From assembly GCA_017534885.1 (NCBI GenBank), contig JAFXVR010000029.1, positions 6,245 to 70,244 on the forward strand: DNA of 64,000 nt. The letters are read 5' to 3'. This document shows positions 1 through 64,000 of this stretch, piece after piece. The translations under genes and the position numbers were made by a program. How positions within the stretch are numbered: position 1 is the stretch's first letter; every line of letters begins with the position of its first letter. The stretch is from Clostridia bacterium (GTDB taxonomy: Bacteria > Bacillota > Clostridia > Christensenellales > Aristaeellaceae). The notes beneath the pieces were generated by a model, which worked only from the letters and a program-made list of their open reading frames with translations, did no database searches and had not been told where the DNA came from.

Positions 1-98
1 CGCAAAGCCTCCATGGCAAAGTCTTCATGGCAAAGTCTCTATGGCAAGCAAAAAGGACCGCCGGTTTGATCCGGCAGCCCCTGTTTGCTTTCAGAGAA

Positions 99-683
99 TT
101 ACTCCCCGACGGTCTCCTCGACTTCCTCGGTGATTTCGTCCACGACGTCCTCAACCTCGGGCTCTTCGGGCTCTTCGGTCTCTTCGGTCTCTTCCTCTTC
201 GGTCTCCTCGGCCTCTTCCTCTTCCTCAGCGGCAGTGCCGTAGACGGTCAGCAGGCCAGCGCCCTCTTCGACCAGCTCTTCCATGACAGCCTCGGGGAAG
301 GTGACGGTGACGGTGGTGTCTTCATTGATGACATGCTCCAGCACATACTGGTTCTCACCAACGGCGAAGACCACAACGATCTCTTCCTCGGGATTGAAGG
401 GGGTGGGGAAGGTGAAGGTCACTTCGAGGTCGCCCTCTTCCCATTCGCCGGGCAGAACGACAACCTGCTCCAGGATGACCTTGCCTTCGAGCAGTTCCTG
501 AATCTCTTCATTGGGCTCCCAGTCGTCGAATTCGGGATACTCTTCCGGATCATCGATTTCGATGGCCTCGGTATCAATCTCAATCTCGATGCCCTCGGGG
601 GACTTCACGGGTTCCTCAGCCAGAACGGCCATAGAGGACACCACCATCAGGGCGGCCAGGAGCAGCGCAACAAGCTTCTTCAT
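99..683 (-). CDS. secreted, extremely acidic hypothetical protein
   Basis: ATG at 683 is preceded by an AAAGGAAG RBS. It has the signal peptide MKKLVALLLAALMVVSSMAVLA. The rest is E/D/T/V-rich and ends in a poly-acidic tail. No family recognised. Confidence 0.55.
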   Translation of the reverse strand: MKKLVALLLAALMVVSSMAVLAEEPVKSPEGIEIEIDTEAIEIDDPEEYPEFDDWEPNEEIQELLEGKVILEQVVVLPGEWEEGDLEVTFTFPTPFNPEEEIVVVFAVGENQYVLEHVINEDTTVTVTFPEAVMEELVEEGAGLLTVYGTAAEEEEEAEETEEEETEETEEPEEPEVEDVVDEITEEVEETVGE

Positions 684-1040
684 GGGTAAGACTTCCTTTC
701 TCTCCGGCTTTTCACCGGAATCTTCATTCGATAGAGCCGCACGCCTGTTTGCCAGGCGGCTTGTCCTCTACAAGCAGGGATTATAGCACAATGGATTTGC
801 ATTTGCAAGGGGGTAAAATGTTTTTTTCCGGCATTTCAGGGGTGAAATGTGACGAAATCGGACGCGAAATCTTTAGCAAACTGTCATATTTTCCTCCGCA
901 TCCACGCCATGTAGTGGTGCTGAGCCGAAAAGCTCCCCCACATGTTGTCTTATCCGCCGTTTTTCCGGAATGTTCGCCTATTAACGAAAATTCGCCCCGC
1001 CCGTATAGATTGTTGCGCACCCCCAACCTTAAGCGGGGCG

Positions 1041-1172
1041 CCCCCATCCCCCCGGCCCCCCTTCCCCCGTGCGCGGGGGAAGGGGGGAGGATCTATAGTA
1101 TCCGCGCTGGGGGCGCTTTATGCGAGAAAGCGCCCCCAGACCCCCTGAAAGACGCTCCTGCGGAGGGCCGGG
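1041..1172. repeat. interspersed multi-hairpin element, family A (copy A1, reverse orientation)
   Basis: Contains hairpin CCCCTTCCCCC-GTGCGC-GGGGGAAGGGG, hairpin GCGCTTT.TGCGAGAAAGCGC and the terminal module CGCTCCTGCGGAGGGCC. It can be aligned by eye with copies A2-A7. Confidence 0.8.
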
Positions 1173-1216
1173 GGTGCTCGGCGGGCCGTGACGCCCTTGA
1201 AAGCCGCTCCGTCACG

Positions 1217-1341
1217 GAGGGCGCGAAGGAGGTCCAGGAGGGCGCGCAGTCCCGCGTGTCGCCAGTGGCGACCTTCAGAGCGGGACAAGCGTTGGATAGG
1301 CAAAGCCCGCCTGGTCGCGCCCGCAGGCGCGAAACCCCCTG
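1217..1341. repeat. interspersed element, family C (copy C1, long form)
   Basis: GCGAAGG.GGTCCAGG.GGGCGCGCAGTCCCGCGTGTCGCCAGTGGCGACCTTCAGAGCGGGACAAGCGTTG.ATAGGCAAAGCCC.CCTGGTCGCG.CCGCAG.CGCGAAACCCCCTG. It contains the palindrome GTCGCCAGTGGCGAC. Confidence 0.8.
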
Positions 1342-1376
1342 TAAGCTCCTGCAAGGGGTAAGGGGGATGCCTCCCC

Positions 1377-2774
1377 CTACTTCTTCCCGGCGGGGCAGTG
1401 GTTCCAGGCGTACTCTATGGCGTTCTGGTGATCCTGATTGACCACATTGGTGCCGTGGGTGCGGGAGTTGGTGAAGTGGATGCAGACCTGGCCGGTCATG
1501 CCGTTGTTGGGCAGGGTGTCGCCGTCGGGATTGTGGGGAATGCCGTAGAGGGAGCAGGCGAAGGTGCGCTGGCCGATGGTCACCAGGGAGGGCCGGCGCT
1601 GCCAGAGGTTGCGGTCCTCGATCTCCTGGGGGGTGGAGACGCCGTACATGGCGCAGTAGCGGGCGGTGTCCTCCTTGGTGAGAGGCTCCACATCCGCGTG
1701 ATTGCCGCCGGCGGAGCGCTTCGCCCACCAGACGGTGCCCGTGTACACGTCGTAGACCTTCACGCTGGCGCCCCGCGGCCAGAGCTCCTGGATGCCGCCG
1801 GTGAACCAGTCGATCTTCTCGGCGGGATAGAAGGTCATGTCATAGTTGTCATTGTTGGGATAGGGCTGGGTGCCGAAGAGGGCGTGCTGGGTGGCCGCGT
1901 CCGCCACGCCGGTGGGATTCAGCCCGACGGTCTGCTGGAACTTGATGACCGCCTTTTCCACCGCGCTGGTGAAATTGCTGGTGATGGCGCCGGTGTAGTA
2001 GCCCTGCTCCTTCAGGGCCGTTACCAGCTTTTTCACCGCGTCGCCCGAATCGCCCCGGGCGAGGGTGGTGTAGGTGGCGTAGGGGCGGCTGCCGTCGATG
2101 GTCATCCAGGCGGTGTTGACCTGCCTGGAGGCGCTGCCGTCGCTGACCACCACAAAGACCGCGTAGCGCCCGTACTGGCCCGGGGTGACGGCCACGCGGC
2201 GGTCAGACGAATAGAAGTAGTTGACGGCCTGGCCGGAAGTGTTGTACAGGTTGTAGGCATAGGTGTACACGCCGCTTCCGCCGGAGACGGCCGGCCGGTC
2301 GATGAAGAGGCTTTTCCCGTCGTCGGAGAGGCTCCAGCTGAGCTGGCCCACACTCAGCGGATTGCTGTAGCCGCTGATGCGCTGCCAGCCGATGTTGCGG
2401 GTCTCCTGGCCCCAGGGATCGGTCACGGTGACAAACACGTTGTACAGGCCGTTGTCCCCGGGGGAGACAGCCACGCGGGCGGCGTCGGAGTAGAAATAGT
2501 TGATGGCCGCGCCCTCCGCGCTGTACAGGTTATAGGCGATGGACACCTCCGCGTTGCTCCAGCAGGCCGGGCGGTCGATGAAAAAGCTCTTCCCGTCGGC
2601 GGAGAGCTCCCAGGTCAGGCTGTCCTCCACCCAGAGCTTTTCTCCGCCCTCCTCCAGGTCGCGCAGGAGCTCATCCAGGAGGGAGGGGCTCTCGGCAAAG
2701 GCCGCGCCTGCGATGATGACGCAGGCCAGCAGGGCCAGGGTCCGGATCAGTTTCCGCTGACATCGTGTTGACAT
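1377..2774 (-). CDS. secreted peptidoglycan-binding protein: 2 copies of the window-specific ~85-aa module, a PG_binding_1-like segment and a conserved Cys/His C-terminal domain
   Basis: Track ORF 1377..3113 trimmed to the ATG at 2774 (MSTRCQRKLIRTLALLACVIIAGAAFA signal peptide). The upstream 113 aa are only the translation of repeat element A2. The PG-binding segment reads GDSGDAVKKLVTALKEQGYYTG...FQQTVGLNPTGVAD. The C-terminal ~150 aa are shared with 3233..6157. Confidence 0.75.
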   Translation of the reverse strand: MSTRCQRKLIRTLALLACVIIAGAAFAESPSLLDELLRDLEEGGEKLWVEDSLTWELSADGKSFFIDRPACWSNAEVSIAYNLYSAEGAAINYFYSDAARVAVSPGDNGLYNVFVTVTDPWGQETRNIGWQRISGYSNPLSVGQLSWSLSDDGKSLFIDRPAVSGGSGVYTYAYNLYNTSGQAVNYFYSSDRRVAVTPGQYGRYAVFVVVSDGSASRQVNTAWMTIDGSRPYATYTTLARGDSGDAVKKLVTALKEQGYYTGAITSNFTSAVEKAVIKFQQTVGLNPTGVADAATQHALFGTQPYPNNDNYDMTFYPAEKIDWFTGGIQELWPRGASVKVYDVYTGTVWWAKRSAGGNHADVEPLTKEDTARYCAMYGVSTPQEIEDRNLWQRRPSLVTIGQRTFACSLYGIPHNPDGDTLPNNGMTGQVCIHFTNSRTHGTNVVNQDHQNAIEYAWNHCPAGKK

Positions 2775-3010
2775 GGCTGTGACCTTCTTCCCAGCGCACC
2801 GGGGGTGCAGGGGGCCGCGGCCCCCTCTGCCCCGCTGTTTCAGTTGACTGCTCTTGGTTGTTCTTCCGGCTTCTATCCTATTGTATGTCTGTCGGAAGGT
2901 GGATTCAAGCGGTTTGGATGGGTTGTTACATACATGTCGGGTGGTTGTTACACATTTTGTCTTTGCTGAATGGGGTTTGGCTGGAAGCCAGCGGCCCACT
3001 CCTCGACCCC

Positions 3011-3147
3011 GGCCCTCCGCAGGAGCGTCTTTCAAGGGGGTCTGGGGGATGCTTTCTCGCAGAAAGCGTCCCCCAGACGGTAACCATATAATCCTCCCCC
3101 TTCCCCCGCGCACGGGGGAAGGGGGCCGGGGGGATGGGGGAACCCCT
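3011..3147. repeat. family A element (copy A2)
   Basis: GGCCCTCCGCAGGAGCG...GCTTTCTCGCAGAAAGC...CCCCCTTCCCCCGCGCACGGGGGAAGGGGG...GGGGATGGGGG. Lies between two convergently ended/started minus-strand genes. Confidence 0.8.
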
Positions 3148-3232
3148 TCAAAAAGCGAAGGCGGCTCCGGGAGGGCGATGCCAAAGCCCTCCCGCCTTTT
3201 CTCAGCGGGAGGGCCGGAAGGAACAGTCCGGA

Positions 3233-6157
3233 TTACTTGTGCCCGGCGGGGCAGTTCTCCCAGGCGTACTGGATGGCGGCGGTGTGGTAGGAGTTGACCT
3301 TGTTGCTGCCATGGGTGCGCGAGTTGGTGAAGTGCATACAGATCTGGCCGGTCATGTCGTTGTCGGGGATGGTGTCGCCGTCGGAGTTGTGGGGGATGCC
3401 GTAGAGCGAGCAGGCGAAGGTGCGGTTGCCGATGGTGATCAGCGAGGGCCTGCGCTGCCAGAGGTTCTTGCTCTTGATCTCCGCGGCGGTCTTGACGCCG
3501 TAGGCCTGGCAGAGGCGGGCGGTGTCCGCGGCGGTCAGGGGCTCAATGTCGGCGTGCGCGCCGCCGGCCCAGCGGCGGGCCTGCCACACGATGCCGGTGT
3601 ACACGTCGTAGACCTTCACGGTCATGCCGCGGGCCCAGAGCTCCTGGATGCCGCCCTTGTACCAGTCGATCTTCTCGGCGGGATACAGGGTCATCTCCAG
3701 GTTGTTGTTGGTGTTGGTGCCGATGGGCACGGTGCCGAAGAGGGCGTGCTGAGTGCTGGGGCCGGCAATGCCGTCCACCTCGAGGCTCTTGGCCTGCTGG
3801 AACTTGCGCACGGCCTTTTCCACCGCGCTGGTATAGGTGGAAGTCTCCGCGCCGGTGTAATAGCCCTGGCGCTTCAGTTCAGCCACCAGCCGGCGCACAT
3901 CCTCGCCCTTGGAGCCCAGGCGCAGCGTGTTGTAGGACGCCTCGGGCAGGTTGTTGGTGTTCATGGGCGTGGCAGTGGCGGTGGGATCGGTGTTGACGAT
4001 CACCGTGTTGGTCTGGGTGGCGGTGGGCTCGTAGGTCTCCACCGGCAGGTCACGGCCGTCGGCGTCGCAGAGCTTGATGCAGTCGCCGCGCAGGTAGCCC
4101 TGGCCCAGCTCGGTGTCGCAGAGATACCAGGTGTAATTGCCGGTGGTCACGGGATCCGCCAGGCGGAGCAGAACCTGCCCCTTGCCGATCCGGCCAAGGC
4201 TCCTGCCGGAGTTCTTGGGCGCGGTGCGCACGTTGACGCCGCCCACCGTGGTCTTCAGGTAGCCATAGCTGGCGGTGGGCGCGGGGCTGGGCGTGACGGT
4301 GTTCACCTGATTGTTGGTGTACTGCTCGTATTCCTGCTGGGTCAGCACCCGCACATAGGTGCCCATGATCCAGGCGGCGGTGTTGTTGTAGGTGACGCTG
4401 TACCAGGTGACGCCGCCGATGTACACTGTGCCGGAATAGGGCAGGATGGTGCCCAGGGCGGCCTGGCCCAGGGCCTCGGAATCCTGGGAGGCGGAGCGGC
4501 GGATGTACACCTTGTCCGCGGTGGTGATGATATAGGGGATCGCGATCTGGCTGTTGGGCGTGGCCGTGGGGTTCGGGTCGGGGGTGACATCGGGTATGCG
4601 GTTGTTGTTGAGGTACTCCTGCTGCTGTTCAGCGCTGAGCTTATAGCAGCAGTCCCCGCGCACATAGCCCCGGGTGCCGTTGACATCAATGGGATACCAG
4701 GTGTAGTTCTTCGTGCTCTCGGTGTTGCCGGTCATGGGCCAGACCGTGTTCACATCCACGGTGGAAATGATGGACCCGGCCGCGCTCCGGCGCAGATTGG
4801 TCCGCACCTTGGTGATGCGCACATAGCCGTAGGGCGAGACCGTGGCGACGGGCACGGCGGTGGGGCTGGGGGCGGGGGTGGCGGTGACCGTCACCGGATT
4901 GCCCTCCGCGTCGGTGGTCTTCACGCAGTCGCCGCGCAGGTAGCCCCGCAGGCCGTTGTAGGAGACATAGTACCAGTCGTAGACCTGGCCGTTCAGCACC
5001 TCATAATAGGGCAGCACCACGCCCCGGGGCACATTGGCCACGCGCTCGCCGTCCGGCTGAATGCGCAGGTTGACGCCCGGCAGGGTGGTGCGCACCCAGC
5101 CCAGCTGCGTCAGGGCGATGGTGGACGTGGGGGTGGGAGTGGGGGTGACGGGGACGATGGGCGTGGCCGTGGCCACGGGCACATACTCCGGGTCATACAC
5201 GGCCTGCACGCAGTCCGAGCGCACATAATAGGTATTGCTGTGATAGCTGACGGGATACCAGGTATAGCCGCCGGTGGTGATGGTCGGGCCCACCACGGGC
5301 AGCACGGAGCCGGTGCCCACCCACTGCTCAAGGATGCGGCCGCCGGGGGTTTCGCGTAGGTTGGCCGAGGAGAGAACCAGCCGCACATAGGCGGGGGTGC
5401 CGGTGACGGTGGCCGCGGGGGTGGGGGTGGCGGTGTAATTGGTGTTGTTGCCGGTGGGAGTCGCGGTCGGGCCGCCCACGGGGGTGCCGGAATTGGTCAC
5501 CCGCACAAACTGGCCCATGATATAGCCCACCACGTTGTCATAGCGCGCCTTGTACCAGGGATCGGGATCGTTGGAGGCCGGGATGGTCAGCAGCTCCACG
5601 GTCACGCCGCGCTCCAGGCGGAACATGGAGGGACTCTTCATGGAGGGGCCTTCGCGGAAGTTGACGCCGCCCGCGGTGATCATGCCCGTGGCTCCGGTCA
5701 CCTCGGTGCCGGTGGCGTTGGTGTTGGTGGTGTCCGGCTGGGAGACGGGCAGCACTTCCTCCTGCGGATTGCTGACGGGCTGCGCGGTGGCGCTGACGCT
5801 CAGGCCCAGCTCATAGGCCTCAGCCTCGGCGGGGGTCAGCAGAACAGACACGGCGCTGCTGACATAGCCGATGTACACATTGGCGTCCGTCCCGTCGGGG
5901 TTGCGCATCTCCACCTTATACCAGATGAGGCCTTCCCCGGAGGTGGTGTCCGTGACCGGAAACACCGTGTTTTCCGCCAGCTGGAACCAGTATCCCGCGT
6001 CGCTGGCGGGCTTTTTGCGCACGAAAACACCGTCGGCCGTTGTTTTGCCGTAGGTGCCGGCCGCCAGCGCCGCGCCAAAGTCCGTCGCCGGAAGGATGCC
6101 CAATACCAGGGTCAGACAGAGCAGCATAGCGGCAAACCGCACGATCATGCGTTTCAT
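3233..6157 (-). CDS. secreted cell-wall protein: seven SH3b-like repeats, a PG_binding_1-like segment and the conserved Cys/His C-terminal domain
   Basis: Start moved to the ATG at 6157 (MKRMIVRFAAMLLCLTLVLG, GAGGTGA RBS). There are seven repeats of the pattern G.VN.R..P......L..G..V......(Y)TWY.V...G..GY.RGD.V, separated by PT-rich linkers. The PG-binding segment reads GSKGEDVRRLVAELKRQGYYTG...FQQAKSLEVDGIAG. The C-terminus is a paralog of that in 1377..2774. Confidence 0.75.
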   Translation of the reverse strand: MKRMIVRFAAMLLCLTLVLGILPATDFGAALAAGTYGKTTADGVFVRKKPASDAGYWFQLAENTVFPVTDTTSGEGLIWYKVEMRNPDGTDANVYIGYVSSAVSVLLTPAEAEAYELGLSVSATAQPVSNPQEEVLPVSQPDTTNTNATGTEVTGATGMITAGGVNFREGPSMKSPSMFRLERGVTVELLTIPASNDPDPWYKARYDNVVGYIMGQFVRVTNSGTPVGGPTATPTGNNTNYTATPTPAATVTGTPAYVRLVLSSANLRETPGGRILEQWVGTGSVLPVVGPTITTGGYTWYPVSYHSNTYYVRSDCVQAVYDPEYVPVATATPIVPVTPTPTPTSTIALTQLGWVRTTLPGVNLRIQPDGERVANVPRGVVLPYYEVLNGQVYDWYYVSYNGLRGYLRGDCVKTTDAEGNPVTVTATPAPSPTAVPVATVSPYGYVRITKVRTNLRRSAAGSIISTVDVNTVWPMTGNTESTKNYTWYPIDVNGTRGYVRGDCCYKLSAEQQQEYLNNNRIPDVTPDPNPTATPNSQIAIPYIITTADKVYIRRSASQDSEALGQAALGTILPYSGTVYIGGVTWYSVTYNNTAAWIMGTYVRVLTQQEYEQYTNNQVNTVTPSPAPTASYGYLKTTVGGVNVRTAPKNSGRSLGRIGKGQVLLRLADPVTTGNYTWYLCDTELGQGYLRGDCIKLCDADGRDLPVETYEPTATQTNTVIVNTDPTATATPMNTNNLPEASYNTLRLGSKGEDVRRLVAELKRQGYYTGAETSTYTSAVEKAVRKFQQAKSLEVDGIAGPSTQHALFGTVPIGTNTNNNLEMTLYPAEKIDWYKGGIQELWARGMTVKVYDVYTGIVWQARRWAGGAHADIEPLTAADTARLCQAYGVKTAAEIKSKNLWQRRPSLITIGNRTFACSLYGIPHNSDGDTIPDNDMTGQICMHFTNSRTHGSNKVNSYHTAAIQYAWENCPAGHK

Positions 6158-6390
6158 CACGCCAATCACCTCGCGAAAAATCCTGTCTCCAGGTAATCCA
6201 TGCGCAAAAGGAGCGGACATGTACAGTCCACTCCTATTTTATTGCAAAGTTGTTACGATGTCAAGACAGAATTGTGGATTGGAAGGGAACGGCAGGCGGA
6301 AATCTGAAATATTTACAACCGCATAAGGGTGAATGACGCGGGCGCGGGCAGTTTGCGTCTATATCATTCTTCAGTTTTCAGTATTGTTGA

Positions 6391-6505
6391 GGGTGACAAA
6401 AGGGCGCTTCCAACCTTAGAGCCACGACTGGTTGTGGTGATTTCCGCTGTCTTCCACAACCAGTCGTGGCTTGGTTCAGGAAAGCGCCCTTTTGACATCC
6501 GAATC
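6391..6505. repeat. ~115-120-bp nested palindromic element, family B (copy B1, reverse orientation)
   Basis: Core GAGCCACGACTGGTTGTGG - ~16 nt - CCACAACCAGTCGTGGCT, flanked by the imperfect outer arms GTGACAAAAGGGCGCTT / AAAGCGCCCTTTTGACATCCGAATC. Confidence 0.85.
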
Positions 6506-6520
6506 AGTATTCATTTTGCC

Positions 6521-7486
6521 TCACTGATACCCCACCTTCAGCTTCTCCTGCTTGCAGAACTTCTCCGCCCAGGAGCCGCGCACCACGTAGACCTTCAGGT
6601 CGGGGCTGCAGCCGTACATGGCGCCGGATGGCATTTCGGTAAGGCTCTTCGGCAGGTAGATGGCCTTCAGGCTGAGGCAGAGGTCAAAGGCCTCGTCGCC
6701 GATCTCGGTGACGCCCTCGGGCACGGTGACGGTCATGAGGTTTTCGCAGGAGGCGAAGGCCCTGGCGCCGATCTTCCGGGTGCCCTCCGGGACGGTGCAG
6801 GCGGCCCGGGTGTCCCCGAGGGGGTAGGCCAGCAGGGTGCTGCCATCCTGGCTGAAGAGCATGCCGTCCTCCACCTTCAGGGCCGGGTGGTCCGCGGAGA
6901 CGACGAAGTCCGTCAGCGCGGTGCAGCCGGTGAAGGGCGAAGCGCTCAGCCCAGCCAGGCTGTCCGGGAAGGTCACCGAGGTCAGGTACCTGCAGCCGGT
7001 GAAGGCCCCCTCGCCGATTTCGACCGTGCCCTCCCGGATCACGAGGCTTTCACCCTCCCGGGCGGCCGGGTAAGCCAGGAGCTTCTGTTTCTGCTTGTCG
7101 TAGAGGGCGCCGTCCTCCACCTCAAACACGGGATGGGTGCCCTTGACCCGGAACTCCGCCGCCTCGGTCAGCAGGGCGAAGGGGTTCTCCCGGATCACCC
7201 GCACCGAGTTGGGGATGGTCACGCTCCGGACCGCCGTCACCCCGTTGAGGGGGATGAAGATCACCAGCCCGCTGACCTCGGTGACCCGCTTCTTGTCGAT
7301 GCGGCTGGGGATGACCAGCTCTTCGCTGTCCGGGTAGAGGTGCTTCTTCAGCGACAGGCTCCCGTCGGAGAGGACGACATACTCGCTGCGGCGGTCGCCG
7401 CTCCTCGTCCATTTGCCCTCGGCCAGGGCGGACAGGCTGAGGGTCAGGAGCAGCAGGGCCAGGGCAAGGCAGAACAGTTTCTTCAT
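6521..7486 (-). CDS. secreted BspA-type leucine-rich repeat (LRR_5-like) protein
   Basis: GGAGGA RBS and signal peptide MKKLFCLALALLLLTLSLSALA. It has repeated ~23-aa units such as VTIPNSVRVIRENPF, VTFPDSLAGLSASPFTGCTALTDF and VTVPEGVTEIGDEAFDLCLSLKAIYLP. Confidence 0.75.
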   Translation of the reverse strand: MKKLFCLALALLLLTLSLSALAEGKWTRSGDRRSEYVVLSDGSLSLKKHLYPDSEELVIPSRIDKKRVTEVSGLVIFIPLNGVTAVRSVTIPNSVRVIRENPFALLTEAAEFRVKGTHPVFEVEDGALYDKQKQKLLAYPAAREGESLVIREGTVEIGEGAFTGCRYLTSVTFPDSLAGLSASPFTGCTALTDFVVSADHPALKVEDGMLFSQDGSTLLAYPLGDTRAACTVPEGTRKIGARAFASCENLMTVTVPEGVTEIGDEAFDLCLSLKAIYLPKSLTEMPSGAMYGCSPDLKVYVVRGSWAEKFCKQEKLKVGYQ

Positions 7487-7501
7487 CGGTTATTCCTCCG
7501 C

Positions 7502-8341
7502 TTATTCGTTCCGGGGAAAGGCGTACCATTTCCCGTTTTCACCGGCCTGCCTGAGAAAGCGGTCCGCTTCCCCGGCCAGCTCTTCCGTCAGGTCGGTGTC
7601 GATATTGTGTCCGCAGTTGGAATACAGAACCAGCTTGCAGTGCGGCAGGCAGCGGGCCGTCCGCGTCATCAGCTCCGGCGTGCTGATCGGGTCGTCCGTC
7701 CCGCCCAGCATCAGGGTCGGCGTCCGGATGGAGGCCAGGGCTTCGCGCAGCCTCTCCTCCGTGCCGCAGCGCATCAGGGGCCGGCCGTAGTCGATCCGCT
7801 TCTCCCTCTCGTCGGCTTCCGGCAGCCCGGCCAGCCACTCCTCGCGCTTCCGCCTCCGCCTTTCCCTTCCCGGATCGCTGTCGATCGGCGGATCAAAGGG
7901 CGGCGGCTCGGAGATGAGCCCCTGCATCAGCATCTGCCGGTAGGACATCGCGCCCTCCGCGAGGCTGTGCGGGCCCGGCACCACGGCCACAAAGGCTTCC
8001 ACCCGCCCGGGGTGGCGGAGCGCCAGATGCCAGCCCACGCCCGCGCCGTGCGACGCGCCCATGTAGGCGAACCGGCTGATGCCCAGCGCGTCGGCCAGGC
8101 AGATCACATCGTCCGCGAAAACGTCATACCAGGCGTCCCCGTAATCCTCCGTCACATAGGAGGAGGGCGCAAAGCCGCGGAGGGTCATGCAGAGAACCCG
8201 GTATCCCCTTTCGGCCAGCGCCTGCTGCAGTCCGGCGGGGGCAAAACCGGCCTGGGCGGAGAGAACATAACGGTCTCCCGCGCCGTACACGTCATAATGC
8301 AGGCGGATCCCGTCCCCGGTCAGCACACTGCCCGCCGTCAC
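7502..8341 (-). CDS. alpha/beta-fold hydrolase
   Basis: Nucleophile elbow G-A-S-H-G (YMGASHGAGVGW), a late conserved H (SNCGHNIDTD) and a typical length. The GTG start overlaps the stop of 8338..9327 (GTGA), which suggests translational coupling. Confidence 0.7.
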   Translation of the reverse strand: MTAGSVLTGDGIRLHYDVYGAGDRYVLSAQAGFAPAGLQQALAERGYRVLCMTLRGFAPSSYVTEDYGDAWYDVFADDVICLADALGISRFAYMGASHGAGVGWHLALRHPGRVEAFVAVVPGPHSLAEGAMSYRQMLMQGLISEPPPFDPPIDSDPGRERRRRKREEWLAGLPEADEREKRIDYGRPLMRCGTEERLREALASIRTPTLMLGGTDDPISTPELMTRTARCLPHCKLVLYSNCGHNIDTDLTEELAGEADRFLRQAGENGKWYAFPRNE

Positions 8342-9327
8342 GGGTACGCCACCTTCAGTCCGTTGTCCAGACAGTACGCCTCCGCATACGTCCCGCGGCT
8401 GACACAGAAGGTCAGGTCGGGGCTGCAGTCCTCGAGATTGTCGGCGAAATAGGCCTCCATCAGGCTGGCGGGGAGGTTGATCCGGGTCAGGGCGGCGCAG
8501 CCCTCAAAGGCGCCGGCGCCGATGGAATAGACGCCCTCGGGCAGGGTGAGGGTCTTCAGGGAGGCAGCGCCGCAGAAGGCGCCGTCGGCGATGTGTTTGG
8601 TGCCCTCCGGGGCGGTGTAGGAGCGGTTGAGGCGGCCGCAGGGATAGAGGAGGAGGGTCTCCCCGTCCCGGGTGAAGAGGATGCCGCCCGCGGTCTTCAG
8701 GGTGGGGTGGCTGTCGGAGACTTCGACCCTGCGCAGGTTGGAGCAGGTCTCCACATCGCAGACGCCGAAGGCCGTGAGGCTGTCCGGCAGGGCGATGGTG
8801 TTGAGCCCGGCGCAGTTCATCAGCGCGTTGTGGGCGATCCGCTCCGTGCCCTCCTGAATGGTGAAGCCGGTCTCCTGCCGGGCGGCGGGATAGGCGATCA
8901 GGGTCTTCGTCTCCCGGTTGTACAAGCCGCCGTCGACCACCTCAAACACGTCGTTCTGTTCGGGGACGGCGATCTCCTCCAGGTCTGTCAGCTCGCAGAA
9001 GGGGTTCAGGCCGATGTCCCAGTCCCCGATGACGCTGACGTGCCTGGGGAGGGTCACCCGGGTGACCTTCTCCACCGCGATCTGCCACTGGGGGTGGTAG
9101 AACAGCTCGGTCACCAGCTTCCGGTCGATGCGCGTGGGCAAGGCGAAGTCCGCCTCCGTCACGGTGATGCCGTAGAGCATGACGCCGTCGGGGCGGAGCT
9201 TGTACTGGTACAGCCCGTCCTCACTGGTGTAGGCGAGGTTCTCGGGGGTCGCCGCCAGGGCGGGCAGGATGCCGGCGAGCAGCAGCGCCAGCGCTAAGGT
9301 CAGGATCAGGATCATTGCTTTTTTCAT
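8338..9327 (-). CDS. secreted BspA-type leucine-rich repeat (LRR_5-like) protein
   Basis: AAGGAG RBS and signal peptide MKKAMILILTLALALLLAGILPALA. LRR units include IALPDSLTAFGVCDVETCSNLRRV and LTLPEGVYSIGAGAFEGCAALTRINLP. Paralog of 6521..7486. Confidence 0.75.
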   Translation of the reverse strand: MKKAMILILTLALALLLAGILPALAATPENLAYTSEDGLYQYKLRPDGVMLYGITVTEADFALPTRIDRKLVTELFYHPQWQIAVEKVTRVTLPRHVSVIGDWDIGLNPFCELTDLEEIAVPEQNDVFEVVDGGLYNRETKTLIAYPAARQETGFTIQEGTERIAHNALMNCAGLNTIALPDSLTAFGVCDVETCSNLRRVEVSDSHPTLKTAGGILFTRDGETLLLYPCGRLNRSYTAPEGTKHIADGAFCGAASLKTLTLPEGVYSIGAGAFEGCAALTRINLPASLMEAYFADNLEDCSPDLTFCVSRGTYAEAYCLDNGLKVAYP

Positions 9328-9387
9328 GGCGAATGAGTCTCCTTATGATGATTTACGCGGGGGACTCCCCCGGACCCCTGGCCAGGG

Positions 9388-9535
9388 GGTTCCCCCATCC
9401 CCCCGGCCCCCTTCCCCCGCTGCGGCGGGTGAAGGGGGAGGATTATTCAGTTGCCGGCTGGGGGCCGCTTTCTGCGAGAAAGCGTCCCCCAGACCCCCTT
9501 GAAAGCGCTCCTGCGGAGGGCCGGAGGTGTGCGGC
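9388..9535. repeat. family A element (copy A3, reverse orientation)
   Basis: Same three modules as A1 and immediately upstream of the LRR gene start at 9327. Confidence 0.8.
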
Positions 9536-9620
9536 GAGGCGCTTTGCCCCTTGAAAGCTGTTTCTGCGGAAAGCACATCCGCAAGCACAGAGCTTTAGGG
9601 AAAGCCACAAAAAGCTAACA

Positions 9621-9683
9621 AGGACGGGCCGCGAAGGGGGTCCAGGGGGGCGATCGCAAAGCCCCCCTGGTCGGGCCCGCAGG
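9621..9683. repeat. family C element (copy C2, short form lacking the central segment)
   Basis: AAGGACGGGCCGCGAAGGGGGTCCAGGGGGGCGATCGCAAAGCCCCCCTGGTCGGGCCCGCAGGCCCGAAACCC. Confidence 0.75.
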
Positions 9684-9692
9684 CCCGAAACC

Positions 9693-11165
9693 CTATTCTT
9701 TCGACGCGGCCCCCGCCAGCTGCCTGTACTTGGCCTTCTCCTCCGCCATTTCCTCCACCGTCTTGGTGTGGACGGTGAAGCCCTTGACGGGGCGATAGGG
9801 GACGGTCTTGTGGGCGAGGCGGGTTTTGGCGCGGGCGATCTCCTCCCGGTACTGGGGCAGCCAGGCTTCCTGGGCCACCAGCATTTCGTCCACCATCTGG
9901 ATGATCTCGTCGGGGGTGCAGACCGCGCCGGTCAGGGGATCCATCAGGGCGGCCTGGCGCAGGAGGGTGATGTCGCCCCGCACGGCGGCTTCCACGGCCA
10001 GGCGCTGCACCCACACGCTCTGGGAGCAGATAGCCGCGCAGCCCAGGGGCAGGTCGCCCACCCTCGGGATGGACACGCCGCTGCCGTCCACATAGCCGGG
10101 CACTTCCACCACGCACTCATCGGGCAGGTTGGTGATGGTCCCCTTGTTCATCACGTTGAAGTGCCCCCGGTAGACCCGCCCGGTCTCCAGACCCTCGATG
10201 ATATAGCTGCCGTGCTCGGAGGAGCGGTTCTCGGGGGTGAAGCGCTTCGGCGGCTCCTTCAGCCAGTTGGGGAAGTCGGTCTCGAACCAGTTGCGGCTTT
10301 CCCTGCACACGCGCAGGTAGCCGGCGGTCTCGCCCTGAATCCAGGAGGAGTAGTTGATCCACTTCGCCATCTCCTCGGGGCGCTTGCGGTACCACATCAG
10401 GTATTCGGACAGGTGGCCGTTGCTCTCGGTGGAGTAATAGCCGAAGTGCTTCATCACATCCAGGCGGACGTTTTCGTTGGGCGCGAAGCCGGCCTTCTTC
10501 ATCAGCTCATACAGCTCGGGTGTGCGCTCCACGCCGTCGGTCTTCACGCTGATGTACCAGGTCTGGTGGTTCAGCCCGGCGCAGATGATGTCCACATCCT
10601 TCCGATCCCGGCCCAGAGCCTCGGCGATCTGCTGATGCCCGTGCTGCACGCCGTGGCAGAGGCCGTAGGTCTCCACGCCGCCGTACTTGTTGGCCGCCCA
10701 GGTCATCATGGCGCAGGGGTTGGAGTAATTCAGCATGATGCAGCCCGGCGCGGCCGCCTCGCGGATATCCTTGCAGAAATCCAGAATCGCGTGGACGCCC
10801 CGCTGGCCGTACATGATGCCGCCGATGCACAGGGTGTCGCCCACGCACTGATCCACGCCGTACTTCAGCGGGATCTCGACGTCGGTCTGGAAGGCTTCCA
10901 GCATGCCGATGCGCACGCAGTTGATGACATACTTCGCCCCGGAAAAGGCCTCCCGCCGGTCCAGGGTGGAATGAATGCGGATGTTCAGCCCGTTCTCATC
11001 GATATCCCTCTGGCAGAGCTGCGTCACCATGCGCAGGTTGTCCGGGTTGATGTCGGTAAAAGCCACCTCGATGTCCCGGAATTCCGGCACCGTCAGCAGA
11101 TCCGCCAGCAGCCCCCGGGTGAAGCCGATGCTCCCCGCGCCGATGAACGCGACCTTGAAAGACAT
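9693..11165 (-). CDS. glycoside hydrolase family 4 enzyme (NAD/Mn-dependent alpha-glucosidase/alpha-galactosidase, MelA/AglA-like)
   Basis: N-terminal Rossmann motif KVAFIGAGSIGFTR. GH4 blocks are LNYSNPCAMMTW, GLCHGVQ, CAGLNHQTWY and STESNGHLSEY. GGGAGG RBS. Confidence 0.85.
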   Translation of the reverse strand: MSFKVAFIGAGSIGFTRGLLADLLTVPEFRDIEVAFTDINPDNLRMVTQLCQRDIDENGLNIRIHSTLDRREAFSGAKYVINCVRIGMLEAFQTDVEIPLKYGVDQCVGDTLCIGGIMYGQRGVHAILDFCKDIREAAAPGCIMLNYSNPCAMMTWAANKYGGVETYGLCHGVQHGHQQIAEALGRDRKDVDIICAGLNHQTWYISVKTDGVERTPELYELMKKAGFAPNENVRLDVMKHFGYYSTESNGHLSEYLMWYRKRPEEMAKWINYSSWIQGETAGYLRVCRESRNWFETDFPNWLKEPPKRFTPENRSSEHGSYIIEGLETGRVYRGHFNVMNKGTITNLPDECVVEVPGYVDGSGVSIPRVGDLPLGCAAICSQSVWVQRLAVEAAVRGDITLLRQAALMDPLTGAVCTPDEIIQMVDEMLVAQEAWLPQYREEIARAKTRLAHKTVPYRPVKGFTVHTKTVEEMAEEKAKYRQLAGAASKE

Positions 11166-11364
11166 ATATTCACCTCCCTGTTTCGGGAGTATTATATCGG
11201 ATTTGGGGGGTTATGGCAAGGGGAAAGAGGGGCTTGCCTGCCGGAGGATGATCGGTGTTTTGCTGACTGCGCTCCGGGCTTGCAGGCTTTCGCTGACTGT
11301 AATGGATTTTTGCTGAATGCGCTCCGGGCTTGGATAATTATGCATTTACGTTATGGGCTGACGC

Positions 11365-11431
11365 CTTACTTTTCGTGACCGAAAAGTAACAAAAGGTCCT
11401 GGGGGACACGTTGCGACGTGTGTCCCCCAGG
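11365..11431. repeat. family E double-hairpin element (copy E1)
   Basis: CTTACTTTTCGTGACCGAAAAGTAACAAAAGGTCCTGGGGGACACGTTGCGACGTGTGTCCCCCAGG. It forms two adjacent hairpins. Confidence 0.8.
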
Positions 11432-11693
11432 TCCGGGGCTGTCGCCCATTCTCCGCTGGAAACGCCCCACTGGGGCCTTTCCCGGGCGCTCCGAATCCCC
11501 CCGCACACGCTCGTCCTGCGGCAGGTTTGTTCTTGGGGGTATCTTCGCTGGTTTTGGGGCTTGCCCGCTGCAAAAGACGGGGCGGTCGGGCTGGTTTCGC
11601 TCAGGTGGCTTGGTTCGCGAACCTTCGTTGGGGTTTGCTCCTTTTGTTACTTGAGCAGCTTTCAAGGAGGTCAGCGCCTGCCGCTCACCCCGA

Positions 11694-11990
11694 CCCTCCG
11701 CAGGAGCGCTTTCAAGGGGTCAGCGGGCCACGGCTCACCCCGGCCCTCCGCAGGAGCGCTTTCAAGGGGTCAGCGGGCCACGGCTCACCCCCGACCCTCC
11801 GCAGGAGCGCTTTCAAGGGGTCAGCGGGCCACGGCTCACCCCGGCCCTCCGCAGGAGCGTCTTTCAAGGGATCAGCGGGCCACGGCTCACCCCGGCCCTC
11901 CGCAGGAGCGTCTTTCAAGGGATCAGCGGGCCACGGCTCACCCCGGCCCTCCGCAGGAGCGTCTTTCAAGGGGGTCTCTTTCCTGTTCGG
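11694..11990. repeat. tandem array, about six copies of a 50-51-bp unit (terminal module of family A)
   Basis: The unit CCCTCCGCAGGAGCG(C/T)(C)TTTCAAGGG(G/A)TCAGCGGGCCACGGCTCACCCCG(G/A)C starts at 11694, 11744, 11795, 11845, 11896 and 11947. There are no unique spacers. Confidence 0.85.
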
Positions 11991-12095
11991 ACGCTTTCTC
12001 GCAGAAAGCGTCCCCCAGCTGGTCAACTAACTATTCCTCCCCCTTCCCCCGCGCACGGGGGAAGGGGGCCGGGGGGATGGGGGAACCCCTCTGCC
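11947..12095. repeat. family A element (copy A4, contiguous with the tandem array)
   Basis: ...GCTTTCTCGCAGAAAGCG...CCCCCTTCCCCCGCGCACGGGGGAAGGGGGCCGGGGGGATGGGGGAACCCC. Confidence 0.8.
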
Positions 12096-12149
12096 GGGGA
12101 TGGGGGCACCCCTTGCTCGCAGGCGCGAAATCTGCCTGTCAGAATCCGC

Positions 12150-12177
12150 TTGCAAATCCCGGCCTTCATGGTATAAT
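12150..12177 (+). promoter_or_regulatory. sigma-A-type promoter with extended -10, upstream of 12237..13229
   Basis: TTGCAA (12150-12155), a 16-nt spacer ending in TG, then TATAAT (12172-12177). It is ~60 nt upstream of the ATG. Confidence 0.5.
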
Positions 12178-12236
12178 AATATCAGATGGGCCGGGCCGCG
12201 GCCTGGGCGTCAAGGAGATGTAAGGAGGAAACCCCT

Positions 12237-13229
12237 ATGATGAGAAAGCTTTTGTGCATGCTGCTCAGCCTGTGCCTGATTCTCGGCTCGTCGGTGATGA
12301 TCCGCGCGGAAGCGCCGGTCAGCCTGGATGAGCTGATGGAGGATATCGAGAGCGAGGCGGAGCTCGACAAGGATCTGTCCGTCGCGCCGCTGAAGTGGGA
12401 GCTCAGCGCCGACCGCCGCTGCGTGCACATCACCCGGCCCACGGTCTACGGCGCCGTGCACTACACCGTGGCCTTCAACATTTACAGGGAAGACGGCACC
12501 TCGGTGAGCTATTTCTACGCCTATGAGGACAAGGTGACCTTCACCGCGGGCACCTCCGGCGTCTTCAACGTGTTTGTGGTGGTCACCGACACGGACACCG
12601 GCGCCACCGACACCCAGAACACCGGCTGGCTCTCCATGATCGGGCCCATCGAGCCGCTGATGGTGGGCACCGCGGTCTGGGAGATCTCCTCGGACAAGTC
12701 GACCATCACTGTCAACAAGCCCACTGTCCTGGGCGGCAGCGGCGATTACAAGGTCGCCTATGTCTGCTATGACGACCAGGGCGGTTTCGTGGACGCCCTC
12801 TACAGCGAGGCGGCCTCTGTTGACTTCACCCCCGGCTATGAGGGGAAATTCATTGTGTTCATCACCGTCACCGACAACCAGACCGGCGAGACCTATGCCC
12901 AGAACACCGGCTGGAACAAGCTGGGCGGCACCGATCCCGAGCCCTACACCCCCATGACCGTCGGCACCCTCTCCTATGAGGTCAGCGCCGACGGCAAGTC
13001 CATCTTCATCGACCGCCCGGACATCGCCGGCGGCAGCGGCCAGGCCATCGTCGCCTACAACCTCTATGACGACGCCGGCAATGTGGTGCTCTACTTCTAC
13101 TCCGAGGAGATCCGCGTCGCCATGACCCCCAAGGCCACCGGCACCTTCTGCGCCTTCGTCACCGTCACCGACATCATCACCCGCGAGAACAGCACCCAGA
13201 ATACCGGGTGGCAGGCGCTGACGGAGTGA
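12237..13229 (+). CDS. secreted protein made of three copies of the window-specific ~85-aa module
   Basis: Start trimmed to the ATG at 12237 (TAAGGAGGAA RBS; signal peptide MMRKLLCMLLSLCLILGSSVMIRA). The acidic helix VSLDELMEDIESEAELD follows, then 3 modules (LKWELSADRR.., AVWEISSDKS.., LSYEVSADGKS..). Confidence 0.75.
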   Translation: MMRKLLCMLLSLCLILGSSVMIRAEAPVSLDELMEDIESEAELDKDLSVAPLKWELSADRRCVHITRPTVYGAVHYTVAFNIYREDGTSVSYFYAYEDKVTFTAGTSGVFNVFVVVTDTDTGATDTQNTGWLSMIGPIEPLMVGTAVWEISSDKSTITVNKPTVLGGSGDYKVAYVCYDDQGGFVDALYSEAASVDFTPGYEGKFIVFITVTDNQTGETYAQNTGWNKLGGTDPEPYTPMTVGTLSYEVSADGKSIFIDRPDIAGGSGQAIVAYNLYDDAGNVVLYFYSEEIRVAMTPKATGTFCAFVTVTDIITRENSTQNTGWQALTE

Positions 13230-13281
13230 GCGGGGAGAAGCTCTGAGTTGGGAGTGAGGAGTGAGGAGTTTTCAGCACTCC

Positions 13282-13455
13282 GGCCCTCCGCAGGAGCGTC
13301 TTTCAGGAGGTCTGGAGGCGCTTTCTCGCAGAAAGCGTCCCCAGCGCAGTAACCATATAATCCTCCCCCTTCCCCCGTGCGCGGGGGAAGGGGGAGAAGT
13401 TAGTTGACTGCGCTCCTGCGGAGGGCCGGAAGCCCCCCTGAAGACACTCCCGCGG
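13282..13455. repeat. family A element (copy A5, carries both terminal inverted modules)
   Basis: The left end GGCCCTCCGCAGGAGCG and the right end CGCTCCTGCGGAGGGCC are reverse complements, and both internal hairpins are present. Confidence 0.8.
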
Positions 13456-13543
13456 TATAGTGCTTTGTTGGAGGCAGACCTTGCGTTTACACCTCCAACC
13501 TTCAACCTCGTCCCCCCGTTATTCATTTTTCAATCTTCAGTTT

Positions 13544-13664
13544 TGATTCGGATGTCAAAAGGCCGCTTTCATGAACTGAGCCACGACTGGTTGTGGAAGA
13601 CAGCGGAAATCACCACAACCAGTCGTGGCTCCAAGGTTGAAAGCGCCCTTTTGTCACCCTTACC
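13544..13664. repeat. family B element (copy B2)
   Basis: GATTCGGATGTCAAAAGGCCGCTTTCATGAACTGAGCCACGACTGGTTGTGGAAGACAGCGGAAATCACCACAACCAGTCGTGGCTCCAAGGTTGAAAGCGCCCTTTTGTCACCCTTACC. It has a perfect 19-bp inner stem. Confidence 0.9.
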
Positions 13665-13728
13665 AGTTTTCAGTATTCATTCTGAAACTCCACACTCCAC
13701 ACTTCACACTCCAAAGGAGGCCTTCCCC

Positions 13729-15918
13729 ATGAAGAAATTCCTCGCCGCCCTGACCGCCCTGATTCTGCTCTTCACCTGCTGTCTGGCGGAGACAGCGGTC
13801 GACCTGGACGCGCTGCTGGACGAAATCGAAGCGGCGGCTGATGAAGAGATCGAGAAGATCACGGACGCGATCATCTTCACCAAACCCAGCTTGACGGCAA
13901 CCTTCTACACCACCTCCGAGGAATGGAACAGCGAAAGCAACCACATCGCGAATTATCCTGCTCTGCACAGCCTGCTCGGGGGTGAACCCACGGCTGTCTG
14001 CGAGGACGAAAGCGAGTATTTCGACATTGAGATTCGTACCAGCGATGTGGCCTATCTCGCGACCTATAATATCGCTTTGGTCCTGACGCCCAAGGGGAAG
14101 CTTCCGGAGGCGGCGGTGGGCGTCCACACCTTCACCGTCCGGGTGGACTGGGGCGGACTGACCGCGTCCTTTGAGGTGCGCGCCGAGGTGCTCTCCTATG
14201 ACGGGCCGGCGCTGACCGCCATCACCAACCCGGATACCATTGCCGCGAAAACCAATGAGCGCTTCTTTCTGACCATCACGACGGATCCGGAAGAGTGGTC
14301 CTATCCCGGCATGGAAATCCATTATGGCGTCCAGATCGGTTACCCCGACATGCTGTATGTCAGCAGCAGCGCCCCCGCAGCTCTTGGGCCTGTCCGCGGC
14401 TTCTGCGTTTCCAAACCGGGCGAATACAAGGTGACCCTCATCGCGAAAGCGTGTATGCCTGACGCTCCAAATTGCGTCTTTGATGTCGAAAAGACGGTGA
14501 CGATCACAGCGACGGAAGGCACTGAAACGGAGGGCGTCGTCCTGAGTCTGGAGGAGATGAACAACACGCTCTACGCGCCCTTTTCGCTGAACACCATCGG
14601 CAGCCTGGAAGTCATGAACTTCGCAGAGCTGGTTGAGCAAGGGCTGACGGAGCCCACCATCACCTTCACCCTCGGAGAGGGCTGCCCGGAGCTGGTTTCC
14701 AATTATATGTCTTACATCACGCCCGTGATGAAGGTCGCGATGATCGGGGTCAATTTCAAGCTGCCCGAGGGCGTGAAAACCATTCCCATGGAAATGGCCG
14801 GCGACTACAGCGCCGTCATGCATGTCACCTACGGCGAATTGACCGCTGACCTTCCCATCCGCTTCTCCATCGGGAAATGCGACGCGCCGATGCCCTTCCT
14901 GGTGGGCGTGCCGGAGGCGGTGACCATCAAAGCCGGCGAGCCCTATATCCTGACCCTGAATCCTTATCCCGCTGACTGGTCCTGGCCGGGCATGTACCTG
15001 CTCTACACCTTCACAGACAGCTCCCAGGTGATTTATTACCAACCTCTCGGGGACAACCGCTATGTCCTGAACTGCGGCATTCCGGGTGAATATGACGCGC
15101 TGGTCAACATTGATATCTACTCCGACGGCCTCTATGTCCAGTGCTACCACCAGATCAGCTATCCCTTCCATCTGACCGTGGTGGACGGCGACGCCCCCGA
15201 ACCCACCCCGACGGATGAGCCCGAGCCCACCGATGAACCCGAACCCACGCCCACCGGCGAGCCTGAACCGACGGATGAGCCCGAACCCACCGATGAACCC
15301 GAACCCACCCCCACGGACGAGCCCGAGCCCACCGGTGAGCCCACCGAGCCGCTGACCATCGCGGAGACCGAGGCGGTGCACGAGATCAGCGAGGACGGCA
15401 AGTCCATCTACATCGACAAGCCGACCATCAGCGGCGGCGTCGCGCCCTACACCATCGCCTACAACTGCTATGACGCTGAGTCTCAGCCCGTCAATTACTA
15501 CTATTCCGACGACGACCGCACCGCCATGACCCCCGGCTACAACGGCCGCTTCAACGTGTTTGTGGTGGTCCGTGACAGCGCCGGCGCGGAAGCCCAGATC
15601 GACACCGGCTGGCTCGACCTGACCGGCTATGAGACCCTTCCGCTGAAGGTGGAGGAAGAAGCCGCCGTCTGGGAGCTCAGCGAGGACGGCAAGTCGATCT
15701 ACATCAACAAGCCCACCATCAGCGGCGGCACCGGCACCTACACCATCGCCTACAACTGCTACGACGCGGAGTCGAAGCCCGTCAACTATTACTACTCCAG
15801 CGACGACCGCACCGCCATGACCCCCGGCTACGCAGGCAGATTCTGCGTGTTTGTGGTGGTGAGCGACGGGAAAGAGGAAGTGACCATCAATACCGGATGG
15901 GTGGAGATGGGTGAATAA
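13729..15918 (+). CDS. secreted multi-domain surface protein: two novel ~230-aa internal modules, a PE/PT linker and two ~85-aa modules
   Basis: Start trimmed to the ATG at 13729 (AAGGAGG RBS; MKKFLAALTALILLFTCCLA). The upstream part of the track ORF is the translation of repeat B2. The acidic helix is VDLDALLDEIEAAADEE. The linker is PEPTPTDEPEPTDEPEPTPTGEPEP... The C-terminal modules closely match those of 17329..19416. Confidence 0.75.
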   Translation: MKKFLAALTALILLFTCCLAETAVDLDALLDEIEAAADEEIEKITDAIIFTKPSLTATFYTTSEEWNSESNHIANYPALHSLLGGEPTAVCEDESEYFDIEIRTSDVAYLATYNIALVLTPKGKLPEAAVGVHTFTVRVDWGGLTASFEVRAEVLSYDGPALTAITNPDTIAAKTNERFFLTITTDPEEWSYPGMEIHYGVQIGYPDMLYVSSSAPAALGPVRGFCVSKPGEYKVTLIAKACMPDAPNCVFDVEKTVTITATEGTETEGVVLSLEEMNNTLYAPFSLNTIGSLEVMNFAELVEQGLTEPTITFTLGEGCPELVSNYMSYITPVMKVAMIGVNFKLPEGVKTIPMEMAGDYSAVMHVTYGELTADLPIRFSIGKCDAPMPFLVGVPEAVTIKAGEPYILTLNPYPADWSWPGMYLLYTFTDSSQVIYYQPLGDNRYVLNCGIPGEYDALVNIDIYSDGLYVQCYHQISYPFHLTVVDGDAPEPTPTDEPEPTDEPEPTPTGEPEPTDEPEPTDEPEPTPTDEPEPTGEPTEPLTIAETEAVHEISEDGKSIYIDKPTISGGVAPYTIAYNCYDAESQPVNYYYSDDDRTAMTPGYNGRFNVFVVVRDSAGAEAQIDTGWLDLTGYETLPLKVEEEAAVWELSEDGKSIYINKPTISGGTGTYTIAYNCYDAESKPVNYYYSSDDRTAMTPGYAGRFCVFVVVSDGKEEVTINTGWVEMGE

Positions 15919-16061
15919 GCTGTTGGCAGTTCGCCATCAGCTGTTGGCTCAGTGACCGGAGCCGGAGCGGTGAGAGGATGTTTCACGTGAAACAATGGAC
16001 AGCCCCTCATCCGCCCCGGCTTCCGCCTTTCATCCGGCAGCTGCCTCCAAGGGGACTGCAA

Positions 16062-16204
16062 GCCCTCCGCAGGAGCGCCTTTCAAGGGGGTCTCTTTCCT
16101 GTTCGGACGCTTTCTCGCAGAAAGCGCCCCCAGCACAGATACTATATAACCTCCCCCTTTCCCCGCGCACGGAGGAAGGGGGCTGGGTGGATAGGGGCAC
16201 CCCT
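16062..16204. repeat. family A element (copy A6)
   Basis: GCCCTCCGCAGGAGCGCCTTTCAAGGGGG...GCTTTCTCGCAGAAAGCG...CCCCTTTCCCCGCGCACGGAGGAAGGGGG. Confidence 0.8.
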
Positions 16205-16294
16205 GACCAAGGGAGAACCCCTTCATCCCTCAAACCGCTCAACCAAAACCAAAAGCAACCAAGCTGACAGCTGACAGCTCCTAAGGAGGCCCCC

Positions 16295-16939
16295 ATGCGC
16301 ATCCTTTACCACGATGCCTCCCTCGCGGTGGCCGTCAAGCCCCCGGGGCTGATCTCCGAGCGCGGTGAGGGCGGACTGCCTTCGCTGCTGGCGGCGGAGC
16401 TTGGGCTGCGGGAGGACACGGTCTACCCCGTACACCGGCTGGACCGGGTGACGGGCGGGGTGATCGCCTACGCGCTGAACCCCGCCGCCGCCGCAGCCCT
16501 GTCCGCCGCGATTCAGGCGCATCAGATGAAAAAGACCTACCTGGCCGTGGCCATGGGCGCCCCGGAGGCTGAGACGGGCGAGTGGCGCGATCTCCTCTTC
16601 TGGGACAGCCGCCAGCGCAGGGCTTTTGTGGTGAAGCGTCCGCGCCGGGGTGTGCACGAGGCCGTGCTGACCTTTGAGCGCCTGGCCGAAACGGACGGTC
16701 TGTCCCTGCTGAAGCTGGAGCCCCTCACCGGGCGCACGCATCAGATTCGTGTCCAGTGCGCCAGCCGCGGCCTGCCCCTCTGGGGGGATCGCCCCTATGG
16801 CGCGAAAAAAGGCCAGTCCGCCGCCCTCTGGTGTCAGCGTCTGGCCTTTCCGCATCCGGTGACCGGGGAGGTTATGGCCTTTGAGGCCGGCCCGCCGGTG
16901 AGGGAAGAACCTTGGGAGATGTTTCGATGGAGCTATTAG
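16295..16939 (+). CDS. RluA-family pseudouridine synthase (no S4 domain)
   Basis: AAGGAGG RBS. Catalytic motif VHRLDRVTGGV, plus KTYLAV and the C-terminal GRTHQIRVQCA block typical of the RluA/RsuA superfamily. Confidence 0.8.
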   Translation: MRILYHDASLAVAVKPPGLISERGEGGLPSLLAAELGLREDTVYPVHRLDRVTGGVIAYALNPAAAAALSAAIQAHQMKKTYLAVAMGAPEAETGEWRDLLFWDSRQRRAFVVKRPRRGVHEAVLTFERLAETDGLSLLKLEPLTGRTHQIRVQCASRGLPLWGDRPYGAKKGQSAALWCQRLAFPHPVTGEVMAFEAGPPVREEPWEMFRWSY

Positions 16940-16984
16940 CTAGTATCTCCTGCACAAGAACCCACATCAGCGCATCACACAAAT

Positions 16985-17104
16985 GATTCGGATGTCAAAA
17001 GGCCGCTTTCATGAACTGAGCCACGACTGGTTGTGGAAGACAGCGGAAATCACCACAACCAGTCGTAGCTCCAAGGTTGAAAGCGCCCTTTTGTCACCCT
17101 TACC
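16985..17104. repeat. family B element (copy B3)
   Basis: Near-identical to B2 with one stem mismatch (GTCGTAGCTC). Confidence 0.9.
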
Positions 17105-17176
17105 ACAAATTGAGGATTTCAGGCCGCCACGGAGCACAGAATCATTTTTCCTGCGCGACTGAACAGTTACTTAGCT

Positions 17177-17296
17177 GATTCGGATGTCAAAAGGCCGCTT
17201 TCATGAACTGAGCCACGACTGGTTGTGGAAGACAGCGGAAATCACCACAACCAGTCGTGGCTCCAAGGTTGAAAGCGCCCTTTTGTCACCCTTACC
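17177..17296. repeat. family B element (copy B4)
   Basis: Identical in its core to B2. It is a direct repeat of B3, 72 bp away, between two convergent gene ends. Confidence 0.9.
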
Positions 17297-17328
17297 TTAG
17301 CTTTTAGCTGACAGCTAATCGCTAACCG

Positions 17329-19416
17329 CTATTCCCCCAGATCATACCACCCGGTATTGATAATGATCTGCTCCTCCCCATCGCTCACCACCACAAACAC
17401 ACAGAATCTCCCCGAGTACCCCGGTGTCATGGCGGTGCGCCACTCATCGGAATAGTAATAGTTCACAGGATTGGAATCCGTGTCATAGCAGTTGTAGGCG
17501 TAGGTGTACTGGCCGGTGCCGCCGCTGACTGTGGGGCGGTTGATGAAGATGGAGCGGCCGTCGGGGCTGATCTCGCTGACAGCCACCTGCTCCTGCACGG
17601 TCAGGGGCTGGGCCTCATAGCCGGTCAGGTCGAGCCAGCCGGTGTCGATCTGCACCTGGGCCCCGGCGCTGTCCCTCACCACCACGAACACATTGAAGCG
17701 GCCGTTGTACCCGGGGGTCATGGCGGTGCGGGCGTCGTTGGAATAGTAGTAGTTGACGGGATTGGAGTCCGCGTCGTAGCAGTTGTAGGCGATGGTGTAG
17801 GGCGCGACGCCGCCGCTGATGGTCGGCTTGTCAATGAAGATGGACTTTTTGTCCGGGCTGATCTCGTGCACGGCCTCGGTCTCGGTGACGGTCAGGAGCT
17901 CCAGCTCTTCGGTATCGCCCTCCGTCACGGTGACTTTCACATACTTGACGGTGTAGGCCAGGGCAATGTAGCCGTCCTCCGTCTCGGCGTAGATTTGCAT
18001 GGAGACGCCGAAGCGGAATTCTCCGCACTTGCGGAAGACCACCTTGTAGGACATGTCGCCCCACTCGGAGGAGAGATCATTCACGATGCAGGAATAGGGG
18101 TCGTCCTCCGGCGCGTGATAGTTTGCGGTAAGCTGAATGTCCGGGTGCGACCAGTCCGGCGGATCGGGCTCCACGTCCACAAACCAGCTTTCACCCAGCT
18201 CCAGCTGAATGGCGTCGGGCACACCGCCCACGCCCAGCTCTCCCAGGGGAACGCCGTCATAGGGCAGGACGGTCATCCGGACCGGGATCTCGGCCCTTGC
18301 GCTGCCCCAGGTGAGGGTCAGCACGTCCTCATAGGTACCGGCGCTGTCGGCCGGCATGGTCCAGTAATCATCCATCCCTTCCCAGCGGGGACTCACAAAG
18401 AGGATGCTGGAGCTTTCCACATTGGCTTCAAACCAGATTTTGCCGCCGGTGCCGCGGAAGCTGGCGGTCATCTGCCCGCCATAAGCTTCCCGCAGGTTCT
18501 GGCCGTTGAGGATCTCAATATAGTGGTCATGGGCGTCCTGGGCGGTCTCGTAGGTCGTCCAGCTCAGGGCGTCCCGGCGCAGGATGAACTCGTTTTCGAG
18601 GGGCTTGTCCGCGACCTCCACATGTGCGTCCTGGCTGACTGTGAAGGCGATCCTGTCCGTGCCGTTGTACGTGCTCCAGGCCAGGAGGGAGAAGGTGAGG
18701 TCATAGCTGCCCGGCTTGGTGAACCAGAAGCTGATCTTCCGGTTGTCGACCCATTCGGTTTCCACATCGTCGTAGGCGCTGCTGTCCTCAAAGCCGACAC
18801 TGCTGTACAGCGTGAGGCCATCGAAAGCCCAGTCCGGCGGATTGGGGGCCACATCGACCTCCCACTTTTCGCCCACGGTCAGGTTCACCGATTCCGGCAC
18901 GCCGCTCAGTCCGGTGGGCATGCCGCAGTCGTACACCGTGGCGATGATGGGCAGGACTCGGGTGAGGGGGCCCCAGGTGATGGTGATCTCCGCAAAATGC
19001 TCGCCCGCGGACTCCCGGGGGAGGTTCTGGCCCTCCTGCCAGCGGTCGCTCACCAGCCTGGCCTCGATAAAGCACCTTTCCAGGTCCGGGTTGACGCGGA
19101 CAGCCACATCAAACTCGAAGAAGCCGCCCGTTCTGGTGACGGTGACGGTGGGCTCCCCGCCGTACGCCTTCTTCAGCGCGGTGTAGTTGGTGATCTCGTC
19201 GCCCTGCAGATAGTTTTCGTCCGACGTGGTGAAGAAGACGTCGTCCATGGACCCGCGGAGCAGGTAGATCTGATCTGCGCTGCGCTTGAGGTCCTCCTCG
19301 GCCTCCGCCTCAATCTCGTCCATCAGGGCGTCCATCAGGGAGTTTTCCGCCGCGGCAAAGGCGGTCAGCGCCATCAGCAGCAGCATGGAAAGAATCAGCG
19401 CCAGCAGTTTCTTCAT
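17329..19416 (-). CDS. secreted multi-domain surface protein, inverted paralog of 13729..15918
   Basis: AAGGAG RBS and signal peptide MKKLLALILSMLLLMALTAFAAA. The acidic helix is SLMDALMDEIEAEAEED. It has the same architecture as 13729..15918 but lacks the PE/PT linker. The last ~190 aa are nearly identical to that gene. Confidence 0.75.
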   Translation of the reverse strand: MKKLLALILSMLLLMALTAFAAAENSLMDALMDEIEAEAEEDLKRSADQIYLLRGSMDDVFFTTSDENYLQGDEITNYTALKKAYGGEPTVTVTRTGGFFEFDVAVRVNPDLERCFIEARLVSDRWQEGQNLPRESAGEHFAEITITWGPLTRVLPIIATVYDCGMPTGLSGVPESVNLTVGEKWEVDVAPNPPDWAFDGLTLYSSVGFEDSSAYDDVETEWVDNRKISFWFTKPGSYDLTFSLLAWSTYNGTDRIAFTVSQDAHVEVADKPLENEFILRRDALSWTTYETAQDAHDHYIEILNGQNLREAYGGQMTASFRGTGGKIWFEANVESSSILFVSPRWEGMDDYWTMPADSAGTYEDVLTLTWGSARAEIPVRMTVLPYDGVPLGELGVGGVPDAIQLELGESWFVDVEPDPPDWSHPDIQLTANYHAPEDDPYSCIVNDLSSEWGDMSYKVVFRKCGEFRFGVSMQIYAETEDGYIALAYTVKYVKVTVTEGDTEELELLTVTETEAVHEISPDKKSIFIDKPTISGGVAPYTIAYNCYDADSNPVNYYYSNDARTAMTPGYNGRFNVFVVVRDSAGAQVQIDTGWLDLTGYEAQPLTVQEQVAVSEISPDGRSIFINRPTVSGGTGQYTYAYNCYDTDSNPVNYYYSDEWRTAMTPGYSGRFCVFVVVSDGEEQIIINTGWYDLGE

Positions 19417-19590
19417 GGTGGCCGGCTCCTTTTTGATTTAATTGGGGTATATTCATTTCCACAGCTATCAGTATAATAAAGAGGATGGTTTTCGTCAAGA
19501 ACCGGATCACGGTTTTTTGGGACGGATTGACAGGTATGGATCGGGTCATCCATAGGTTTGTAAGCGATTGCCCTTTCCGGACGCCCTCCC

Positions 19591-19619
19591 TTGTCCGCTG
19601 ATGCGCTTTATGATATACT
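19591..19619 (+). promoter_or_regulatory. candidate sigma-A promoter upstream of the MATE gene
   Basis: TTGTCC (19591-19596), a 17-nt spacer, then TATACT (19614-19619). Confidence 0.35.
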
Positions 19620-19668
19620 GAATCCGGCAGCCATCTGTTTGTCATATGTGCGGATAGGAGGCAAGATC

Positions 19669-19836
19669 ATGTCAAGACTTCAAAGGCTCCTGACCCTGCC
19701 CGGTCGTCTGGACGGCCAGCCGGTGACGGGGATCGGGAATGAGGCCTTTCCAAACTCAACTACACCCTCCGCGAAAATTACTGAGCTGACCGGCTGCCGA
19801 GGTGCGCATGAAACGCTTGTCCGAGAAAAACATTGA
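19669..19836 (+). pseudogene. possible N-terminal remnant of a BspA-type LRR gene (55-codon ORF running into the MATE start)
   Basis: AGGAGG RBS 7 nt upstream. The peptide MSRLQRLLTLPGRLDGQPVTGIGNEAF matches the LRR_5 unit consensus (LTLP....I...AF), then degenerates and overlaps the MATE gene out of frame. Confidence 0.25.
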
Positions 19837-21166
19837 CCTGATCCTGCGGGGGAGCCTGCCCCGGGCGGTGCTGGCCATCGCCCTGCCGGTGGTGATGTCC
19901 TCCTTCCTGCAGACCATGTACAACCTGACGGACACCTACTGGCTGGGGCAGATCGGCAAGGAGCCCCTGGCTGCCATCAACCTGGTGTCCCCGGTGCAGA
20001 GCATGGTGGTGTCCTTCGGCTCGGGGCTGACCGTGGCCGGATCGGTGCTGATCTCCCAGCTGATCGGGGCCGGGCGGCGGCGGGACGCGGCAAAAATGCT
20101 CAGCCAGCTCTACGCCTGCGCGCTGATCTTTTCGGTGACCTGCGCCGCCGCCGTCGCCCTGCTGACCCCCGCCCTCGTTGGCTGGCTGGGCGCGGAGGGA
20201 CCCACGGCCAGGTACGCGGTGGATTACCTGCGGCTGGTCATCTGCGATATGCCCTTTCTCTTCACGCTGAATATCTACCAGTCCTCCCGCCAGGCCCAGG
20301 GGGACACGGTGCGGCCCATGCTGCTGAACCTGCTGGGCATTCTCATCAACATGGCCCTCGATCCCCTGCTGATGGTCACCCTCGGCCTGGAGGCCACCGG
20401 CGCGGCCCTGGCGACCCTCGCGGCCAAGGCGGTGCCGGCCTGCGCGGCGCTGTACGGCCTTACGGACCGGAAGGCTGAGCTGCGGGTGGAGCGCAAACTT
20501 TGGAAGCCTGAGGGCGATACCCTGCGGAAGATCGTCCGCATCGGCCTGCCCACAGCCGTCGGCGGCAGCGCCATGCAGCTGGGCTTTCTGCTGATGAGCC
20601 GCTCCGTGCTGGCCTACGGCACCAACGCCATGGCCGCCTACGGCATCGGCAACAAAGTCAACGGCCTGATCTCCCTGCCATCCAACGGGGTGGGCTCGGC
20701 CGTGGCCACCATCGCCGGGCAGAACATCGGCGCCAACCAGCCCGAGCGCGCCGACAGGGGCTTCCGGGTCAGCGCCGCGGGCATCACCCTCTTTCTGCTG
20801 ATCGGCGGCTTCATCGTCTCCCGCCCGGCCGTATCGACCGCCCTGGTCTCCCTCTTTTCCACCGATCCCAACGTCATTGCCCTCGCCGCCGACTTTCTCT
20901 CCCTGATGGCCTTCTGGTGCTGGTGCAACGGGGTGTACAACTGCGCCACCGGCCTCTTCCAGGGCGCCGGCCACACCGAGGTCACCATGCTCTCCGATGC
21001 CGCCCGCCTCTGGGTCTACCGCTTCGCCACCCTCTGGTTCTGCTCCTCCGTCCTGCATCTGGGCGTCCGCAGCGTCTGGCTCTCCGTGGTCATCTCCAAC
21101 GCCATCGCCGCCGCGGTGATGGTGGGGATGTACTTTTCGGGAAGGTGGAGGAGGAAGGTCGTCTGA
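19808..21166 (+). CDS. MATE-family efflux transporter
   Basis: N-terminus LPRAVLAIALPVVMSSFLQTMYNLTDTYWLGQIG is typical of MATE/NorM, and the protein is a 12-TM-like hydrophobic ~450-aa protein. I prefer the ATG at 19808 over the GTG at 19802. Confidence 0.85.
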   Translation: MKRLSEKNIDLILRGSLPRAVLAIALPVVMSSFLQTMYNLTDTYWLGQIGKEPLAAINLVSPVQSMVVSFGSGLTVAGSVLISQLIGAGRRRDAAKMLSQLYACALIFSVTCAAAVALLTPALVGWLGAEGPTARYAVDYLRLVICDMPFLFTLNIYQSSRQAQGDTVRPMLLNLLGILINMALDPLLMVTLGLEATGAALATLAAKAVPACAALYGLTDRKAELRVERKLWKPEGDTLRKIVRIGLPTAVGGSAMQLGFLLMSRSVLAYGTNAMAAYGIGNKVNGLISLPSNGVGSAVATIAGQNIGANQPERADRGFRVSAAGITLFLLIGGFIVSRPAVSTALVSLFSTDPNVIALAADFLSLMAFWCWCNGVYNCATGLFQGAGHTEVTMLSDAARLWVYRFATLWFCSSVLHLGVRSVWLSVVISNAIAAAVMVGMYFSGRWRRKVV

Positions 21167-21299
21167 GCGGTCAGCGATTAGCTTTTAGCGATTAGCTGAA
21201 TACGGGGCTGGAGGTCTTCAACCTGCCAGCTCCCGTACCTAAGCTGACAGCTGAAAGCTCCACTATTATATATATTCTCTCCGTAGCAGTAGTAGGCCC

Positions 21300-21575
21300 T
21301 GTGGAAACTGTGGAAAACCGGGCGGGGGCCTTGAGATGGGCGGGTTTGGGCTGTGGACGGGGGTGTGCATGGATTGGGCTCAAATGTGGAAAACCGCCTC
21401 CTTTTCGGGGGGCGGTTTTTGAAGGGGGCGGTTAGAATACGGTATTTTGAGTCTCCGGCGGGCCGGGATGGGTGCTTTCACACATGCCTGCGCAGCGGGG
21501 TGGGGGATCAGGGGGCGGCTTATCCACAGGATTCACAGGCTGTGGACAGAAATGGCTGTGGACGGGTGTGGATTA
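21300..21575. promoter_or_regulatory. cluster of eight DnaA-box-like 9-mers
   Basis: TGTGGAAAC 21300, TGTGGAAAA 21309, TGTGGACGG 21352, TGTGGAAAA 21385, TTATCCACA 21520 (perfect consensus), TGTGGACAG 21541, TGTGGACGG 21557 and TGTGGATTA 21567. The AT-rich tract ACTATTATATATATTCT lies at 21262-21278. Confidence 0.35.
21390..21420. terminator. bidirectional rho-independent terminator-like hairpin
   Basis: AAAACCGCC-TCCTTTTCGGGG-GGCGGTTTTT. The 9-bp stem is flanked by an A-run and a T-run, in the gap between the convergent MATE and histidine-kinase genes. Confidence 0.55.
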
Positions 21576-22439
21576 CTCGCCCTTTGGGACCCAGCCCTCG
21601 AAGGTGGTGACGCTGTCCGCGCTGGTGACGCTGACGCCGCCGCCGTACTTCTCGAGGGTCTTCTGCACAATGAACAGCCCCATGCCGTGGCCGTCGCCCT
21701 TGGTGGTCATGCCGGCCTGGAAAATGTGCTCCAGCTTGTCCGGGGGGATCACCGGGCCGGTGTTGCTGACGCTGAAGCGGCAGGTGTGCAGGTCTTCAGA
21801 CAGGGTCAGGCTCAGCTGCCTTTCCTCCCGCGGAATCTCGCCCAGGGCGTCCAGCGCATTGTCCAGCAGGTTGGAGAGCACCTTGCACATCTCCCAGGCC
21901 GGCATGGTCAGCCGCTGCCAGTCTGAGCGGAAGGTCAGGTGCACGCTGATGCCCTGCTCCTCCGCCGCGGCGATCTTCAGCTGAAGCAGCGCGTTCACCG
22001 CGGGGCTCGCCGTCTTCATGACCCGGCTGACCGCAGAGATATCCCCGTACACCCGCTCGATGTACGCGTTGGCCTCCTCATACTCGCCCATTTCCATCAG
22101 GCTGTAGACCACCTGCAGGTGATTCAGAAAGTCGTGACGCTGGGCGCGCAGGGTGACGTTCAGCTTTTCGATGTCCTTCACCGTATCGCTCATGTCGTCC
22201 ACCTGCTCGATCAGCTGGCGTGACTGCAGCACGTCCCGGATGTCCAGCGCCGCGCCCGCGCCTACGATCACCGTCGCAAGCACCGCCAGCAGCCGCATCT
22301 CACTGCGCTGCCACCAGCTCTTCTCCCCGAAGATCACCAGCAGCAGGATCACCACCGACATCAGAACCTGCATGCTGTTGATCGTCACCGTGAACAGCGT
22401 GGCCTTCCTGACCTCAAGCTCATGCTTTGTGCCTCTCAT
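21573..22439 (-). CDS. orphan membrane sensor histidine kinase (SpoOB-type/DcuS-like His domain + GHKL ATPase)
   Basis: Two N-terminal TM helices. H-box LRAQRHDFLNHLQVVYSL, N-box LSNLLDNALDAL and G-box GDGHGMGLFIVQK. No response regulator in the window. No clear SD before the annotated ATG. Confidence 0.7.
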   Translation of the reverse strand: MRGTKHELEVRKATLFTVTINSMQVLMSVVILLLVIFGEKSWWQRSEMRLLAVLATVIVGAGAALDIRDVLQSRQLIEQVDDMSDTVKDIEKLNVTLRAQRHDFLNHLQVVYSLMEMGEYEEANAYIERVYGDISAVSRVMKTASPAVNALLQLKIAAAEEQGISVHLTFRSDWQRLTMPAWEMCKVLSNLLDNALDALGEIPREERQLSLTLSEDLHTCRFSVSNTGPVIPPDKLEHIFQAGMTTKGDGHGMGLFIVQKTLEKYGGGVSVTSADSVTTFEGWVPKGE

Positions 22440-22451
22440 TGCTTGCGATCC

Positions 22452-22535
22452 TGGGGGGAAGGGAAACCCCTTCTTGAAAGAAGGGGTTTCCCTTCCCCCC
22501 AGACCCCCTATCCTTTCCTCAAGAACTTTTACCGA
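22452..22535. repeat. family D long-hairpin element (copy D1), directly upstream of the histidine-kinase start
   Basis: GGGGGGAAGGGAAACCCCTTCTTGAAAGAAGGGGTTTCCCTTCCCCCC (stem of about 22 bp) followed by AGACCCCCTATCCTTTCCTCAAGAACTTTTACCGA. Confidence 0.85.
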
Positions 22536-22574
22536 TTTTATTCTTCATTATTCATTATTCATTTATACTATTTG

Positions 22575-24029
22575 TCATCCTTTATACAGTAACAGCCTTG
22601 GCGGCTCTCCCCTGTTCCACACGGCCTTGACCAATCTGTCCTCCCGCTGATTGACAATATAGGGATACACTCCCTGTCTTGCTCCCTGGGGGGCGAGGGC
22701 GGTGTGGGCGTTCAGGGCGATGTCGGCCATGGTTTTCAGCGTGGCCTCGGCGCCGATGGTATGGAAGACCTCCCAGATCACCCGCTCGTCCTCGGCGATC
22801 CTCGCGCCGTTCAGGGGCTGACCGGTGATGGATACCCCGGCGGCGTAGCACATGCGGATCAGCGTGTTCAGCAGGGTGGAGAGGGTGTCCTCCTCGGCCT
22901 GGGTCAGCAGCTTATACATGGACCAGTCCGGGTTCAGCAGGCCGATGGCGCCGAGGCGGGTGGGATCGGCGGTGGTCTTCAGCGCGCAGAGCAGGGCGAT
23001 GACCGTCTCGATGCACCGGCCTGTGTTCTGCATCCGGCTGAGGATTCTCCGGGCCTGCATCCTCTCCGCAACCGCCTGCTCATCCCTGGGCCAGGCGTAG
23101 CAGGTTTTCCGCAGCTCCTCGTCAGCGCGGAAGAAGAGGCAGAGGCCCAGGTGCTTCTGGGAGCCCATCTTCGGCACCACATCATCAGTGGACAACACGT
23201 GGTACAGCGGGTATTCCGCGGGATCCCTGACCGTCTCCGCCCGGCAGACCGTAGGTGAGGCCAGGCCCACACCCACCATGTTTTCCGCCCGGACGCCCGC
23301 GGCCATGCGCCTTGCCGCCCAGATCTGCATCACGGCCGCGCCCTGGCTGTGCCCGGAAAGCCAGATCCGGAAGCGGCTGTCCTCCCCGGCGCACTCCTCC
23401 AGCACGTCCCTCAGGGTCAGCCTGGACATGCCCAGCCGCCGGGCGGTCTCCGGGAAGGCAATCAGCCCCTCCCGCGCCTCAAACTGCTCCGTCAGCTGCA
23501 GGAAGCCCTGATGCCAGCCCTGGTCGGTGGACATGCGCAGGTTGGACAGCCAGTCCGCCAGGCGCTGGGTGGTGCCCATGAAGCTGATGGCCAGCACCCA
23601 CCGGCCTTCCGCCGCCTCGTGCATCATCACCACGGCCTTGACCGTGTCGCTGACGCGCAGTCCCTTCAGCGTGCCGATGGCCTCGCTCAGAGGGTCGCGC
23701 CGGTTGATCCTCGCCCGCAGCAGGTCCAGCTTGGCCGCATTGGTGATCTGCACCCAGGGGTCTTCCCTCTGGCCCTGGATGCCGCCCATCAGCAGCTCGT
23801 CCACTTCCACGGACACGTCCTGCCAGCCCGCGTTCAGCCAGTTTTCCAGGTCCAGCGAGTAGGTCGCCCCGGCCAGCTCTGCGCTCATCCTGAGCAGCTC
23901 CCGGTTCATCCCCGGCCTCAGAAAACCGCCCGCCTCCCGCGCCGGGGGCAGGGTGAGGCAGTCCGTCCGGTCCAGCCTGACGCCGGTTTCCGGGCCGATG
24001 TACACCTTGTCCGTCATGCTTGTGTTCAT
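22575..24029 (-). CDS. cytoplasmic lipase-like serine hydrolase (class-3 lipase / DUF2974-like), function unknown
   Basis: Nucleophile elbow WLSGHSQGAAVMQIWA in an alpha/beta context and no signal peptide. The start overlaps the stop of 24026..24244 (ATGA). Confidence 0.5.
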   Translation of the reverse strand: MNTSMTDKVYIGPETGVRLDRTDCLTLPPAREAGGFLRPGMNRELLRMSAELAGATYSLDLENWLNAGWQDVSVEVDELLMGGIQGQREDPWVQITNAAKLDLLRARINRRDPLSEAIGTLKGLRVSDTVKAVVMMHEAAEGRWVLAISFMGTTQRLADWLSNLRMSTDQGWHQGFLQLTEQFEAREGLIAFPETARRLGMSRLTLRDVLEECAGEDSRFRIWLSGHSQGAAVMQIWAARRMAAGVRAENMVGVGLASPTVCRAETVRDPAEYPLYHVLSTDDVVPKMGSQKHLGLCLFFRADEELRKTCYAWPRDEQAVAERMQARRILSRMQNTGRCIETVIALLCALKTTADPTRLGAIGLLNPDWSMYKLLTQAEEDTLSTLLNTLIRMCYAAGVSITGQPLNGARIAEDERVIWEVFHTIGAEATLKTMADIALNAHTALAPQGARQGVYPYIVNQREDRLVKAVWNRGEPPRLLLYKG

Positions 24030-24244
24030 GGCTCCAGGCCCTCGTCCTTCTTGATATAGTCCGCCGCGAGGATGTCTTCCGGGCGCAGGGTCAGGGTCTT
24101 TTTGGGCCGGCGGCAGTCTAAGGTGATGGCCTCGTCCGTCCGCTGGGTGACGGTGGCGGTCACCTGCTTCAGGCTTCCGCTGATCATCAGCATCAGGCGG
24201 ATGGGGCGCTGCTTCTCATAGGAATAGCGGAGAAATCGCTCCAT
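24026..24244 (-). CDS. small (72 aa) hypothetical protein, translationally coupled to the lipase-like gene
   Basis: Track ORF trimmed to MERFLRYSYEKQRPIRLMLM... because the upstream 34 codons lie inside repeat C3. There is a 4-nt ATGA overlap with the downstream gene. Confidence 0.4.
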   Translation of the reverse strand: MERFLRYSYEKQRPIRLMLMISGSLKQVTATVTQRTDEAITLDCRRPKKTLTLRPEDILAADYIKKDEGLEP

Positions 24245-24265
24245 GTGGATGACCTTTCTGTTGAG

Positions 24266-24332
24266 CAGGGGGTTTCGCGTCTGCGGACGCGACCAGGGGG
24301 CTTTGCGATCGTCCTTGGAAACCTTCGGGCCC
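24266..24332. repeat. family C element (copy C3, short form, reverse)
   Basis: CAGGGGGTTTCGCGTCTGCGGACGCGACCAGGGGGCTTTGCGATCGTCC...CGGGCCC, between the membrane-protein stop and the small-ORF start. Confidence 0.75.
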
Positions 24333-24342
24333 ATGCGGAAAT

Positions 24343-26517
24343 TCATTCCTGTCTCACCCGGTAAATCGCCGCTTCCTCGTTCTCGAACACCTTTTCAAAC
24401 AGGGGATCGAAGTCCTCCTCGTACATGCCGTACTTGGAGCGCTCGCTGCCGGAGAGGAGGATGTAGTCAACGCTGTACTTGTCCAGCACGTCCTGACGCT
24501 CGGACGGATTCAGGTAGAAGGCCTGGATGTCGGCGCTGGTTTCAGCGGTGTCGAAGCCGTGCCAGTAGAGCCACAGGCCGGCCCCGGCGCAGACGGTCTG
24601 GCGGCCGGCCAGGGCGGAGACGGGGTTCAGGTGATTGTCCGGGTTGGAGATGAAGCGCGCGTCCTCCCCGGTGTTCTCCTTCACCCACTCGGCTACGGCG
24701 GCCTGGCTCCTGCTGAAGGCCTGGTAGCGGGAGACGCACTCCCGCCAGAGGGTCAGCCCCGCCGAAAGGAAGATCACCACCGCGGCGGCCCCGGCGATGA
24801 CCGGCCGCGCGCGCAGGTTTTTGAGGCGCTGCCACAGGCCGCGCATCCAGTCCGCCGCCACCATGGCCGAGAGCATCCAGGCCAGGTAGAGCACCTTGTT
24901 GTTGTCGTACTCGTTGGGCTGGAAGCGGATCAGCTCGGCGGCGAGGACCATCAGCGCCGCGCCGGAGAGGATGCGCCGCCAGGCGGGCCTGCGCTCAAAG
25001 GCCGCGAGAATCAGCGCGGCGAAGGGCAGGCCGATGTTCTTCAGGTAGAACCAGAGGTAGAAGTCCCACATGCCGGCGCCGCCCCGGCTTCCGCCCCGGT
25101 GGTTGACCCAGTTGAACTGCAGGGTGAGAAAGCTGTGGCTGCTGCCCTCCTGGAAGGTCTGCCGGAAGGTGGAGAGCATCAGCTGCGGCGCGGCCAGAAG
25201 CAGGGCCAGCCCGGCGTACACCAGGTAATGCCCCACCAGCGCGCCCTCGGGCAGTCGGTAGCCCAGGGCGATGGAGCAGGCCAGGCCGAGGACGGAGAGA
25301 ATCAGCGCCATCAGGCTGACGATGACCACCGCGTTCATCCAGCCGCCCTGGGGGAAGTAGAGCCCCAGCAGCGCCAGGCTGACGGGCAGGGCAAGAGCCG
25401 AGAGCGCGGCGGCGGGCTTCAGGGCGGGTTTGAGCCAGCGGCCCTCGTGCCAGAGATCGTAGATCAGCATGCCCGCGCTGCACAGGCCGAGGGCGAGGAA
25501 GGAGTGGGTGTGCACCAGCGGCAGGGCGCCGGCCCAGAGCCCCAGCAGGATGACCGGCCTGAGGCCGCCGCCCTCCCCGCGCTTGCGCGGATCGAAGGCC
25601 ATGTACAGCAGGTAGAAGCAGGGGATCACCAGGCAGTACCCGCCCAGGAGCGTCCGCTGGGGAATCAGCAGGTCGGCGATCAGATTGCTCCAGCGCAGGT
25701 TGTGGGGGTCGGGCTGGTTGGTGGGCGTCTTGTAATAGCCTTCCAATATATATGCCAGCCGGTTCAGCACGTTCAGCCGTCCGCTCTCGTCATAGCCCGC
25801 GGCCAGGTCGAAATCGTAGAGGAAGCCCAGTCCGCCGTTCAGGAAGAAGAGCAGGGCTGCCAGCGCCGCCGCCCTGGGGGAGGAAGTCATCTCCCGGCCC
25901 AGGAGCATCACGCCCAGATAGCACAGCGCCATCATCAGCGTGCCGGGCAGGATGACCGAGAGCTGGAGGGAGAAATCAAAGAGGTAGAAGGTGGTCGAGA
26001 GGGTGTCCGTCAGGTAGGGATAGGACAGCTGATGCCCCGGGAAGAAGGGGTATTCCGGCGGAAAGGCCGCGTTTTTCAGCCCGGTGATGAAGCTCAGGTG
26101 CATGGGCAGGTCGCCGTAGGTGCTCTGGCCCACATAGAGATTGCCCATCTTGTCGCTCCGCAGGGTGTGGGTGTACTGCAGATAGCCCCCCAGCACCGTC
26201 AGCGGCACGCAGACCAGAACCAGCGGGATCAGGAAGCGCCGCTCCTCCGCGTCAAAAGCCCGCTTCTCCCGCCTGTCCCGGGCCAGGAAGCAGCATCCGG
26301 TGATGCCCGCCAGCGGGATCAGCGAGACCAGATGCGCCGCCAGCGAAAACTTCAGCAGGTGCGCGCAGAGCGCCGGCAGCCACATCAAAAGCAGCAGCCC
26401 CAGGCAAAGCCCCAGCCACACCCGCGTCAGCGCCCTGTGCCGCGGCAGAAGCCAGTCCACACAGGCCACCCCCGCGCAAAGATACACCGCCAAAAGCAGA
26501 AGACCAAGTACAGGCAT
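24343..26517 (-). CDS. large polytopic membrane protein with a soluble C-terminal domain (GT-C-like glycosyltransferase architecture; family not assigned)
   Basis: Start trimmed to MPVLGLLLLAVYL (GGGAGGAAAA RBS). It has more than 12 hydrophobic segments over ~560 aa, followed by a hydrophilic ~150-aa tail. It sits next to the LCP gene. Confidence 0.55.
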   Translation of the reverse strand: MPVLGLLLLAVYLCAGVACVDWLLPRHRALTRVWLGLCLGLLLLMWLPALCAHLLKFSLAAHLVSLIPLAGITGCCFLARDRREKRAFDAEERRFLIPLVLVCVPLTVLGGYLQYTHTLRSDKMGNLYVGQSTYGDLPMHLSFITGLKNAAFPPEYPFFPGHQLSYPYLTDTLSTTFYLFDFSLQLSVILPGTLMMALCYLGVMLLGREMTSSPRAAALAALLFFLNGGLGFLYDFDLAAGYDESGRLNVLNRLAYILEGYYKTPTNQPDPHNLRWSNLIADLLIPQRTLLGGYCLVIPCFYLLYMAFDPRKRGEGGGLRPVILLGLWAGALPLVHTHSFLALGLCSAGMLIYDLWHEGRWLKPALKPAAALSALALPVSLALLGLYFPQGGWMNAVVIVSLMALILSVLGLACSIALGYRLPEGALVGHYLVYAGLALLLAAPQLMLSTFRQTFQEGSSHSFLTLQFNWVNHRGGSRGGAGMWDFYLWFYLKNIGLPFAALILAAFERRPAWRRILSGAALMVLAAELIRFQPNEYDNNKVLYLAWMLSAMVAADWMRGLWQRLKNLRARPVIAGAAAVVIFLSAGLTLWRECVSRYQAFSRSQAAVAEWVKENTGEDARFISNPDNHLNPVSALAGRQTVCAGAGLWLYWHGFDTAETSADIQAFYLNPSERQDVLDKYSVDYILLSGSERSKYGMYEEDFDPLFEKVFENEEAAIYRVRQE

Positions 26518-26534
26518 TTTTCCTCCCGGTGATT

Positions 26535-26620
26535 GGGGGGAAGGGAAAACCCCTTCTTGAAAGAAGATGTTTTCCCTTCCCCCCAAACCCCCTATCCTTT
26601 TCCTCAAGAACTTTTACCGA
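26535..26620. repeat. family D long-hairpin element (copy D2), directly upstream of the large membrane-protein start
   Basis: GGGGGGAAGGGAAAACCCCTTCTTGAAAGAAGATGTTTTCCCTTCCCCCC followed by AAACCCCCTATCCTTTTCCTCAAGAACTTTTACCGA. It has the same orientation relative to the downstream gene as D1. Confidence 0.85.
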
Positions 26621-26640
26621 AAGGGGTTTGGGGTGTTTTT

Positions 26641-27816
26641 TTATTTTGATGGATAATAATTCCCATAGATGAAGTAATGCAGCGCCTCAATATTCGTCTG
26701 CCAGTTCTTTGTACTGAGGGTCACCACGCTGGAGCCGGATTCGGTGTGGGCGTAGGAGTAGGTTTTGTCCATGGGGATGCGGAACTGCTGGAAGACCTCG
26801 CCGCCCTCCTGCAGCCTGCTCACCATGTCGGTGCGCATCACAGTCATCACCAGGCTCATCACGGTCTGGCCGTTCATGTCGGTGATCATGTAGGGCAGGG
26901 CGGAGGACACCAGGTCCATCAGCTTGTTGAGGTTCAGGTCCTGCAGCACCTTGGCGGCCAGCAGCTCCAGCAGGTGCCTCTGGCGCTGGGTGCGCACAAA
27001 GTCGTTGTCGATGCCGCGCAGGCGGGCGTACATCAGCGCCTGAATGCCGTCGCAGTGCACCACATACTTTTCGGTCTTGGGGATGCTCTTGTTGACGGGC
27101 AGGGGATCGCGGCTGGCGTTGCCCTTCACGTCATAGGTCATCTTCTTGCCGTTCTTTTTGAGGTAGGCGTTGATGGCGTTGGCCTCGATGCGCGTCACGT
27201 CGATGTCGATGCCGCCCAGGCTGTCGATGATCGACGCCACGCCGTAGAAGTTCACCGCCACATAGTGATCTACGTTCAGATCAAAATTGTGGTTGATGGT
27301 GCGCATGGCCAGCTGGCCGCCGCCCCGGTTGTAGGCCGCGTTCAGCTTGGCGCGGCTGCGGTAGCCGGGAATCTCCACATACAGATCCCGCAGGAAGCTG
27401 GACAGGGTCACCGCGCCCGTCTCCGTGTTGATGGACAGCAGGATGTTGGTGTCGCCGTGCAGCAGGTTGGAATCAGCCCGGATGTCGGTGGCATGGGTGT
27501 CCACGCCGATCAGCAGGATGTTGATCACATGGGAGGGCAGGTTGGGGTTGATCTCGAGGTCATTCGGGTTAACGCTCTCGTCCCGCTCGAGGTTTTCCAG
27601 GTTGTCAATGGTCTCCTGGACGGTGTCCTCCTCGAAAAAACTGTCCCAGTCGAAGTCGTCGGCGTCAAAGTCCGGCAGCTCCTCCTCGTCCAGCTCATCC
27701 AGGTTGACGTCCTCCACGATGATGGTCAGGTCGTCCTCCTCATCCTCCGCCGCCGCGCAAACCACAGGCAGGCAGATCACCAGCGCCAGCACCAGCGCCA
27801 TCAGCCGTTTCAGCAT
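26641..27816 (-). CDS. LytR-CpsA-Psr (LCP) family cell-wall glycopolymer ligase
   Basis: Start trimmed to MLKRLMALVLALVICLPVV (GGAGGG RBS). LCP core: INILLIGVDT...GDTNILLSIN...SFLRDLYVEIPG...KLNAAY..GG..LAMRTINHNFDLNVDHYVAVNF.G...IDSLGGIDIDV. Confidence 0.85.
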   Translation of the reverse strand: MLKRLMALVLALVICLPVVCAAAEDEEDDLTIIVEDVNLDELDEEELPDFDADDFDWDSFFEEDTVQETIDNLENLERDESVNPNDLEINPNLPSHVINILLIGVDTHATDIRADSNLLHGDTNILLSINTETGAVTLSSFLRDLYVEIPGYRSRAKLNAAYNRGGGQLAMRTINHNFDLNVDHYVAVNFYGVASIIDSLGGIDIDVTRIEANAINAYLKKNGKKMTYDVKGNASRDPLPVNKSIPKTEKYVVHCDGIQALMYARLRGIDNDFVRTQRQRHLLELLAAKVLQDLNLNKLMDLVSSALPYMITDMNGQTVMSLVMTVMRTDMVSRLQEGGEVFQQFRIPMDKTYSYAHTESGSSVVTLSTKNWQTNIEALHYFIYGNYYPSK

Positions 27817-27986
27817 GCTTGTCCCTCCGCTTGTCATCATTTGGGCATACAGCCACAAGTATATTATAGCCGGAAGTGGTGGGGAATGCAAGGCGGGGGG
27901 AAGGAATGAATAATCAATACTGAAGACTGAAGACTGAAGAATTTAAGCGGCTGAGGTTGGAGGCTGAAGGAAGCTGAAGCCATCCC

Positions 27987-30900
27987 TCACCCCTCCCCCA
28001 GCAGCGCCCGGACATCCTCCTCCGTCAGCGCCCCCAGCGGGTGCTCTCCTGCCGTCACCAGCTGATCGAACAGCGCCCGCTTCTTTTCACCTAAGGCCAG
28101 GACGCGCTCCTCGATGGTGTCGTGGGTCACCAGGCGGAGAACGCTCACCTTGCGGGTCTGGCCGATGCGGTGAGCGCGGTCGGTGGCCTGGTCTTCCACG
28201 GCGGGGTTCCACCAGGGGTCGAAGTGGATGACCGTGTCGGCGCCGGTCAGGTTCAAGCCGGTGCCGCCGGCCTTCAGGGAGATCAGGAAAACATCGCCCT
28301 CGCCGCGGTTGAAGCGCTCGCACAGGGGCAGGCGCTCGGCGGCGGGGGTGTCGCCGTCCAGGTAGAGGCAGTGCCAGCCCGCGGCCTGCAGGGGCCTGAG
28401 CAGGAGGCGCAGCATGCGGGTGAACTGGGAGAAGAGCAGCACCCGGTGCCCCGAGGCGATGGCGCCGGGCAGCAGGTCCAGCAGCAGGTCCGTCTTGCCC
28501 GAGGAGCCCACATAATCGTCCAGCACCAGGGCGGGATGGCAGCAGATTTCCCGCAGCTCGGTCAGGGCGGAGAGCACCTCCAGCTGGCCGCGGCTGAGGC
28601 CCTTGCGGCTCAGCACGCCGCTGACGCGCTCCCGCAGGCGGCTCAGGGCGGCGGCGTACACCCGCTGCTGCTCCGGCGGCATGGCGGCGGTCAGCACCGT
28701 CTCCAGCTTGTCCGGCAGCTCGGGCAGCACATCGGTCTTCAGCCGCCGGAGCAGGAAAGGCTCGATGCGGCGCTTCAGCTCCCCCAGGCGCTCCCCGTCC
28801 TGATAGCGGCGCAGGAAGGCCGGATAGGTGCCCAGGTAGCCCGGCAGCGCGTAGTCAAAGATGGACCAGAGCTCGCCCGGGTGATTCTCCATGGGTGTGC
28901 CGGTGAGGGCGAAGCGGGTGCGGGCGCTGAGCTGCCGCGCCGCCTGGGAGCCCACGCTCCCGGCGTTTTTGATGTGCTGCGCCTCGTCCAGCACCGCCAG
29001 GCGGAAGTCCATGACGCGCATCAGGCCGATGTCCCGGCGCAGCAGGGGGTAGGAGGTGATCAGCACATCGACGCCGCCGCTGCGGTTCAGCTCCCGGAGG
29101 GTGGCGGCCCGCTGCTCCTGGGTGCCCGAGAGCACCCGCGCCCTCAGCTCGGGGGCAAAGCGTCTGAATTCGCTGAGCCAGTTGTAGGTCAGGGAGGTGG
29201 GCGCCACCACCAGGGAGAGGGGGCCGCCCTCCTCGGCCTTCAGCCGCTTCAGCAGGGCGATAACCTGCACCGTCTTGCCCAGGCCCATGTCGTCGGCTAA
29301 AACGCCGCCCATGCGCAGGCGATCCAGGGTGGTCAGCCACTCATAGCCGCGCTGCTGATAGGGCCGCAGGTCGAGGCCCTCCGGCGGCGGCATCACGGCA
29401 GAAGCGGGGTCGCGCAGGGCCCGCAGGGCTTCTATCATCTGATCGTCCTGCTGCACGGGCAGACCGCTGTCCTCCAGCAGCGCCGAGAGCAGCACGGCCC
29501 GGAAGGCGCTGACCCGGAGCGCTCCGTCGGGGAGCAGCTCCTCCTCCGGCCCGGTCTCGGTCAGGGCCTCGGCCAGTGGCTCCCAGCCCTCCAGGCCGCT
29601 CAGGTCGAGGAAGGCGCCGTCCTTCAGCCGGAAGTAGCGCCGGCGGCGGGCCAGGGCTTCCATGATCCCCCGCACGTCGGGCAGGGGCTCCTCCTCATCG
29701 CTCAGCAGGAAGTCCAGCACGGAGCCGTGGAGGCGCATCTGTCCGCCAAGACGCGGCCGTCTGGGCGTCATCCGGCGGAACTCCGAGCTGGCGAAGACCT
29801 CCGCCGCCTCGCCCAGCTGGGTGATGCCCTCGGTCATGAAGGCAAAAATGCGCTCGGCGCCGCTCAGGTAGACCCGGCCGCCGCGCACGGAAAAGCCCGA
29901 GGCCGCCAGCAGGTCGAGGACCTTCCGCTCGCCCGCCGCGTCCCGCAGCAGCAGCTTTTCCCCGGGCTGAAGGGCCTGGCGCTGCCGCACGGGGGCGAAG
30001 GGGTCCAGCTCCTGCTCGCCGTAGAGGAAGCGGGTGCGCACGGTAATGTCCTCGCCGTCCCGGTCGATGTACACCTGGGCCTTCAGCCCGCGGCGCTCCA
30101 CCAGCCGCTCCACCTGGGGGCTGATTTCCACGGTGGCCATCAGCTGCAGATAGGGGATCAGCCGGGTGATGGCCTCGGGGGAATCCGTCACGGAAAAGGC
30201 GTACTCGGCCCGGCCCAGCCGCAGATCGCCCCAGAGCTTTTCCAGCAGCGGGCGCTGATCGCCCCGGATCTGAACGCATTCCCGCCCCAGCAGCGCCCAG
30301 CCGCAGTCCGCCGTCAGCGGATAAAAGCCCGGGTGAATCAGGCCGGTGATCATCAGCCCGTGGAGGCTGCCCTCCACCCGGAAGTGCAGGGGCACCCGGG
30401 CCTGAAGCACCCGCGCCACCTCCAGCGGCGGCCGGTTTTCCACCTCCAGGCGGAAGGACAGGGCTCGCAGGCGCTCGAAGAGCTGATTCAGCCACTCCCC
30501 GGGGATGGGCAGCTCCCGCATGACGGCGGTGGAGCGCGGCGGCTGAAAGGCCAGCAGGCCGCGGCAAAAGTCCAGCAGCGCCTGGGTAGGCGGGTCGGGG
30601 CGCATCCAGCCCGGCTGAAGGGTGAAATGCTTGCCGAAGCGCAGGGGCTCCGCGCCGCGCAGGGCGTCCAGGAACTGCGGCAGGGAGCGCACCGCGTAGA
30701 GCCGCTCCTCCCCCGCCTTCAGCGAGAGGGAAGCCTCTCCGGAAGCGCTCAGGCGCAGGGTCGGCTGAATGTGCAGGCTGCCCTCCACCGGTGTGGCCGC
30801 GTCCGGCAGCGCCAAAAGGCCGGGGGCGTCCGCCATGGCCCGCCGCCGCCGCTGAATCTCCATCTGGCCGGCGCTCAGGGCCGCCAGGCAGGCCGCCGCC

Positions 30901-31115
30901 TGGTGCGCGCAGAGGCCGCCGGGATTCCCGCCGCAGCCGCAGGGCAGGGGCGCTCCGCGCTCCACGGCCACCTCAACACCTTCCGGCCCCACGGCATACA
31001 CGCACCGGGTGTCCGTGCGCTGCTTCTCCCGCACCTGGCCCGCCTGAAAAAGGCGCTCGCCCGCCTCATAGCTGTCGCCCGCCTGCTGCCTGATCAGCTC
31101 ATCCAGCCGCGTCAT
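27987..31115 (-). CDS. SNF2-family helicase with N-terminal SWIM zinc finger (YwqA-like)
   Basis: Start trimmed to MTRLDELIRQQ (AGGAGG RBS). SWIM-like C-x-C...C-x-H (LPCGCGGNPGGLCAHQ). SNF2 motifs are LADDMGLGKT, DEAQHIKN and LTGTPMEN. Helicase-C motifs are LLFSQF, GGTGLNLTGADTVIHFDPWWNP and DRAHRIGQ. Confidence 0.85.
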   Translation of the reverse strand: MTRLDELIRQQAGDSYEAGERLFQAGQVREKQRTDTRCVYAVGPEGVEVAVERGAPLPCGCGGNPGGLCAHQAAACLAALSAGQMEIQRRRRAMADAPGLLALPDAATPVEGSLHIQPTLRLSASGEASLSLKAGEERLYAVRSLPQFLDALRGAEPLRFGKHFTLQPGWMRPDPPTQALLDFCRGLLAFQPPRSTAVMRELPIPGEWLNQLFERLRALSFRLEVENRPPLEVARVLQARVPLHFRVEGSLHGLMITGLIHPGFYPLTADCGWALLGRECVQIRGDQRPLLEKLWGDLRLGRAEYAFSVTDSPEAITRLIPYLQLMATVEISPQVERLVERRGLKAQVYIDRDGEDITVRTRFLYGEQELDPFAPVRQRQALQPGEKLLLRDAAGERKVLDLLAASGFSVRGGRVYLSGAERIFAFMTEGITQLGEAAEVFASSEFRRMTPRRPRLGGQMRLHGSVLDFLLSDEEEPLPDVRGIMEALARRRRYFRLKDGAFLDLSGLEGWEPLAEALTETGPEEELLPDGALRVSAFRAVLLSALLEDSGLPVQQDDQMIEALRALRDPASAVMPPPEGLDLRPYQQRGYEWLTTLDRLRMGGVLADDMGLGKTVQVIALLKRLKAEEGGPLSLVVAPTSLTYNWLSEFRRFAPELRARVLSGTQEQRAATLRELNRSGGVDVLITSYPLLRRDIGLMRVMDFRLAVLDEAQHIKNAGSVGSQAARQLSARTRFALTGTPMENHPGELWSIFDYALPGYLGTYPAFLRRYQDGERLGELKRRIEPFLLRRLKTDVLPELPDKLETVLTAAMPPEQQRVYAAALSRLRERVSGVLSRKGLSRGQLEVLSALTELREICCHPALVLDDYVGSSGKTDLLLDLLPGAIASGHRVLLFSQFTRMLRLLLRPLQAAGWHCLYLDGDTPAAERLPLCERFNRGEGDVFLISLKAGGTGLNLTGADTVIHFDPWWNPAVEDQATDRAHRIGQTRKVSVLRLVTHDTIEERVLALGEKKRALFDQLVTAGEHPLGALTEEDVRALLGEG

Positions 31116-31300
31116 CGCCCGACCTCCTGAAAAATGCAGAGAAATACCCGAGGGTCCAGGGCGACCGGAAAGCCCTGGCCGTCGCCCGCAGGCGGCGAAT
31201 CCCCCATGAACAGGAACAAACGCCGGCAGAAGCGATCGCTTCCGCAAAAAAGATTTGAATATATATCATTCGCTGTACGGAGGCCGAATTCCTGCACGCA

Positions 31301-31352
31301 AAACAAAAAGGCAGCCGGGCCGCTGGCAAAAAACCAGCCGTCCGGGCTGCCT
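31301..31352 (-). terminator. putative rho-independent terminator (nested hairpin + T-run on the minus strand)
   Basis: The minus strand reads GGCAGCCCGGACGGCTGGTTTTTTGCCAGCGGCCCGGCTGCCTTTTTGTTTTG. It lies between the 31.4-33.6 kb minus-strand genes and the SNF2 gene. Confidence 0.45.
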
Positions 31353-31589
31353 TCAGGCTCCCGCCTTACTCCACAATGCTGACCTTGTCCGCCAGCGCGT
31401 TCCGCACCGACGCGCCTGAAGCGGCGTTCGCCTCCGCGGCGTCACGGCACATGCAAACAGTCTGTGAAGAAATTTTGAACATTGGGGCGCGTGCAGGAAA
31501 ACCCTTCACTGTTCCGTTGTTTCTGTCATGATTCCCCACCGGATTCCGAAGCGATCCACAAAAACCACCCGGGCTGAACTGTAAAAGGT

Positions 31590-31709
31590 GGTAAGGGTGA
31601 CAAAAGGGCGCTTTCAACCTTAGAGCCACGACTGGTTGTGGTGATTTCCGCTGTCTTCCACAACCAGTCGTGGCTCAGTTCATGAAAGCGGCCTTTTGAC
31701 ATCCGAATC
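31590..31709. repeat. family B element (copy B5, reverse orientation)
   Basis: GGTAAGGGTGACAAAAGGGCGCTTTCAACCTTAGAGCCACGACTGGTTGTGGTGATTTCCGCTGTCTTCCACAACCAGTCGTGGCTCAGTTCATGAAAGCGGCCTTTTGACATCCGAATC. Confidence 0.9.
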
Positions 31710-31860
31710 AAAAGGCTGCTTCCAGCGGATAGATCATGTTGCTGTCTTCCTTCATCACTTCCCAGGCGGCAGCCACCTCTTCCTTCGTATCCATCATGAC
31801 TGTCAGGAAACAGGTAAAGCAGACCTCAAACTGCAAATTCAGCGTTGGAACGAACAGCAT
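31708..31860 (-). CDS. possible 50-aa small protein (not in the ORF track)
   Basis: Manual translation gives MLFVPTLNLQFEVCFTCFLTVMMDTKEEVAAAWEVMKEDSNMIYPLEAAF, with a GGGGAGG RBS 9 nt upstream. It lies directly downstream of 31901..32773, and its stop abuts repeat B5. Confidence 0.3.
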   Translation of the reverse strand: MLFVPTLNLQFEVCFTCFLTVMMDTKEEVAAAWEVMKEDSNMIYPLEAAF

Positions 31861-31900
31861 CGGTCTGTCGCCTCCCCGTCAGGTTTCTCACCTTCAGCCC

Positions 31901-32773
31901 TCACTCCTCCGCCATACAGGCGTACAGGGTCACCCACTTGTTCTCCTCGCCCACGTTCCCGGCCTTGAAGGCCGGCACGCTCTTGGAGGCCGTCAGGACG
32001 TACCTGCCGCTTTCCAGCCTGTGCTGACGCAGCACCCGGTATCCGGCCTGCATGGCCTCGGACTCCGGCGCGCAGCCCAGGGCCCGCAGGGCGTAGACGA
32101 TCTGGTGCGCGCCGATCTTGATGGGGTCGGGGGGATAGAAGGTACCCAGCATCACGTCCACCATGGGCGTCACCATGTCGTCCGTCCGGTAGAAGATGTT
32201 GCGCTTGGTGAAGTAGTGGGTCAGCGCGCCCTCGCAGGCCGCCGGGCAGCCCTGCAGGCGCAGCTCGGCGCAGAGCAGCAGGTATTCCGCCGTCAGCCTG
32301 GCGCAGCTCTTGTGGGGCTTGCGCGGGTCGTTGATCTTCCTGTTGGTGCTGATGCACCCGAAGCCGCCGTCTTCCTTGATGCCGCCCAGCATCGCGGCGA
32401 TCTCGTCCTTCACGATGCCCTCCTGACCGTAGCCCAGCTTCACCAGGTTCCGGAGCAGCAGCGGCTCTCCGCAGAGCATCTTGAACCCCGTGCTCTCGAT
32501 CAGGCCAAAGACCTCGCCGTCGATATCCTTCCCGATGTCCGCCCGGGTCAGTCCCCACTCGGCCAGGGCCAGGATGGCGTCATACTTCGCCCAGTTCTTG
32601 GCCGTCCCGAGCTTTTTCAGCGCGCGCTCATATGTCTTGCTTTTCAGCAGCCGCGCCCTGCATTCCGCCGCCTCCGGGTCGTCCTCCGGCCGCTTCAGAT
32701 ACTCCTTCAGCGTCCGGAGCCTGACCTCCGGCGTGTCCTCCTCCAGCAGCCATGCCAGAATGGTTGAATCCAT
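31901..32773 (-). CDS. hypothetical protein, possibly alpha-alpha-toroid (prenyltransferase/terpene-cyclase repeat-like)
   Basis: Clean 290-aa ORF with non-repetitive composition. A single GGIKEDGGFGC motif resembles the Q..DGG(W/F)G repeat of prenyltransferase/squalene-cyclase folds. Otherwise unassigned. Confidence 0.45.
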   Translation of the reverse strand: MDSTILAWLLEEDTPEVRLRTLKEYLKRPEDDPEAAECRARLLKSKTYERALKKLGTAKNWAKYDAILALAEWGLTRADIGKDIDGEVFGLIESTGFKMLCGEPLLLRNLVKLGYGQEGIVKDEIAAMLGGIKEDGGFGCISTNRKINDPRKPHKSCARLTAEYLLLCAELRLQGCPAACEGALTHYFTKRNIFYRTDDMVTPMVDVMLGTFYPPDPIKIGAHQIVYALRALGCAPESEAMQAGYRVLRQHRLESGRYVLTASKSVPAFKAGNVGEENKWVTLYACMAEE

Positions 32774-32824
32774 CCTTCTCCTCCTCCCGATGGTTTGTGC
32801 GTCCCTGCGGCCTATCGCCGTTTC

Positions 32825-33625
32825 TCATTCCGCTTTCCGCCCCTGGATGATCAGGGAAAGAGGAAAACCACAACGGTCGATCGGGCCGAAACCGCCGCTG
32901 ATGTCGTGATCAAACTCCTGCAGGCCGGTCACAGCGATCCCATTGCCGCACATCCCGGAAACAATTTCCGACAGCGGATGGGTGTAGTCGGTAAAAGTCT
33001 TCGAGCGATACCGTTTCTGCGTCATGTAATACATGCCTTCATTGCTCGTCCATTCATGCTCAAAGTAGGAGTAAACGCACGCCGTTCTGTGCTCCGGGTC
33101 GAACAGTTCTTCGCCCTCCGCCGCGAGCATATTCGTGCAGGGGTGCTGTTCATTGATCACGATGCAGGCCCCCGGCTTCATGCATTTGGCGACGACGGCG
33201 AAAAAGCGGTTCAGATCGTCAAACCAGCAGAGCGCACCGATGGTGATGATCACCAGGTCAAACTGCTCCAGGAAGCGGTCATCGATATCGTAGATATTCA
33301 CCGCCTCAAAGGCGCAGTCCAGCTGCAGTTCCCTCGCCTTTGCGTTGGCGAACGCCACCTGGTTTTCGGCGATGTCAAAACCGATTCCCCTCTTTGCCCT
33401 GCCGCTTTTGACCAGGGAAAGCAGCTCCCGGCCGTTATTGCAGCAGAACTGGCCGATCACAGCGCCTTCCGTACGGAGCCCTTTCAGCACGCTTTTCGTT
33501 TCTTCGTTGAAGAACGGATAATCCTCCGTCCGGATGCGCTCTGTGACGTCGGCGCCCCAGGAGGCGTCCCTGTTTTCAAACGCCTCTTCCCATGCCGCTT
33601 TGTTTCCTTCGATATACTTCTCCAT
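32825..33625 (-). CDS. class I SAM-dependent methyltransferase
   Basis: Start trimmed to MEKYIEGNKAAWEE (GGGAGA RBS). Motif I-like VIGQFCCNNGRELL, post-I GFDIAENQV, and DLVIITIGALCWF. Confidence 0.7.
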   Translation of the reverse strand: MEKYIEGNKAAWEEAFENRDASWGADVTERIRTEDYPFFNEETKSVLKGLRTEGAVIGQFCCNNGRELLSLVKSGRAKRGIGFDIAENQVAFANAKARELQLDCAFEAVNIYDIDDRFLEQFDLVIITIGALCWFDDLNRFFAVVAKCMKPGACIVINEQHPCTNMLAAEGEELFDPEHRTACVYSYFEHEWTSNEGMYYMTQKRYRSKTFTDYTHPLSEIVSGMCGNGIAVTGLQEFDHDISGGFGPIDRCGFPLSLIIQGRKAE

Positions 33626-33777
33626 AAATCTCCCTGTCGATCTGTCCGCCTGTCTGAGGGATGAAAACGTACTGACCCTCTCCGCAGGGACGCCCACCGC
33701 AAAACCGGGACACCCGCAGGGAGCGCCCCGGCCTTGCCGCCGGTGGAGCGGAATTCCGCCTTGAATCAATCAGTAAT

Positions 33778-34314
33778 TCAGTAATTCTCCGCCCGCACCT
33801 CAAAGTAGCTCTGGGGATGATTGCACACGGGGCAGACCTCGGGGGCCTTTGTGCCCACGACGATGTGGCCGCAGTTGCGGCACTCCCACACCTTGACCTC
33901 GGACTTGGCGAAGACCTCCTGGGCCTGCACATTGCGCAGCAGGGCGCGGTAGCGCTCCTCGTGGGCCTTTTCGATCTGGCCGACGGCGCGGAATTTCGCG
34001 GCCAGCTCCGGGAAGCCCTCCTGCTCGGCGGTCACCGCGAAGCCCTCGTACATGTCGGTCCACTCGTAGTTCTCGCCGTCCGCGGCGGCCGCCAGGTTGT
34101 CGGCGGTGGAGCCGATGCCCTGCAGCTCCTTGAACCACATCTTGGCGTGTTCCTTCTCGTTGTCCGCCGTGTGCAGGAAGATGGCCGCGATCTGCTCAAA
34201 GCCCTCCTTCTTCGCCACGGACGCGAAATAGGTGTACTTGTTCCGGGCCTGGGATTCCCCCGCAAAGGCCGCCTGAAGGTTCTTTTCGGTCTGGGTTCCG
34301 GCATACCTGCTCAT
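33778..34314 (-). CDS. rbr: rubrerythrin
   Basis: Ferritin-like diiron motifs ([27 protein letters not shown]) plus a C-terminal rubredoxin CRNCG...CPVC. Confidence 0.9.
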
Positions 34315-34374
34315 GGTCTGCGTCTCCTTTCACTTGATGCTGATTCCTCAGTTGATGCCCCGGTCAGGGCCGGC

Positions 34375-34779
34375 TCACCGCTCCGCCCCCGGGGCCCCGC
34401 CTTCAGCCGCTTCGGCGCGGCGGCGCATCTGTTCCTGAATGGCCTGCACGGTGACCTCATGGAGGTCGTGCTCGATCTTGCAGGCGTCCTCCCGGGCGAT
34501 GTCCGCGGGCACGCCCAGCTCCTCGATAAAGGCGGTGAGGAGCTTGTGCCGCGTGTAAATGCGCTGGGCCACCTCGCTGCCGGCGGGCGTCAGGCTGATC
34601 AGGCTGTCATCGCTCATGGTGATGTAGCCGTTCTCCCGCAGGCGCTTCATCGCAAAGCTGACCGAAGGCTTGGTCACGCCCAGCTTCAGCGAAATATCCA
34701 CTGAGCGGGCATAGCCCTTCTCCTCGTGGAGCATCAGGATGGCCTCCAGATAGTCTTCTGCTGACTCGTGCAGCTGCAT
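34375..34779 (-). CDS. DtxR/MntR-family metal-dependent transcriptional repressor
   Basis: ESAEDYLEAILML...ARSVDISLKLGVTKPSVSFAMKRLRENGYI wHTH, followed by the metal-site helix HKLLTAFIEE.GV....EDACKIEH. Confidence 0.85.
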   Translation of the reverse strand: MQLHESAEDYLEAILMLHEEKGYARSVDISLKLGVTKPSVSFAMKRLRENGYITMSDDSLISLTPAGSEVAQRIYTRHKLLTAFIEELGVPADIAREDACKIEHDLHEVTVQAIQEQMRRRAEAAEGGAPGAER

Positions 34780-34857
34780 GACTGTTCACCTCCGTCTGGA
34801 TGGATTGTAGCATAGATGGAGGGGAAAAGCAATGGGAGCTAATAGCTGTTAGCGCAG

Positions 34858-36027
34858 TTAGCAAACCATCCCCAGCCCGTCCACCCCCGCCAGCAGCCCG
34901 GGCAGTTCGCCCACGACACGGCGGACGCGGAGTTCCCGCAGGTCTTCCCGGTCGATGCGCAGGACGGTGAGGAGGTAGAGGAAGCGGATGTCGCTGAGGA
35001 CGCGGATGCGGGGCAGGGCGGCTTCGGCGGCCTCCGGGCTGCCCAGGTAGCCGCTGAGGCTGTCCTCAAAGAGGCGGCGGGTGCGCTCGGAGCTCAGGCC
35101 AAAGAAGGCCATGCTGTTGCCGGGCTCCTCGGTGTCAAAGGCGATGAGATCGGTGTACAGGCCGGCGAACTCAAACACCGGGTCGCCGGCGCTGAGGGTG
35201 TCCATGTCGATGAGCAGGGGCTCGCCGTCGGACATCATGACATTCTTGGGCTGGAGGTCGCCGTGCACCGGGTGCAGGGAGGCGGGCATCTCCTTCAAAA
35301 GCGCCCGGACCCTCGCGGAAATGGCCTCCGGCAGCACGCCGCCCAGCTGGTCCAGGTAGCCCAGGTAGATGTCCCGGGCGTCGGGCAGCTCGCCGGGCGT
35401 CATCTCCACTTCGTGGGTGCGCTTCAGCAATTCCACATAAGCCCGGGTCAGCTCCTCCTGGCGCTCGGGCTCGGCGATGAGCAGATCATCGAGGCTCTGG
35501 GCTTTCACCAGCTCAAACACGGTGCCGTAGCTCTCCCCCACGCGCACCACGTCAAAGGGAATGGCGGTGGGGATGCCCCGCAGGAAGGCCTTCCGGGACA
35601 TGAGCAGCTCGTTCTCGATCATGGGCAGGCAGTCCGGGGATTTGTAAAGCTTTACGATGGTGTCCGCGTCCAGGCGGTAGACCGTGCCGATGGCGCCCTC
35701 GCCGATGACCGGGCAGCCCTCCAGGCTCAGCTCCCGCATCCGCTTTTTGACCGGGAAGAGCTGGGTGAAGCCGGTAATCTGGAGGGTCTCGTAGACCTCC
35801 GGGCTGACTTCGGTCAGCGTCAGGCTGCAGCGCCTGGAGAGGGCCATCAGCAGCCGCAGTCCGGCGCTGGAGATGTACGTCACCCCGGACAGGTTCAGCT
35901 GCAGGGGCAGGCCCGGGTGCCCGCTGAGGGCGGAGAAGAGCGCTTCTTCCAGCGCCGGCGCGGTGGTGGAGTCGATGTGACCGGCGGGACAGGCGGTCAG
36001 ACAGCTGCGGCTTTCTGAAATTTTCAT
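34858..36027 (-). CDS. STAS (anti-sigma-antagonist-like) domain fused to an APH/choline-kinase-type phosphotransferase domain
   Basis: The N-terminal ~95 aa contain LNLSGVTYISSAGLRLLMAL (compare the SpoIIAA/RsbV DSSGLG loop). The C-terminal part has HPVHGDLQPKNVMM and LLIDMDTLSAGDPVFEFA (HGD...N and IDxD motifs of the APH fold). Confidence 0.7.
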   Translation of the reverse strand: MKISESRSCLTACPAGHIDSTTAPALEEALFSALSGHPGLPLQLNLSGVTYISSAGLRLLMALSRRCSLTLTEVSPEVYETLQITGFTQLFPVKKRMRELSLEGCPVIGEGAIGTVYRLDADTIVKLYKSPDCLPMIENELLMSRKAFLRGIPTAIPFDVVRVGESYGTVFELVKAQSLDDLLIAEPERQEELTRAYVELLKRTHEVEMTPGELPDARDIYLGYLDQLGGVLPEAISARVRALLKEMPASLHPVHGDLQPKNVMMSDGEPLLIDMDTLSAGDPVFEFAGLYTDLIAFDTEEPGNSMAFFGLSSERTRRLFEDSLSGYLGSPEAAEAALPRIRVLSDIRFLYLLTVLRIDREDLRELRVRRVVGELPGLLAGVDGLGMVC

Positions 36028-36037
36028 ACGGCGTTCC

Positions 36038-39000
36038 TCACTGCCCTGCGGCTTCGCGGGCTTTCTGCAGGTCGTCGGCGGTGTTGCGGCTGACCTTGCG
36101 GGGGGCTTTGGCGGAGGGAGCGGTTCCCTCGGCGGTGTAGACCTTGGTGCTTCCCTTGAGCTTCAGGGCGAAGGCGCCGGTCTCCTTGTTGACGGTCAGG
36201 GCGCTGGGACTCAGGTCGCCCCAGCCGGACACGGCCTTGCTGTAGAGCTTGCGGCGGCTGCCGTCGGCGCTGATGGCCATCAGGTTATAGCTGCCGCCGG
36301 TGGTCTTCAGCAGCACGATCTTCGTATCGCTGCTGACGTGCAGGATGTCCCCGGTGATGACGCCGATCTTCTTGCCGCTGACGTCGTAGAGGATGTCGTC
36401 CAGCCGCAGGAACCGCCCGCCGGCCAGGAGCTCCTTGCGGGTGGAGGAGCCGATGGTGCCGAAGTCGTGCAGGAGACTGCCCTTGCTGTTCAGGATCTGC
36501 AGGGTGAAGGAGGAGGGGTAATTGGACTTGCCCAGGGCGATGGTGACGATGATGTTGCCGCTGACGCTCTCCTTGCCGCAGGTGTAATACTTGCCCTGCG
36601 CCAACATCCGGCCCTGCTCGCTCACCAGGCCCTTCTGGCGCTTTTCACTGTCCGTGGAGCAGACCGCCGCGCCGTTGTAGATCTCGTTGAGCAGGGTGAA
36701 GTTCGCGCCGGAGATGGTCTGGCCGGAGGCGGAAATCAGGCCGTAACGGTCCTTGTGGTTGACAATCTGCCAGACCCGGGCCACCCCGTTTTTGGTGAAG
36801 GGGGTGATGTAGCGCCAGGTGGGGTTGAGGATCACCTTGGCCTTGCGCAGGTCATAGATGCCCCAGGTGCGGTCGTCATAGGAGAAGGCCACCCGGCCCT
36901 CGCAGACCTTGTAGCGCTCGTCGCCCCAGAGCGACTTGTCCGAGCCGATGCGCCTGGCCGACCACTGGCGCTCGTTGCTCAGGTTGTAGATGGTGTCGCT
37001 GCTGCCCTCCCGGATGGTGTACCAGATGGTGCCGTCGGTGTCCACCATGATGTAGTTGGGATTCCGCTTGAGGGTGTAGCTTTTGCCAGTGCTTTTGATC
37101 AGGCTGACCACGCCGTTGTTCCAGCTCTGGTACCAGCCCGCCGTCAGCAGGGAGGGCTCGGCGGCCAGGGCCTTGCTGTTCAGCTTCTTGCCCTTCAGAT
37201 TGAAGATGAACCACCCGCTGCTGTCGCGGAAGGCCACGGCCTCGGTGCCCAGCAGGCGGTAGTCCGTGTATTCCGCCTTGACGATCCACCGGCCGCTGGC
37301 GTTGAGCATGCCCACCTTCTGTCCGGCCTGGGCGATGATCACGCCCTGACTCCAGAGATCGGCGGCGCGGAAATACCGGATGTCCAGAATGCTGTAGGTG
37401 CCATCCTCCCAGTCCGCCACGCCGTACTTGTCGCCGCGCTGGAAGCACACCTTGTTCTTGTAGGGCGGGGTCATCCAGTCCGCCCCGGCCTGCAGCAGGC
37501 ACCAGGCCGCGTGAGCCTCGGCGTTGCGGAAGCCCAGGCACTTCTCATACTGATCCAGGGCCTTGCCGTACTTCTTGTCGCCCTCCAGCTCAAGGCCTTT
37601 GGCGTAGGCCTTCTCCCAGGCGGAGAGGGCGGCGGCGCAGGCCTGGGCCTCGGCCAGACGGCCGGCGCTGTCCTTATAGGAAGCTTCAGCCAGGGGGGTC
37701 AGGATTTCAACCGCCTTAGCGAAGCTGTTTTCGGCCAGCAGGCTGAGGCCGGCGGCATAGGCTTCGCCGTAGGTGTTGTCCTCCCAGTCGCTCTTGGCCA
37801 TGCGCGCTCCGGCGGCGCGGGTTTTGCTGTCCGCATAGCCGATGGCCGCCAGGGCGTCAAAGCCCGCGATAGCCTCGTCAAAGCGCTCCTCGCTCAGGGC
37901 GGCCTCGGCGGCGGCGTAGCTCAGGCTGTTCTTTGTTTCCCGGACCTCAGCCGCCCGGTCGGCGCTGTCCTCATAGCCCAGCTTTGCCAGGGCGTCAAAG
38001 CCCGCGATGGCGTCGTCATAGCGCTCCGCCTCCAGGGCGATCTCGGCGGCTCTGTACTCGATGGCATGCCTGCGCCGGCGGGCCTCAGCGGCCTGATCCG
38101 CGCTGTCCGAATAGCCCTCCTCCGCTAAGGCGTCAAAGGCGAGGGCGGCCTTCTCGTGATTCCCGGCCTCCATGTCGGCCAGGGCGGCGGCGTACCTCTC
38201 CGCCAGGCGGCCCTCGACGGCTTCCTTCGCCCGGTCGGCGCTGTCGGAATAGCCCACGTCGGCCAGGATGCCGAAGGCGGCTTCCGCCTCATCCCACCTG
38301 CCCTCGCCCAGCAGCGCCTCTGCGGCGGCGTAGCGGTAGGCATAAACGGCGTTCTGCGCTTCCTTCGCCCGGTCCGCGCTGTCCCGGTAGCCCTCTGCGG
38401 CCAAGGCTTCAAAGGCGGTCTGGGCCTCGGTGTACCTGCCCTCGGCCAGCAGGGCTTCCGCCGCTTCGTACCGGGCGGCGCTCTGTCCGTCCTTCGCCTG
38501 AATCAGCAGAGCCTTGCTGTCCTCGAAGCCCTTCTTCGCCAGCGGTTCCAGCCGCTTGATGGCCGCGTCCCAGCGCCCGGCCCTGATGTCCGCCTGGGCA
38601 TCGCGGTAGCTGACGGCATCCACCTGACCCCGGGCTTCCTCGGCCTTGTCGGCGCTGTCCCGCCAGTCCACCTTGGCCAGCTCGGCAAAGAGCTCGGCAG
38701 CCCTGGAGGGATCGCTGTCCATCAGCCCCACGGCCTGATCGTAGACGGGATCGTGGATGCGGGCGGCCTCGCTGTAGGGCAGGCGCAGGCGGCCATAGGC
38801 GCTCTCCAGCTTCAGCACGCTCAGAATCGCGCTGGACTTGATGGACCCGGCCTGCAGGATCCAGCTGATGTCGTCCGTCGCGCCCTGGTAATAGGTCTTC
38901 CGGACGGAATCGGTGGCCGTGCCGTTGCTGGACAGGGTGACCCAGAAGCTGGCCTCGCCGCAGGTGGCGCGGAAGCTGGCGCTGATGATCTCGCAGGTGG

Positions 39001-39583
39001 AGATGGGCCGGCAGGTCAGGGTGTAGGTGATGGTCATGGTGGATGGGAAATTCTGGGGATAGGTGATATTGCAGTCGATGTCGAAATACTGGTAGAAATT
39101 GCTCTCGGTCAGCAGCACATAGCCGTACTGGGGCGCGGCGGTGGCCACAGGCGCGGCGGTGATGACCACAGGCGCGGGGGTCTCCCGGCCCGGGCGGGTC
39201 AGGCGGTAGGTGCCGTCCTCAACACTCAGCGCCACGCCGGCGGCCCGGCAGAAGGCGGCCAGGGGCACATAGACCTCCCCGTTCACCAGGGCGGGCGGCA
39301 GGTAGGCGTTGTCCTCGCCGAAAAAGGCCGTGCGCACGCCGTCCACGGTCACCGCCAGGGTCTCCGGGTCCGCCTGCACGTCCAGGCCGAGGCTCTCCGC
39401 CAGCGAGAGCACGGGCACATAGAGAATGCCGTCCACCTCCGCCGGGGGCAGGTAAGCGTTGTCCGATGAGAAAAAGGCCGCGCGCACGCCGTCGATCGTG
39501 ATGACCGCCTGCGCGCCCTCGCCCGAGGCAAAACCCGCCAGCAGCATCAGCGTCAGACACAGAGCCAATAAGCGTTTCAGCAT
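36038..39583 (-). CDS. 1181-aa secreted surface protein: two copper-amine-oxidase-N-like domains, eight 46-aa helical repeats and WG (KWG)-type beta-repeats
   Basis: Start trimmed to MLKRLLALCLTLMLLAGFASG (GGGAGGG RBS). It contains VITIDGVRAAFF..DNAYLPPA.V.G..YVP twice, then tandem units Y.DSADRA.EA......Y..AEA.L.E.R.DEA...F.ALA..G eight times. WG-repeat signatures include DKYGVADW, KVGMLNASGRWIV, RTWGIYDL and DRYGLISASGQ. Confidence 0.75.
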   Translation of the reverse strand: MLKRLLALCLTLMLLAGFASGEGAQAVITIDGVRAAFFSSDNAYLPPAEVDGILYVPVLSLAESLGLDVQADPETLAVTVDGVRTAFFGEDNAYLPPALVNGEVYVPLAAFCRAAGVALSVEDGTYRLTRPGRETPAPVVITAAPVATAAPQYGYVLLTESNFYQYFDIDCNITYPQNFPSTMTITYTLTCRPISTCEIISASFRATCGEASFWVTLSSNGTATDSVRKTYYQGATDDISWILQAGSIKSSAILSVLKLESAYGRLRLPYSEAARIHDPVYDQAVGLMDSDPSRAAELFAELAKVDWRDSADKAEEARGQVDAVSYRDAQADIRAGRWDAAIKRLEPLAKKGFEDSKALLIQAKDGQSAARYEAAEALLAEGRYTEAQTAFEALAAEGYRDSADRAKEAQNAVYAYRYAAAEALLGEGRWDEAEAAFGILADVGYSDSADRAKEAVEGRLAERYAAALADMEAGNHEKAALAFDALAEEGYSDSADQAAEARRRRHAIEYRAAEIALEAERYDDAIAGFDALAKLGYEDSADRAAEVRETKNSLSYAAAEAALSEERFDEAIAGFDALAAIGYADSKTRAAGARMAKSDWEDNTYGEAYAAGLSLLAENSFAKAVEILTPLAEASYKDSAGRLAEAQACAAALSAWEKAYAKGLELEGDKKYGKALDQYEKCLGFRNAEAHAAWCLLQAGADWMTPPYKNKVCFQRGDKYGVADWEDGTYSILDIRYFRAADLWSQGVIIAQAGQKVGMLNASGRWIVKAEYTDYRLLGTEAVAFRDSSGWFIFNLKGKKLNSKALAAEPSLLTAGWYQSWNNGVVSLIKSTGKSYTLKRNPNYIMVDTDGTIWYTIREGSSDTIYNLSNERQWSARRIGSDKSLWGDERYKVCEGRVAFSYDDRTWGIYDLRKAKVILNPTWRYITPFTKNGVARVWQIVNHKDRYGLISASGQTISGANFTLLNEIYNGAAVCSTDSEKRQKGLVSEQGRMLAQGKYYTCGKESVSGNIIVTIALGKSNYPSSFTLQILNSKGSLLHDFGTIGSSTRKELLAGGRFLRLDDILYDVSGKKIGVITGDILHVSSDTKIVLLKTTGGSYNLMAISADGSRRKLYSKAVSGWGDLSPSALTVNKETGAFALKLKGSTKVYTAEGTAPSAKAPRKVSRNTADDLQKAREAAGQ

Positions 39584-39690
39584 GGGAATCCCTCCCGTCC
39601 GATCTGTTTTCGTCAAAGGAATGATACCATACGCGGCCGGGAAAATCAATGGTTGCCAGAGGCGGGGAAGTCTGGTATGATGGGAGCGAT

Positions 39691-39866
39691 CATGGCGAAG
39701 CCATTTCATGGAGCGAAGCGAGATTTCATGGCGAAGCCGTTTCATGCGCGAGGCGCTTTTCATTCTGTCGCGGGGAAGACGGAATGAAATGCCTGACGGC
39801 ATGAAATGCGCCTGGCGGCGCATGAATTGCCCTGCGGCACGTGAAATGCCCTGTGGGGCATAAGGA
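39691..39866. repeat. family F element (copy F1): long imperfect palindrome built from iterated TTTCATG / CATGAAA words
   Basis: The left half has CCATTTCATG, AGATTTCATG, CCGTTTCATG and GCTTTTCATT. The right half has ATGAAATGC at 39784 and 39801, ATGAATTGC at 39822 and GTGAAATGC at 39841. It lies in the divergent promoter region between 39583 and 39877. Confidence 0.8.
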
Positions 39867-39876
39867 AGGCGCAGAG

Positions 39877-40695
39877 ATGAAGAAATACGCAATACCCGTC
39901 GTGATGCTGATGGTGTTTGAGACCGTGGCGGTTGCGCTGTGGCTGACGAAGGACAACCTGTTCTATCTGTTCAACTTCAGCTATATCGGCCTGTCCATTT
40001 CACTGGGGGTCTTCCTGTTCATCCGGAAATACAGGCACGCCAGGCGCATTGTTCAGCTGCTTGTCGGATTATACATGCTGGTCTATCTCGGACTGATCCG
40101 CAGCGAAAACATGCAGATCGAGGGATTCTGGTACTATCTGTTCACAGGGGCTTTTGAAGCCGCTACGATCCATTATGCCGTCGCCAAAATCTTTGGTCCG
40201 CTGCTCTTTGGCAGGGGCTGGTGCGGGTATGCCTGCTGGACAGCCATGGTGCTGGATTTTCTGCCGTATAAAGTGCCGGAGCAGCCGCGAAAGAAACTGG
40301 GCTGGATCAGATACATCACCTTTGCTGCTTCGCTCGTTTTTGTGGCCGCGTTATTCCTGGCCCATGCAGGGAACCTTGAGAGGATCATGTTCTGGGCGTT
40401 TCTCATCGGCAACGCGCTGTATTATGCGGCAGGGATCATCCTTGCATTTGCCTTCCATGACAACCGGGCGTTCTGCAAATACATCTGTCCGATTACGGTG
40501 TTCCTGAAGCCAATGAGCTATTTTTCCCTGCTTCGCGTGAAATGCGACAGGGAGAAGTGCGTCTCCTGCGGGAAATGCAGGCGCGTCTGCCCAATGAATG
40601 TGGATGTGACAGACAATTCGAGAAAGCGTGAAAACGGAACCGAATGCATCTTATGCATGGAGTGTGTAAGGAACTGTCCTAAAAGCGCTTTGTGA
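39877..40695 (+). CDS. polytopic membrane 4Fe-4S ferredoxin-type protein (NapH/MauN-like)
   Basis: Start trimmed to MKKYAIPVVMLMVF. It has several TM helices and the WCGYACW motif. The C-terminal motifs CVSCGKCRRVCP and CILCMECVRNCP indicate two [4Fe-4S] sites. Confidence 0.7.
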   Translation: MKKYAIPVVMLMVFETVAVALWLTKDNLFYLFNFSYIGLSISLGVFLFIRKYRHARRIVQLLVGLYMLVYLGLIRSENMQIEGFWYYLFTGAFEAATIHYAVAKIFGPLLFGRGWCGYACWTAMVLDFLPYKVPEQPRKKLGWIRYITFAASLVFVAALFLAHAGNLERIMFWAFLIGNALYYAAGIILAFAFHDNRAFCKYICPITVFLKPMSYFSLLRVKCDREKCVSCGKCRRVCPMNVDVTDNSRKRENGTECILCMECVRNCPKSAL

Positions 40696-40780
40696 TGATC
40701 TCCAATTCCCCGGCCTGCCGCCCGATCCCCCAAACGCTCCGGGCCGGCGGATCTGTCCCTGCCGCCGTCCTTTCCCCTGT

Positions 40781-40809
40781 TTGACACAGCCCCCAATCGG
40801 TGCTATCAT
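40781..40809 (+). promoter_or_regulatory. candidate sigma-A promoter upstream of 40858..43770
   Basis: TTGACA (40781-40786), a 17-nt spacer, then TATCAT (40804-40809). It is ~50 nt upstream of the ATG. Confidence 0.5.
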
Positions 40810-40857
40810 GCCGTTGAATACCGTTCCTTCCCCCGACCCGAGAAAGGACGAATCTGT

Positions 40858-43770
40858 ATGAAGCGTCTGTTTTGCCTGCTGATGGCGCTCTCTCTGCTGA
40901 CCTTCACCGTTTCCGCCGAGGCGCCCCTGAGCCTGGACAGCCTGATGCTGGAAATCGAGGAGGAGGTGAAGGAGCTGTCCGTGGACGCGGTGTCCTTCGA
41001 GATCAGCGAGGACGGCCAGTCCATCTTCATCGATCGGCCCGAAGTCACCGGGGCGGAGGAGTACACCATCGCCTACAATATCTATGACGCGGACTCCAAC
41101 CCCGTCAACTATTTCTATTCCTTAGAGGAGCGCGTGGCCGCCACCCCGGGCTACGGCGGTCTCTTCAACGTGTTCGTGGTGGTCACGGACACCGCCACCG
41201 GGGAGCAGGACATCCAGAACATCGGCTGGCAGACCCTCTTATGGCCGCTGGCCGACAGCCTGGAGGTGGGCCGGGCCACCTATGAGGTCAGCCCGGACCG
41301 GCAGTCCGTGTTTGTGGACAGGCCGGCCATCGCCTGCGCCTCGGGCTCGGTGACCATCGCCTACAATATTTATGACGCCAACTCCAATCCGGTCAACTAC
41401 TTCTACTCCACCCAGAAGCGGGTGGCGGCCACGCCCGGGTATGACGGGCGGTTCAATGTGTTCATCGTGGTGACGGACACGGGCACCGGCGAGCAGGACG
41501 TGCAGGACATCGGGTGGATCGATCTGGGCGGGGAGGCCCAGCCCACGCCCACGGCCACGCCCACGCCCACCCCGACACCTACGCCTACCCCCACCCCGAC
41601 GCCCACGCCCACGGCCACGCCCACGCCTACGCCGACACCAACCCCGACACCCACGCCCCAGACCTGGCCGGCGGTGGTGAACGGCATCCGCTACGAGCTG
41701 GTGAACGGCCGGGTCACGGTGACAGGCTTTAACGGGGGCGTGACCGGGCTGCAGTTTGAAGACGAGATCTACGGCCGGCCGGTGGAGGTCATCGGCGACA
41801 AGGCCTTTGAGGGCAGATCAGTCCTCAGCGGCTCTGTGGTCCTACCCTCCGGGCTCAGGGAGATCGGCGTCGGGGCGTTCTGCAACTGCACAGGCCTGAC
41901 CGGCGGCCTCATCATCCCCGACGGGGTGGTTTCCATCGACGACAGCGCCTTCGAGGGGTGCAGGGGCCTGACCTCCCTGCGCCTCGGCGCGGGCCTGAAA
42001 ACCATCGGCGCCAAGGCCTTCTATGCGCACTTGAACAGCAGAACCAACGAAAGGGAAACGAGCCTGACCGGCGGCCTCATCATCCCCGACGGGGTGGTTT
42101 CCATCGGCAACAGCGCCTTTGAGGGGTGCAAGGGCCTGACCGGCGGCCTCATCATCCCCGACAGCGTGGAGACCATCGGCAACAGAGCCTTTGAGGGGTG
42201 CAGGGGCCTGACCTCCCTGCGCCTGGGCGCGGGCCTGAAAACTATTGGCTATAACGCCTTCTACTACACCGGCCTGACCGGCACCCTGGATATCCCCGGC
42301 AGCGTGGAGACCATCGGCATCTGGGCCTTCGGCAGCTGCACCGGTCTGACCGGCGTCAGCTTCAGCGAGGGCCTGAGGGAGATCGGCGCCGGAGCCTTTG
42401 GCTGGTGCAAGCAGCTGTCCGGTCACCTCACCTTCCCCTCCACCCTGGAGACGATCGGCAACATGGCTTTCCAGTATTGTACAGGCATCACGGAGGTGAC
42501 GCTGAACGAGGGCCTGCAGACGGTCGGCGACAGTGCTTTTGATCACTGCGAAAAGCTGAGCGGAACGCTGAAGACGCCGGGCAGCCTGCAGTCCATCGGC
42601 GCCAATGCTTTCAGCTACACCGGCCTGACCGGCGTCAGCTTCAGCGAGGGTCTGAAGGAGGTCGACGGCTTCAGCAACTGCGAAAACCTGTCCGGTCTTA
42701 TCACCTTCCCCTCCACTGTAGAGAGCGTCAAAGACAACGCTTTCTCCGGATGCGCCGGCATCACGTGGGTGACGCTGAACGAGGGCCTGAAGGCCATCGG
42801 CGACAGCGCGTTTCAGGCCTGCACGGGCCTGACCGGAGTCAGCTTCAACGGCACCCTGCGGAAGATCGGCGCCTCCGCGTTTGCCGACTGCACAGGGCTG
42901 AGCGGCAGCCTGAACCTGCCCGGCAGCCTGAAGGAGCTGGGCGGGAAAGCGTTCAGGAACTGCGCGGGCCTGACCGGCGGCCTGAAGCTGCCCGGCAGCC
43001 TGAAAAAGCTCGGCGCGTACGCCTTTGAGAACTGCGCGGGCCTGACCGGCGGCCTGAAGCTGCCCGGCAGCCTGACAGAGCTGGGCGAGTACGCCTTCAG
43101 CGGCTGTACCGGCTTTAACGGCGCCCTGACCCTTTCCTCCGGCATGGAAAATGTTCCCAAATACGCCTTCGCGGGCTGCGGCTTTACCGCGCTGAAGCTG
43201 AACGAGGGCCTGCAGACCATCGGAGAAGGCGCCTTCTCCGGCTGCGCCGATATGGCCGGCGCGCTGACCCTGCCCTCCACCCTGACCGACATCGGGAAAA
43301 CGGCCTTCAAGGACTGCTCGGGCTTCACCGGCACCCTGACCATCCCCGAGGGCATGACCCGGGTGAACCCGAGCGTCTTTGAGAACGCCAGCGGCCTGAC
43401 CGCCCTGAGCCTGCCGGACACGCTGACCGCCGTCGACGCCAGCGCCTTCCGGAACTGCACGGGTCTGACCGGCGAGCTGCGCCTCCCGTACTCGGTGAGC
43501 TGGATCAACAACGAGGCCTTCTCCCACTGCACGGGCCTGACCGGCGAGCTCTACCTCCCGGACTCGGTGAAATGGGTCAACGACGAGGCCTTCTCCCACT
43601 GCTCCGGCTTCACCTCCATGCGCCTCAGCCGGAACACGCAGTCCATCGGCAGCTATGCCTTCGCTTACTGCACCGGCATGACCGGCACCGTGACCATCCC
43701 CTACAGCTGTACCGTCAACCCCAACGCTTTCGACGAAACCCCCGTCACCCTCGTGCGAAACCCGATCTGA
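40858..43770 (+). CDS. 970-aa secreted surface protein: two ~85-aa modules, a TP linker and a long BspA-type LRR array
   Basis: Signal peptide [20 protein letters not shown] and acidic helix [17 protein letters not shown]. It has 2 modules, a (TP)n linker and then more than 25 LRR_5-like units (..[19 protein letters not shown]..). Confidence 0.8.
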
Positions 43771-43828
43771 CATCCGGCTGCGCAGGCACGAAACCCCGCA
43801 CCGCCAACCCGCGAAAGGATGACAGCGT

Positions 43829-45190
43829 ATGAAGCGACCATTTTCCCTCCTGCTGGCCCTCTGCCTGCTGCTGACGCTCCCGGTTTCCGCCGAGGCGCCC
43901 CTGAGCCTGGACAGCCTGATGCTGGAAATCGAGGAGGAGGTGAAGGAGCTGTCCGTGGACGCGGTGTCCTTCGAGATCAGCGAGGACGGCCAGTCCATCT
44001 ACATCGACCGGCCGGCGGTGACCGGGCCGGAGGAGTACACCATCGCCTACAATATCTATGACGCGGACTCCAACCCCGTCAACTATTTCTATTCCTTAGA
44101 GGAGCGGGTGGCCGCGACGCCGGGCTACGGCGGGCTCTTCAACGTGTTTGTGGTGGTCACGGACACCGCCACCGGGGAGCAGTGCGTTTCCAACATCGGC
44201 TGGCAGACCCTGTCCTGGCCGCGGGCCAACAGCCTGACGGTCGGCAAGGCCACCTTCGAGGTCAGCCCGGACCGGCAGTCCGTGTTTGTGGACAGGCCGG
44301 CCATCGCCTGCGCCTCGGGCTCGGTGACCATCGCCTACGATATTTATGACGCCAACTCCAATCCGGTCAACTACTTCTACTCCACCCAGAAGCGGGTGGC
44401 GGCCACGCCCGGGTATGACGGGCGGTTCAATGTGTTCGTCGTGGTGACGGACACGGGCACCGGCGAGCAGGACGTGCAGGACATCGGCTGGCAGACCTTA
44501 GGCGACCCGGTTCCGCCGGTGCAGGAGGACGACCCGTCGGACTACGACTACAGGGCCTTTGGCGACTATGTGGTGATTTACGGCTACCACGGGAGCGGGG
44601 TGGATATCGTCATTCCCTCCTATATCGAAGGCCAGCCGGTCCGGGAGATCGGCGATCACGCCTTCGCCGGCAACGAGAAGCTGACCGGCCATGTTACCCT
44701 GCCCTCCACCCTGGAGATCATCGGCTGGGAGGCTTTCAACGGATCCAGCCTCACGGGGGTGACGCTGAACGAGGGCCTGAAGGTCATCGACCACAGCGCC
44801 TTCAGCTTCTGCGAGCATCTGGCCGGCCATCTCGCCTTCCCCTCCACCTTGGAGAAAATCGATAACAACGCTTTTGATTGCTGCGTCGGCCTCACGGGGC
44901 TGACCTTCAACGAGGGGCTGAAGAGCATCGGCCAGTGCGCCTTCAACTGGTGCTGGGATCTGTCCGGCCATCTCACCTTCCCCTCTTCCTTCGAGGAAAT
45001 CGGCGACTACGCGTTCAATGAGTGCGTCAGCCTCACGGGCCTGACCTTCAACGAGGGCCTGATGAGGATCGGCGCCTACGCCTTCCTGGACTGCCAGGGC
45101 CTGACCGGCACCGTGACCATCCCCCAGGGCTGCGACGTGGGCGAAGGGGCCTTCGACCTGACTGAAGTCAACGTTGTGTACAAAAACTGA
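43829..45190 (+). CDS. 453-aa secreted surface protein: two ~85-aa modules and a short BspA-type LRR array
   Basis: The N-terminal ~220 aa are almost identical to 40858..43770, with the same signal peptide and helix. The C-terminal LRR_5-like units read [31 protein letters not shown]. Confidence 0.8.
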   Translation: MKRPFSLLLALCLLLTLPVSAEAPLSLDSLMLEIEEEVKELSVDAVSFEISEDGQSIYIDRPAVTGPEEYTIAYNIYDADSNPVNYFYSLEERVAATPGYGGLFNVFVVVTDTATGEQCVSNIGWQTLSWPRANSLTVGKATFEVSPDRQSVFVDRPAIACASGSVTIAYDIYDANSNPVNYFYSTQKRVAATPGYDGRFNVFVVVTDTGTGEQDVQDIGWQTLGDPVPPVQEDDPSDYDYRAFGDYVVIYGYHGSGVDIVIPSYIEGQPVREIGDHAFAGNEKLTGHVTLPSTLEIIGWEAFNGSSLTGVTLNEGLKVIDHSAFSFCEHLAGHLAFPSTLEKIDNNAFDCCVGLTGLTFNEGLKSIGQCAFNWCWDLSGHLTFPSSFEEIGDYAFNECVSLTGLTFNEGLMRIGAYAFLDCQGLTGTVTIPQGCDVGEGAFDLTEVNVVYKN

Positions 45191-45232
45191 ACCAAGCCGC
45201 GAAATCTCTCACAAAAAGATCATAGAACTCAT

Positions 45233-45361
45233 AAGGACGGGCCGCGAAGGGGGTCCAGGGGGCGCGCAGTCCCGCGTGTCGCCAGTGGCGACCTTCAGAG
45301 CGGGACAAGCGTTGAATAGGCAAAGCCCCCCTGGTCGCGTCCGCAGACGCGAAACCCCCTG
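45233..45361. repeat. family C element (copy C4, long form)
   Basis: Almost identical to C1 and immediately upstream of miaB. Confidence 0.85.
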
Positions 45362-45390
45362 CAAAAATATAACAGAACAAAGGAACTCTT

Positions 45391-46818
45391 ATGAACAACA
45401 TCAACCAAAACACCCCGCCCAGGCACCGCCTGATCCCCCCGGAGGAGCTGGAAGCCCAGCGCCGGGCCGCGGCGAGAATCCGCTCCCGCGAGGATCGCCC
45501 GCAGACCTTTTTCGTGGTGACCTACGGCTGCCAGATGAACGCCCACGACAGCGAGCTCCTGGCGGGGCAGCTCCGGGAAATGGGCCTGACGGAGGCCCCG
45601 GACCGGGAGAGCGCGGACTTCGTGCTCTTCAACACCTGCTGCGTCCGGGACAACGCCGAGCGCAAGGCTTTGGGCAACATCACCTGGCTGAAGGAGGTGC
45701 GCAAGCGCAACCCGGGGCTGCTCATCGCGGTCTGCGGCTGCATGGCCCAGGAGCCGGGCATGGCGGAGAAGCTGCTGCGCCAGTACGCCTTTGTCAACCT
45801 GGTCTTTGGCACCTCGAATCTGCACCGCTTCCCGGAGCTGTTTGAGGAGATGCTGGACAGCGCCGCGCCGGTGATCCGGGTGGACACGGAGGACGTGGTG
45901 GCCGAGGGCCTGCCCGTCAGCCGATTGCGGCGGGAGGCGGCCTATGTCAGCATCATGTACGGCTGCGACAACTTCTGCACCTACTGCATTGTGCCTTATG
46001 TGCGGGGCCGGGAGCGCTCCCGGGAGATGGCGGACATCCTGCGGGAGGCTGAGGGGCTCCTGGAAAGCGGCGCGCAGGAGATCATGCTGCTGGGCCAGAA
46101 TGTCAACAGCTATGGCCGCGGCCTGGCCGAAAAGGCGGACTTCCCGGGCCTGCTGAGGGCGCTGGACCGCCTGGGCGTGCCGCGCATTCGCTTCATGACC
46201 TCCCATCCCAAGGATCTCTCGGACGAGCTGATCCGGGTGATGGGCGAGGCGGAGCACGTCCTGCCCCAGTTCCACCTGCCCGTGCAGGCCGGCAATGACG
46301 AGATCCTCCGCCGGATGAACCGCCACTATGACCGGGAGACCTACCTGAAAAAGGTGCGCGCCCTGCGGGAAGCCGTGCCGGGCATCGGCCTGACCACCGA
46401 TGTGATGGTGGCCTTCCCCGGGGAGACCGAGGAGCAGTTCCTTGACACCCTCTCCCTGGTGGACGAGGTGGGCTACGACTCGGCCTTCACCTTCATCTAC
46501 TCCCCCCGGGTGGGCACCCAGGCCGCCAAAATGCCCGGCCAGATACCCCCCGACATCGCCCGCGACCGCATCGAGCGCCTCATCGCCCTGCAGGACCGCC
46601 GCCAGAAGGAAGTCATGGCGCGCTTCCTGGGCCAGGAGGAGGAAGTGCTGGTGGAAAGCCTCTCCCGCCGCTCCGGCCGCGAAGTCTCCGGCAAAGGCCG
46701 CCACGGCCTCTCCATCACCCTCCCCGGCTGCGACCGCGACGTCGGCCGAATCGTGCGGGTGAAGGTGACGGGGGTGAAGAATAATACGCTGGTGGGGGAG
46801 AGAGAAGTGAGGAGTTAG
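45391..46818 (+). CDS. miaB: tRNA-2-methylthio-N6-dimethylallyladenosine synthase (radical SAM methylthiotransferase)
   Basis: UPF0004 N-domain FFVVTYGCQMNAHDSE, radical-SAM CDNFCTYCIVP, and a C-terminal TRAM-like segment (GRIVRVKVTG). Confidence 0.9.
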   Translation: MNNINQNTPPRHRLIPPEELEAQRRAAARIRSREDRPQTFFVVTYGCQMNAHDSELLAGQLREMGLTEAPDRESADFVLFNTCCVRDNAERKALGNITWLKEVRKRNPGLLIAVCGCMAQEPGMAEKLLRQYAFVNLVFGTSNLHRFPELFEEMLDSAAPVIRVDTEDVVAEGLPVSRLRREAAYVSIMYGCDNFCTYCIVPYVRGRERSREMADILREAEGLLESGAQEIMLLGQNVNSYGRGLAEKADFPGLLRALDRLGVPRIRFMTSHPKDLSDELIRVMGEAEHVLPQFHLPVQAGNDEILRRMNRHYDRETYLKKVRALREAVPGIGLTTDVMVAFPGETEEQFLDTLSLVDEVGYDSAFTFIYSPRVGTQAAKMPGQIPPDIARDRIERLIALQDRRQKEVMARFLGQEEEVLVESLSRRSGREVSGKGRHGLSITLPGCDRDVGRIVRVKVTGVKNNTLVGEREVRS

Positions 46819-47021
46819 GAGTGAGGAGTGAGGAGTTTCACATAAGGCTGAATGTGAAACGTGAAGTGTGAAATGGCGTTTGCGAGCCGGAGCCTGGAAA
46901 TGTCTGCAGCCGCTGACAGGGGCAGTGCCGGCAGGCCACATGAACAAGCGATACGAGGAGGGTCACACATCCAAAAGTATTTCTGTGAACTCAAATACAG
47001 GAGGCGAGCGTGTGCGGGGGG

Positions 47022-47091
47022 TTTGGGGGACACACGTCGCAACGTGTCCCCCAAGACCTTTTTGTTACTTTTTCGGTCACGAAAAAGTAAG
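47022..47091. repeat. family E double-hairpin element (copy E2, reverse)
   Basis: TTTGGGGGACACACGTCGCAACGTGTCCCCCAAGACCTTTTTGTTACTTTTTCGGTCACGAAAAAGTAAG. Confidence 0.8.
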
Positions 47092-47140
47092 TATGAGCCA
47101 ACAGGGACAATGCATCATGTTCAATGAGGTTGAAGGCATA

Positions 47141-47285
47141 GCCCTCCGCAGGAGCGCCTTTCAAGGGGGTCTCTTTCCTGTTCGGACGCCTTCTCGCGGA
47201 AAGCGTCCCCCGGCGCAGGTACTATATTATCCTCCCCCTTCCCCCGCGCACGGGGGAAGGGGGTCGGGGGGATGGGGGGAACCCC
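47141..47285. repeat. family A element (copy A7)
   Basis: Nearly collinear with A6 and A2, and lies in the long non-coding gap between miaB and the small ORF before mutS. Confidence 0.8.
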
Positions 47286-47346
47286 AGCCCGTCAAACCAA
47301 GCTAACAGCTAATAGCTATTAGCTCAAAGAACAGGAGACACAAACC

Positions 47347-47628
47347 ATGAAACAACCGCCCAAAAAGCTCTGGATCATCCTGGCCATCATCCTGGTGGCC
47401 ATCCTCGCCATCTCGGCGATCTGGTGGGACGCCACCCACGGCAACCGCCAGCTGGTGGACAACAACTACCGCTACGACCGCGCCATCATCCGCCTGCCCA
47501 ACGGTGAGATCATCGAGGGTAAGGTGAACTCCTGGCTGGACTACGCCGACTCCGACGTGGTGCAGGTCAAGGTCGACGGAAAGACGTATCTGACGCATTA
47601 CAGCAATGTGTGTTTGATTGATGATTGA
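47347..47628 (+). CDS. small membrane-anchored hypothetical protein (93 aa)
   Basis: N-terminal TM segment LWIILAIILVAILAISAIWW followed by a hydrophilic domain. It ends immediately before the mutS start region. Confidence 0.5.
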   Translation: MKQPPKKLWIILAIILVAILAISAIWWDATHGNRQLVDNNYRYDRAIIRLPNGEIIEGKVNSWLDYADSDVVQVKVDGKTYLTHYSNVCLIDD

Positions 47629-47642
47629 CGAAAGGACATCCC

Positions 47643-50249
47643 ATGGCCTCTCTCACCCCCATGATGCAGCAGTACACCTCGCTCAAGGAGAAGTACAAGG
47701 ACTGCATCCTGATGTTCCGTCTCGGGGATTTCTACGAGATGTTTTTTGAGGACGCCCAAACCGCGGCCAGGGAGCTGGAGCTGACCCTGACGGGCCGGGA
47801 CTGCGGGCAGAAGGAGCGCGCGCCCATGTGCGGCGTGCCCCACCACGCGGTGTCAGGCTATATCGGGCGGCTGCTGGAGAAGGGGTACAAGGTGGCCCTG
47901 TGCGAGCAGCTGGAGGATCCGGCCCTGGCCAAGGGGCTGGTGGAACGGGACGTGATCCGCGTCTACACCCCGGGCACCCTCAACGATCCCGCCATGCTGG
48001 ATGAGCGGCGCTCCAGGTACCTGCTGTCCATCGCCCTGCAGGGAAAGGGCTGTGGGCTGTGCTGGGCGGAGGTCTCCACCGGCGAGTGCTGGTGCGAGGA
48101 GCTGCCGGACGCCGGAGCCCTGGCCGAGGCCGTCAGCCGCATTGAGCCCAGCGAGGTCATCACGCCCGATCTGGTGCGCCTGCGGGCCGCCGCCGGGCGG
48201 GAGATGAGCGCCGCCAGCGAGCAGCCCTCCGGCTGGTTCACCTACCGCGCCGCCGCCGAGCGCCTGACGGGGCATTTTCACCTGCAGAACCTGGCCGCCT
48301 TCGGGCTGGACGGGGCCGAGTGCCGTCTGGCGGTCTGCGCCGCGGGCGGGCTGATCCGCTACCTGGAGGAGACCCAGAAGAACGCCTTAGAGCACCTGAC
48401 GGGCGTCCGCCGCTGGCCGGGCAGCCGGCACATGCTGCTGGACAGCGCCACCCGCCGCAACCTGGAGCTGACCGAGGGCCTGCGCTCCCGCAGCCGCAAG
48501 GGCTCCCTGCTGGGGCTGCTGGACCGCACCGCCACCGCCATGGGCGGACGCCTCCTGCGCGCCTGGGTGGAGCAGCCCCTGCTGCGGGCGGAGGACATCC
48601 TCTGGCGCATGGACGCGGTGGACGAGCTCTGCCGCAATCACGTGCTGGCCGCGACCCTCTCCGAAAAGCTCCGGGAGGTCTATGACCTGGAGCGCCTGCT
48701 GAGCAAGGTCAGCTACCGCAGCCTGAACGGCCGGGACTGCCTGGCCCTCGGCGCGTCCCTGGGCCAGCTGCCGGAGATCAAAGACCTGCTGGCGGACTGC
48801 GGGAGCGCGGCGCTTGGGCAGCTGAGGGATCAGATGAACCCCCTGGACGACCTCCGCGCCCTGCTGGAGAAGGCCATCAGCCCCGACGCGCCCATCACCA
48901 TCACCGAGGGCGGCCTCATCCGGGACGGCTATTCGCCCCTGCTGGACGAGTACCGCGCCGCGGCCACGGGGGGCAAGCAGTGGATCCTCGAGATGGAGCA
49001 GCGGGAGCGGGAGGCGACGGGCATCCGCAACCTGCGGGTGCAGTACAACCGGGTTTTCGGCTACTATATCGAGGTGACCAAGTCCTTCCTGAGCATGGTG
49101 CCCGAGCGCTACATCCGCCGCCAGACCATGGCCAACGCGGAGCGCTACGTGACCCCCGAGCTGCGGGAGATCGAGCAGAAGATCGTGGGCGCGCAGGAGC
49201 AGTCCGTGCGGCTGGAGGGCCAGCTCTTCAGCGAGATCCGGGACGCCATCGCCGGGCGGATCGCGGAGATTCAGCAGACGGCTTCCGCCCTCAAGCAGCT
49301 GGACTGCCTGCTCTCCCTCTCCCTCGCCGCGGTGGAAAACCGCTACACGCGGCCGGAGATTGTGGATGACGGGCGGCTTGAGATCACCGCGGGCCGGCAT
49401 CCGGTGGTGGAACAGGCCCTGAGCGAGGCGGGCTTCATCCCCAACGACACCCTGATGAACACCACCACCGACCGCATGCTCATCATCACCGGGCCCAACA
49501 TGGCCGGCAAGAGCACCTACCTGCGCCAGGTGGCCCTCATCACCCTGATGGCCCACATCGGCTCCTTTGTGCCGGCGGACGCGGCGGTCATCCCCCTCAC
49601 CGACCGCATCTTCACCCGCGTCGGAGCTTCGGACGACCTGGCCAGCGGCCAGAGCACCTTCATGGTGGAAATGTCCGAGACGGCCTACATCCTGCGCAGC
49701 GCCACTTCCCGCTCCCTGGTCATCCTGGATGAAATCGGCCGGGGCACCTCTACCTTTGACGGCCTGGCCATCGCCTGGGCGGTGGTGGAATACCTCTGCG
49801 ACCGGGAGAAGGTGGGCGCGAAAACCCTCTTCGCCACCCACTATCACGAGCTCTCCGAGCTGGAGGGTCGGCTGGACGGGGTCAAAAACTACTGCTCCCA
49901 GGTGAAGGAGCGGGGCGAGGATGTGCTCTTCCTGCGGCGCATCGAGCGCGGCGGGGCCGACAAGAGCTTTGGCGTGCACGTGGCGCGGCTGGCCGGCGTT
50001 CCCCGGGAGGTGGTGGCCCGCGCCCACGAGATCCAGGCCCGCCTGGAGGTCTCCGACATCAACCAGAACCGCATCGGTCAGAACATCCTCGGCCGGGAGG
50101 AAACCGCCTCCCAGCCCGAGCAGTTCACCCTCTTCGACCCCGGCAAGCAGCAGATCATCGATGAGCTCCGCGCCATCGACATCATGGCGCTCACGCCCAT
50201 GGACGCGATCAACAAGCTGTATCTGCTGAGGGAGATGGCGAGGAAATAG
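47643..50249 (+). CDS. mutS: DNA mismatch repair protein MutS
   Basis: LTPMMQQY..LK......L.FRLGDFYEMFFEDA N-terminus, Walker A GPNMAGKST and DEIGRGTSTFDG. I prefer the ATG at 47643 (GAAAGGA RBS) over the TTG at 47625. Confidence 0.95.
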   Translation: MASLTPMMQQYTSLKEKYKDCILMFRLGDFYEMFFEDAQTAARELELTLTGRDCGQKERAPMCGVPHHAVSGYIGRLLEKGYKVALCEQLEDPALAKGLVERDVIRVYTPGTLNDPAMLDERRSRYLLSIALQGKGCGLCWAEVSTGECWCEELPDAGALAEAVSRIEPSEVITPDLVRLRAAAGREMSAASEQPSGWFTYRAAAERLTGHFHLQNLAAFGLDGAECRLAVCAAGGLIRYLEETQKNALEHLTGVRRWPGSRHMLLDSATRRNLELTEGLRSRSRKGSLLGLLDRTATAMGGRLLRAWVEQPLLRAEDILWRMDAVDELCRNHVLAATLSEKLREVYDLERLLSKVSYRSLNGRDCLALGASLGQLPEIKDLLADCGSAALGQLRDQMNPLDDLRALLEKAISPDAPITITEGGLIRDGYSPLLDEYRAAATGGKQWILEMEQREREATGIRNLRVQYNRVFGYYIEVTKSFLSMVPERYIRRQTMANAERYVTPELREIEQKIVGAQEQSVRLEGQLFSEIRDAIAGRIAEIQQTASALKQLDCLLSLSLAAVENRYTRPEIVDDGRLEITAGRHPVVEQALSEAGFIPNDTLMNTTTDRMLIITGPNMAGKSTYLRQVALITLMAHIGSFVPADAAVIPLTDRIFTRVGASDDLASGQSTFMVEMSETAYILRSATSRSLVILDEIGRGTSTFDGLAIAWAVVEYLCDREKVGAKTLFATHYHELSELEGRLDGVKNYCSQVKERGEDVLFLRRIERGGADKSFGVHVARLAGVPREVVARAHEIQARLEVSDINQNRIGQNILGREETASQPEQFTLFDPGKQQIIDELRAIDIMALTPMDAINKLYLLREMARK

Positions 50250-50250
50250 G

Positions 50251-50369
50251 CAGGGGTTTCGCGCCTGCGGGCGCGACAAGGGGGGCTTTGCGGATTCAAC
50301 GCTCGTTCCGCTCTGAAGGTCGCCACTGGCGACACGCGGAACCCGCGCCCCCCTTGACCCCCTTCGCCC
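50251..50369. repeat. family C element (copy C5, long form, reverse)
   Basis: CAGGGGTTTCGCGCCTGCGGGCGCGACAAGGGGGGCTTTGCGGATTCAACGCTCGTTCCGCTCTGAAGGTCGCCACTGGCGACACGCGGAACCCGCGCCCC, in the mutS-mutL spacer. Confidence 0.85.
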
Positions 50370-50431
50370 CCATTGGTTCCGGCAATCAACGATTTGCATT
50401 CTGCTGGTTGAAAGAAAGGACTCAAAAGACC

Positions 50432-52393
50432 ATGCCCAAAATCCGCATGCTTTCCGATGACATTATCGGGAAAATCGCCGCGGGCGAGGTGGTGGAGCGG
50501 CCGGCGGCGGCCATCAAGGAGATGGTGGAGAACAGCCTGGACGCGGGGGCCAGCGCGGTGTCGGTGGAGATCCGCGACGGGGGGATCAGCTATATCCGGG
50601 TGACGGACAACGGCTGCGGCATCCCCGAGGCGGAGATCCGCATGGCCTTTGAGCGGCACGCCACCAGCAAGATCGCCAGCCTGCGGGAGCTGGAGACCGT
50701 GGCCACCCTGGGCTTCCGGGGCGAGGCCTTAGCCTCCATCTCCGCGGTCAGCTGCGTCACCTGCACCACCCGCACCGCCGACGCCCCAACGGGCATCCGC
50801 GCGGTGCACGAGGGCGGTCGGCTGGTGTCCGTGGAGGAAGCCGCCGGGCCCGTGGGCACCTCCATGGTGGTGCGCGATCTCTTTTTCAACGCGCCTGTAC
50901 GGCTGAAGTTCCTCAAGAAGCCCCAGGCCGAGGCGGCCCAGGCGGCGGATGTCATCATGCGGCTGATCCTCTCCCATCCGGAGGTCAGCTTCCGCCTGGT
51001 CAGCCAGGGCAAGACGGTGTACCACTCCGCGGGGGACGGCCGGCTGGAGTCCGCCGTGTTCAGCGTGTACGGCACCGAAATGCTCCGCGCCATGCGCCGG
51101 GTGGAGGGCCATCAGGGCGGCGTGCTGCTGAAGGGTTTTGTGGGCGTCGGCGAGAGCGGGCGCGGCAGCCGCAGCCATGAGTCCTTCTTCATCAACGGGC
51201 GCTGCCTGCGCTCTTCGCTGCTGTCCTCCGCGGTGGAGGAGGGCTGCCGGGAGCGGGTGATGATCGGCAAGTATCCCGTGTGCGTCCTGCACCTGACCCT
51301 GCCCTACGAGGCGGTGGACGTGAACGTGCACCCCAACAAGCTGGAGGCCCGCTTCGCCGACGAACAGGCCGTGTTTGACGCGGTGTCGACCCTGGTGCGG
51401 GAGGCCCTCGCCGAGCCCGATCCCTTTGCCCGCCCCGAGCAGCTCCGCCTGACCGAGGAAAGCCCCGCCCCCGCTCCGGTGAGTATCACCCGGCAGGCCA
51501 GGGCGCCGTCGGCGTCGGCGGCAGCCGGGCCGGGGACGGGATCAGCCGGACCGGCGGCAGCGGCTTTGGCTGAGGCTTCAGCCGCATCATCAGCTGAATC
51601 AGCCGCATTCACACCAGCCTCAACCGCATCAGCCGCTGAAGCTATATTATCATACGCCGCATCTGAATCCGCCGAGGCCTCCGCCGGAGGGGCCGCGCCG
51701 GTGCTGCGGGAGGCCGCGCCCGGGGCGAGCGCCTGCCTGCGCCAGGCGGTGACCGCGCCCCCGCCCCAGCCCCGGCGGCCCGTTCCGCTGGTGGAGGAGA
51801 CCTCCTTCCTGCCCGACGACGGGGGCTTCCGCTTCATTGGCACGGTGTTCGACACCTACATCCTGCTGGAATACCGGGATCAGCTGATGCTCATCGACCA
51901 GCACGCCGTGCACGAGCGCCTGCTCTTCGACCGGCTGATGGCCGAGTATGACCGCTCGGTGGCCGCTCAGGAGCTGCTGATCCCCCAGATTGTCCCCCTG
52001 ACGCGCCAGGAGCAGGCCGCCTTGGAGGAGAACCGCGCCCTGCTGGAGGGCCTGGGCTTCGCGGTGGAGCCCTTCGGCGAGAACGAGGCCGCCATCCGCG
52101 CCGTGCCCATGATCCTCGGCGAACCCCAGGCGAAGGACTTCCTTTTGGAGGCCCTGGACCGGCTGACCGGCGAGAGCCGCTCCTTCAGCGTGGAAAAGCG
52201 CCGCGCTGAGATCCTCCAGACCGCCTGCAAGCACGCCGTGAAGGGTGGCGAAAAGCTCCCCGAGTCCGTCCTGAAAGACCTGGTGAAGCAGATGGCCGAA
52301 CAGAATGTCACCCCCACCTGCCCCCACGGCCGCCCCCTGGTGGTGGCGCTGAGCCATGGGGAGCTGGACCGGAAGTTCAGGAGGGTGCAGTGA
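50432..52393 (+). CDS. mutL: DNA mismatch repair protein MutL
   Basis: Start trimmed to MPKIRMLSDDIIGKIAAGEVVERPAAAIKEMVENSLDAGAS (GHKL N-domain). The upstream codons translate repeat C5. C-terminal CPHGRP motif and an A/S-rich linker. Confidence 0.95.
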   Translation: MPKIRMLSDDIIGKIAAGEVVERPAAAIKEMVENSLDAGASAVSVEIRDGGISYIRVTDNGCGIPEAEIRMAFERHATSKIASLRELETVATLGFRGEALASISAVSCVTCTTRTADAPTGIRAVHEGGRLVSVEEAAGPVGTSMVVRDLFFNAPVRLKFLKKPQAEAAQAADVIMRLILSHPEVSFRLVSQGKTVYHSAGDGRLESAVFSVYGTEMLRAMRRVEGHQGGVLLKGFVGVGESGRGSRSHESFFINGRCLRSSLLSSAVEEGCRERVMIGKYPVCVLHLTLPYEAVDVNVHPNKLEARFADEQAVFDAVSTLVREALAEPDPFARPEQLRLTEESPAPAPVSITRQARAPSASAAAGPGTGSAGPAAAALAEASAASSAESAAFTPASTASAAEAILSYAASESAEASAGGAAPVLREAAPGASACLRQAVTAPPPQPRRPVPLVEETSFLPDDGGFRFIGTVFDTYILLEYRDQLMLIDQHAVHERLLFDRLMAEYDRSVAAQELLIPQIVPLTRQEQAALEENRALLEGLGFAVEPFGENEAAIRAVPMILGEPQAKDFLLEALDRLTGESRSFSVEKRRAEILQTACKHAVKGGEKLPESVLKDLVKQMAEQNVTPTCPHGRPLVVALSHGELDRKFRRVQ

Positions 52394-52562
52394 GGTATTC
52401 GTTATTAGCTGTTAGCTCAGGCAGACGGACTGAGGTTGAGGTTGGAGGTTGAAGGCAGGAGGTTTAGTTACAAGCCTCTGTAAAGGCGCTCCTGCGGAGT
52501 TCCCTTCCCTCTTTGCTTCACTCCATGCATTGGCTGCGCCATGAATGAATGGCTGCGCCTCC

Positions 52563-52700
52563 TATGCCCCGCAGGGCATATCACGTGCCGAAGGCACATT
52601 TCACGCGCCGTCAGGCGCATTTCATGCCGTCAGGCATTTCATACCGTCTCCCCCGCACAAAACGAAATGCGCTTCGCGCATGAAATGGCTTCGCCATGAT
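52563..52700. repeat. family F element (copy F2, reverse complement of F1)
   Basis: CCTATGCCCCGCAGGGCATATCACGTGCCGAAGGCACATTTCACGCGCCGTCAGGCGCATTTCATGCCGTCAGGCATTTCATACCGTC...GCGCATGAAATGGCTTCGCCATGAT, ~80 bp upstream of the M48 peptidase start. Confidence 0.8.
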
Positions 52701-52779
52701 TTCCACCTCCAACCTCCAACCTCCCCGCACTCCACTCTTCACGCTTCACTCTCCACTCTTCACTCCAAAGGAGGCCCCT

Positions 52780-54006
52780 ATGTCCTTCAAACTCATCGCC
52801 CTCATCGTCATGACCCTGACCCTGGTGTGGAATCTGGTGCTGGAGCGGCTGCGGCAGCGGTCGGTGAACAATCCGCTGCCGGAGAATGTGGCGGACGTGT
52901 ATGACGCGGCCACGTACCAGAAGTGGAAGGCCTACCACGGGGAGACCGGGCAGCTGCATTTGCTGATACAGCTGGTCAGCTTTGCGGTGGAAGTGATCCT
53001 GATCCTCACGGACGCCTTCGCGGCCTTCGCGGGGCTCTTCCCGGAGGTGCAGATGACCCGGAGCTTCGCGGCGCTGCTGCTCCTCTCCCTCACGGGCGTT
53101 TTCCTCCTGCCCTTTGAGTATTACAGCACCATGGTCATTGAGGAGAAGTACGGCTTCAACCGCACCACCAAAAAGACCTTCTGGCTGGATCAGCTGAAGT
53201 CCTTCCTGATCGGCCTGGGCCTGATGTCCTTCATCGCCTGCCTGCTGATGTGGGTGCATCAGGCCCTGGGCGACTGGCTGATTGTGGCCTTCGCCGGGCT
53301 GATGACGCTCTTCCTCCTCTTCTTCGCCTTCCTCTACCCGGTGTTCAGCCGCATCTTCAACAAGTTCACCCCCCTCGAAGAGGGAGAGCTCCGCCAGAAG
53401 CTCACCGCCCTGCTGGAGAAGCACGGCTACCGGGTGCGCGCCATCCAGGTGATGGACGCCTCCCGCCGCTCCACCAAGTCCAACGCCTACTTCACCGGCT
53501 TCGGGCACATGAAGACCATTGTGCTCTACGACACTTTGGTGGCATCCATGACCACGGAGGAGATCTGCGCGGTCTTCGCCCATGAGCTGGGCCACGGCCT
53601 GCATCACGACACCCTCCGCAATCAGGCGCTGAGCTTCCTGCAGATGCTCTTCATCGCCGTTCTGGCCTGGCTGGTTCTGCGCACCCCCGCCGTCTTCGCG
53701 GACTTCGGCTTTGACGGGGTGAACTACGGCTTTGCCATCTACCTGATCATGAACGTTGCCTTCGCCCTCTTTGCGCCGCTCTGGGGCCTGGTGGCCAACG
53801 CCGTCTCCCGCCGCGCCGAGTACCGGGCCGACGCCCAGGCTGCTGAGGAGGGGTACACCGGGGCCCTCATCTCCGGTCTGAAGAAGCTCAGCCGCGAGAA
53901 CCTCTCCGACCTCTCCCCCGATCCCCTGCTGGTGAAGCTGGAGTATTCCCACCCGACGCTCAGCCAGCGCATCGCGGCGCTGACAGGTGAAAAAAAGTTC
54001 AGGTAA
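52780..54006 (+). CDS. M48-family (Ste24/CAAX-protease-type) membrane zinc metallopeptidase
   Basis: Start trimmed to MSFKLIALIVMTL (AAGGAGG RBS). Multiple TM helices, the HELGH zinc motif (FAHELGHGLHHD) and a downstream E...D (EYRADAQA). Confidence 0.85.
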   Translation: MSFKLIALIVMTLTLVWNLVLERLRQRSVNNPLPENVADVYDAATYQKWKAYHGETGQLHLLIQLVSFAVEVILILTDAFAAFAGLFPEVQMTRSFAALLLLSLTGVFLLPFEYYSTMVIEEKYGFNRTTKKTFWLDQLKSFLIGLGLMSFIACLLMWVHQALGDWLIVAFAGLMTLFLLFFAFLYPVFSRIFNKFTPLEEGELRQKLTALLEKHGYRVRAIQVMDASRRSTKSNAYFTGFGHMKTIVLYDTLVASMTTEEICAVFAHELGHGLHHDTLRNQALSFLQMLFIAVLAWLVLRTPAVFADFGFDGVNYGFAIYLIMNVAFALFAPLWGLVANAVSRRAEYRADAQAAEEGYTGALISGLKKLSRENLSDLSPDPLLVKLEYSHPTLSQRIAALTGEKKFR

Positions 54007-54128
54007 AGCACAAACCGGCGGCAGGCGTCTCCTTTCAGGCGCCCGCGGCCGTCTTTGCGGACTTCGGCTTTGACGGGGTGAATGACGGCCTTGCCGTGTA
54101 ACCGATTGTGAATAAAGGAGGCCTTCCC

Positions 54129-55796
54129 ATGAACAATGAGCGCCGCACCTGGTGGAAAGAAGCGGTGGTTTACCAGATTTATCCGCGGAGCTTTGCGGAC
54201 TCCAACGGCGACGGCATCGGCGACCTGAACGGCATCACGGCGCACCTGGACTACCTGAAGGAGCTGGGGGTGGACGTGATCTGGGTCTCGCCCGTGTACC
54301 GCTCACCCAACCATGACAACGGCTATGACATTTCCGACTACCGCGCCATCATGGACGAGTTCGGCACCATGGCGGACTTCGACCGGATGCTCGCAGAGAT
54401 CCACGCCCGGGGCATGAAGCTGGTGATGGACCTGGTGGCCAACCACTCCTCCGACGAGCACGCCTGGTTTGTGGAGAGCCGCAAAAGCAAGGATAACCCG
54501 TACCGGGATTACTACATCTGGCGCGACGGCGTGAACGGCGGCCCGCCCAACAACTGGGGCTCCTGCTTTTCCGGCTCGGCCTGGGAGAAGGACGAACAGA
54601 GCGGCCAGTACTACCTCCACCTCTTCACCAGGGAGCAGCCCGACATGAACTGGGCCAATCCCGCCGTGCGCCAGGGCGTGTTTGACATGATGCGCTGGTG
54701 GTGCGACAAGGGCATCGATGGCTGGCGCATGGACGTCATCGGGATGATCGGCAAGGAAGGCTTTGGCGACGGCCCGGTGGGCCAGGGCGCGCTCTACGGC
54801 GACTTCGGCCCCTTCTGCATGCACACCGAGACCACCCACCGCTACCTGCGGGAGATGCGCCGGGAGGTGCTCAGCAAGTATGACCTGCTGACGGTGGGCG
54901 AAGCCGGCGGCACCACGGACAGCGCGATCCTCTACGCGGGCGAGAACGGGGAAGAGTTGGACATGATCTTCTCCTTTGAGCACAATGACGGCCTGAACGA
55001 CGGCACCGAGCTGGGCAAGTGGAGCGATCACGGCGCGCCCTTGAGGGATGTCCGCGCCGCCATGAACCGCTGGCAGACCGCCCTGCAGGGCAAGGCCTGG
55101 AACACCGTCTACCTGGGCAACCATGACCAGCCCCGGCAGGTGAGCCGCTACGGAAACGACAGCGAGCTCTTCCGGGCCCGCAGCGCCAAGATGCTAGCCA
55201 CCATGATCCACATGATGCGCGGCACGCCCTACGTCTACCAGGGTGAGGAGCTGGGCATGACCAACATTTACTTCACCCGCGTGGAGCAGTACCAGGACGT
55301 GGAGGTGCACAACGCCTGGAAGCAGTGGGTGGAATCCGGCCGGGTGGACGCCCAGGACATGCTGCGGTACTTTGCGCGCATCGCCCGGGACAACGCCCGC
55401 ACGCCCATGCAGTGGAACACCGAAAAGAACGCCGGCTTCACCACCGGCGAGCCCTGGCTGCCCGTCAACCGCAACTATCTCCTCATCAACGCGGAGGATC
55501 AGCAGCGCGACCCGGACAGCGTCTATCACTATTATCAGAAACTGATTGCCCTGCGCCACAGCCACGATGTGATCGTCTACGGCTCCTTTATCCCCCTGCT
55601 GGAGGATGACGAGAACGTCTACGCCTTCGCCCGCGAGCTGGACGGCCAGCGCCTGACTGTGCTCCTGAACTGGACCGACCGCACCGTCCCCTGCGCCATG
55701 ATGGACGAGGACCTGGGCCGGGAGCTGATCTCCAATTACCCGAGCCACAAGGCGGGGGTGATGCAGCCGTATGAGGCGAGGGTGATGTTGAGGTGA
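54129..55796 (+). CDS. GH13 oligo-1,6-glucosidase / alpha-glucosidase family enzyme
   Basis: WWKEAVVYQIYPRSFADSNGDGIGDL, DVIWVSPVY.SPN.DNGYDISDY, DLVANHSSDEH, GIDGWRMDVI, VGEA and LGNHDQPR are the canonical GH13_31-type blocks. The ATG at 54129 has an AAAGGAGG RBS. Confidence 0.9.
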   Translation: MNNERRTWWKEAVVYQIYPRSFADSNGDGIGDLNGITAHLDYLKELGVDVIWVSPVYRSPNHDNGYDISDYRAIMDEFGTMADFDRMLAEIHARGMKLVMDLVANHSSDEHAWFVESRKSKDNPYRDYYIWRDGVNGGPPNNWGSCFSGSAWEKDEQSGQYYLHLFTREQPDMNWANPAVRQGVFDMMRWWCDKGIDGWRMDVIGMIGKEGFGDGPVGQGALYGDFGPFCMHTETTHRYLREMRREVLSKYDLLTVGEAGGTTDSAILYAGENGEELDMIFSFEHNDGLNDGTELGKWSDHGAPLRDVRAAMNRWQTALQGKAWNTVYLGNHDQPRQVSRYGNDSELFRARSAKMLATMIHMMRGTPYVYQGEELGMTNIYFTRVEQYQDVEVHNAWKQWVESGRVDAQDMLRYFARIARDNARTPMQWNTEKNAGFTTGEPWLPVNRNYLLINAEDQQRDPDSVYHYYQKLIALRHSHDVIVYGSFIPLLEDDENVYAFARELDGQRLTVLLNWTDRTVPCAMMDEDLGRELISNYPSHKAGVMQPYEARVMLR

Positions 55797-55868
55797 GTGA
55801 GGAGCTGGGAGTGAGGAGTTGAAGCAGGTTGAAGGTTGGAGGTTGAAGGTTGTATGAGGGGGACGGAG

Positions 55869-56279
55869 ATGATTTTGGGGGCATTGCTTCAGGGGGCGCT
55901 TTGGGTCTGGTTTCTGGGGTGTGTGATCACTTACCGGATCGGAAGCAAACTGCTGGTGGAAGGGATGGGCGTCAAAAGCGCGGAGTTCGCCATGCTCTGC
56001 CTGTACAGCGCGGGGCTGGCGGCCTGCTGGCTGATCCGGCCGGCGGGGCGCTGGGTGCTGCTGGGGGTGCTGGCGCTCTGGCTGGCGGTGGAGTTTTTCT
56101 GCCACTGGTATTTCACCCTCTTCGGGGCCTCCGAGCGCAAGCTGAAGGGCTACAACGAGTGCTTCCGCGGCACTCTCCGCCTCTTTCCCATGAGCGACAC
56201 CCGGCTGGTGCCCGACCTGTACCACATCGTTCAGCACCTGCTGATTCTGGGCAATCTGGTTTATTGCCTGGCGGCGTGA
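55869..56279 (+). CDS. small hypothetical integral membrane protein
   Basis: Four hydrophobic segments. The start is uncertain (TTG 55836, ATG 55854 or ATG 55869); 55869 has a GAGGGGGA RBS. Confidence 0.4.
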   Translation: MILGALLQGALWVWFLGCVITYRIGSKLLVEGMGVKSAEFAMLCLYSAGLAACWLIRPAGRWVLLGVLALWLAVEFFCHWYFTLFGASERKLKGYNECFRGTLRLFPMSDTRLVPDLYHIVQHLLILGNLVYCLAA

Positions 56280-56321
56280 AGCGATCCGCCGCTGAACACA
56301 GAAAGGAAGCGCAGCGCGGCC

Positions 56322-57296
56322 ATGCGGTTCATCCCTTCCACAGAAATGAAGATCACCCTGGCGCCTGACCAGGCTGAAATGCTGTCCTCCGCCGAGACGA
56401 TCAGGGAAATCATCCGGGAAAACCCCGACCGGGTGATGGCCTTTGACATCTTCGACGGAGGTCAGCTGATCGGCTTTGTGCTGGTGGACCGCTTTGAGGA
56501 GCGGAAGTATTTCCTGTGGGAATACGCCATCGACACCCGCTTCCAGAACCGGCACAGGGGCACGCAGGCTCTGGCGGAGTTCATCGATCTGCTGGCCCTC
56601 CGCTATGGCGCCGCGGAAATCACCACCACCTACCTTTTCGGCAATGAACACGCGAAACATGTGTATGAAAAGGTCGGCTTTGTCGAAACCGACATGGTGG
56701 ACGAACCGGACTGCCACGAGGTGAACATGGCTTATGCTGTGGGGGAGGGACAGCGGGATGAAACCCGCGGGCAGACCGCGGGAAGCGCCCGGGTAATTGT
56801 TTCACGTGAAACATGCCGGTGTGATGGGTTTTGGGCGCGAAAATCGGCAGCCAGCATTCAACCGCTGGCTGCCGTTTGTGATGGGGAGATAGTGCATCAA
56901 ATCTGTGCGGCGTATTTGGCCTGCTGTTCAGAGGGAATGCCGATGGCGGACATGGCCTGCTCCTTGCTGAAGCCGAGATTCTTCATCAGGCTCCTCCGGT
57001 TTTCGAGGCGCTCTTTTTCGATGCCGCGGGTCTCGCCGCGCTTCTCACCGATGGCGATGCCGCGCCTTTCACCGATCATCATGCCCCTCGCCTCAATGCC
57101 ATTGCTCAGGTTGCACATCTTATTCATCACCTCCGTGATATCGGCCGTCATGGGAATGTGGCACTTTTCCTCCATGGCGTCCTTGCGGGCCTGCACCGGC
57201 CTGGTTTCGTCAAACAGTGTGTTCAGGAAGCCGATCAGCTCGTTGTCCTCGTTGGACGCGCCCAGATGGATCACGATCAGGCGCATCAGGTCGTAG
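56322..57296 (+). CDS. GNAT-family N-acetyltransferase whose ORF runs on ~180 codons past the domain
   Basis: The first ~145 aa carry GNAT features (IGFVLVD...YAIDTRFQNRHRGTQAL...HAKHVYEKVGFVE). The remainder is low-complexity sequence antisense to the Rpn remnant, so the true 3' end is uncertain. Confidence 0.5.
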   Translation: MRFIPSTEMKITLAPDQAEMLSSAETIREIIRENPDRVMAFDIFDGGQLIGFVLVDRFEERKYFLWEYAIDTRFQNRHRGTQALAEFIDLLALRYGAAEITTTYLFGNEHAKHVYEKVGFVETDMVDEPDCHEVNMAYAVGEGQRDETRGQTAGSARVIVSRETCRCDGFWARKSAASIQPLAAVCDGEIVHQICAAYLACCSEGMPMADMACSLLKPRFFIRLLRFSRRSFSMPRVSPRFSPMAMPRLSPIIMPLASMPLLRLHILFITSVISAVMGMWHFSSMASLRACTGLVSSNSVFRKPISSLSSLDAPRWITIRRIRS

Positions 57297-57350
57297 TCGG
57301 GCTGGCGGTACTTCACCTCGCCCAGGCGCTTTGAAAGCGCAAAGAGAAGG
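56897..57350 (-). pseudogene. C-terminal remnant of an Rpn-family (PD-(D/E)XK) recombination-promoting nuclease/putative transposase
   Basis: The tail MCNLSNGIEARGMMIGERRGIAIGEKRGETRGIEKER....LGFSKEQAMSAIGIPSEQQAKY is typical of this family. The N-terminal nuclease domain is absent, and there is no usable start or RBS. Confidence 0.5.
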
Positions 57351-57410
57351 CGGCACAACGATGCCGCCTCTCTCTTTGGCTGTGTAAACGCTGGTTTGGT
57401 TATCTGACGT

Positions 57411-58442
57411 TTATTTGTCAGCCGCATCCAGATCAATCCACAGCACAGGACGCACTGTAATGGTCGCATCATCATTTGGCGTGACATTTCGAGAGCCATC
57501 GCACATCACATTTTCCGGACGGCTTTGAAGCATACCAGCAGAGCGAAGCCACCATGAGGATGTTCCCTTTCCATTCGATTCATATCGTGTGCTCACATAT
57601 GCTCCCTGACTGATTGCGTATTCTGTCGCTGCACATTGACGGTCTTCCTCTGAAAGAAAGTATTGCCACGCTTCCTTGTAGCTCAGCAAGTAGATCTTGT
57701 CCTGCGTGTCCTTTCCTCTGCTGCCAAAGGCCATGGCCTGGTTTCCACCATTATCAACCCAAACGGTTGCTATAATGCTTTGTTCGTTTTCGTTGAAAGC
57801 TGAATCAAGGAATGTGTTGTTCAGCCAGCTGCGAAGAGAAGATTTCTCCCATGTCACACTGCCGCCGCCTGCATGAAAAGGCTTCGCATCTAATGCGTAC
57901 AGACTGATCATCAATGCGCGATTATCCTTTTGATCAAGCACGAGCCATTCGATTTCTTCAGTCCCGTTTGCCTCGTTTTGATCTTGTTCATATCGTCCAA
58001 AGGTTACGATATTTCCAATAGCATAGTGTTTTTTCAGCGATACGTATTCTTCTGGTTTCGTTCCCTTCGGGTAGCTTAACTCTGCAGTTTTGCTGTTACC
58101 ATCATACACGAAAGTGAAGCTTTGTCCGTCCTTATCAATTCTGGCAGAGAATACCCCATCCTCCATCGAGTATTCCCCAATAGAACATGAGTTTTGAGCA
58201 AGGTATGCGCTAAACAAGTCAAACTCCGCTGGTCCGATGCCAGAATAATACTGTATGACTGTGTCATCATCCTGCTTTACAACATTATCCGGCTCACGAT
58301 CAAGGGCTCTGGCCATGCTGGGCATCTCAACAGTCGTATACAACTCTCCAAAACTTGGGAAAAGGCCTTCTCCGTTCACTGAGTACATACAGCTGCAAAC
58401 CACCATCAGTACTGCAACTGCAACCATCTTCCGTTTCATCAT
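57411..58442 (-). CDS. secreted hypothetical protein with a DUF6273-like C-terminal domain, in a low-GC insertion
   Basis: Signal peptide MMKRKMVAVAVLMVVCSCMYS. The C-terminal pattern IEWLVLD...ALMIS.YALD...F.......W..S.LR.WLN..F...F...E...I.....DKIYLLS..EA......R......A...G......G....WWLRS is recalled as DUF6273-type. The GC content is clearly lower than in the flanks. Confidence 0.6.
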   Translation of the reverse strand: MMKRKMVAVAVLMVVCSCMYSVNGEGLFPSFGELYTTVEMPSMARALDREPDNVVKQDDDTVIQYYSGIGPAEFDLFSAYLAQNSCSIGEYSMEDGVFSARIDKDGQSFTFVYDGNSKTAELSYPKGTKPEEYVSLKKHYAIGNIVTFGRYEQDQNEANGTEEIEWLVLDQKDNRALMISLYALDAKPFHAGGGSVTWEKSSLRSWLNNTFLDSAFNENEQSIIATVWVDNGGNQAMAFGSRGKDTQDKIYLLSYKEAWQYFLSEEDRQCAATEYAISQGAYVSTRYESNGKGTSSWWLRSAGMLQSRPENVMCDGSRNVTPNDDATITVRPVLWIDLDAADK

Positions 58443-58505
58443 GAGTATTCCTCCTTTGCAGTGTTGTTAACATTATAACACATGGTGTGAAAAATGCAAG
58501 ACAAT

Positions 58506-59441
58506 TTACGTCGTCCTCTTTCCTTCCCCCCAAAACCACCTCTCCACCATCTCCTCCACCCCATCATCCCCCGCGTCCGCCCAGAACACTTCCTCCTCCC
58601 GGCGGAGCCAGGTCAGCTGGCGCTTGGCGTAGTGGCGGGTGTTCTGCTTGAGGGCGGCGGCGGCGGTCTCGAGGGAGGTTTCGCCGCGGAGGATAGGCAC
58701 GAGCTCCTTGTAGCCGATGGCCTGCATGGCCTGGCAGTCGGCGGGGATTCCGGCGGCGAGGAGGGCTTTCACCTCGTCCAGGAGGCCGGCGGAGAGCATC
58801 TGATCCACCCGGGCGTCCACCCGGGCGTAGAGGGTTTCCCGGGGGAGGCTCAGGGCGGCCACCCGGAAACGGCGGCCTGTGTCGGGCTCGGGAGGATTCA
58901 CCTGGGCAGAGAAGGGCTTGCCCGTCAGCTGGCAGACCTCCAGGGCGCGGATGACCCGGCGGACGTCGTTCACGTGCAGGCGGGCGGCGGTGGCGGGATC
59001 GGCTTCCGCCAGGCGGGCGTGGAGGCGCTCCCGGCCGCCGGGGCTGTCGGCTTCCGCCTGAAGCGCTTCCCGGAGGGCGGGATCGCCGGCGGTGTGGCCC
59101 ATGGCCATGGGGTGGCGCAGGGCGCGCAGGTAAAAACCCGTGCCCCCCACAAAGAGGGCGCGGCGGCCCCGGCGCGCAATGTCCGCCAGGGCTTCCTCAG
59201 CCAGGGTCAGCCACTGGGTCACCGAAAAGGGCTCGGCGGGGTCGGCCACATCCACCAGGTGATGGGGCACCAGCGCCTGCTCTTCCGGGGTGGGCTTGGC
59301 CGTGCCGATGTCCATGCCGCGGTAGATCTGCATGGAGTCCATGCAGACGATCTCCAGCCCGTGGCGCTGGGCCAGCCGCAGGGCCAGGCTGGACTTGCCG
59401 CTGGCGGTGGGACCGGTGAGGATGAAAACGGTGTTATTCAT
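58506..59441 (-). CDS. miaA: tRNA dimethylallyltransferase
   Basis: Start trimmed to MNNTVFILTGPTASGKSSLALRLA (P-loop). Also IVCMDSMQIYRGMDIGTAKPT and HHLVDV. The upstream 79 codons translate repeat C6. Confidence 0.9.
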   Translation of the reverse strand: MNNTVFILTGPTASGKSSLALRLAQRHGLEIVCMDSMQIYRGMDIGTAKPTPEEQALVPHHLVDVADPAEPFSVTQWLTLAEEALADIARRGRRALFVGGTGFYLRALRHPMAMGHTAGDPALREALQAEADSPGGRERLHARLAEADPATAARLHVNDVRRVIRALEVCQLTGKPFSAQVNPPEPDTGRRFRVAALSLPRETLYARVDARVDQMLSAGLLDEVKALLAAGIPADCQAMQAIGYKELVPILRGETSLETAAAALKQNTRHYAKRQLTWLRREEEVFWADAGDDGVEEMVERWFWGEGKRTT

Positions 59442-59476
59442 ACGAGGTGTTTTCTTTCCTGATTTGTTGGTGAGCA

Positions 59477-59650
59477 AAGGGGTTTCGCGCCAGCGGGCGC
59501 GACCAGAGGGCTTTCCGATCGCCCTCTGGACTCCTTCGGGCCCCTGCTTGGATGATTGACCAGGGGGGCTTTGCGGATTCAACGCTCGTTTCGCTCTGAA
59601 GGTCGCCACTGGCGACACGCGAAACTCGCGCCCCCTGCACCCCTTCGCCC
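59477..59650. repeat. family C elements (C6: a short form followed by a partial long form, reverse)
   Basis: AAGGGGTTTCGCGCCAGCGGGCGCGACCAGAGGGCTTTCCGATCGCCCTCTGG... is followed by CCAGGGGGGCTTTGCGGATTCAACGCTCGTTTCGCTCTGAAGGTCGCCACTGGCGACACGCGAAACTCGCGCCCC. Confidence 0.8.
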
Positions 59651-59698
59651 CCCCACCTTGATTTGAGACGTAAGTCAAACTAAGCTAACAGCTAAAGG

Positions 59699-61225
59699 CT
59701 AAAAGCTCCCCGCCAATCCCCCTTCAATCAGATAAAACACCGCCGTCCCGTCCAGCGCGACGGCGTCGTGGAGGGGGTCGAAGGGGGTGAGGGTCAGGGT
59801 GCGGGTGAGGCCGGTGCTGGTCTCGAAGGTCCACTGGGCGCGGGGCGGCTCGGTGGGCTGCCAGTCTTCGGGCAGGACGCCGGAGGCGGTGACCAGGAGC
59901 AGGCCTTCCCAGTACTGGCTGAAGGCCTCCCAGCTGATGGGCTCGCCGTTGCGGGTGACGCGGCCGGCGGGGGTTTCGTCCGCATCGAGCAGGCTGGCTT
60001 CGGAGAAGTCGGCGACGAGGTCAGCATCAGCGGAATCAGCGGTTATCCTGCCTTCAGCCGCATCAGACGCTTCTGCTTCAGCGGCGTAGCTGACCTCGTA
60101 GACGGTGGTTTCGCCGCCCTCGGTGATGGTCAGGCGCTTCAGGCTGCTGAGGCTGGTGAGCACCAGGTAGCGGGTGAGGGTGTTCCTGGCCTGGCGCGCG
60201 GAAAAGGTCTCGTGGCTGAAGCGGCTGGCGATGCCGATCTGGCCGCGGCAGCAGACGTAGTCCACCATGTCGGATTTCGCGCTGCCGATGAGCAGGGTGA
60301 CGCTCTCCTCCTGCCGGAGGCTCTCCCGGAGGCCGCCTTCGGCGTCGGGGGTGAGGACGGCGGCGGCGGCCATGTGCACGGTGACCGAAGCGCGGGGGCT
60401 GTCAAAGCCGTAGAGGCTGAGGTTTTCGGGGGTGGCGTCGCAGACACAGGCGCCCACGTGGAAGGTCTGCAGGCTATCCCGGAGGCTTTCGAGGCTCTCG
60501 CTGTCCGCCGGATAGCGGAAGGGCTCGGTCAGGTACCAGCGATCCGCCGCGTCCGGGTCGGTCACTTCGCCCTCCAGCGCCCAGACCCGGGTGCCGCTGG
60601 CGTCCGTGACCTCGATCCGGTCGATGCGGTTCTTCTCAATGCCCGGCTGCAGGGCGTCCAGCAGGTGGCTGTCGTCCACCATCAGATCCGTCACGGTGCC
60701 GGTGTCTAAGGCCAGCAGGCGGCTGTCGCCCCCGATCCACAGGTAGTAGGCGCCCTCCTCCCCGGGCAGGCGGCTGCCGACCTTCAGCGTCACCTGGCGG
60801 CCGTCCGTGTAGGTGAACAAGGCGGTCAACAGCGGCGTGTCCAGGCCGAATTCCTCCAGGCGCTCCTGCCAGGAGGCGTCCTCCACCAGCACCTCGGTCC
60901 AGCCCACGTTGCGGGCGGCGGCGAGAATGCCTTCCGCCGTGGAGGCTGAAACCGGCCGGCCGTCGGGCAGGATCAGCTGACCATCGGATACGGCGGCGCT
61001 CCAGGCGCTGCCGCCAAAGTCGATGCGGATGCCGCTGATGTCCTCCGTTTCAGCCGTCAGCAATAGCCCGTCGCTGTGGACGTCCTCCGCCTGGGGCTGA
61101 GGCGCGTTTTCGCCGCGCTGCCAGGCGTAGAGGCTGAGGCCCGCGATGAGCAGCGCCAGGAGCAGCAGGGCCGGGCGCAGCCAGCGGGGGGAGGAGTGGC
61201 GGTGCCGCTTGCGGACTTCCTGCAT
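59699..61225 (-). CDS. membrane-anchored hypothetical protein (DUF4340-like)
   Basis: I prefer the start MQEVRKRHRH (AAAGGA RBS). Single TM LRPALLLLALLIAGLSLYAW followed by a ~450-aa extracytoplasmic region. The family assignment is from memory only. Confidence 0.5.
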   Translation of the reverse strand: MQEVRKRHRHSSPRWLRPALLLLALLIAGLSLYAWQRGENAPQPQAEDVHSDGLLLTAETEDISGIRIDFGGSAWSAAVSDGQLILPDGRPVSASTAEGILAAARNVGWTEVLVEDASWQERLEEFGLDTPLLTALFTYTDGRQVTLKVGSRLPGEEGAYYLWIGGDSRLLALDTGTVTDLMVDDSHLLDALQPGIEKNRIDRIEVTDASGTRVWALEGEVTDPDAADRWYLTEPFRYPADSESLESLRDSLQTFHVGACVCDATPENLSLYGFDSPRASVTVHMAAAAVLTPDAEGGLRESLRQEESVTLLIGSAKSDMVDYVCCRGQIGIASRFSHETFSARQARNTLTRYLVLTSLSSLKRLTITEGGETTVYEVSYAAEAEASDAAEGRITADSADADLVADFSEASLLDADETPAGRVTRNGEPISWEAFSQYWEGLLLVTASGVLPEDWQPTEPPRAQWTFETSTGLTRTLTLTPFDPLHDAVALDGTAVFYLIEGGLAGSF

Positions 61226-61295
61226 GGATGATCCTTTCTGTTTGTCTGATGATAGTTTGGGGTGAAGGCGGTTTTTTTCTTTCATTGCATGAGTA

Positions 61296-61701
61296 CTACA
61301 GCTGGCTGGACACCATCTTCAAACCGGCAGGCAAGCTGAAAAGGCGATTACCTACTCCCTGAACCAACAGGAGTACCTGCGCGCCTTCCTCGACCACGGT
61401 GAGATCGAGATCAGCAACAACCAGGTGGAGAACGCCCTCCGCCCGACTGTGGTCGGACGCAAGAACTGGCTGTTCTGCGACACTCAGGCCGGAGCCAGCG
61501 CCAGCGTGATTGTCTTCACCGTGCTGAAAACCGCGAAGGCTAACGGGCTCAACCCTGAAGCCTATCTGAACCACTTGCTGGTCGTCCTGCCTGAACGGTT
61601 TGCCGGTGATTCTCAGGTAAAGGTGGATGACTTGATTCCTTGGAGCAAGGAGATGATGAGTAGGTTCCGGGCTTAACGTGGAGTTGTTGAGCGGTTACAG
61701 A
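61296..61701 (+). mobile_element. frameshifted 3' remnant of an IS66-family transposase gene with a possible right terminal repeat
   Basis: KAITYSLNQQEYLRAFLDHGEIEISNNQVENALRPTVVGRKNWLFCDT..GA.ASVIVFTVLKTAKANGLNPEAYL is the conserved IS66 C-terminal block. Upstream codons (YYSWLDTIFKPAGKLK) are in another frame, and the N-terminal ~400 aa are missing. GAGCGGTTACA at ~61691 resembles the IS66 GTAAGCG-type end. Confidence 0.6.
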
Positions 61702-61840
61702 TATTCAACATGTCAAATACGTTTTTCTTGCTTATTCTACCAGTAAATGAATCTCCGAGACTCTGTTGATCTGATCTTTCATCACCCTATGGTTTCCGTC
61801 TTAGGGTATACTTTATCAAGTGCATTCAGTTGATTGCATA

Positions 61841-62236
61841 TCATGAAGAAATTCGCTTATCGAACTTTCGCTTACAACTGGTTAGACAAATACCTGCTAT
61901 CAAAGCTTTATAAAGTATTTCCAAGTATAGATATGGTCTGACAATCTCTGCGACGAACCTAACCGCACAAAAAGACATAAACAGCAATTGCAGTATATGA
62001 ACAATCAATGAGACTACACTAAAACGCTTGTTGCTGACATTCACTCCAACAATAAGCACAAAATCAAATAGCAACACAAGCAAAATCACCATAAAAAGGT
62101 CCGATGAGAAAGGATCATCATAGCAGGAGTATAATAGCATAACGACGGATAAACAGATCGACAAAACAAAATAGACAGCTAAAACTATGATTGTAACTAT
62201 TCCGATTATTGCGCGTTTCATTAAACAATTAAACAT
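61841..62236 (-). CDS. small hypothetical membrane protein (low-GC island)
   Basis: Start trimmed to MFNCLMKRAIIGIVTII (GGAGGAG RBS). Four hydrophobic helices and AT-rich codon usage unlike the rest of the window. Confidence 0.4.
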   Translation of the reverse strand: MFNCLMKRAIIGIVTIIVLAVYFVLSICLSVVMLLYSCYDDPFSSDLFMVILLVLLFDFVLIVGVNVSNKRFSVVSLIVHILQLLFMSFCAVRFVAEIVRPYLYLEILYKALIAGICLTSCKRKFDKRISS

Positions 62237-62339
62237 CTCACTCCTCCACGGACAACCAATACAATGATTAGTCAGCGTAAACCTACGAAGAGTCTGTCTT
62301 CTGCGTCCTTGCGCGCAGCGACATATAATCTCAAATACA

Positions 62340-62933
62340 TTAACCATCTTGAACAATATCAAGTATATCACGAAAAATAGTATCCAGTGGCTTCGAAGTA
62401 CCATCTGTGTCATAGAAAACAGCATTAATGATCAGATCATTATTTCCGGCCTTAATCATCGACGTACAATTTCCCCAGGCTGCGGGTGTATGGATTGCGT
62501 AGATCAGACCAGCTCGATGATATATGCCTTGGCCTACTGTTTCAGGATATCTCTTGCCTGAAGCCGCCACCATGTACCTGAAGGCATCAAATATGCTCGA
62601 GTCTTCCTTTTCAGTATATCTCTCACCATCTCCGTCAGGAAAACGGCGCAACATTATAATATCTTTAGGGCTATTACCACTTGTCGTTGTATAATACCAA
62701 AGTATATTCGGATTGTCGTAAGCCTGCAGTAAATCGGACTCAGACAGTTTGTCCCAGTTATCAATGATCTTTCTATAATTCACTTCGTTATAGAGTGAAG
62801 GATCAATTATAAAAGTTCCGTCCATATATTTGCTATACAATCCTCTTCCAATTATCAGCAGGGCAAGAAACAACATCAATGCGACCAATTTATTCCTCAA
62901 ACGAGAATTTCCATTCGACCGCATACCGCGCAC
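62340..62933 (-). CDS. membrane-anchored hypothetical protein (low-GC island)
   Basis: GTG start with a GAAGGTG RBS. N-terminal anchor LVALMLFLALLIIGRGL followed by a ~160-aa soluble domain with no recognised motif. Confidence 0.45.
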   Translation of the reverse strand: MRGMRSNGNSRLRNKLVALMLFLALLIIGRGLYSKYMDGTFIIDPSLYNEVNYRKIIDNWDKLSESDLLQAYDNPNILWYYTTTSGNSPKDIIMLRRFPDGDGERYTEKEDSSIFDAFRYMVAASGKRYPETVGQGIYHRAGLIYAIHTPAAWGNCTSMIKAGNNDLIINAVFYDTDGTSKPLDTIFRDILDIVQDG

Positions 62934-63047
62934 TCTGAATCACACCTTCTTTCTTTTCAAGTGAATCAAAGTATGTACTCATATCGAGTATTACATTATG
63001 AAGGGCTTGCAGGGGGTTTCGCGCCTGCGGTCGCGGGGCTATGCCGT

Positions 63048-63974
63048 TCAGCGCTTTTGCCTCTCTTCCTCCCACAGCCTTCTGGCCTCGCGGCGGTCGC
63101 GGTCAACCTGGTCGCGGAGGGCTTCGGGGGTGTCGAAGAGGCGCTCGTCGCGGAGGCGGCGGAGGAAATGGAGGCGGAGGGTCCGGCCGTACAGGCTGCC
63201 GACGAAGTCCAGCAGGTGGGCCTCGACGGTGCGGGGGCCGCCGGGCAGGGTCGGGTGCTTGCCGATGTTGACCACCGCGGGCCAGGTGTTTCCGGAGACC
63301 TCCGCCGCGCAGAGGTACACCCCGTCGGCGGGCAGGGCTTTGTCCGGGTGAACGCGCAGGTTGGCCGTGGGGAAGCCTAAGGTCTGCCCCAGGCCGCGGC
63401 CGTGCTCCACTTTGCCGCTGAGGGCATAGGGTCGGCCCAGCAGCCGGGCGGCGGATAGACAGTCGCCCCGCTCCAGCTCGCGCCGCACCCGGGTGGAGGA
63501 CACCGGCACGCCCGCGAGGGTCACCGGGGGAAGCACCCGCACCGGCACGCCGTTGGCCTTGCCCCAGCGGGTGAGGGTCTCGCCGTCGCCGCTGCCCCGG
63601 TCGCCAAAGGTGAAATTGAAGCCGCAGACCAGGGCGGCGGGATGGCAGGCCTCCTGCAGGTGCGCCAAAAAGGCCTCCGGGGACTGGTGGGCCAGCTCCG
63701 GCGTAAAGCGCTCCACCGCCAGCACGTCCACCAGGTCTTCCGCCATGAGGCGGGCGCGCTCGGAGGGCAGGGTCAGCCGGGGCGGCGCCTCGCCGGGGCG
63801 CAGCACGGCCAGGGGATGGGGCTCAAAGGTGAAGACGGTCACGCAGGTCTTCAGCCGCATGGCCTCCTTCACCGCGGCCTTCACCAGCGCCTGGTGGGCC
63901 AGGTGGAAGCCGTCAAACATGCCCAGCGCCACCACCGAGGGCGGCAGGCCGGCGGGATTCAGCACGATTTGCAT
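63048..63974 (-). CDS. ribF: bifunctional riboflavin kinase / FMN adenylyltransferase
   Basis: ALGMFDGFHLAHQ, FTFEPHP, GKVEHGRGLGQTLGFPTANL, VNIG..PT and EAHLLDF.GSLYG. GGAGGAGGA RBS. Confidence 0.9.
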   Translation of the reverse strand: MQIVLNPAGLPPSVVALGMFDGFHLAHQALVKAAVKEAMRLKTCVTVFTFEPHPLAVLRPGEAPPRLTLPSERARLMAEDLVDVLAVERFTPELAHQSPEAFLAHLQEACHPAALVCGFNFTFGDRGSGDGETLTRWGKANGVPVRVLPPVTLAGVPVSSTRVRRELERGDCLSAARLLGRPYALSGKVEHGRGLGQTLGFPTANLRVHPDKALPADGVYLCAAEVSGNTWPAVVNIGKHPTLPGGPRTVEAHLLDFVGSLYGRTLRLHFLRRLRDERLFDTPEALRDQVDRDRREARRLWEEERQKR

Positions 63975-64000
63975 CCATCATCCTCCTCCGGAAAGACCAC

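What the first reader, a model, noticed from the sequence alone, without database searches (positions are those of the whole stretch)
12237..13229. Unassigned ~85-aa module repeated 13 times across six secreted proteins
The translations share a module with this approximate pattern: W-E-[LI]-S-x-D-[GK]-K-S-[IF]-[FY]-I-[DN]-[RK]-P-x-[IV]-x-G-G-x-G-x-Y-x-[IV]-A-Y-N-x-Y-D-x(4-6)-V-N-Y-[FY]-Y-S-x(3)-R-x-A-x-T-P-G-Y-x-G-[RL]-F-x-V-F-V-V-V-x-D-x(8-12)-G-W.

It occurs 3 times in 12237..13229. It occurs twice each in 1377..2774, 13729..15918, 17329..19416, 40858..43770 and 43829..45190.

The module is combined with three unrelated partner regions:
- PG_binding_1 plus a Cys/His domain
- BspA-type LRR arrays
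- novel ~230-aa modules

It therefore behaves as a shuffled, family-defining surface module. The strand-like periodicity and the G-x-F-x-V-F-V-V-V-x-D segment resemble PKD or Y_Y_Y-type Ig-like beta-sandwiches. I cannot place it in a named family from the sequence alone.
Basis: partly seen in the sequence, partly recalled or inferred. Interest (0 to 1): 0.7.

Follow-up and report, generated by a model that had tools for sequence, protein, structure and literature searches.

The report
Divergent Y_Y_Y Ig-like surface-protein module
The repeated ~88-residue module is real: it is a very divergent, lineage-restricted branch of a known Ig-like domain family (Pfam Y_Y_Y), and an uncultured ruminant-gut Clostridia bacterium uses it, usually in tandem pairs behind a conserved acidic N-terminal helix, as the shared chassis of at least 26 secreted proteins with different functional heads.

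Summary
There are 13 copies of an 83-91 aa module in exactly six ORFs, with per-copy E-values of 1e-34 to 1e-44, and none elsewhere in the window.

Pfam and NCBIfam do not hit the module even at E<=10. It is still not a new fold or an orphan:
- AlphaFold gives a compact 7-8-strand beta-sandwich (pLDDT 90-98).
- An exhaustive profile search of 1.84 billion proteins finds about 61 close relatives, then runs into tandem arrays of the Pfam Y_Y_Y domain (PF07495).
- Profile-profile alignment gives 95% probability (E 1.6e-8).
- The reciprocal Y_Y_Y-repeat HMM hits all six proteins exactly at the modules.

What is distinctive:
- The subfamily is almost confined to one ruminant-gut Clostridia MAG lineage, with at least 26 paralogues in one genome.
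- It comes as exactly two tandem copies in 52 of 65 representatives.
- It sits at either protein end, separated from the variable heads (LRR_5, caspase, SBP, DUF6273, PG_binding_1) in C and E by Pro/Thr- or Pro/Glu-rich linkers.
- It is coupled to a conserved acidic helix (LDxLMxEIE) directly after the signal peptide.

My inference, not shown, is that the pair is a common tethering or binding unit, analogous to CWB2 or SLH families, rather than a passive spacer. Interest is modest.

The parts
12237..13229 (+). Gene B, 330 aa: signal peptide, acidic leader helix and three modules, with no other domain
   Evidence: It is identical to NCBI 'MAG: hypothetical protein IKP40_06435 [Clostridia bacterium]'.
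12303..12380 (+). Leader helix of B (AEAPVSLDELMEDIESEAELDKDL)
   Evidence: leader HMM, E 3e-10
12381..12647 (+). B module 1
   Evidence: (iE 1.7e-34)
12660..12932 (+). B module 2
   Evidence: (iE 8.3e-35)
12957..13226 (+). B module 3
   Evidence: (iE 4.2e-37)
1377..2774 (-). Gene A, 465 aa: signal peptide, leader, two modules, PG_binding_1 and an unassigned 160-aa C-terminal domain
2628..2699 (-). Leader helix of A
   Evidence: leader HMM, E 9e-7
2367..2630 (-). A module 1
2088..2354 (-). A module 2
13729..15918 (+). Gene C, 729 aa: signal peptide, leader, two unassigned units of about 225 aa, a Pro/Glu/Thr-rich linker and two modules at the extreme C-terminus
13783..13839 (+). Leader helix of C
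   Evidence: leader HMM, E 6e-3; motif DLDALLDEIE read
15361..15630 (+). C module 1
15652..15915 (+). C module 2 (the sequence modelled)
17329..19416 (-). Gene D, 695 aa: same architecture as C and 37% identical to it overall
19294..19356 (-). Leader helix of D
   Evidence: leader HMM, E 8e-6
17617..17886 (-). D module 1
17332..17595 (-). D module 2
40858..43770 (+). Gene E, 970 aa: signal peptide, leader, two modules, a Pro/Thr linker and a long BspA-type LRR_5 array
40912..40980 (+). Leader helix of E
   Evidence: leader HMM, E 5e-8
40978..41247 (+). E module 1
41263..41535 (+). E module 2
43829..45190 (+). Gene F, 453 aa: signal peptide, leader, two modules and LRR_5
   Evidence: the two-module model
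43886..43954 (+). Leader helix of F
   Evidence: leader HMM, E 2e-8
43952..44221 (+). F module 1
44237..44509 (+). F module 2

Best explanation
**Shown.** The module is an FN3/Ig-like beta-sandwich of about 88 residues. It is a very divergent, lineage-restricted branch of the Y_Y_Y domain superfamily (Pfam PF07495, E-set Ig-like) and lies outside the reach of the current Pfam model.

In an uncultured ruminant-gut Clostridia bacterium it defines a paralogous family of at least 26 secreted proteins. The family signature is:
- a Sec signal peptide;
- a conserved acidic amphipathic helix (consensus SLDxLMxEIE) at the predicted mature N-terminus;
- a tandem pair (rarely three) of modules.

The pair sits either directly after the leader or at the extreme C-terminus. 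In C and E it is set off from the variable heads by Pro/Thr- or Pro/Glu-rich linkers. The heads include BspA-type LRR, caspase-like peptidase, solute-binding domains, DUF6273 and PG_binding_1. The signal-leader-pair cassette is duplicated and recombined as a unit.

**Inferred.** The tandem pair is not a passive spacer. It is the common functional unit that ties all these proteins to one shared partner on the cell surface or in the matrix, either a wall or capsule glycopolymer or a surface protein. It would then work like the CWB2, SLH or choline-binding repeat families of other Firmicutes, with the variable heads doing the specific binding or catalysis. The role of the leader helix is unresolved; it could be a sorting or assembly element.
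For: **Identity of the module:**
- AF2 model of one module: pLDDT 90.3, eight strands.
- AF2 model of leader plus two modules: pLDDT 92.8, pTM 0.78, with the modules at 97-98.
- Foldseek returns only generic FN3/PKD/Ig sandwiches.
- The profile of the 13 copies, searched against 1.84e9 representative proteins, gives 61 hits below 1e-30. It then reaches multi-repeat proteins that Pfam calls Y_Y_Y, for example P0065 (Y_Y_Y E 2.8e-68, 10 stretches).
- hhalign of 128 family modules against 33 Pfam-verified Y_Y_Y repeats: probability 95.5%, E 1.6e-8, 54 columns. The shared motif is GG..PY.YAY.IY...(T)P(G).G.F.V.V.V.D.
- The reciprocal Y_Y_Y-repeat HMM hits all six window proteins at the module positions, E 4e-11 to 1e-5 at Z=1e6.

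**Family and architecture:**
- Partner domains across 65 members: LRR_5 in 26, Peptidase_C14 in 4, DUF6273 in 2, plus Bmp, SBP_bac_8, Flg_new, PG_binding_1 and CarboxypepD_reg. None has SLH, CWB2 or LPXTG.
- Exactly two copies in 52 of 65. The pair is N-terminal in 34 and at the exact C-terminal end in 11.
- 21 of 34 clusters looked up carry accessions of one MAG (MBR6027584-MBR6029892, IKP40_ tags), plus five further window proteins.
- Among family representatives with a signal peptide, 43 are hit by the leader HMM and three more show the motif by eye. The leader is absent from the seven secreted proteins without the module in the window and in L006.
- E and F share 92% DNA identity over 692 nt, covering the RBS through module 2, and then diverge. 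C and D share 82% over the 557-nt pair.

**Arguments for a binding or tether role (inference):**
- Gene B is leader plus three modules and nothing else, and P0010, P0033 and P0042 are a leader, a short (150-200 aa) insert and the pair at the C-end. A spacer with nothing to space makes no sense.
- In C, D, P0007, P0041, P0046 and P0051 the pair is at the free C-terminal end; in C it follows a long Pro/Glu/Thr-rich linker.
- A family this large, with a constant repeat and variable heads, is the design of known Firmicute wall-anchoring families (my own knowledge of the C. difficile Cwp/CWB2 and SLH families).
- An LCP-family enzyme is encoded nearby at 26641-27891, which fits a monoderm wall carrying secondary polymers.
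Against: **Against filing it as a Pfam Y_Y_Y member.** PF07495 does not hit any of the 13 modules, even at E<=10. Single-domain scores in the cross-searches are weak (10-27 bits). Significance comes from repeated, position-consistent hits and from the profile-profile comparison.

**Against the tether idea:**
- There is no direct evidence of any ligand.
- The modules are strongly acidic: pI 4.05-5.9 in the window and a median of 4.46 over 128 family copies. Many wall-binding modules are basic.
- The two solute-binding-protein fusions (P0008, P0018) are not next to ABC permease genes. The argument that an SBP must be tethered therefore cannot be made.
- FN3/Ig-like tandems in bacterial surface proteins are very often just stalks.
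- AF2 does not dock the leader helix onto the modules (pLDDT about 60), so the leader-module coupling remains unexplained.
Confidence: 0.6

Rival explanations
1. Passive stalk or spacer. The tandem Ig-like pair only adds length and rigidity, projecting the functional heads away from the membrane or wall. It is conserved simply because the 5' cassette (promoter, signal peptide, first domains) is a convenient secretion-competent unit that is copied.
For: - Generic FN3/Ig tandem geometry.
- In 34 of 65 members the pair sits between the N-terminus and the head.
- The acidic pI gives no obvious electrostatic binding surface.
- The 5' cassette is duplicated as a unit between E and F.
Against: - Module-only proteins exist (gene B), as do proteins that are only a leader, a short insert and the pair.
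- Eleven representatives have the pair at the free C-terminal end; in C it comes after a flexible linker.
- The copy number is fixed at two.
- Sequence conservation is high (64% mean column identity, many invariant polar and aromatic positions) across paralogues whose heads are unrelated.
Confidence: 0.25
2. The module is itself an adhesin or carbohydrate-binding module aimed at an external target, such as plant fibre, host mucin or other microbes, rather than at the producer's own surface.
For: - It is rich in tyrosine and aromatic residues (11-16%).
- It is separated from the heads by a Pro/Thr- or Pro/Glu-rich linker in C and E, as in CBM-containing enzymes.
- The habitat is the ruminant gut.
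- Foldseek hits include RbmA, a glycan-binding tandem-FnIII matrix protein.
Against: - No CAZyme catalytic domains occur among the partners.
- The heads are mostly protein-binding LRRs that would already supply external adhesion.
- There is no similarity to any CBM family in Pfam.
Confidence: 0.12
3. A genuinely new domain family or fold with no relationship to known families, as 'unassigned' would imply.
For: There are no direct hits in Pfam, NCBIfam or PDB sequences. The best Foldseek E-value is only 3e-3 for one module.
Against: - Profile and profile-profile links to Y_Y_Y hold in both directions.
- The same MAG encodes an intermediate form, P0050, with 'GGTAPY' repeats.
- The fold is a standard Ig/FN3 sandwich.
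Confidence: 0.03

Closest known systems
Pfam Y_Y_Y domain (PF07495; E-set/Ig-like clan). It is found after the beta-propellers of Bacteroides hybrid two-component sensors and as tandem arrays in clostridial proteins.
   Same: - The central motif is the same: GG..(P)Y.Y.Y...Y...(T)P(G).Y.[FV].V.V.D.
- The predicted fold is the same beta-sandwich.
- Both are used in tandem arrays in Firmicute extracellular proteins, including autolysin-like proteins such as P0068 and P0081 (Glucosaminidase + Y_Y_Y x4-7 + Amidase_3).
   Different: - The module is not detected by the Pfam HMM, even at E<=10.
- It has its own conserved N-terminal strand motif (E-[IL]-S-x-D-x-x-S-[IV]-[FY]-[IV]-x-[RK]-P) and C-terminal N-x-G-W.
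- The copy number is fixed at two.
- It is coupled to an acidic leader helix.
- It is restricted to one uncultured lineage.
PKD (PF00801/PF18911) and FN3 domains
   Same: The beta-sandwich is of similar size. PKD1 of Vibrio PrtV and Epp, human polycystin PKD1 and many FN3 domains are among the Foldseek hits (TM 0.5-0.69).
   Different: Foldseek E-values are only 7e-3 to 3e-2. There is no Pfam PKD or fn3 hit on the modules. The profile searches lead to Y_Y_Y rather than to PKD as the nearest family.
C. difficile Cwp family (three tandem CWB2 repeats plus variable domains) and SLH-domain protein families. These are functional analogues only, cited from my own knowledge.
   Same: A large paralogous family in one genome (at least 26 here; 29 Cwp proteins in C. 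difficile by my recollection). A constant block of 2-3 tandem repeats sits at either the N- or the C-terminus. The functional domains vary. No other anchor is present.
   Different: The fold is unrelated (Ig-like sandwich rather than the CWB2 or SLH folds). No wall-polymer binding has been shown. The modules are acidic. The extra leader helix has no counterpart in those families.
Vibrio cholerae RbmA (a biofilm matrix scaffolding protein made of two tandem FnIII domains)
   Same: Gene B (leader plus three modules only) is, like RbmA, a small secreted protein made of nothing but tandem FN3-like sandwiches. RbmA is among the top Foldseek hits for the pair.
   Different: TM-scores are only about 0.25 and sequence identity about 13%. 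No homology is implied.
BspA-type LRR (LRR_5) surface proteins of gut and oral anaerobes
   Same: 26 of 65 family members, including E and F, carry LRR_5 arrays as their head.
   Different: LRR_5 is only one of more than 10 partner domains. LRR_5 proteins without the module also occur in the window (6521-7486 and 8338-9327).

Membership tests
Pfam Y_Y_Y (PF07495) | Match to the Pfam HMM above its gathering score (26.6 bits) | tested here: not met
   No Y_Y_Y hit on the six proteins at E<=1, and none on the 13 single modules at E<=10.
Pfam Y_Y_Y (PF07495) | Homology to bona fide Y_Y_Y repeats by profile methods, in both directions | tested here: met
   - The module profile hits Pfam-verified Y_Y_Y arrays: P0065 at E 1e-24, P0068 at 4e-21.
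- hhalign gives probability 95.5%, E 1.6e-8, and 94.2% against the P0065 repeats alone.
- The Y_Y_Y-repeat HMM hits all six window proteins at the module positions.
Pfam Y_Y_Y (PF07495) | Conserved tyrosines and the P-G-x-Y...V.V.D core motif | tested here: met
   The aligned columns show GG..PY.YAY.IY and TPGY.G.F.VFVVV.D against GG..PYSYAYNIYKD and PT.PG.YK...VKD of P0065.
Pfam Y_Y_Y (PF07495) | Ig-like/FN3-like beta-sandwich fold | tested here: met
   AF2 models have pLDDT 90-98 and 7-8 strands. Foldseek returns only Ig/FN3/PKD sandwiches. A direct superposition on a solved Y_Y_Y domain (for example in Bacteroides HTCS sensor structures) could not be run.
PKD domain (PF00801/PF18911) | Pfam HMM match, or the WDFGDG-type signature | tested here: not met
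   There is no PKD hit at E<=10. The signature is absent from alignment A1. Only weak structural similarity exists (Foldseek E about 1e-2).
Known Gram-positive wall-anchoring repeat families (SLH, CWB2, choline-binding, GW, LysM, LPXTG) | Presence of the corresponding Pfam domain or sorting signal | tested here: not met
   None appears among the Pfam families matched by the 65 family members or by the six window proteins. The only exception is PG_binding_1 in A.
Known Gram-positive wall-anchoring repeat families (works-like claim) | Non-covalent binding of the repeat block to a wall polymer or surface layer | not testable with these tools
   Only architectural logic is available. The acidic pI differs from many such modules.
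Bacterial lipoproteins | Lipobox [LVI][ASTVI][GAS]C at the end of the signal peptide | tested here: not met
   Reading the six N-termini directly finds no lipobox. The c-regions are AxA-type (VSA, AFA, IRA, CLA, AAA) and are followed by Glu.

The most novel reading that the evidence does not exclude
The signal peptide, acidic LDxLMxEIE helix and tandem Y_Y_Y-like pair together form a previously unrecognised, lineage-specific cell-surface display system of an uncultured Clostridia clade. In this reading the Ig-like pair non-covalently anchors about 1% of the proteome to a wall glycopolymer or surface layer. The leader helix acts as a dedicated sorting or assembly signal, or as a trans-docking peptide that links family members to each other. 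This would be a new class of Gram-positive anchoring module built on an Ig-like fold.
Probability: 0.25. Interest if true: 0.6.

Novelty: new variant of a known kind. Interest (0 to 1): 0.32.

Why it matters
The result gives a structural and evolutionary assignment to a module that standard annotation leaves blank. NCBI calls these proteins "hypothetical" or names them only after their LRR or SBP head.

It also shows that one uncultured ruminant-gut Clostridia lineage has put at least 26 secreted proteins on a single shared chassis. If the tandem pair proves to be the tether for this surface proteome, it would add an Ig-like (Y_Y_Y-type) module to the small list of Gram-positive non-covalent anchoring repeats. 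It would also give the widespread but functionally blank Y_Y_Y domain its first testable role outside sensor kinases.

If the pair is only a stalk, the finding is an ordinary lineage-specific expansion. Its practical value would then be a better HMM for annotation.

Tried and rejected
- **Direct family scans.** Pfam and NCBIfam scans of the six proteins, and of each module alone at E<=10, give only sub-threshold noise: ZirS_C, DUF4992, VEGFR1-3_N_Ig-like. These weak hits were not used as evidence.
- **PDB sequence search.** The module profile finds nothing at E<=10.
- **Foldseek.** There is no specific structural neighbour. The best E is 3e-3 for one module, and TM is 0.25-0.37 for the pair. 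The GH2 beta-glucuronidase hits are just that enzyme's Ig-like linker domain.
- **GTDB genome scan.**
  - The first attempt failed because alignment A1 was too diverse.
  - With A3, 16 pattern matches were found but none was confirmed. The subfamily is therefore absent from 185,579 species representatives at that stringency.
  - A MutS scan shows the nearest representative is only 68% identical.
- **JGI metagenome scan.** Only 2 loci were found.
- **Solute-binding-protein test.** I tested whether the SBP fusions prove surface tethering. P0008 (Bmp) and P0018 (SBP_bac_8) are not next to ABC permease genes, and the upstream side of P0018 is cut by the contig end. The result is inconclusive, so the argument was dropped.
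- **Leader docking.** The AF2 model leaves the leader helix at pLDDT about 60 and undocked, so packing onto the modules in cis is not supported.
- **Programmed recombination or inversion between C and D.** Their convergent module pairs are only 82% identical and no recombinase is nearby. Rejected.
- **C-terminal domain of A.** The only hits in PDB sequences are spurious haemagglutinin matches, E>=0.02.
Full report
**1. Observation**

The window has 63% G+C, and real genes stand out by a GC3 of 0.85-0.93. I seeded a jackhmmer search with one copy of the module and ran it against all six-frame stop-to-stop pieces of the window. It returns 13 domains with independent E-values between 1.7e-34 and 2.2e-44, in exactly six ORFs and nowhere else:
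- B, 12237-13229(+): three copies.
- A, 1377-2774(-): two copies.
- C, 13729-15918(+): two copies.
- D, 17329-19416(-): two copies.
- E, 40858-43770(+): two copies.
- F, 43829-45190(+): two copies.

The 13 copies align over 88-91 residues with 64% mean column identity and 11 invariant positions.

All six proteins begin with a classical Sec signal peptide with an AxA-type cleavage site and no lipobox. This was read directly from the sequences. No dedicated predictor was available.

- PG_binding_1 in A and LRR_5 (BspA-type) in E and F.
- In C and D, an internally duplicated unit of about 225 residues with no Pfam match. In D the two halves are 30% identical over 226 aa, E 3e-28.

**2. What the module is**

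Direct library scans are negative.
- Pfam and NCBIfam give no hit above noise for the module, neither in the whole proteins nor for each module scanned alone at E<=10.
- A profile search of PDB sequences finds nothing.

The module nevertheless folds confidently.
- AlphaFold2 on the 13-sequence alignment gives pLDDT 90.3 and pTM 0.80, with eight beta strands.
- A 27-sequence alignment of leader plus two modules gives pLDDT 92.8 and pTM 0.78, with both modules at 97-98.
- Foldseek against the PDB returns only generic Ig-like sandwiches, and none is close. The hits are FN3 domains, PKD domains and the Ig-like domain of GH2 enzymes (best E 3e-3, TM up to 0.69 for one module). For the pair they are tandem FN3 proteins such as NCAM, RbmA, phage tail-tip proteins and Sap S-layer domains (TM 0.25-0.37).

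The decisive link comes from sequence profiles. An exhaustive hmmsearch of the 13-copy profile against 1.84 billion representative proteins gives 334 hits at E<=1e-3.
- 61 hits are below 1e-30 and form the close family.
- The tail consists of large multi-repeat proteins that match profile positions of about 22-76, many times each.

Pfam annotates those tail proteins as Y_Y_Y (PF07495) arrays:
- P0065: E 2.8e-68, 10 stretches.
- P0068: E 1e-45, 7 stretches, flanked by Glucosaminidase and Amidase_3.
- P0076: E 2.6e-44.
- P0081: E 3.4e-27.

I built an independent alignment of 33 repeats from these four Pfam-verified proteins and compared it with 128 non-identical family modules.
- hhalign gives 95.5% probability, E 1.6e-8, over 54 columns.
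- Against the P0065 repeats alone it gives 94.2%.
- The shared signature is visible by eye. The module reads GG(x)2PY-T-I-AYN-x-YD ... TPGY-x-G-R-F-x-V-F-V-V-V-x-D. P0065 reads GGRRPYSYAYNIYKD ... PTxPGxYKxxxxVKD.
- In the reciprocal direction, an HMM of the Y_Y_Y repeats hits all six window proteins exactly at the module coordinates. Full-sequence E-values are 4e-11 to 1e-5 for a nominal database of one million.

The same MAG also encodes an intermediate form. P0050 (IKP40_04350) has 'GGTAPY' repeats and weaker module scores.

I conclude that the module is a divergent branch of the Y_Y_Y / E-set Ig-like superfamily that the present Pfam model does not reach. That model covers only the central 65 positions.

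**3. The family and its anatomy**

NCBI names identify the source as 'MAG: Clostridia bacterium', locus tags IKP40_. Its contigs come from the XIEF21 ruminant gastrointestinal metagenomes.

Lineage:
- The closest MutS in 185,579 GTDB species representatives is only 68% identical. It comes from an uncultured Clostridia MAG from a human gut. The next matches are about 60% identical.
- A pattern scan of that genome collection for the module found no relative.
- 241 million JGI metagenome records gave two loci.

The subfamily is therefore rare and essentially confined to this lineage.

Expansion within the lineage:
- 21 of the 34 clusters I could look up carry accessions from one GenBank genome, in the block MBR6027584-MBR6029892.
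- With the five other window proteins, that is at least 26 paralogues among roughly 2,500 genes.

Partner domains across the 65 representatives:
- LRR_5 in 26.
- Peptidase_C14 in 4.
- DUF6273 in 2.
- One each of Bmp, SBP_bac_8, Flg_new, PG_binding_1, CarboxypepD_reg/Big_2 and fn3.
- No SLH, CWB2, LysM or LPXTG anchor in any member.

Module arrangement:
- 52 of 65 have exactly two modules.
- In 34 the pair immediately follows the leader.
- In 9 it follows a 150-200-residue insert.
- In 11 it ends at the very C-terminus.

In E a Pro/Thr run, and in C a Pro/Glu/Thr run, separates the pair from the head.

**4. A second, coupled element: the leader helix**

The six window proteins carry a conserved acidic amphipathic helix directly after the predicted signal-peptidase site. 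Its consensus is (A)E-x-x-(L/V)-S-L-D-x-L-M-x-E-I-E. Among the 65 family representatives, 43 with a signal peptide are hit by the leader HMM and three more (P0022, P0039, P0044) show the motif by eye.
- It is present whether the modules are N-terminal or 500 residues away at the C-terminus, as in C and D.
- It is absent from the seven secreted proteins without the module that I could inspect in the same genome. These are the LRR_5 proteins at 6521-7486 and 8338-9327, the SH3_3 protein at 3233-6220, the LCP protein, the protein at 57411-58442, and two proteins in L006.
- A few divergent members lack it: P0006, P0050, P0051, P0053 and P0054.
- AF2 predicts a short helix at pLDDT of only about 60, not packed on the modules.

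Its role is therefore open.

**5. Evolutionary behaviour**

E and F are neighbours. They share 92% nucleotide identity over 692 nt, starting 28 nt upstream of the ATG and ending at the end of module 2. After that, only short LRR patches match. C and D are convergent genes and share 82% identity over the 557 nt that encode the pair. The signal-leader-pair block therefore spreads as a cassette that is joined to different 3' parts. I found no recombinase or invertible-element signature nearby.

**6. How it most likely works (inference)**

Three facts argue that the pair has a function of its own rather than being a passive stalk.
- Gene B is nothing but leader and modules, and P0010, P0033 and P0042 are only a leader, a short insert and the pair.
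- In 11 representatives the pair is the free C-terminal end; in C it comes after a flexible linker. A spacer would have nothing to space there.
- The copy number is fixed at two, and many polar and aromatic positions are invariant across paralogues whose heads are unrelated.

The overall design is that of the known Firmicute wall-anchoring families: Cwp/CWB2 in C. difficile, SLH proteins and choline-binding proteins (my own knowledge). It consists of one constant block of 2-3 tandem repeats at either end, dozens of paralogues, variable heads and no other anchor. I therefore favour a common tethering or binding role towards a shared partner on the cell surface or in the matrix.

Evidence against this reading:
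- The modules are strongly acidic: pI 4.05-5.9 in the window, with a family median of 4.46.
- Nothing identifies a ligand.
- The two solute-binding-protein fusions are orphans rather than parts of ABC operons, so they do not force a tethering argument.

My estimates are about 0.45-0.5 for tether or binding to the cell's own surface or matrix, about 0.25 for pure spacer, and about 0.12 for an outward-directed adhesin or CBM.

**7. Comparison with known families, and novelty**

Membership in Pfam Y_Y_Y fails the operational HMM test. It passes the homology, motif and fold tests. I file the module as a divergent sister subfamily within the Y_Y_Y/E-set superfamily, not as a PF07495 member sensu stricto and not as PKD.

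The new elements are the subfamily itself, its fixed tandem-pair usage, its coupling to an acidic leader helix, and its large expansion in one uncultured lineage. That makes it a new variant of a known kind.

For a specialist this is a useful annotation and a reasonable hypothesis for a new surface-display chassis, but not a surprise. Lineage-specific expansions of Ig-like surface modules are common in gut Firmicutes. Interest is about 0.3.

**8. Limits**
- No coordinates of the models were accessible, so surface conservation could not be mapped.
- No signal-peptide predictor was available.
- The full MAG could not be scanned, so the paralogue count is a lower bound.

Noticed in passing
window 11653-11973 (intergenic, upstream of gene B): A 51-bp tandem repeat with 6.3 copies and 94% matches. 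Each unit contains an imperfect palindrome, GGGGTCAGC...GCTCACCCC. Five near-exact copies of the 26-nt core occur only here in the window. There are no spacers, so it is not CRISPR-like.
   Followed up: partly
window 13278-13296 and 13410-13428 (intergenic between B and C): The motif CCGGCCCTCCGCAGGAGCG also occurs inside the 51-bp tandem repeat. Here it appears once forward and once as its reverse complement about 130 bp away, flanking a GGGGGAAGGGGGAG / CTCCCCCTTCCCCC palindrome. This may be a small repetitive intergenic (REP/MITE-like) element family.
   Followed up: no
window 13628-13664 and 17260-17296: A 37-nt exact direct repeat, seen by blastn. One copy lies just upstream of gene C and the other just downstream of gene D.
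   Followed up: no
window 13870-15180 (C) and 17900-19290 (D, minus strand): C and D each contain two copies of an unassigned unit of about 225 residues. It has the conserved motif (D/Y)P(E/A)(E/D)WS(Y/W)PGM and no Pfam match. D repeat 1 and repeat 2 are 30% identical over 226 aa (E 3e-28).
   Followed up: partly
window 1377-1880 (C-terminal 160 aa of gene A); possibly also the C-terminus of 3233-6220: A Cys/His-containing domain follows PG_binding_1. It has no Pfam, NCBIfam or PDB sequence match and is probably an uncharacterised wall-active domain. The neighbouring 995-aa protein (3233-6220) has four SH3_3 domains plus PG_binding_1.
   Followed up: partly
window 6521-7486 and 8338-9327 (minus strand): Two small secreted LRR_5 (BspA-type) proteins lack both the module and the leader helix. 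They flank an alpha/beta-hydrolase gene (7502-8341). The same LRR_5 + hydrolase pairing recurs next to P0018 in locus L090.
   Followed up: no
L006 4766-6805 and 1-3891: In the same MAG, the Bmp-module fusion protein P0008 lies next to several genes. These are an RHS/TEN_YD-shell protein, two DUF6273 proteins, a 2355-aa Flg_new/LRR_5 protein and an IS66 transposase fragment. Together they look like a variable surface- or toxin-protein island.
   Followed up: no
window 57411-58442 and 61841-62933 (minus strand): These ORFs have much lower GC3 (0.39-0.47) than the rest of the window (0.85-0.93). This suggests recently acquired DNA.
   Followed up: no
window 24343-26607 (minus strand): A 754-aa multi-pass membrane-like protein with no Pfam match lies next to an LCP-family (LytR_cpsA_psr) gene at 26641-27891.
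   Followed up: no

What the first reader, a model, noticed from the sequence alone, without database searches (positions are those of the whole stretch)
40858..41000. Conserved acidic helix directly after the signal peptide in all six module-bearing proteins
Right after the predicted signal-peptide cleavage region, each protein has a near-identical amphipathic acidic stretch:
- [21 protein letters not shown] (40858 and 43829)
- AEAPVSLDELMEDIESEAELD (12237)
- AETAVDLDALLDEIEAAADEE (13729)
- AAENSLMDALMDEIEAEAEED (17329)
- AESPSLLDELLRDLEEGGEKL (1377..2774)

The other secreted proteins in the window (LRR-only proteins, the SH3b protein and the giant WG-repeat protein) lack it.

A conserved element at the mature N-terminus that occurs only in one paralog family suggests a shared sorting, docking or pro-peptide signal. 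It is unlikely to be chance similarity.
Basis: seen in the sequence. Interest (0 to 1): 0.6.

Follow-up and report, generated by a model that had tools for sequence, protein, structure and literature searches.

The report
Shared acidic helix tag after signal peptide
About 55 secreted proteins of one uncultured gut Clostridia species start their mature chain with the same short acidic helix (L-D-x-L-M-x-E-I-E); it looks like a lineage-specific docking or sorting tag, but its partner and function are still unknown.

Summary
All six window proteins have a cleavable-type signal peptide (SP) and then, 4-5 residues after the predicted cut, the core L-D-x-L-[M/L]-x-[E/D]-I-[E/D].

Genome-wide, 55 open frames carry this leader, where shuffled sequence gives about 1. 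It always sits directly behind an SP. Fifty of the 55 also carry the ~90-aa FN3/Ig-like module, which this scan already described on this window (e1-3859352). In four of those the modules lie 450-1500 aa downstream. The other five belong to a second Ig-repeat family, so the tag is not strictly module-exclusive.

Conservation is at protein level:
- Synonymous codons vary.
- Upstream DNA is not conserved.
- A syntenic ortholog from another species keeps the pattern.

The leader profile finds only this family among 1.84 billion representative proteins. The module is absent from 400 genomes of the same taxonomic family.

AF2 predicts a short amphipathic helix that does not pack against its own protein. 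In form it resembles eukaryotic LD motifs (LDxLLxxL).

I found no SecA2/SecY2, cohesin, SLH or recurrent neighbouring gene.

My best reading, at about 0.4, is a flexible N-terminal docking or retention tag. The rivals are an export or pro-peptide aid, and simple inheritance. It is a new variant of a known kind and moderately interesting.

The parts
40858..40917 (+). Protein A (970 aa; 2 modules + LRR_5): signal peptide [20 protein letters not shown], predicted cut after VSA
   Evidence: Translation. n/h/c organisation and AXA-like site. LRR_5 domain.
40918..40977 (+). Protein A: mature N-terminal acidic amphipathic helix [20 protein letters not shown] (core LDSLMLEIE = 40933-40959)
   Evidence: PSSM score 42.1, starting 2 aa after the SP end. 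Matches the DNA pattern.
43829..43891 (+). Protein B (453 aa; 2 modules + LRR_5): signal peptide MKRPFSLLLALCLLLTLPVSA
43892..43951 (+). Protein B: helix tag [20 protein letters not shown]
   Evidence: PSSM score 42.1. AF2 on the mature N-terminus gives a helix at residues 6-13 with pLDDT about 70; the modules have pLDDT >90.
12237..12308 (+). Protein C (330 aa; 3 modules): signal peptide MMRKLLCMLLSLCLILGSSVMIRA
12309..12368 (+). Protein C: helix tag EAPVSLDELMEDIESEAELD
   Evidence: PSSM score 43.0.
13729..13788 (+). Protein D (729 aa; modules at the C-terminus): signal peptide MKKFLAALTALILLFTCCLA
13789..13848 (+). Protein D: helix tag ETAVDLDALLDEIEAAADEE; the first module starts 544 aa from the start codon
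   Evidence: PSSM score 32.8. Module positions.
19348..19416 (-). Protein E (695 aa; modules at the C-terminus): signal peptide MKKLLALILSMLLLMALTAFAAA
19291..19347 (-). Protein E: helix tag ENSLMDALMDEIEAEAEED; the first module starts 508 aa from the start codon
   Evidence: PSSM score 37.6. AF2 of mature E gives a helix at residues 3-23 with pLDDT about 40, not packed, while the rest is at 70-90.
2694..2774 (-). Protein F (465 aa; 2 modules + PG_binding_1 + C-terminal domain): signal peptide MSTRCQRKLIRTLALLACVIIAGAAFA
2634..2693 (-). Protein F: helix tag ESPSLLDELLRDLEEGGEKL, the variant with L in place of I
   Evidence: PSSM score 25.8. The syntenic ortholog P0101 from another species has DSPLLEAIWAELEGLSEKPL at this position.

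Best explanation
The element is a portable N-terminal tag. Signal peptidase I is predicted to cut after A-x-A. The mature protein then begins E-x(3-4)-L-D-x-L-[M/L]-x-[E/D]-I-[E/D], followed by further acidic residues. This segment forms a two- to three-turn amphipathic helix on a flexible tether. L, L/M and I make one hydrophobic stripe, and D/E residues flank it.

I infer that the stripe docks in trans into a hydrophobic groove lined by basic residues on a partner that has not been identified. That partner could be a cell-surface scaffold or receptor, or a processing or folding factor at the membrane-wall interface. Docking would give about 55 otherwise mosaic surface proteins a common retention or assembly address. 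Their functional heads include LRR_5, caspase-like, legumain-like, solute-binding-like and PG-binding domains.

Shown here: the motif, its fixed position, its distribution, protein-level constraint, its helical amphipathic character, and the lack of confident packing in cis. Inferred: that signal-peptidase cleavage occurs, that the helix docks in trans, and that docking serves retention or sorting.
For: 1. Specific residues are conserved, not just charge. L 52/54, D 50/54, I 52/54 and L/M 48/54 carry about 3.5-4 bits each, while the flanking columns carry about 1-1.5 bits.
2. The hydrophobic moment peaks at 100 degrees per residue: 0.45, against 0.25 for shuffled sequence.
3. The position is fixed. 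The core starts 4-5 aa after the predicted cut in 49 of 52 leaders. The tag stays N-terminal whatever follows it: modules directly (34 proteins), a 130-320 aa insert (12), modules more than 450 aa away (4), or another family altogether (5).
4. Selection acts on the protein. Invariant columns use synonymous codons. Third-position identity is what codon bias predicts. Upstream DNA is unrelated apart from the ribosome-binding site. A syntenic ortholog at 72-76% nucleotide identity keeps the pattern although only about half its residues are identical.
5. It marks a subset of the secretome, about 55 of roughly 300 SP-like proteins, and the window's other secreted proteins lack it.
6. AF2 predicts a helix that is not confidently packed on its own protein. 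pLDDT is about 70 in B and about 40 in E, next to domains at 80-97.
7. In form it matches LD motifs, which dock through their hydrophobic face with the acidic residue pairing to basic residues (PMC7703752). LD.L[LM]..[LI] matches 39 of 55 leaders, against 45 matches in the remaining 3.47 million residues of open frames.
8. [quoted passage not shown]
Against: - No partner was identified. No gene family recurs next to the family genes. There is no cohesin or SLH. There is only one SecA and one SecY.
- The small accessory signal peptidase on C3 has an ortholog in a relative that lacks the family.
- Only pLDDT was available from AF2, not contacts, so docking in cis is not excluded.
- The paralogs are related by descent. 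Many metagenome homologs may come from the same species: contig L132 shares its 120-bp repeat with this genome at 98-100%. Independent evolutionary samples are therefore few.
- Acidic mature N-termini are common in this organism. Thirty-one of 255 other SP-like proteins have net charge <= -5 in their first 20 residues. Part of the signal is therefore generic.
Confidence: 0.4

Rival explanations
1. Export or processing aid (pro-region). The strongly acidic segment just after the SP keeps the early mature region compatible with translocation and helps correct orientation and signal-peptidase cleavage of large beta-rich precursors. It may be trimmed off afterwards. It acts in cis during secretion and has no later role.
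For: - The position is strictly fixed at 4-5 aa after the predicted cut, with +1 = E in 48 of 52 leaders.
- Net charge over the first 20 mature residues is -6.6, against -1.5 for other SP-like proteins. Acidic N-termini also occur in unrelated secreted proteins of this genome, for example window 26641-27840 and 99-683.
- Established knowledge, from memory and not checked in the paper library: positive charges early in the mature region block Sec export, and short acidic synthetic pro-peptides raise secretion in Lactococcus.
Against: - The near-invariant residues are L, D and I in a helical register, not net charge. A pure charge effect would not fix them.
- Only about one sixth of the secretome uses it.
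- There is no second translocase or dedicated peptidase to give specificity.
Confidence: 0.27
2. No separate function. The helix is simply part of an ancestral 5' cassette (SP plus the first residues) copied during a recent lineage-specific expansion, and it is retained because too little time has passed for it to decay.
For: - The family is confined to one narrow lineage: 0 of 400 genomes of the same taxonomic family and 0 of 200 for the DNA pattern.
- The SP h-regions are also similar.
- Many 'homologs' may be pangenome copies of the same species.
Against: - The residues immediately before and after the core have diverged to near background (about 1-1.5 bits), while the core columns hold 3.5-4 bits.
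- Paralogs are only 29-65% identical across the leader.
- Synonymous sites vary.
- The tag persists on at least four different downstream architectures and in an ortholog from another species.
Confidence: 0.15
3. Cis-acting latch or cap. The helix folds back onto the FN3/Ig-like modules, or another domain, of the same protein, for example to cover a binding face until it is released.
For: - The tag co-occurs with the module in 50 of 55 leader-bearing proteins, even when the two are far apart in sequence.
- In the commonest architecture only about 6 residues separate the helix from the first strand of module 1.
Against: - AF2 confidence for the helix is about 70 in B and about 40 in E, next to well-predicted domains.
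- Five leader-bearing proteins have no module.
- Two complete module-bearing proteins have no leader: C5 (1283 aa) and C47 (530 aa).
Confidence: 0.1
4. Nucleic-acid-level element. The conserved stretch is an mRNA feature, such as an internal Shine-Dalgarno-like pause site about 30 codons in, that couples translation to targeting.
For: GAG-GAG and ATG-GAG-GAG codons create GGAGG in 25 of 54 motif regions.
Against: - GGAGG is absent from more than half the copies, whereas L, D and I are near-invariant.
- Third-position identity at conserved residues (0.71) is what codon bias alone gives.
Confidence: 0.03

Closest known systems
Eukaryotic LD motifs (paxillin family, consensus LDxLLxxL)
   Same: - Near-identical consensus and register: L-D-x-L-[L/M]-x-x-[L/I].
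- A short amphipathic helix in a flexible region.
- The hydrophobic face is flanked by acidic residues.
- The motif is better conserved than its flanks.
- In solved LD complexes the hydrophobic side chains dock on a hydrophobic patch and the Asp pairs with basic residues (PMC7703752).
   Different: - LD motifs are cytosolic, eukaryotic and internal, and they bind FAT/CH-type domains.
- This element is bacterial, extracytoplasmic and always at the mature N-terminus behind a signal peptide.
- It carries additional conserved E/D at +6 and +8, and no LD-binding domain is known here.
- The resemblance is one of form, probably convergent, and not homology.
AST domain of serine-rich-repeat adhesins (accessory Sec substrates)
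   Same: A specific segment directly after the signal peptide of surface proteins that is needed for routing to a particular export pathway (PMC6973325).
   Different: - AST domains are 30-40 aa and rich in Ala/Ser/Thr.
- They follow an SP of about 90 aa and require SecA2/SecY2/Asp proteins.
- Here the SPs are 20-27 aa, the segment is acidic and Leu-rich, and the genome shows one SecA and one SecY.
YSIRK/G-S signal peptides of Gram-positive surface proteins
   Same: A conserved short motif in the leader of a subset of surface proteins that directs a specialised secretion site (PMC12445088).
   Different: YSIRK lies inside the signal peptide at the start of the h-region and is removed with it. 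This motif lies after the cleavage site and has no sequence similarity. Pfam found no YSIRK match.
Dockerin-cohesin tagging of cellulosomal and surface proteins in Clostridia
   Same: A shared small module on many mosaic secreted proteins, including LRR_5 proteins in other Clostridia, that docks them to a scaffold. Some LRR_5 homologs in other organisms carry dockerin or SLH where these proteins carry the leader and modules (Pfam columns).
   Different: Dockerins are domains of about 70 aa with duplicated Ca-binding loops, usually C-terminal. No dockerin or cohesin was detected here. This tag is a single helix of 9-16 aa.
Lipoprotein export signal (LES) of Bacteroidota surface lipoproteins
   Different: LES follows the lipidated +1 Cys of SPII lipoproteins in a diderm phylum. 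These leaders have AXA sites, no canonical lipobox, and belong to a Christensenellales-like Clostridia genome.

Membership tests
Sec type I (SPase I) signal peptide followed by a mature-region motif | Basic n-region, uncharged hydrophobic h-region, small residues at -3/-1, total length about 18-30 aa | tested here: met
   All 52 aligned leaders have K/R in the n-region, an h-region of at least 10 aa, -1 = A 43/G 6/S 3, -3 = A/T/V/S/G/I/C, and length 20-27 aa. This rests on a heuristic; SignalP was not available.
Lipoprotein (SPase II) signal | Lipobox L-[ASTVI]-[GAS]-C at the end of the h-region, with Cys as +1 | tested here: not met
   None of the six window leaders has a canonical lipobox; their Cys residues sit within LALC-LLL, LSLC-LIL or FTCC-LA contexts. 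A few genome or metagenome members have L-x-G-C several residues upstream of the AE junction, but this is not general.
YSIRK/G-S signal peptide (PF04650) | YSIRKxxxGxxS at the n/h boundary | tested here: not met
   No Pfam hit, and the motif is absent from the aligned leaders.
Accessory Sec (SecA2/SecY2) substrate with AST domain | Presence of a second SecA and SecY | tested here: not met
   One SecA_DEAD match over the cut-off and one SecY in the 93%-complete genome.
Accessory Sec (SecA2/SecY2) substrate with AST domain | SP of about 90 aa and an Ala/Ser/Thr-rich segment of 30-40 aa after it | tested here: not met
   The SPs are 20-27 aa and the segment is rich in Glu/Asp/Leu. Definition taken from PMC6973325.
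LD motif (paxillin type) | Consensus L-D-x-L-L-x-x-L forming an amphipathic helix | tested here: met
   LD.L[LM]..[LI] matches 39 of 55 leaders. Column counts: L 52, D 50, L 46, M/L 48, I/L 54 of 54. AF2 predicts a helix. The hydrophobic moment peaks at 100 degrees.
LD motif (paxillin type) | Binds an LD-binding domain (FAT, parvin CH, etc.) in the eukaryotic cytosol | not testable with these tools
   No binding assay or complex prediction was available. The extracytoplasmic bacterial context argues against membership; the resemblance is functional form only.
Dockerin (PF00404) / cohesin (PF00963) system | Duplicated Ca-binding dockerin domain on the cargo, and cohesin domains in the genome | tested here: not met
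   No dockerin hit in the six proteins. No cohesin in the genome.
SLH- or sortase-anchored surface proteins | SLH domains, or a C-terminal LPXTG signal plus sortase | tested here: not met
   No SLH in the genome. Two sortase matches, one just over the family cut-off (27.3 bits against 26.6) and one under it (25.2 bits). The family proteins end without LPXTG/TM tails.
Cleaved pro-peptide | Removal of the segment from the mature protein | not testable with these tools
   This needs N-terminomics. No conserved second cleavage motif is evident after the helix.

The most novel reading that the evidence does not exclude
The helix is the cargo half of a previously undescribed extracellular docking system of a Christensenellales-like gut bacterium. 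An LD-type N-terminal helix plugs about 55 mosaic surface proteins (roughly one sixth of the secretome) into a scaffold or receptor that has not been recognised. This would be functionally analogous to dockerin-cohesin but built from a 9-residue linear motif exposed by signal-peptidase cleavage. A bolder variant is that the tag mimics host LD motifs.
Probability: 0.2. Interest if true: 0.75.

Novelty: new variant of a known kind. Interest (0 to 1): 0.48.

Why it matters
Leader-adjacent sorting motifs such as YSIRK, AST and the lipoprotein +2/LES rules are among the few handles we have on how monoderm bacteria decide where exported proteins go. All known examples come from cultured model groups.

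Here an uncultured gut or rumen Clostridia lineage has put one short, sharply conserved linear motif at the mature N-terminus of about 55 mosaic proteins. These make up 3.4% of the genome and include BspA-type LRR, caspase-like, legumain-like and solute-binding-like heads.

If the motif is a docking or retention tag, it would define a new and very compact way to address a whole surface proteome. It would also give a simple sequence rule for predicting that surfaceome, and a small peptide tag that can be tested in laboratory Gram-positive hosts. If it is only an export enhancer, it is still a natural, strongly selected example of one.

Tried and rejected
- **Pfam and NCBIfam on the six proteins.** Nothing covers the leader or the module. 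The only hits are LRR_5 and PG_binding_1 plus faint Ig-like matches.
- **Partner by gene neighbourhood.** I clustered the two genes on either side of all family genes. No family recurs apart from LRR proteins and spurious frames over REP elements. The family genes are scattered over 30 contigs.
- **Dedicated export or anchoring machinery.**
  - One SecA and one SecY.
  - Two SPase I genes.
  - No SLH and no cohesin.
  - Two sortase matches, one marginally over the cut-off and one under it.
  - The small SPase on C3 has a 52%-identical ortholog in G004, which lacks the family, so it is not co-distributed.
- **Tethering argument from the solute-binding-like member (C46).** Its neighbours are not ABC permeases, so I dropped the argument.
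- **DNA-level cassette, gene conversion or SD-like pause.** Rejected.
- **A C-terminal motif-like tail on the leaderless module protein C47 (...LTDLIMEELESNAK).** Its PSSM score is 9.5, within the range reached by shuffled sequence, so I treat it as chance.
- **PDB sequence search with a consensus helix.** The only hit was a weak match to N-WASP WH2 repeats (E 0.027), which is not significant.
- **First related-loci scan with the B N-terminus.** It found nothing in genome contigs.
- **Earlier notes of this scan on shared leaders in other genomes.** None concerned this motif.
Full report
**What is there.** The window is G000:C53:6245-70244, from a 3.36-Mb, 63% G+C, 93%-complete genome in 71 contigs.
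- A 40858-43770 (+)
- B 43829-45190 (+)
- C 12237-13229 (+)
- D 13729-15918 (+)
- E 17329-19416 (-)
- F 1377-2774 (-)

Each starts with a basic n-region, a Leu-rich h-region and an AXA-like c-region. An acidic stretch with the quoted sequence follows. Pfam and NCBIfam recognise only the C-terminal heads: LRR_5 in A and B, PG_binding_1 in F. They match nothing in the leader or the repeated ~90-aa module.

**Genome-wide extent.** I laid the genome in the Python box and enumerated all open frames.
- An HMM built from the nine window modules finds 115 modules in 56 open frames. A tblastn-type search gives 111 matches.
- A 16-column PSSM built from the family leaders scores >=20 in 54 frames, against 1 in shuffled frames.
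- Every strong hit lies 0-4 residues after the end of a signal peptide.
- With the cut-off I used, 55 frames carry the leader. In 34 the modules follow directly. In 12 an insert of 130-320 aa comes first. In 4, including D and E, the modules lie more than 450 aa away at the C-terminus. Five have no module.
- Those five form a second family: 2345-aa, 983-aa and 758-aa (749-aa from the ATG) proteins plus two contig-end fragments. They share a different N-terminal domain and YQWQW-type Ig-like repeats.
- Six module-bearing frames lack the leader. Three are fragments. One (C41) has a degenerate version...SMIEDVVSEIE. Two complete proteins (C5, 1283 aa; C47, 530 aa) truly lack it.
- Leader-bearing proteins take up 3.4% of the genome. 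They make up roughly one sixth of a crude set of about 300 SP-like proteins.
- The window's other secreted proteins do not have the motif.

**Anatomy of the leader.**
- In 54 register-aligned copies the near-invariant columns are L (52), D (50), L (46), M/L (48), E/D (47), I (52) and E/D (52). This gives L-D-x-L-[M/L]-x-[E/D]-I-[E/D] at about 3-4 bits per column. The columns on either side hold about 1-1.5 bits.
- All 52 aligned leaders have an AXA-like site: -1 is A/G/S, and +1 is E in 48.
- The SPs are 20-27 aa long.
- The core begins 4 or 5 residues after the predicted cut in 49 of 52.
- The hydrophobic moment of the 11-mer peaks at 100 degrees per residue (0.45, against 0.25 shuffled), as expected of an alpha-helix.
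- On a helical wheel L, L, M/L and I form one stripe. D and E flank it, and the variable positions face away.

**Structure predictions.**
- AF2 on the mature N-terminus of B, with 31 paralogs as the alignment, gives two beta-sandwich modules at pLDDT >90. It also gives a short helix at residues 6-13 at pLDDT about 70, followed by a lower-confidence linker.
- Foldseek places the module pair among tandem FN3/Ig-like domains. I did not retest that note's specific Y_Y_Y assignment.
- AF2 on mature E gives a helix over residues 3-23 at pLDDT about 40, while the rest sits at 70-90.
- Only confidence values were available, not contacts. They indicate a helix-prone, flexibly attached segment that is not confidently packed on its own protein.

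**Is the conservation selection or mere descent?**
- Leaders are only 29-65% identical to each other overall.
- The invariant columns use synonymous codons: GAC/GAT 40/10, ATC/ATT 39/13, GAG/GAA 40/5.
- Third-position identity where residues agree is 0.71, which is what codon bias gives.
- The 200 bp upstream of the start codons share nothing but the ribosome-binding site.
- GGAGG occurs in only 25 of 54 motif regions.

A DNA cassette, gene conversion or an mRNA pause element therefore does not explain the pattern. The constraint is on the peptide.

Metagenome proteins that are 41-73% identical to their best paralog in this genome keep the SP plus motif. This evidence has a limit: one such contig (L132) carries this genome's 120-bp repeat at 98-100% identity, so it probably comes from the same species.

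A cleaner case is contig L133. It is syntenic with the F region at 72-76% nucleotide identity and so comes from another species. Its F ortholog is 71% identical overall and reads ...A-D-S-P-L-L-E-A-I-W-A-E-L-E-G-L-S-E-K.... About half the helix residues have changed, but the hydrophobic and acidic register is kept.

**Distribution.**
- A housekeeping gene in the window (MiaB) is 70-73% identical to genes in Clostridia/Christensenellales/Aristaeellaceae MAGs from animal guts.
- The module is absent from 40 relatives and from 400 genomes of the taxonomic family spanning 72 genera.
- A degenerate DNA pattern for the core hits 19 times in this genome and not at all in 200 family genomes. The reversed control gives 0.
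- A profile of SP plus helix, searched against 1.84 billion representative proteins, returns 100 hits. All hits that cover the whole profile belong to this family or to the second family. The others match only the generic SP part.
- One unrelated protein, P0128, has five internal LSQNDLDSLM repeats.

The tag is therefore a narrow, lineage-specific invention that has been heavily amplified.

**Search for machinery.**
- The genome shows one SecA and one SecY, so no accessory Sec system.
- It has two SPase I genes.
- It has no SLH and no cohesin. It has two sortase matches, one just over the family cut-off and one under it.
- The small SPase on C3 has an ortholog in a congener that lacks the family.
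- No gene family recurs beside the family genes, and these genes are scattered over 30 contigs.

No partner can be named.

**Interpretation.** Several features fit a short linear docking helix better than a generic acidic export spacer:
- the invariant hydrophobic residues in helical register, flanked by acids
- the flexible attachment
- the restriction to a subset of the secretome
- the persistence of the tag on unrelated downstream architectures

Its closest formal analogue is the eukaryotic LD motif (LDxLLxxL). That motif docks by its hydrophobic face onto a patch bordered by basic residues (PMC7703752). LD.L[LM]..[LI] matches 39 of 55 leaders, against 45 matches in the remaining 3.47 million residues of open frames. 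This is a likeness of form and not membership.

The fixed 4-5-residue distance from the cleavage site keeps an export or pro-peptide role alive as the main rival. So do the extreme net charge (-6.6 over 20 residues) and the fact that acidic N-termini occur on other secreted proteins here.

Among bacterial precedents, the AST domain (PMC6973325) and YSIRK (PMC12445088) show that leader-adjacent motifs can route surface proteins. Their defining features were tested here and are not met.

**Verdict.** The mechanism is unproven.

My odds are:
- docking or retention tag: about 0.4
- export or pro-peptide aid: about 0.27
- inheritance only: about 0.15
- cis latch: about 0.1
- nucleic-acid element: about 0.03

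It is a new variant of a known kind (leader-adjacent sorting or docking motifs) and of moderate interest.

Noticed in passing
G000:C70:3057-3317 (outside the window; loci L128/L129): One family gene (open frame of 997 aa) has its 5' end duplicated in tandem and in frame. Two copies of ribosome-binding site + SP + LDGLMEEIE lie 234 nt apart. The upstream copy reads through into basic junk (GRRRERTLSRLPKRQRG) before the real start. It looks like a recent duplication remnant.
   Followed up: partly
G000:C25:103372-110406, C60:5498-8494, C15:14425-16779, C39:56161-56760, C43:163452-164015: A second protein family uses the same SP + helix leader without the FN3-like module. After the leader comes a domain of about 130 aa (AKRFVESLALLPE...) and then many YQWQW(S/T)xDGxTW Ig-like repeats. 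The C15 member ends in the same C-terminal domain seen on some module-bearing relatives (P0021, P0036).
   Followed up: partly
It occurs at 98-100% identity on a metagenome contig whose genes are otherwise missing from this assembly. It is a useful species marker, and it shows that the assembly lacks some family members.
   Followed up: partly
G000:C47:26608-28245: A module-bearing protein without the N-terminal tag ends in ...FTLTDLIMEELESNAK, which resembles the motif. Its PSSM score is only 9.5, within the shuffle range, so this is probably chance.
   Followed up: yes
window 26641-27840 (-): A LytR-CpsA-Psr (LCP) family protein has a run EDEEDDLTIIVEDVNLDELDEEEL directly after its N-terminal hydrophobic segment. 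Strongly acidic juxtamembrane or N-terminal stretches are a wider habit of this organism's exported proteins.
   Followed up: partly
P0128 (protein from the representative library, 526 aa): An unrelated Lys-rich protein from another organism carries five internal repeats of ALSQNDLDSLMNGINS. They resemble the tag and, from memory, the LSQxEIDxLL CheY-binding peptide of FliM. It is another case of this kind of acidic amphipathic docking peptide.
   Followed up: no
G000:C46:82031-83860: A family member carrying an SBP_bac_8-like solute-binding domain is not next to ABC permease genes. Its neighbours are an LRR protein and a hydrolase. The binding domain seems to be used as an orphan surface head.
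   Followed up: partly
G000:C3:55742-58149: A small accessory SPase I lies about 1.7 kb from a borderline sortase-like gene. It has a full-length ortholog in only one of 12 same-genus genomes. This may be a sporadic pilus or sortase-type locus.
   Followed up: partly
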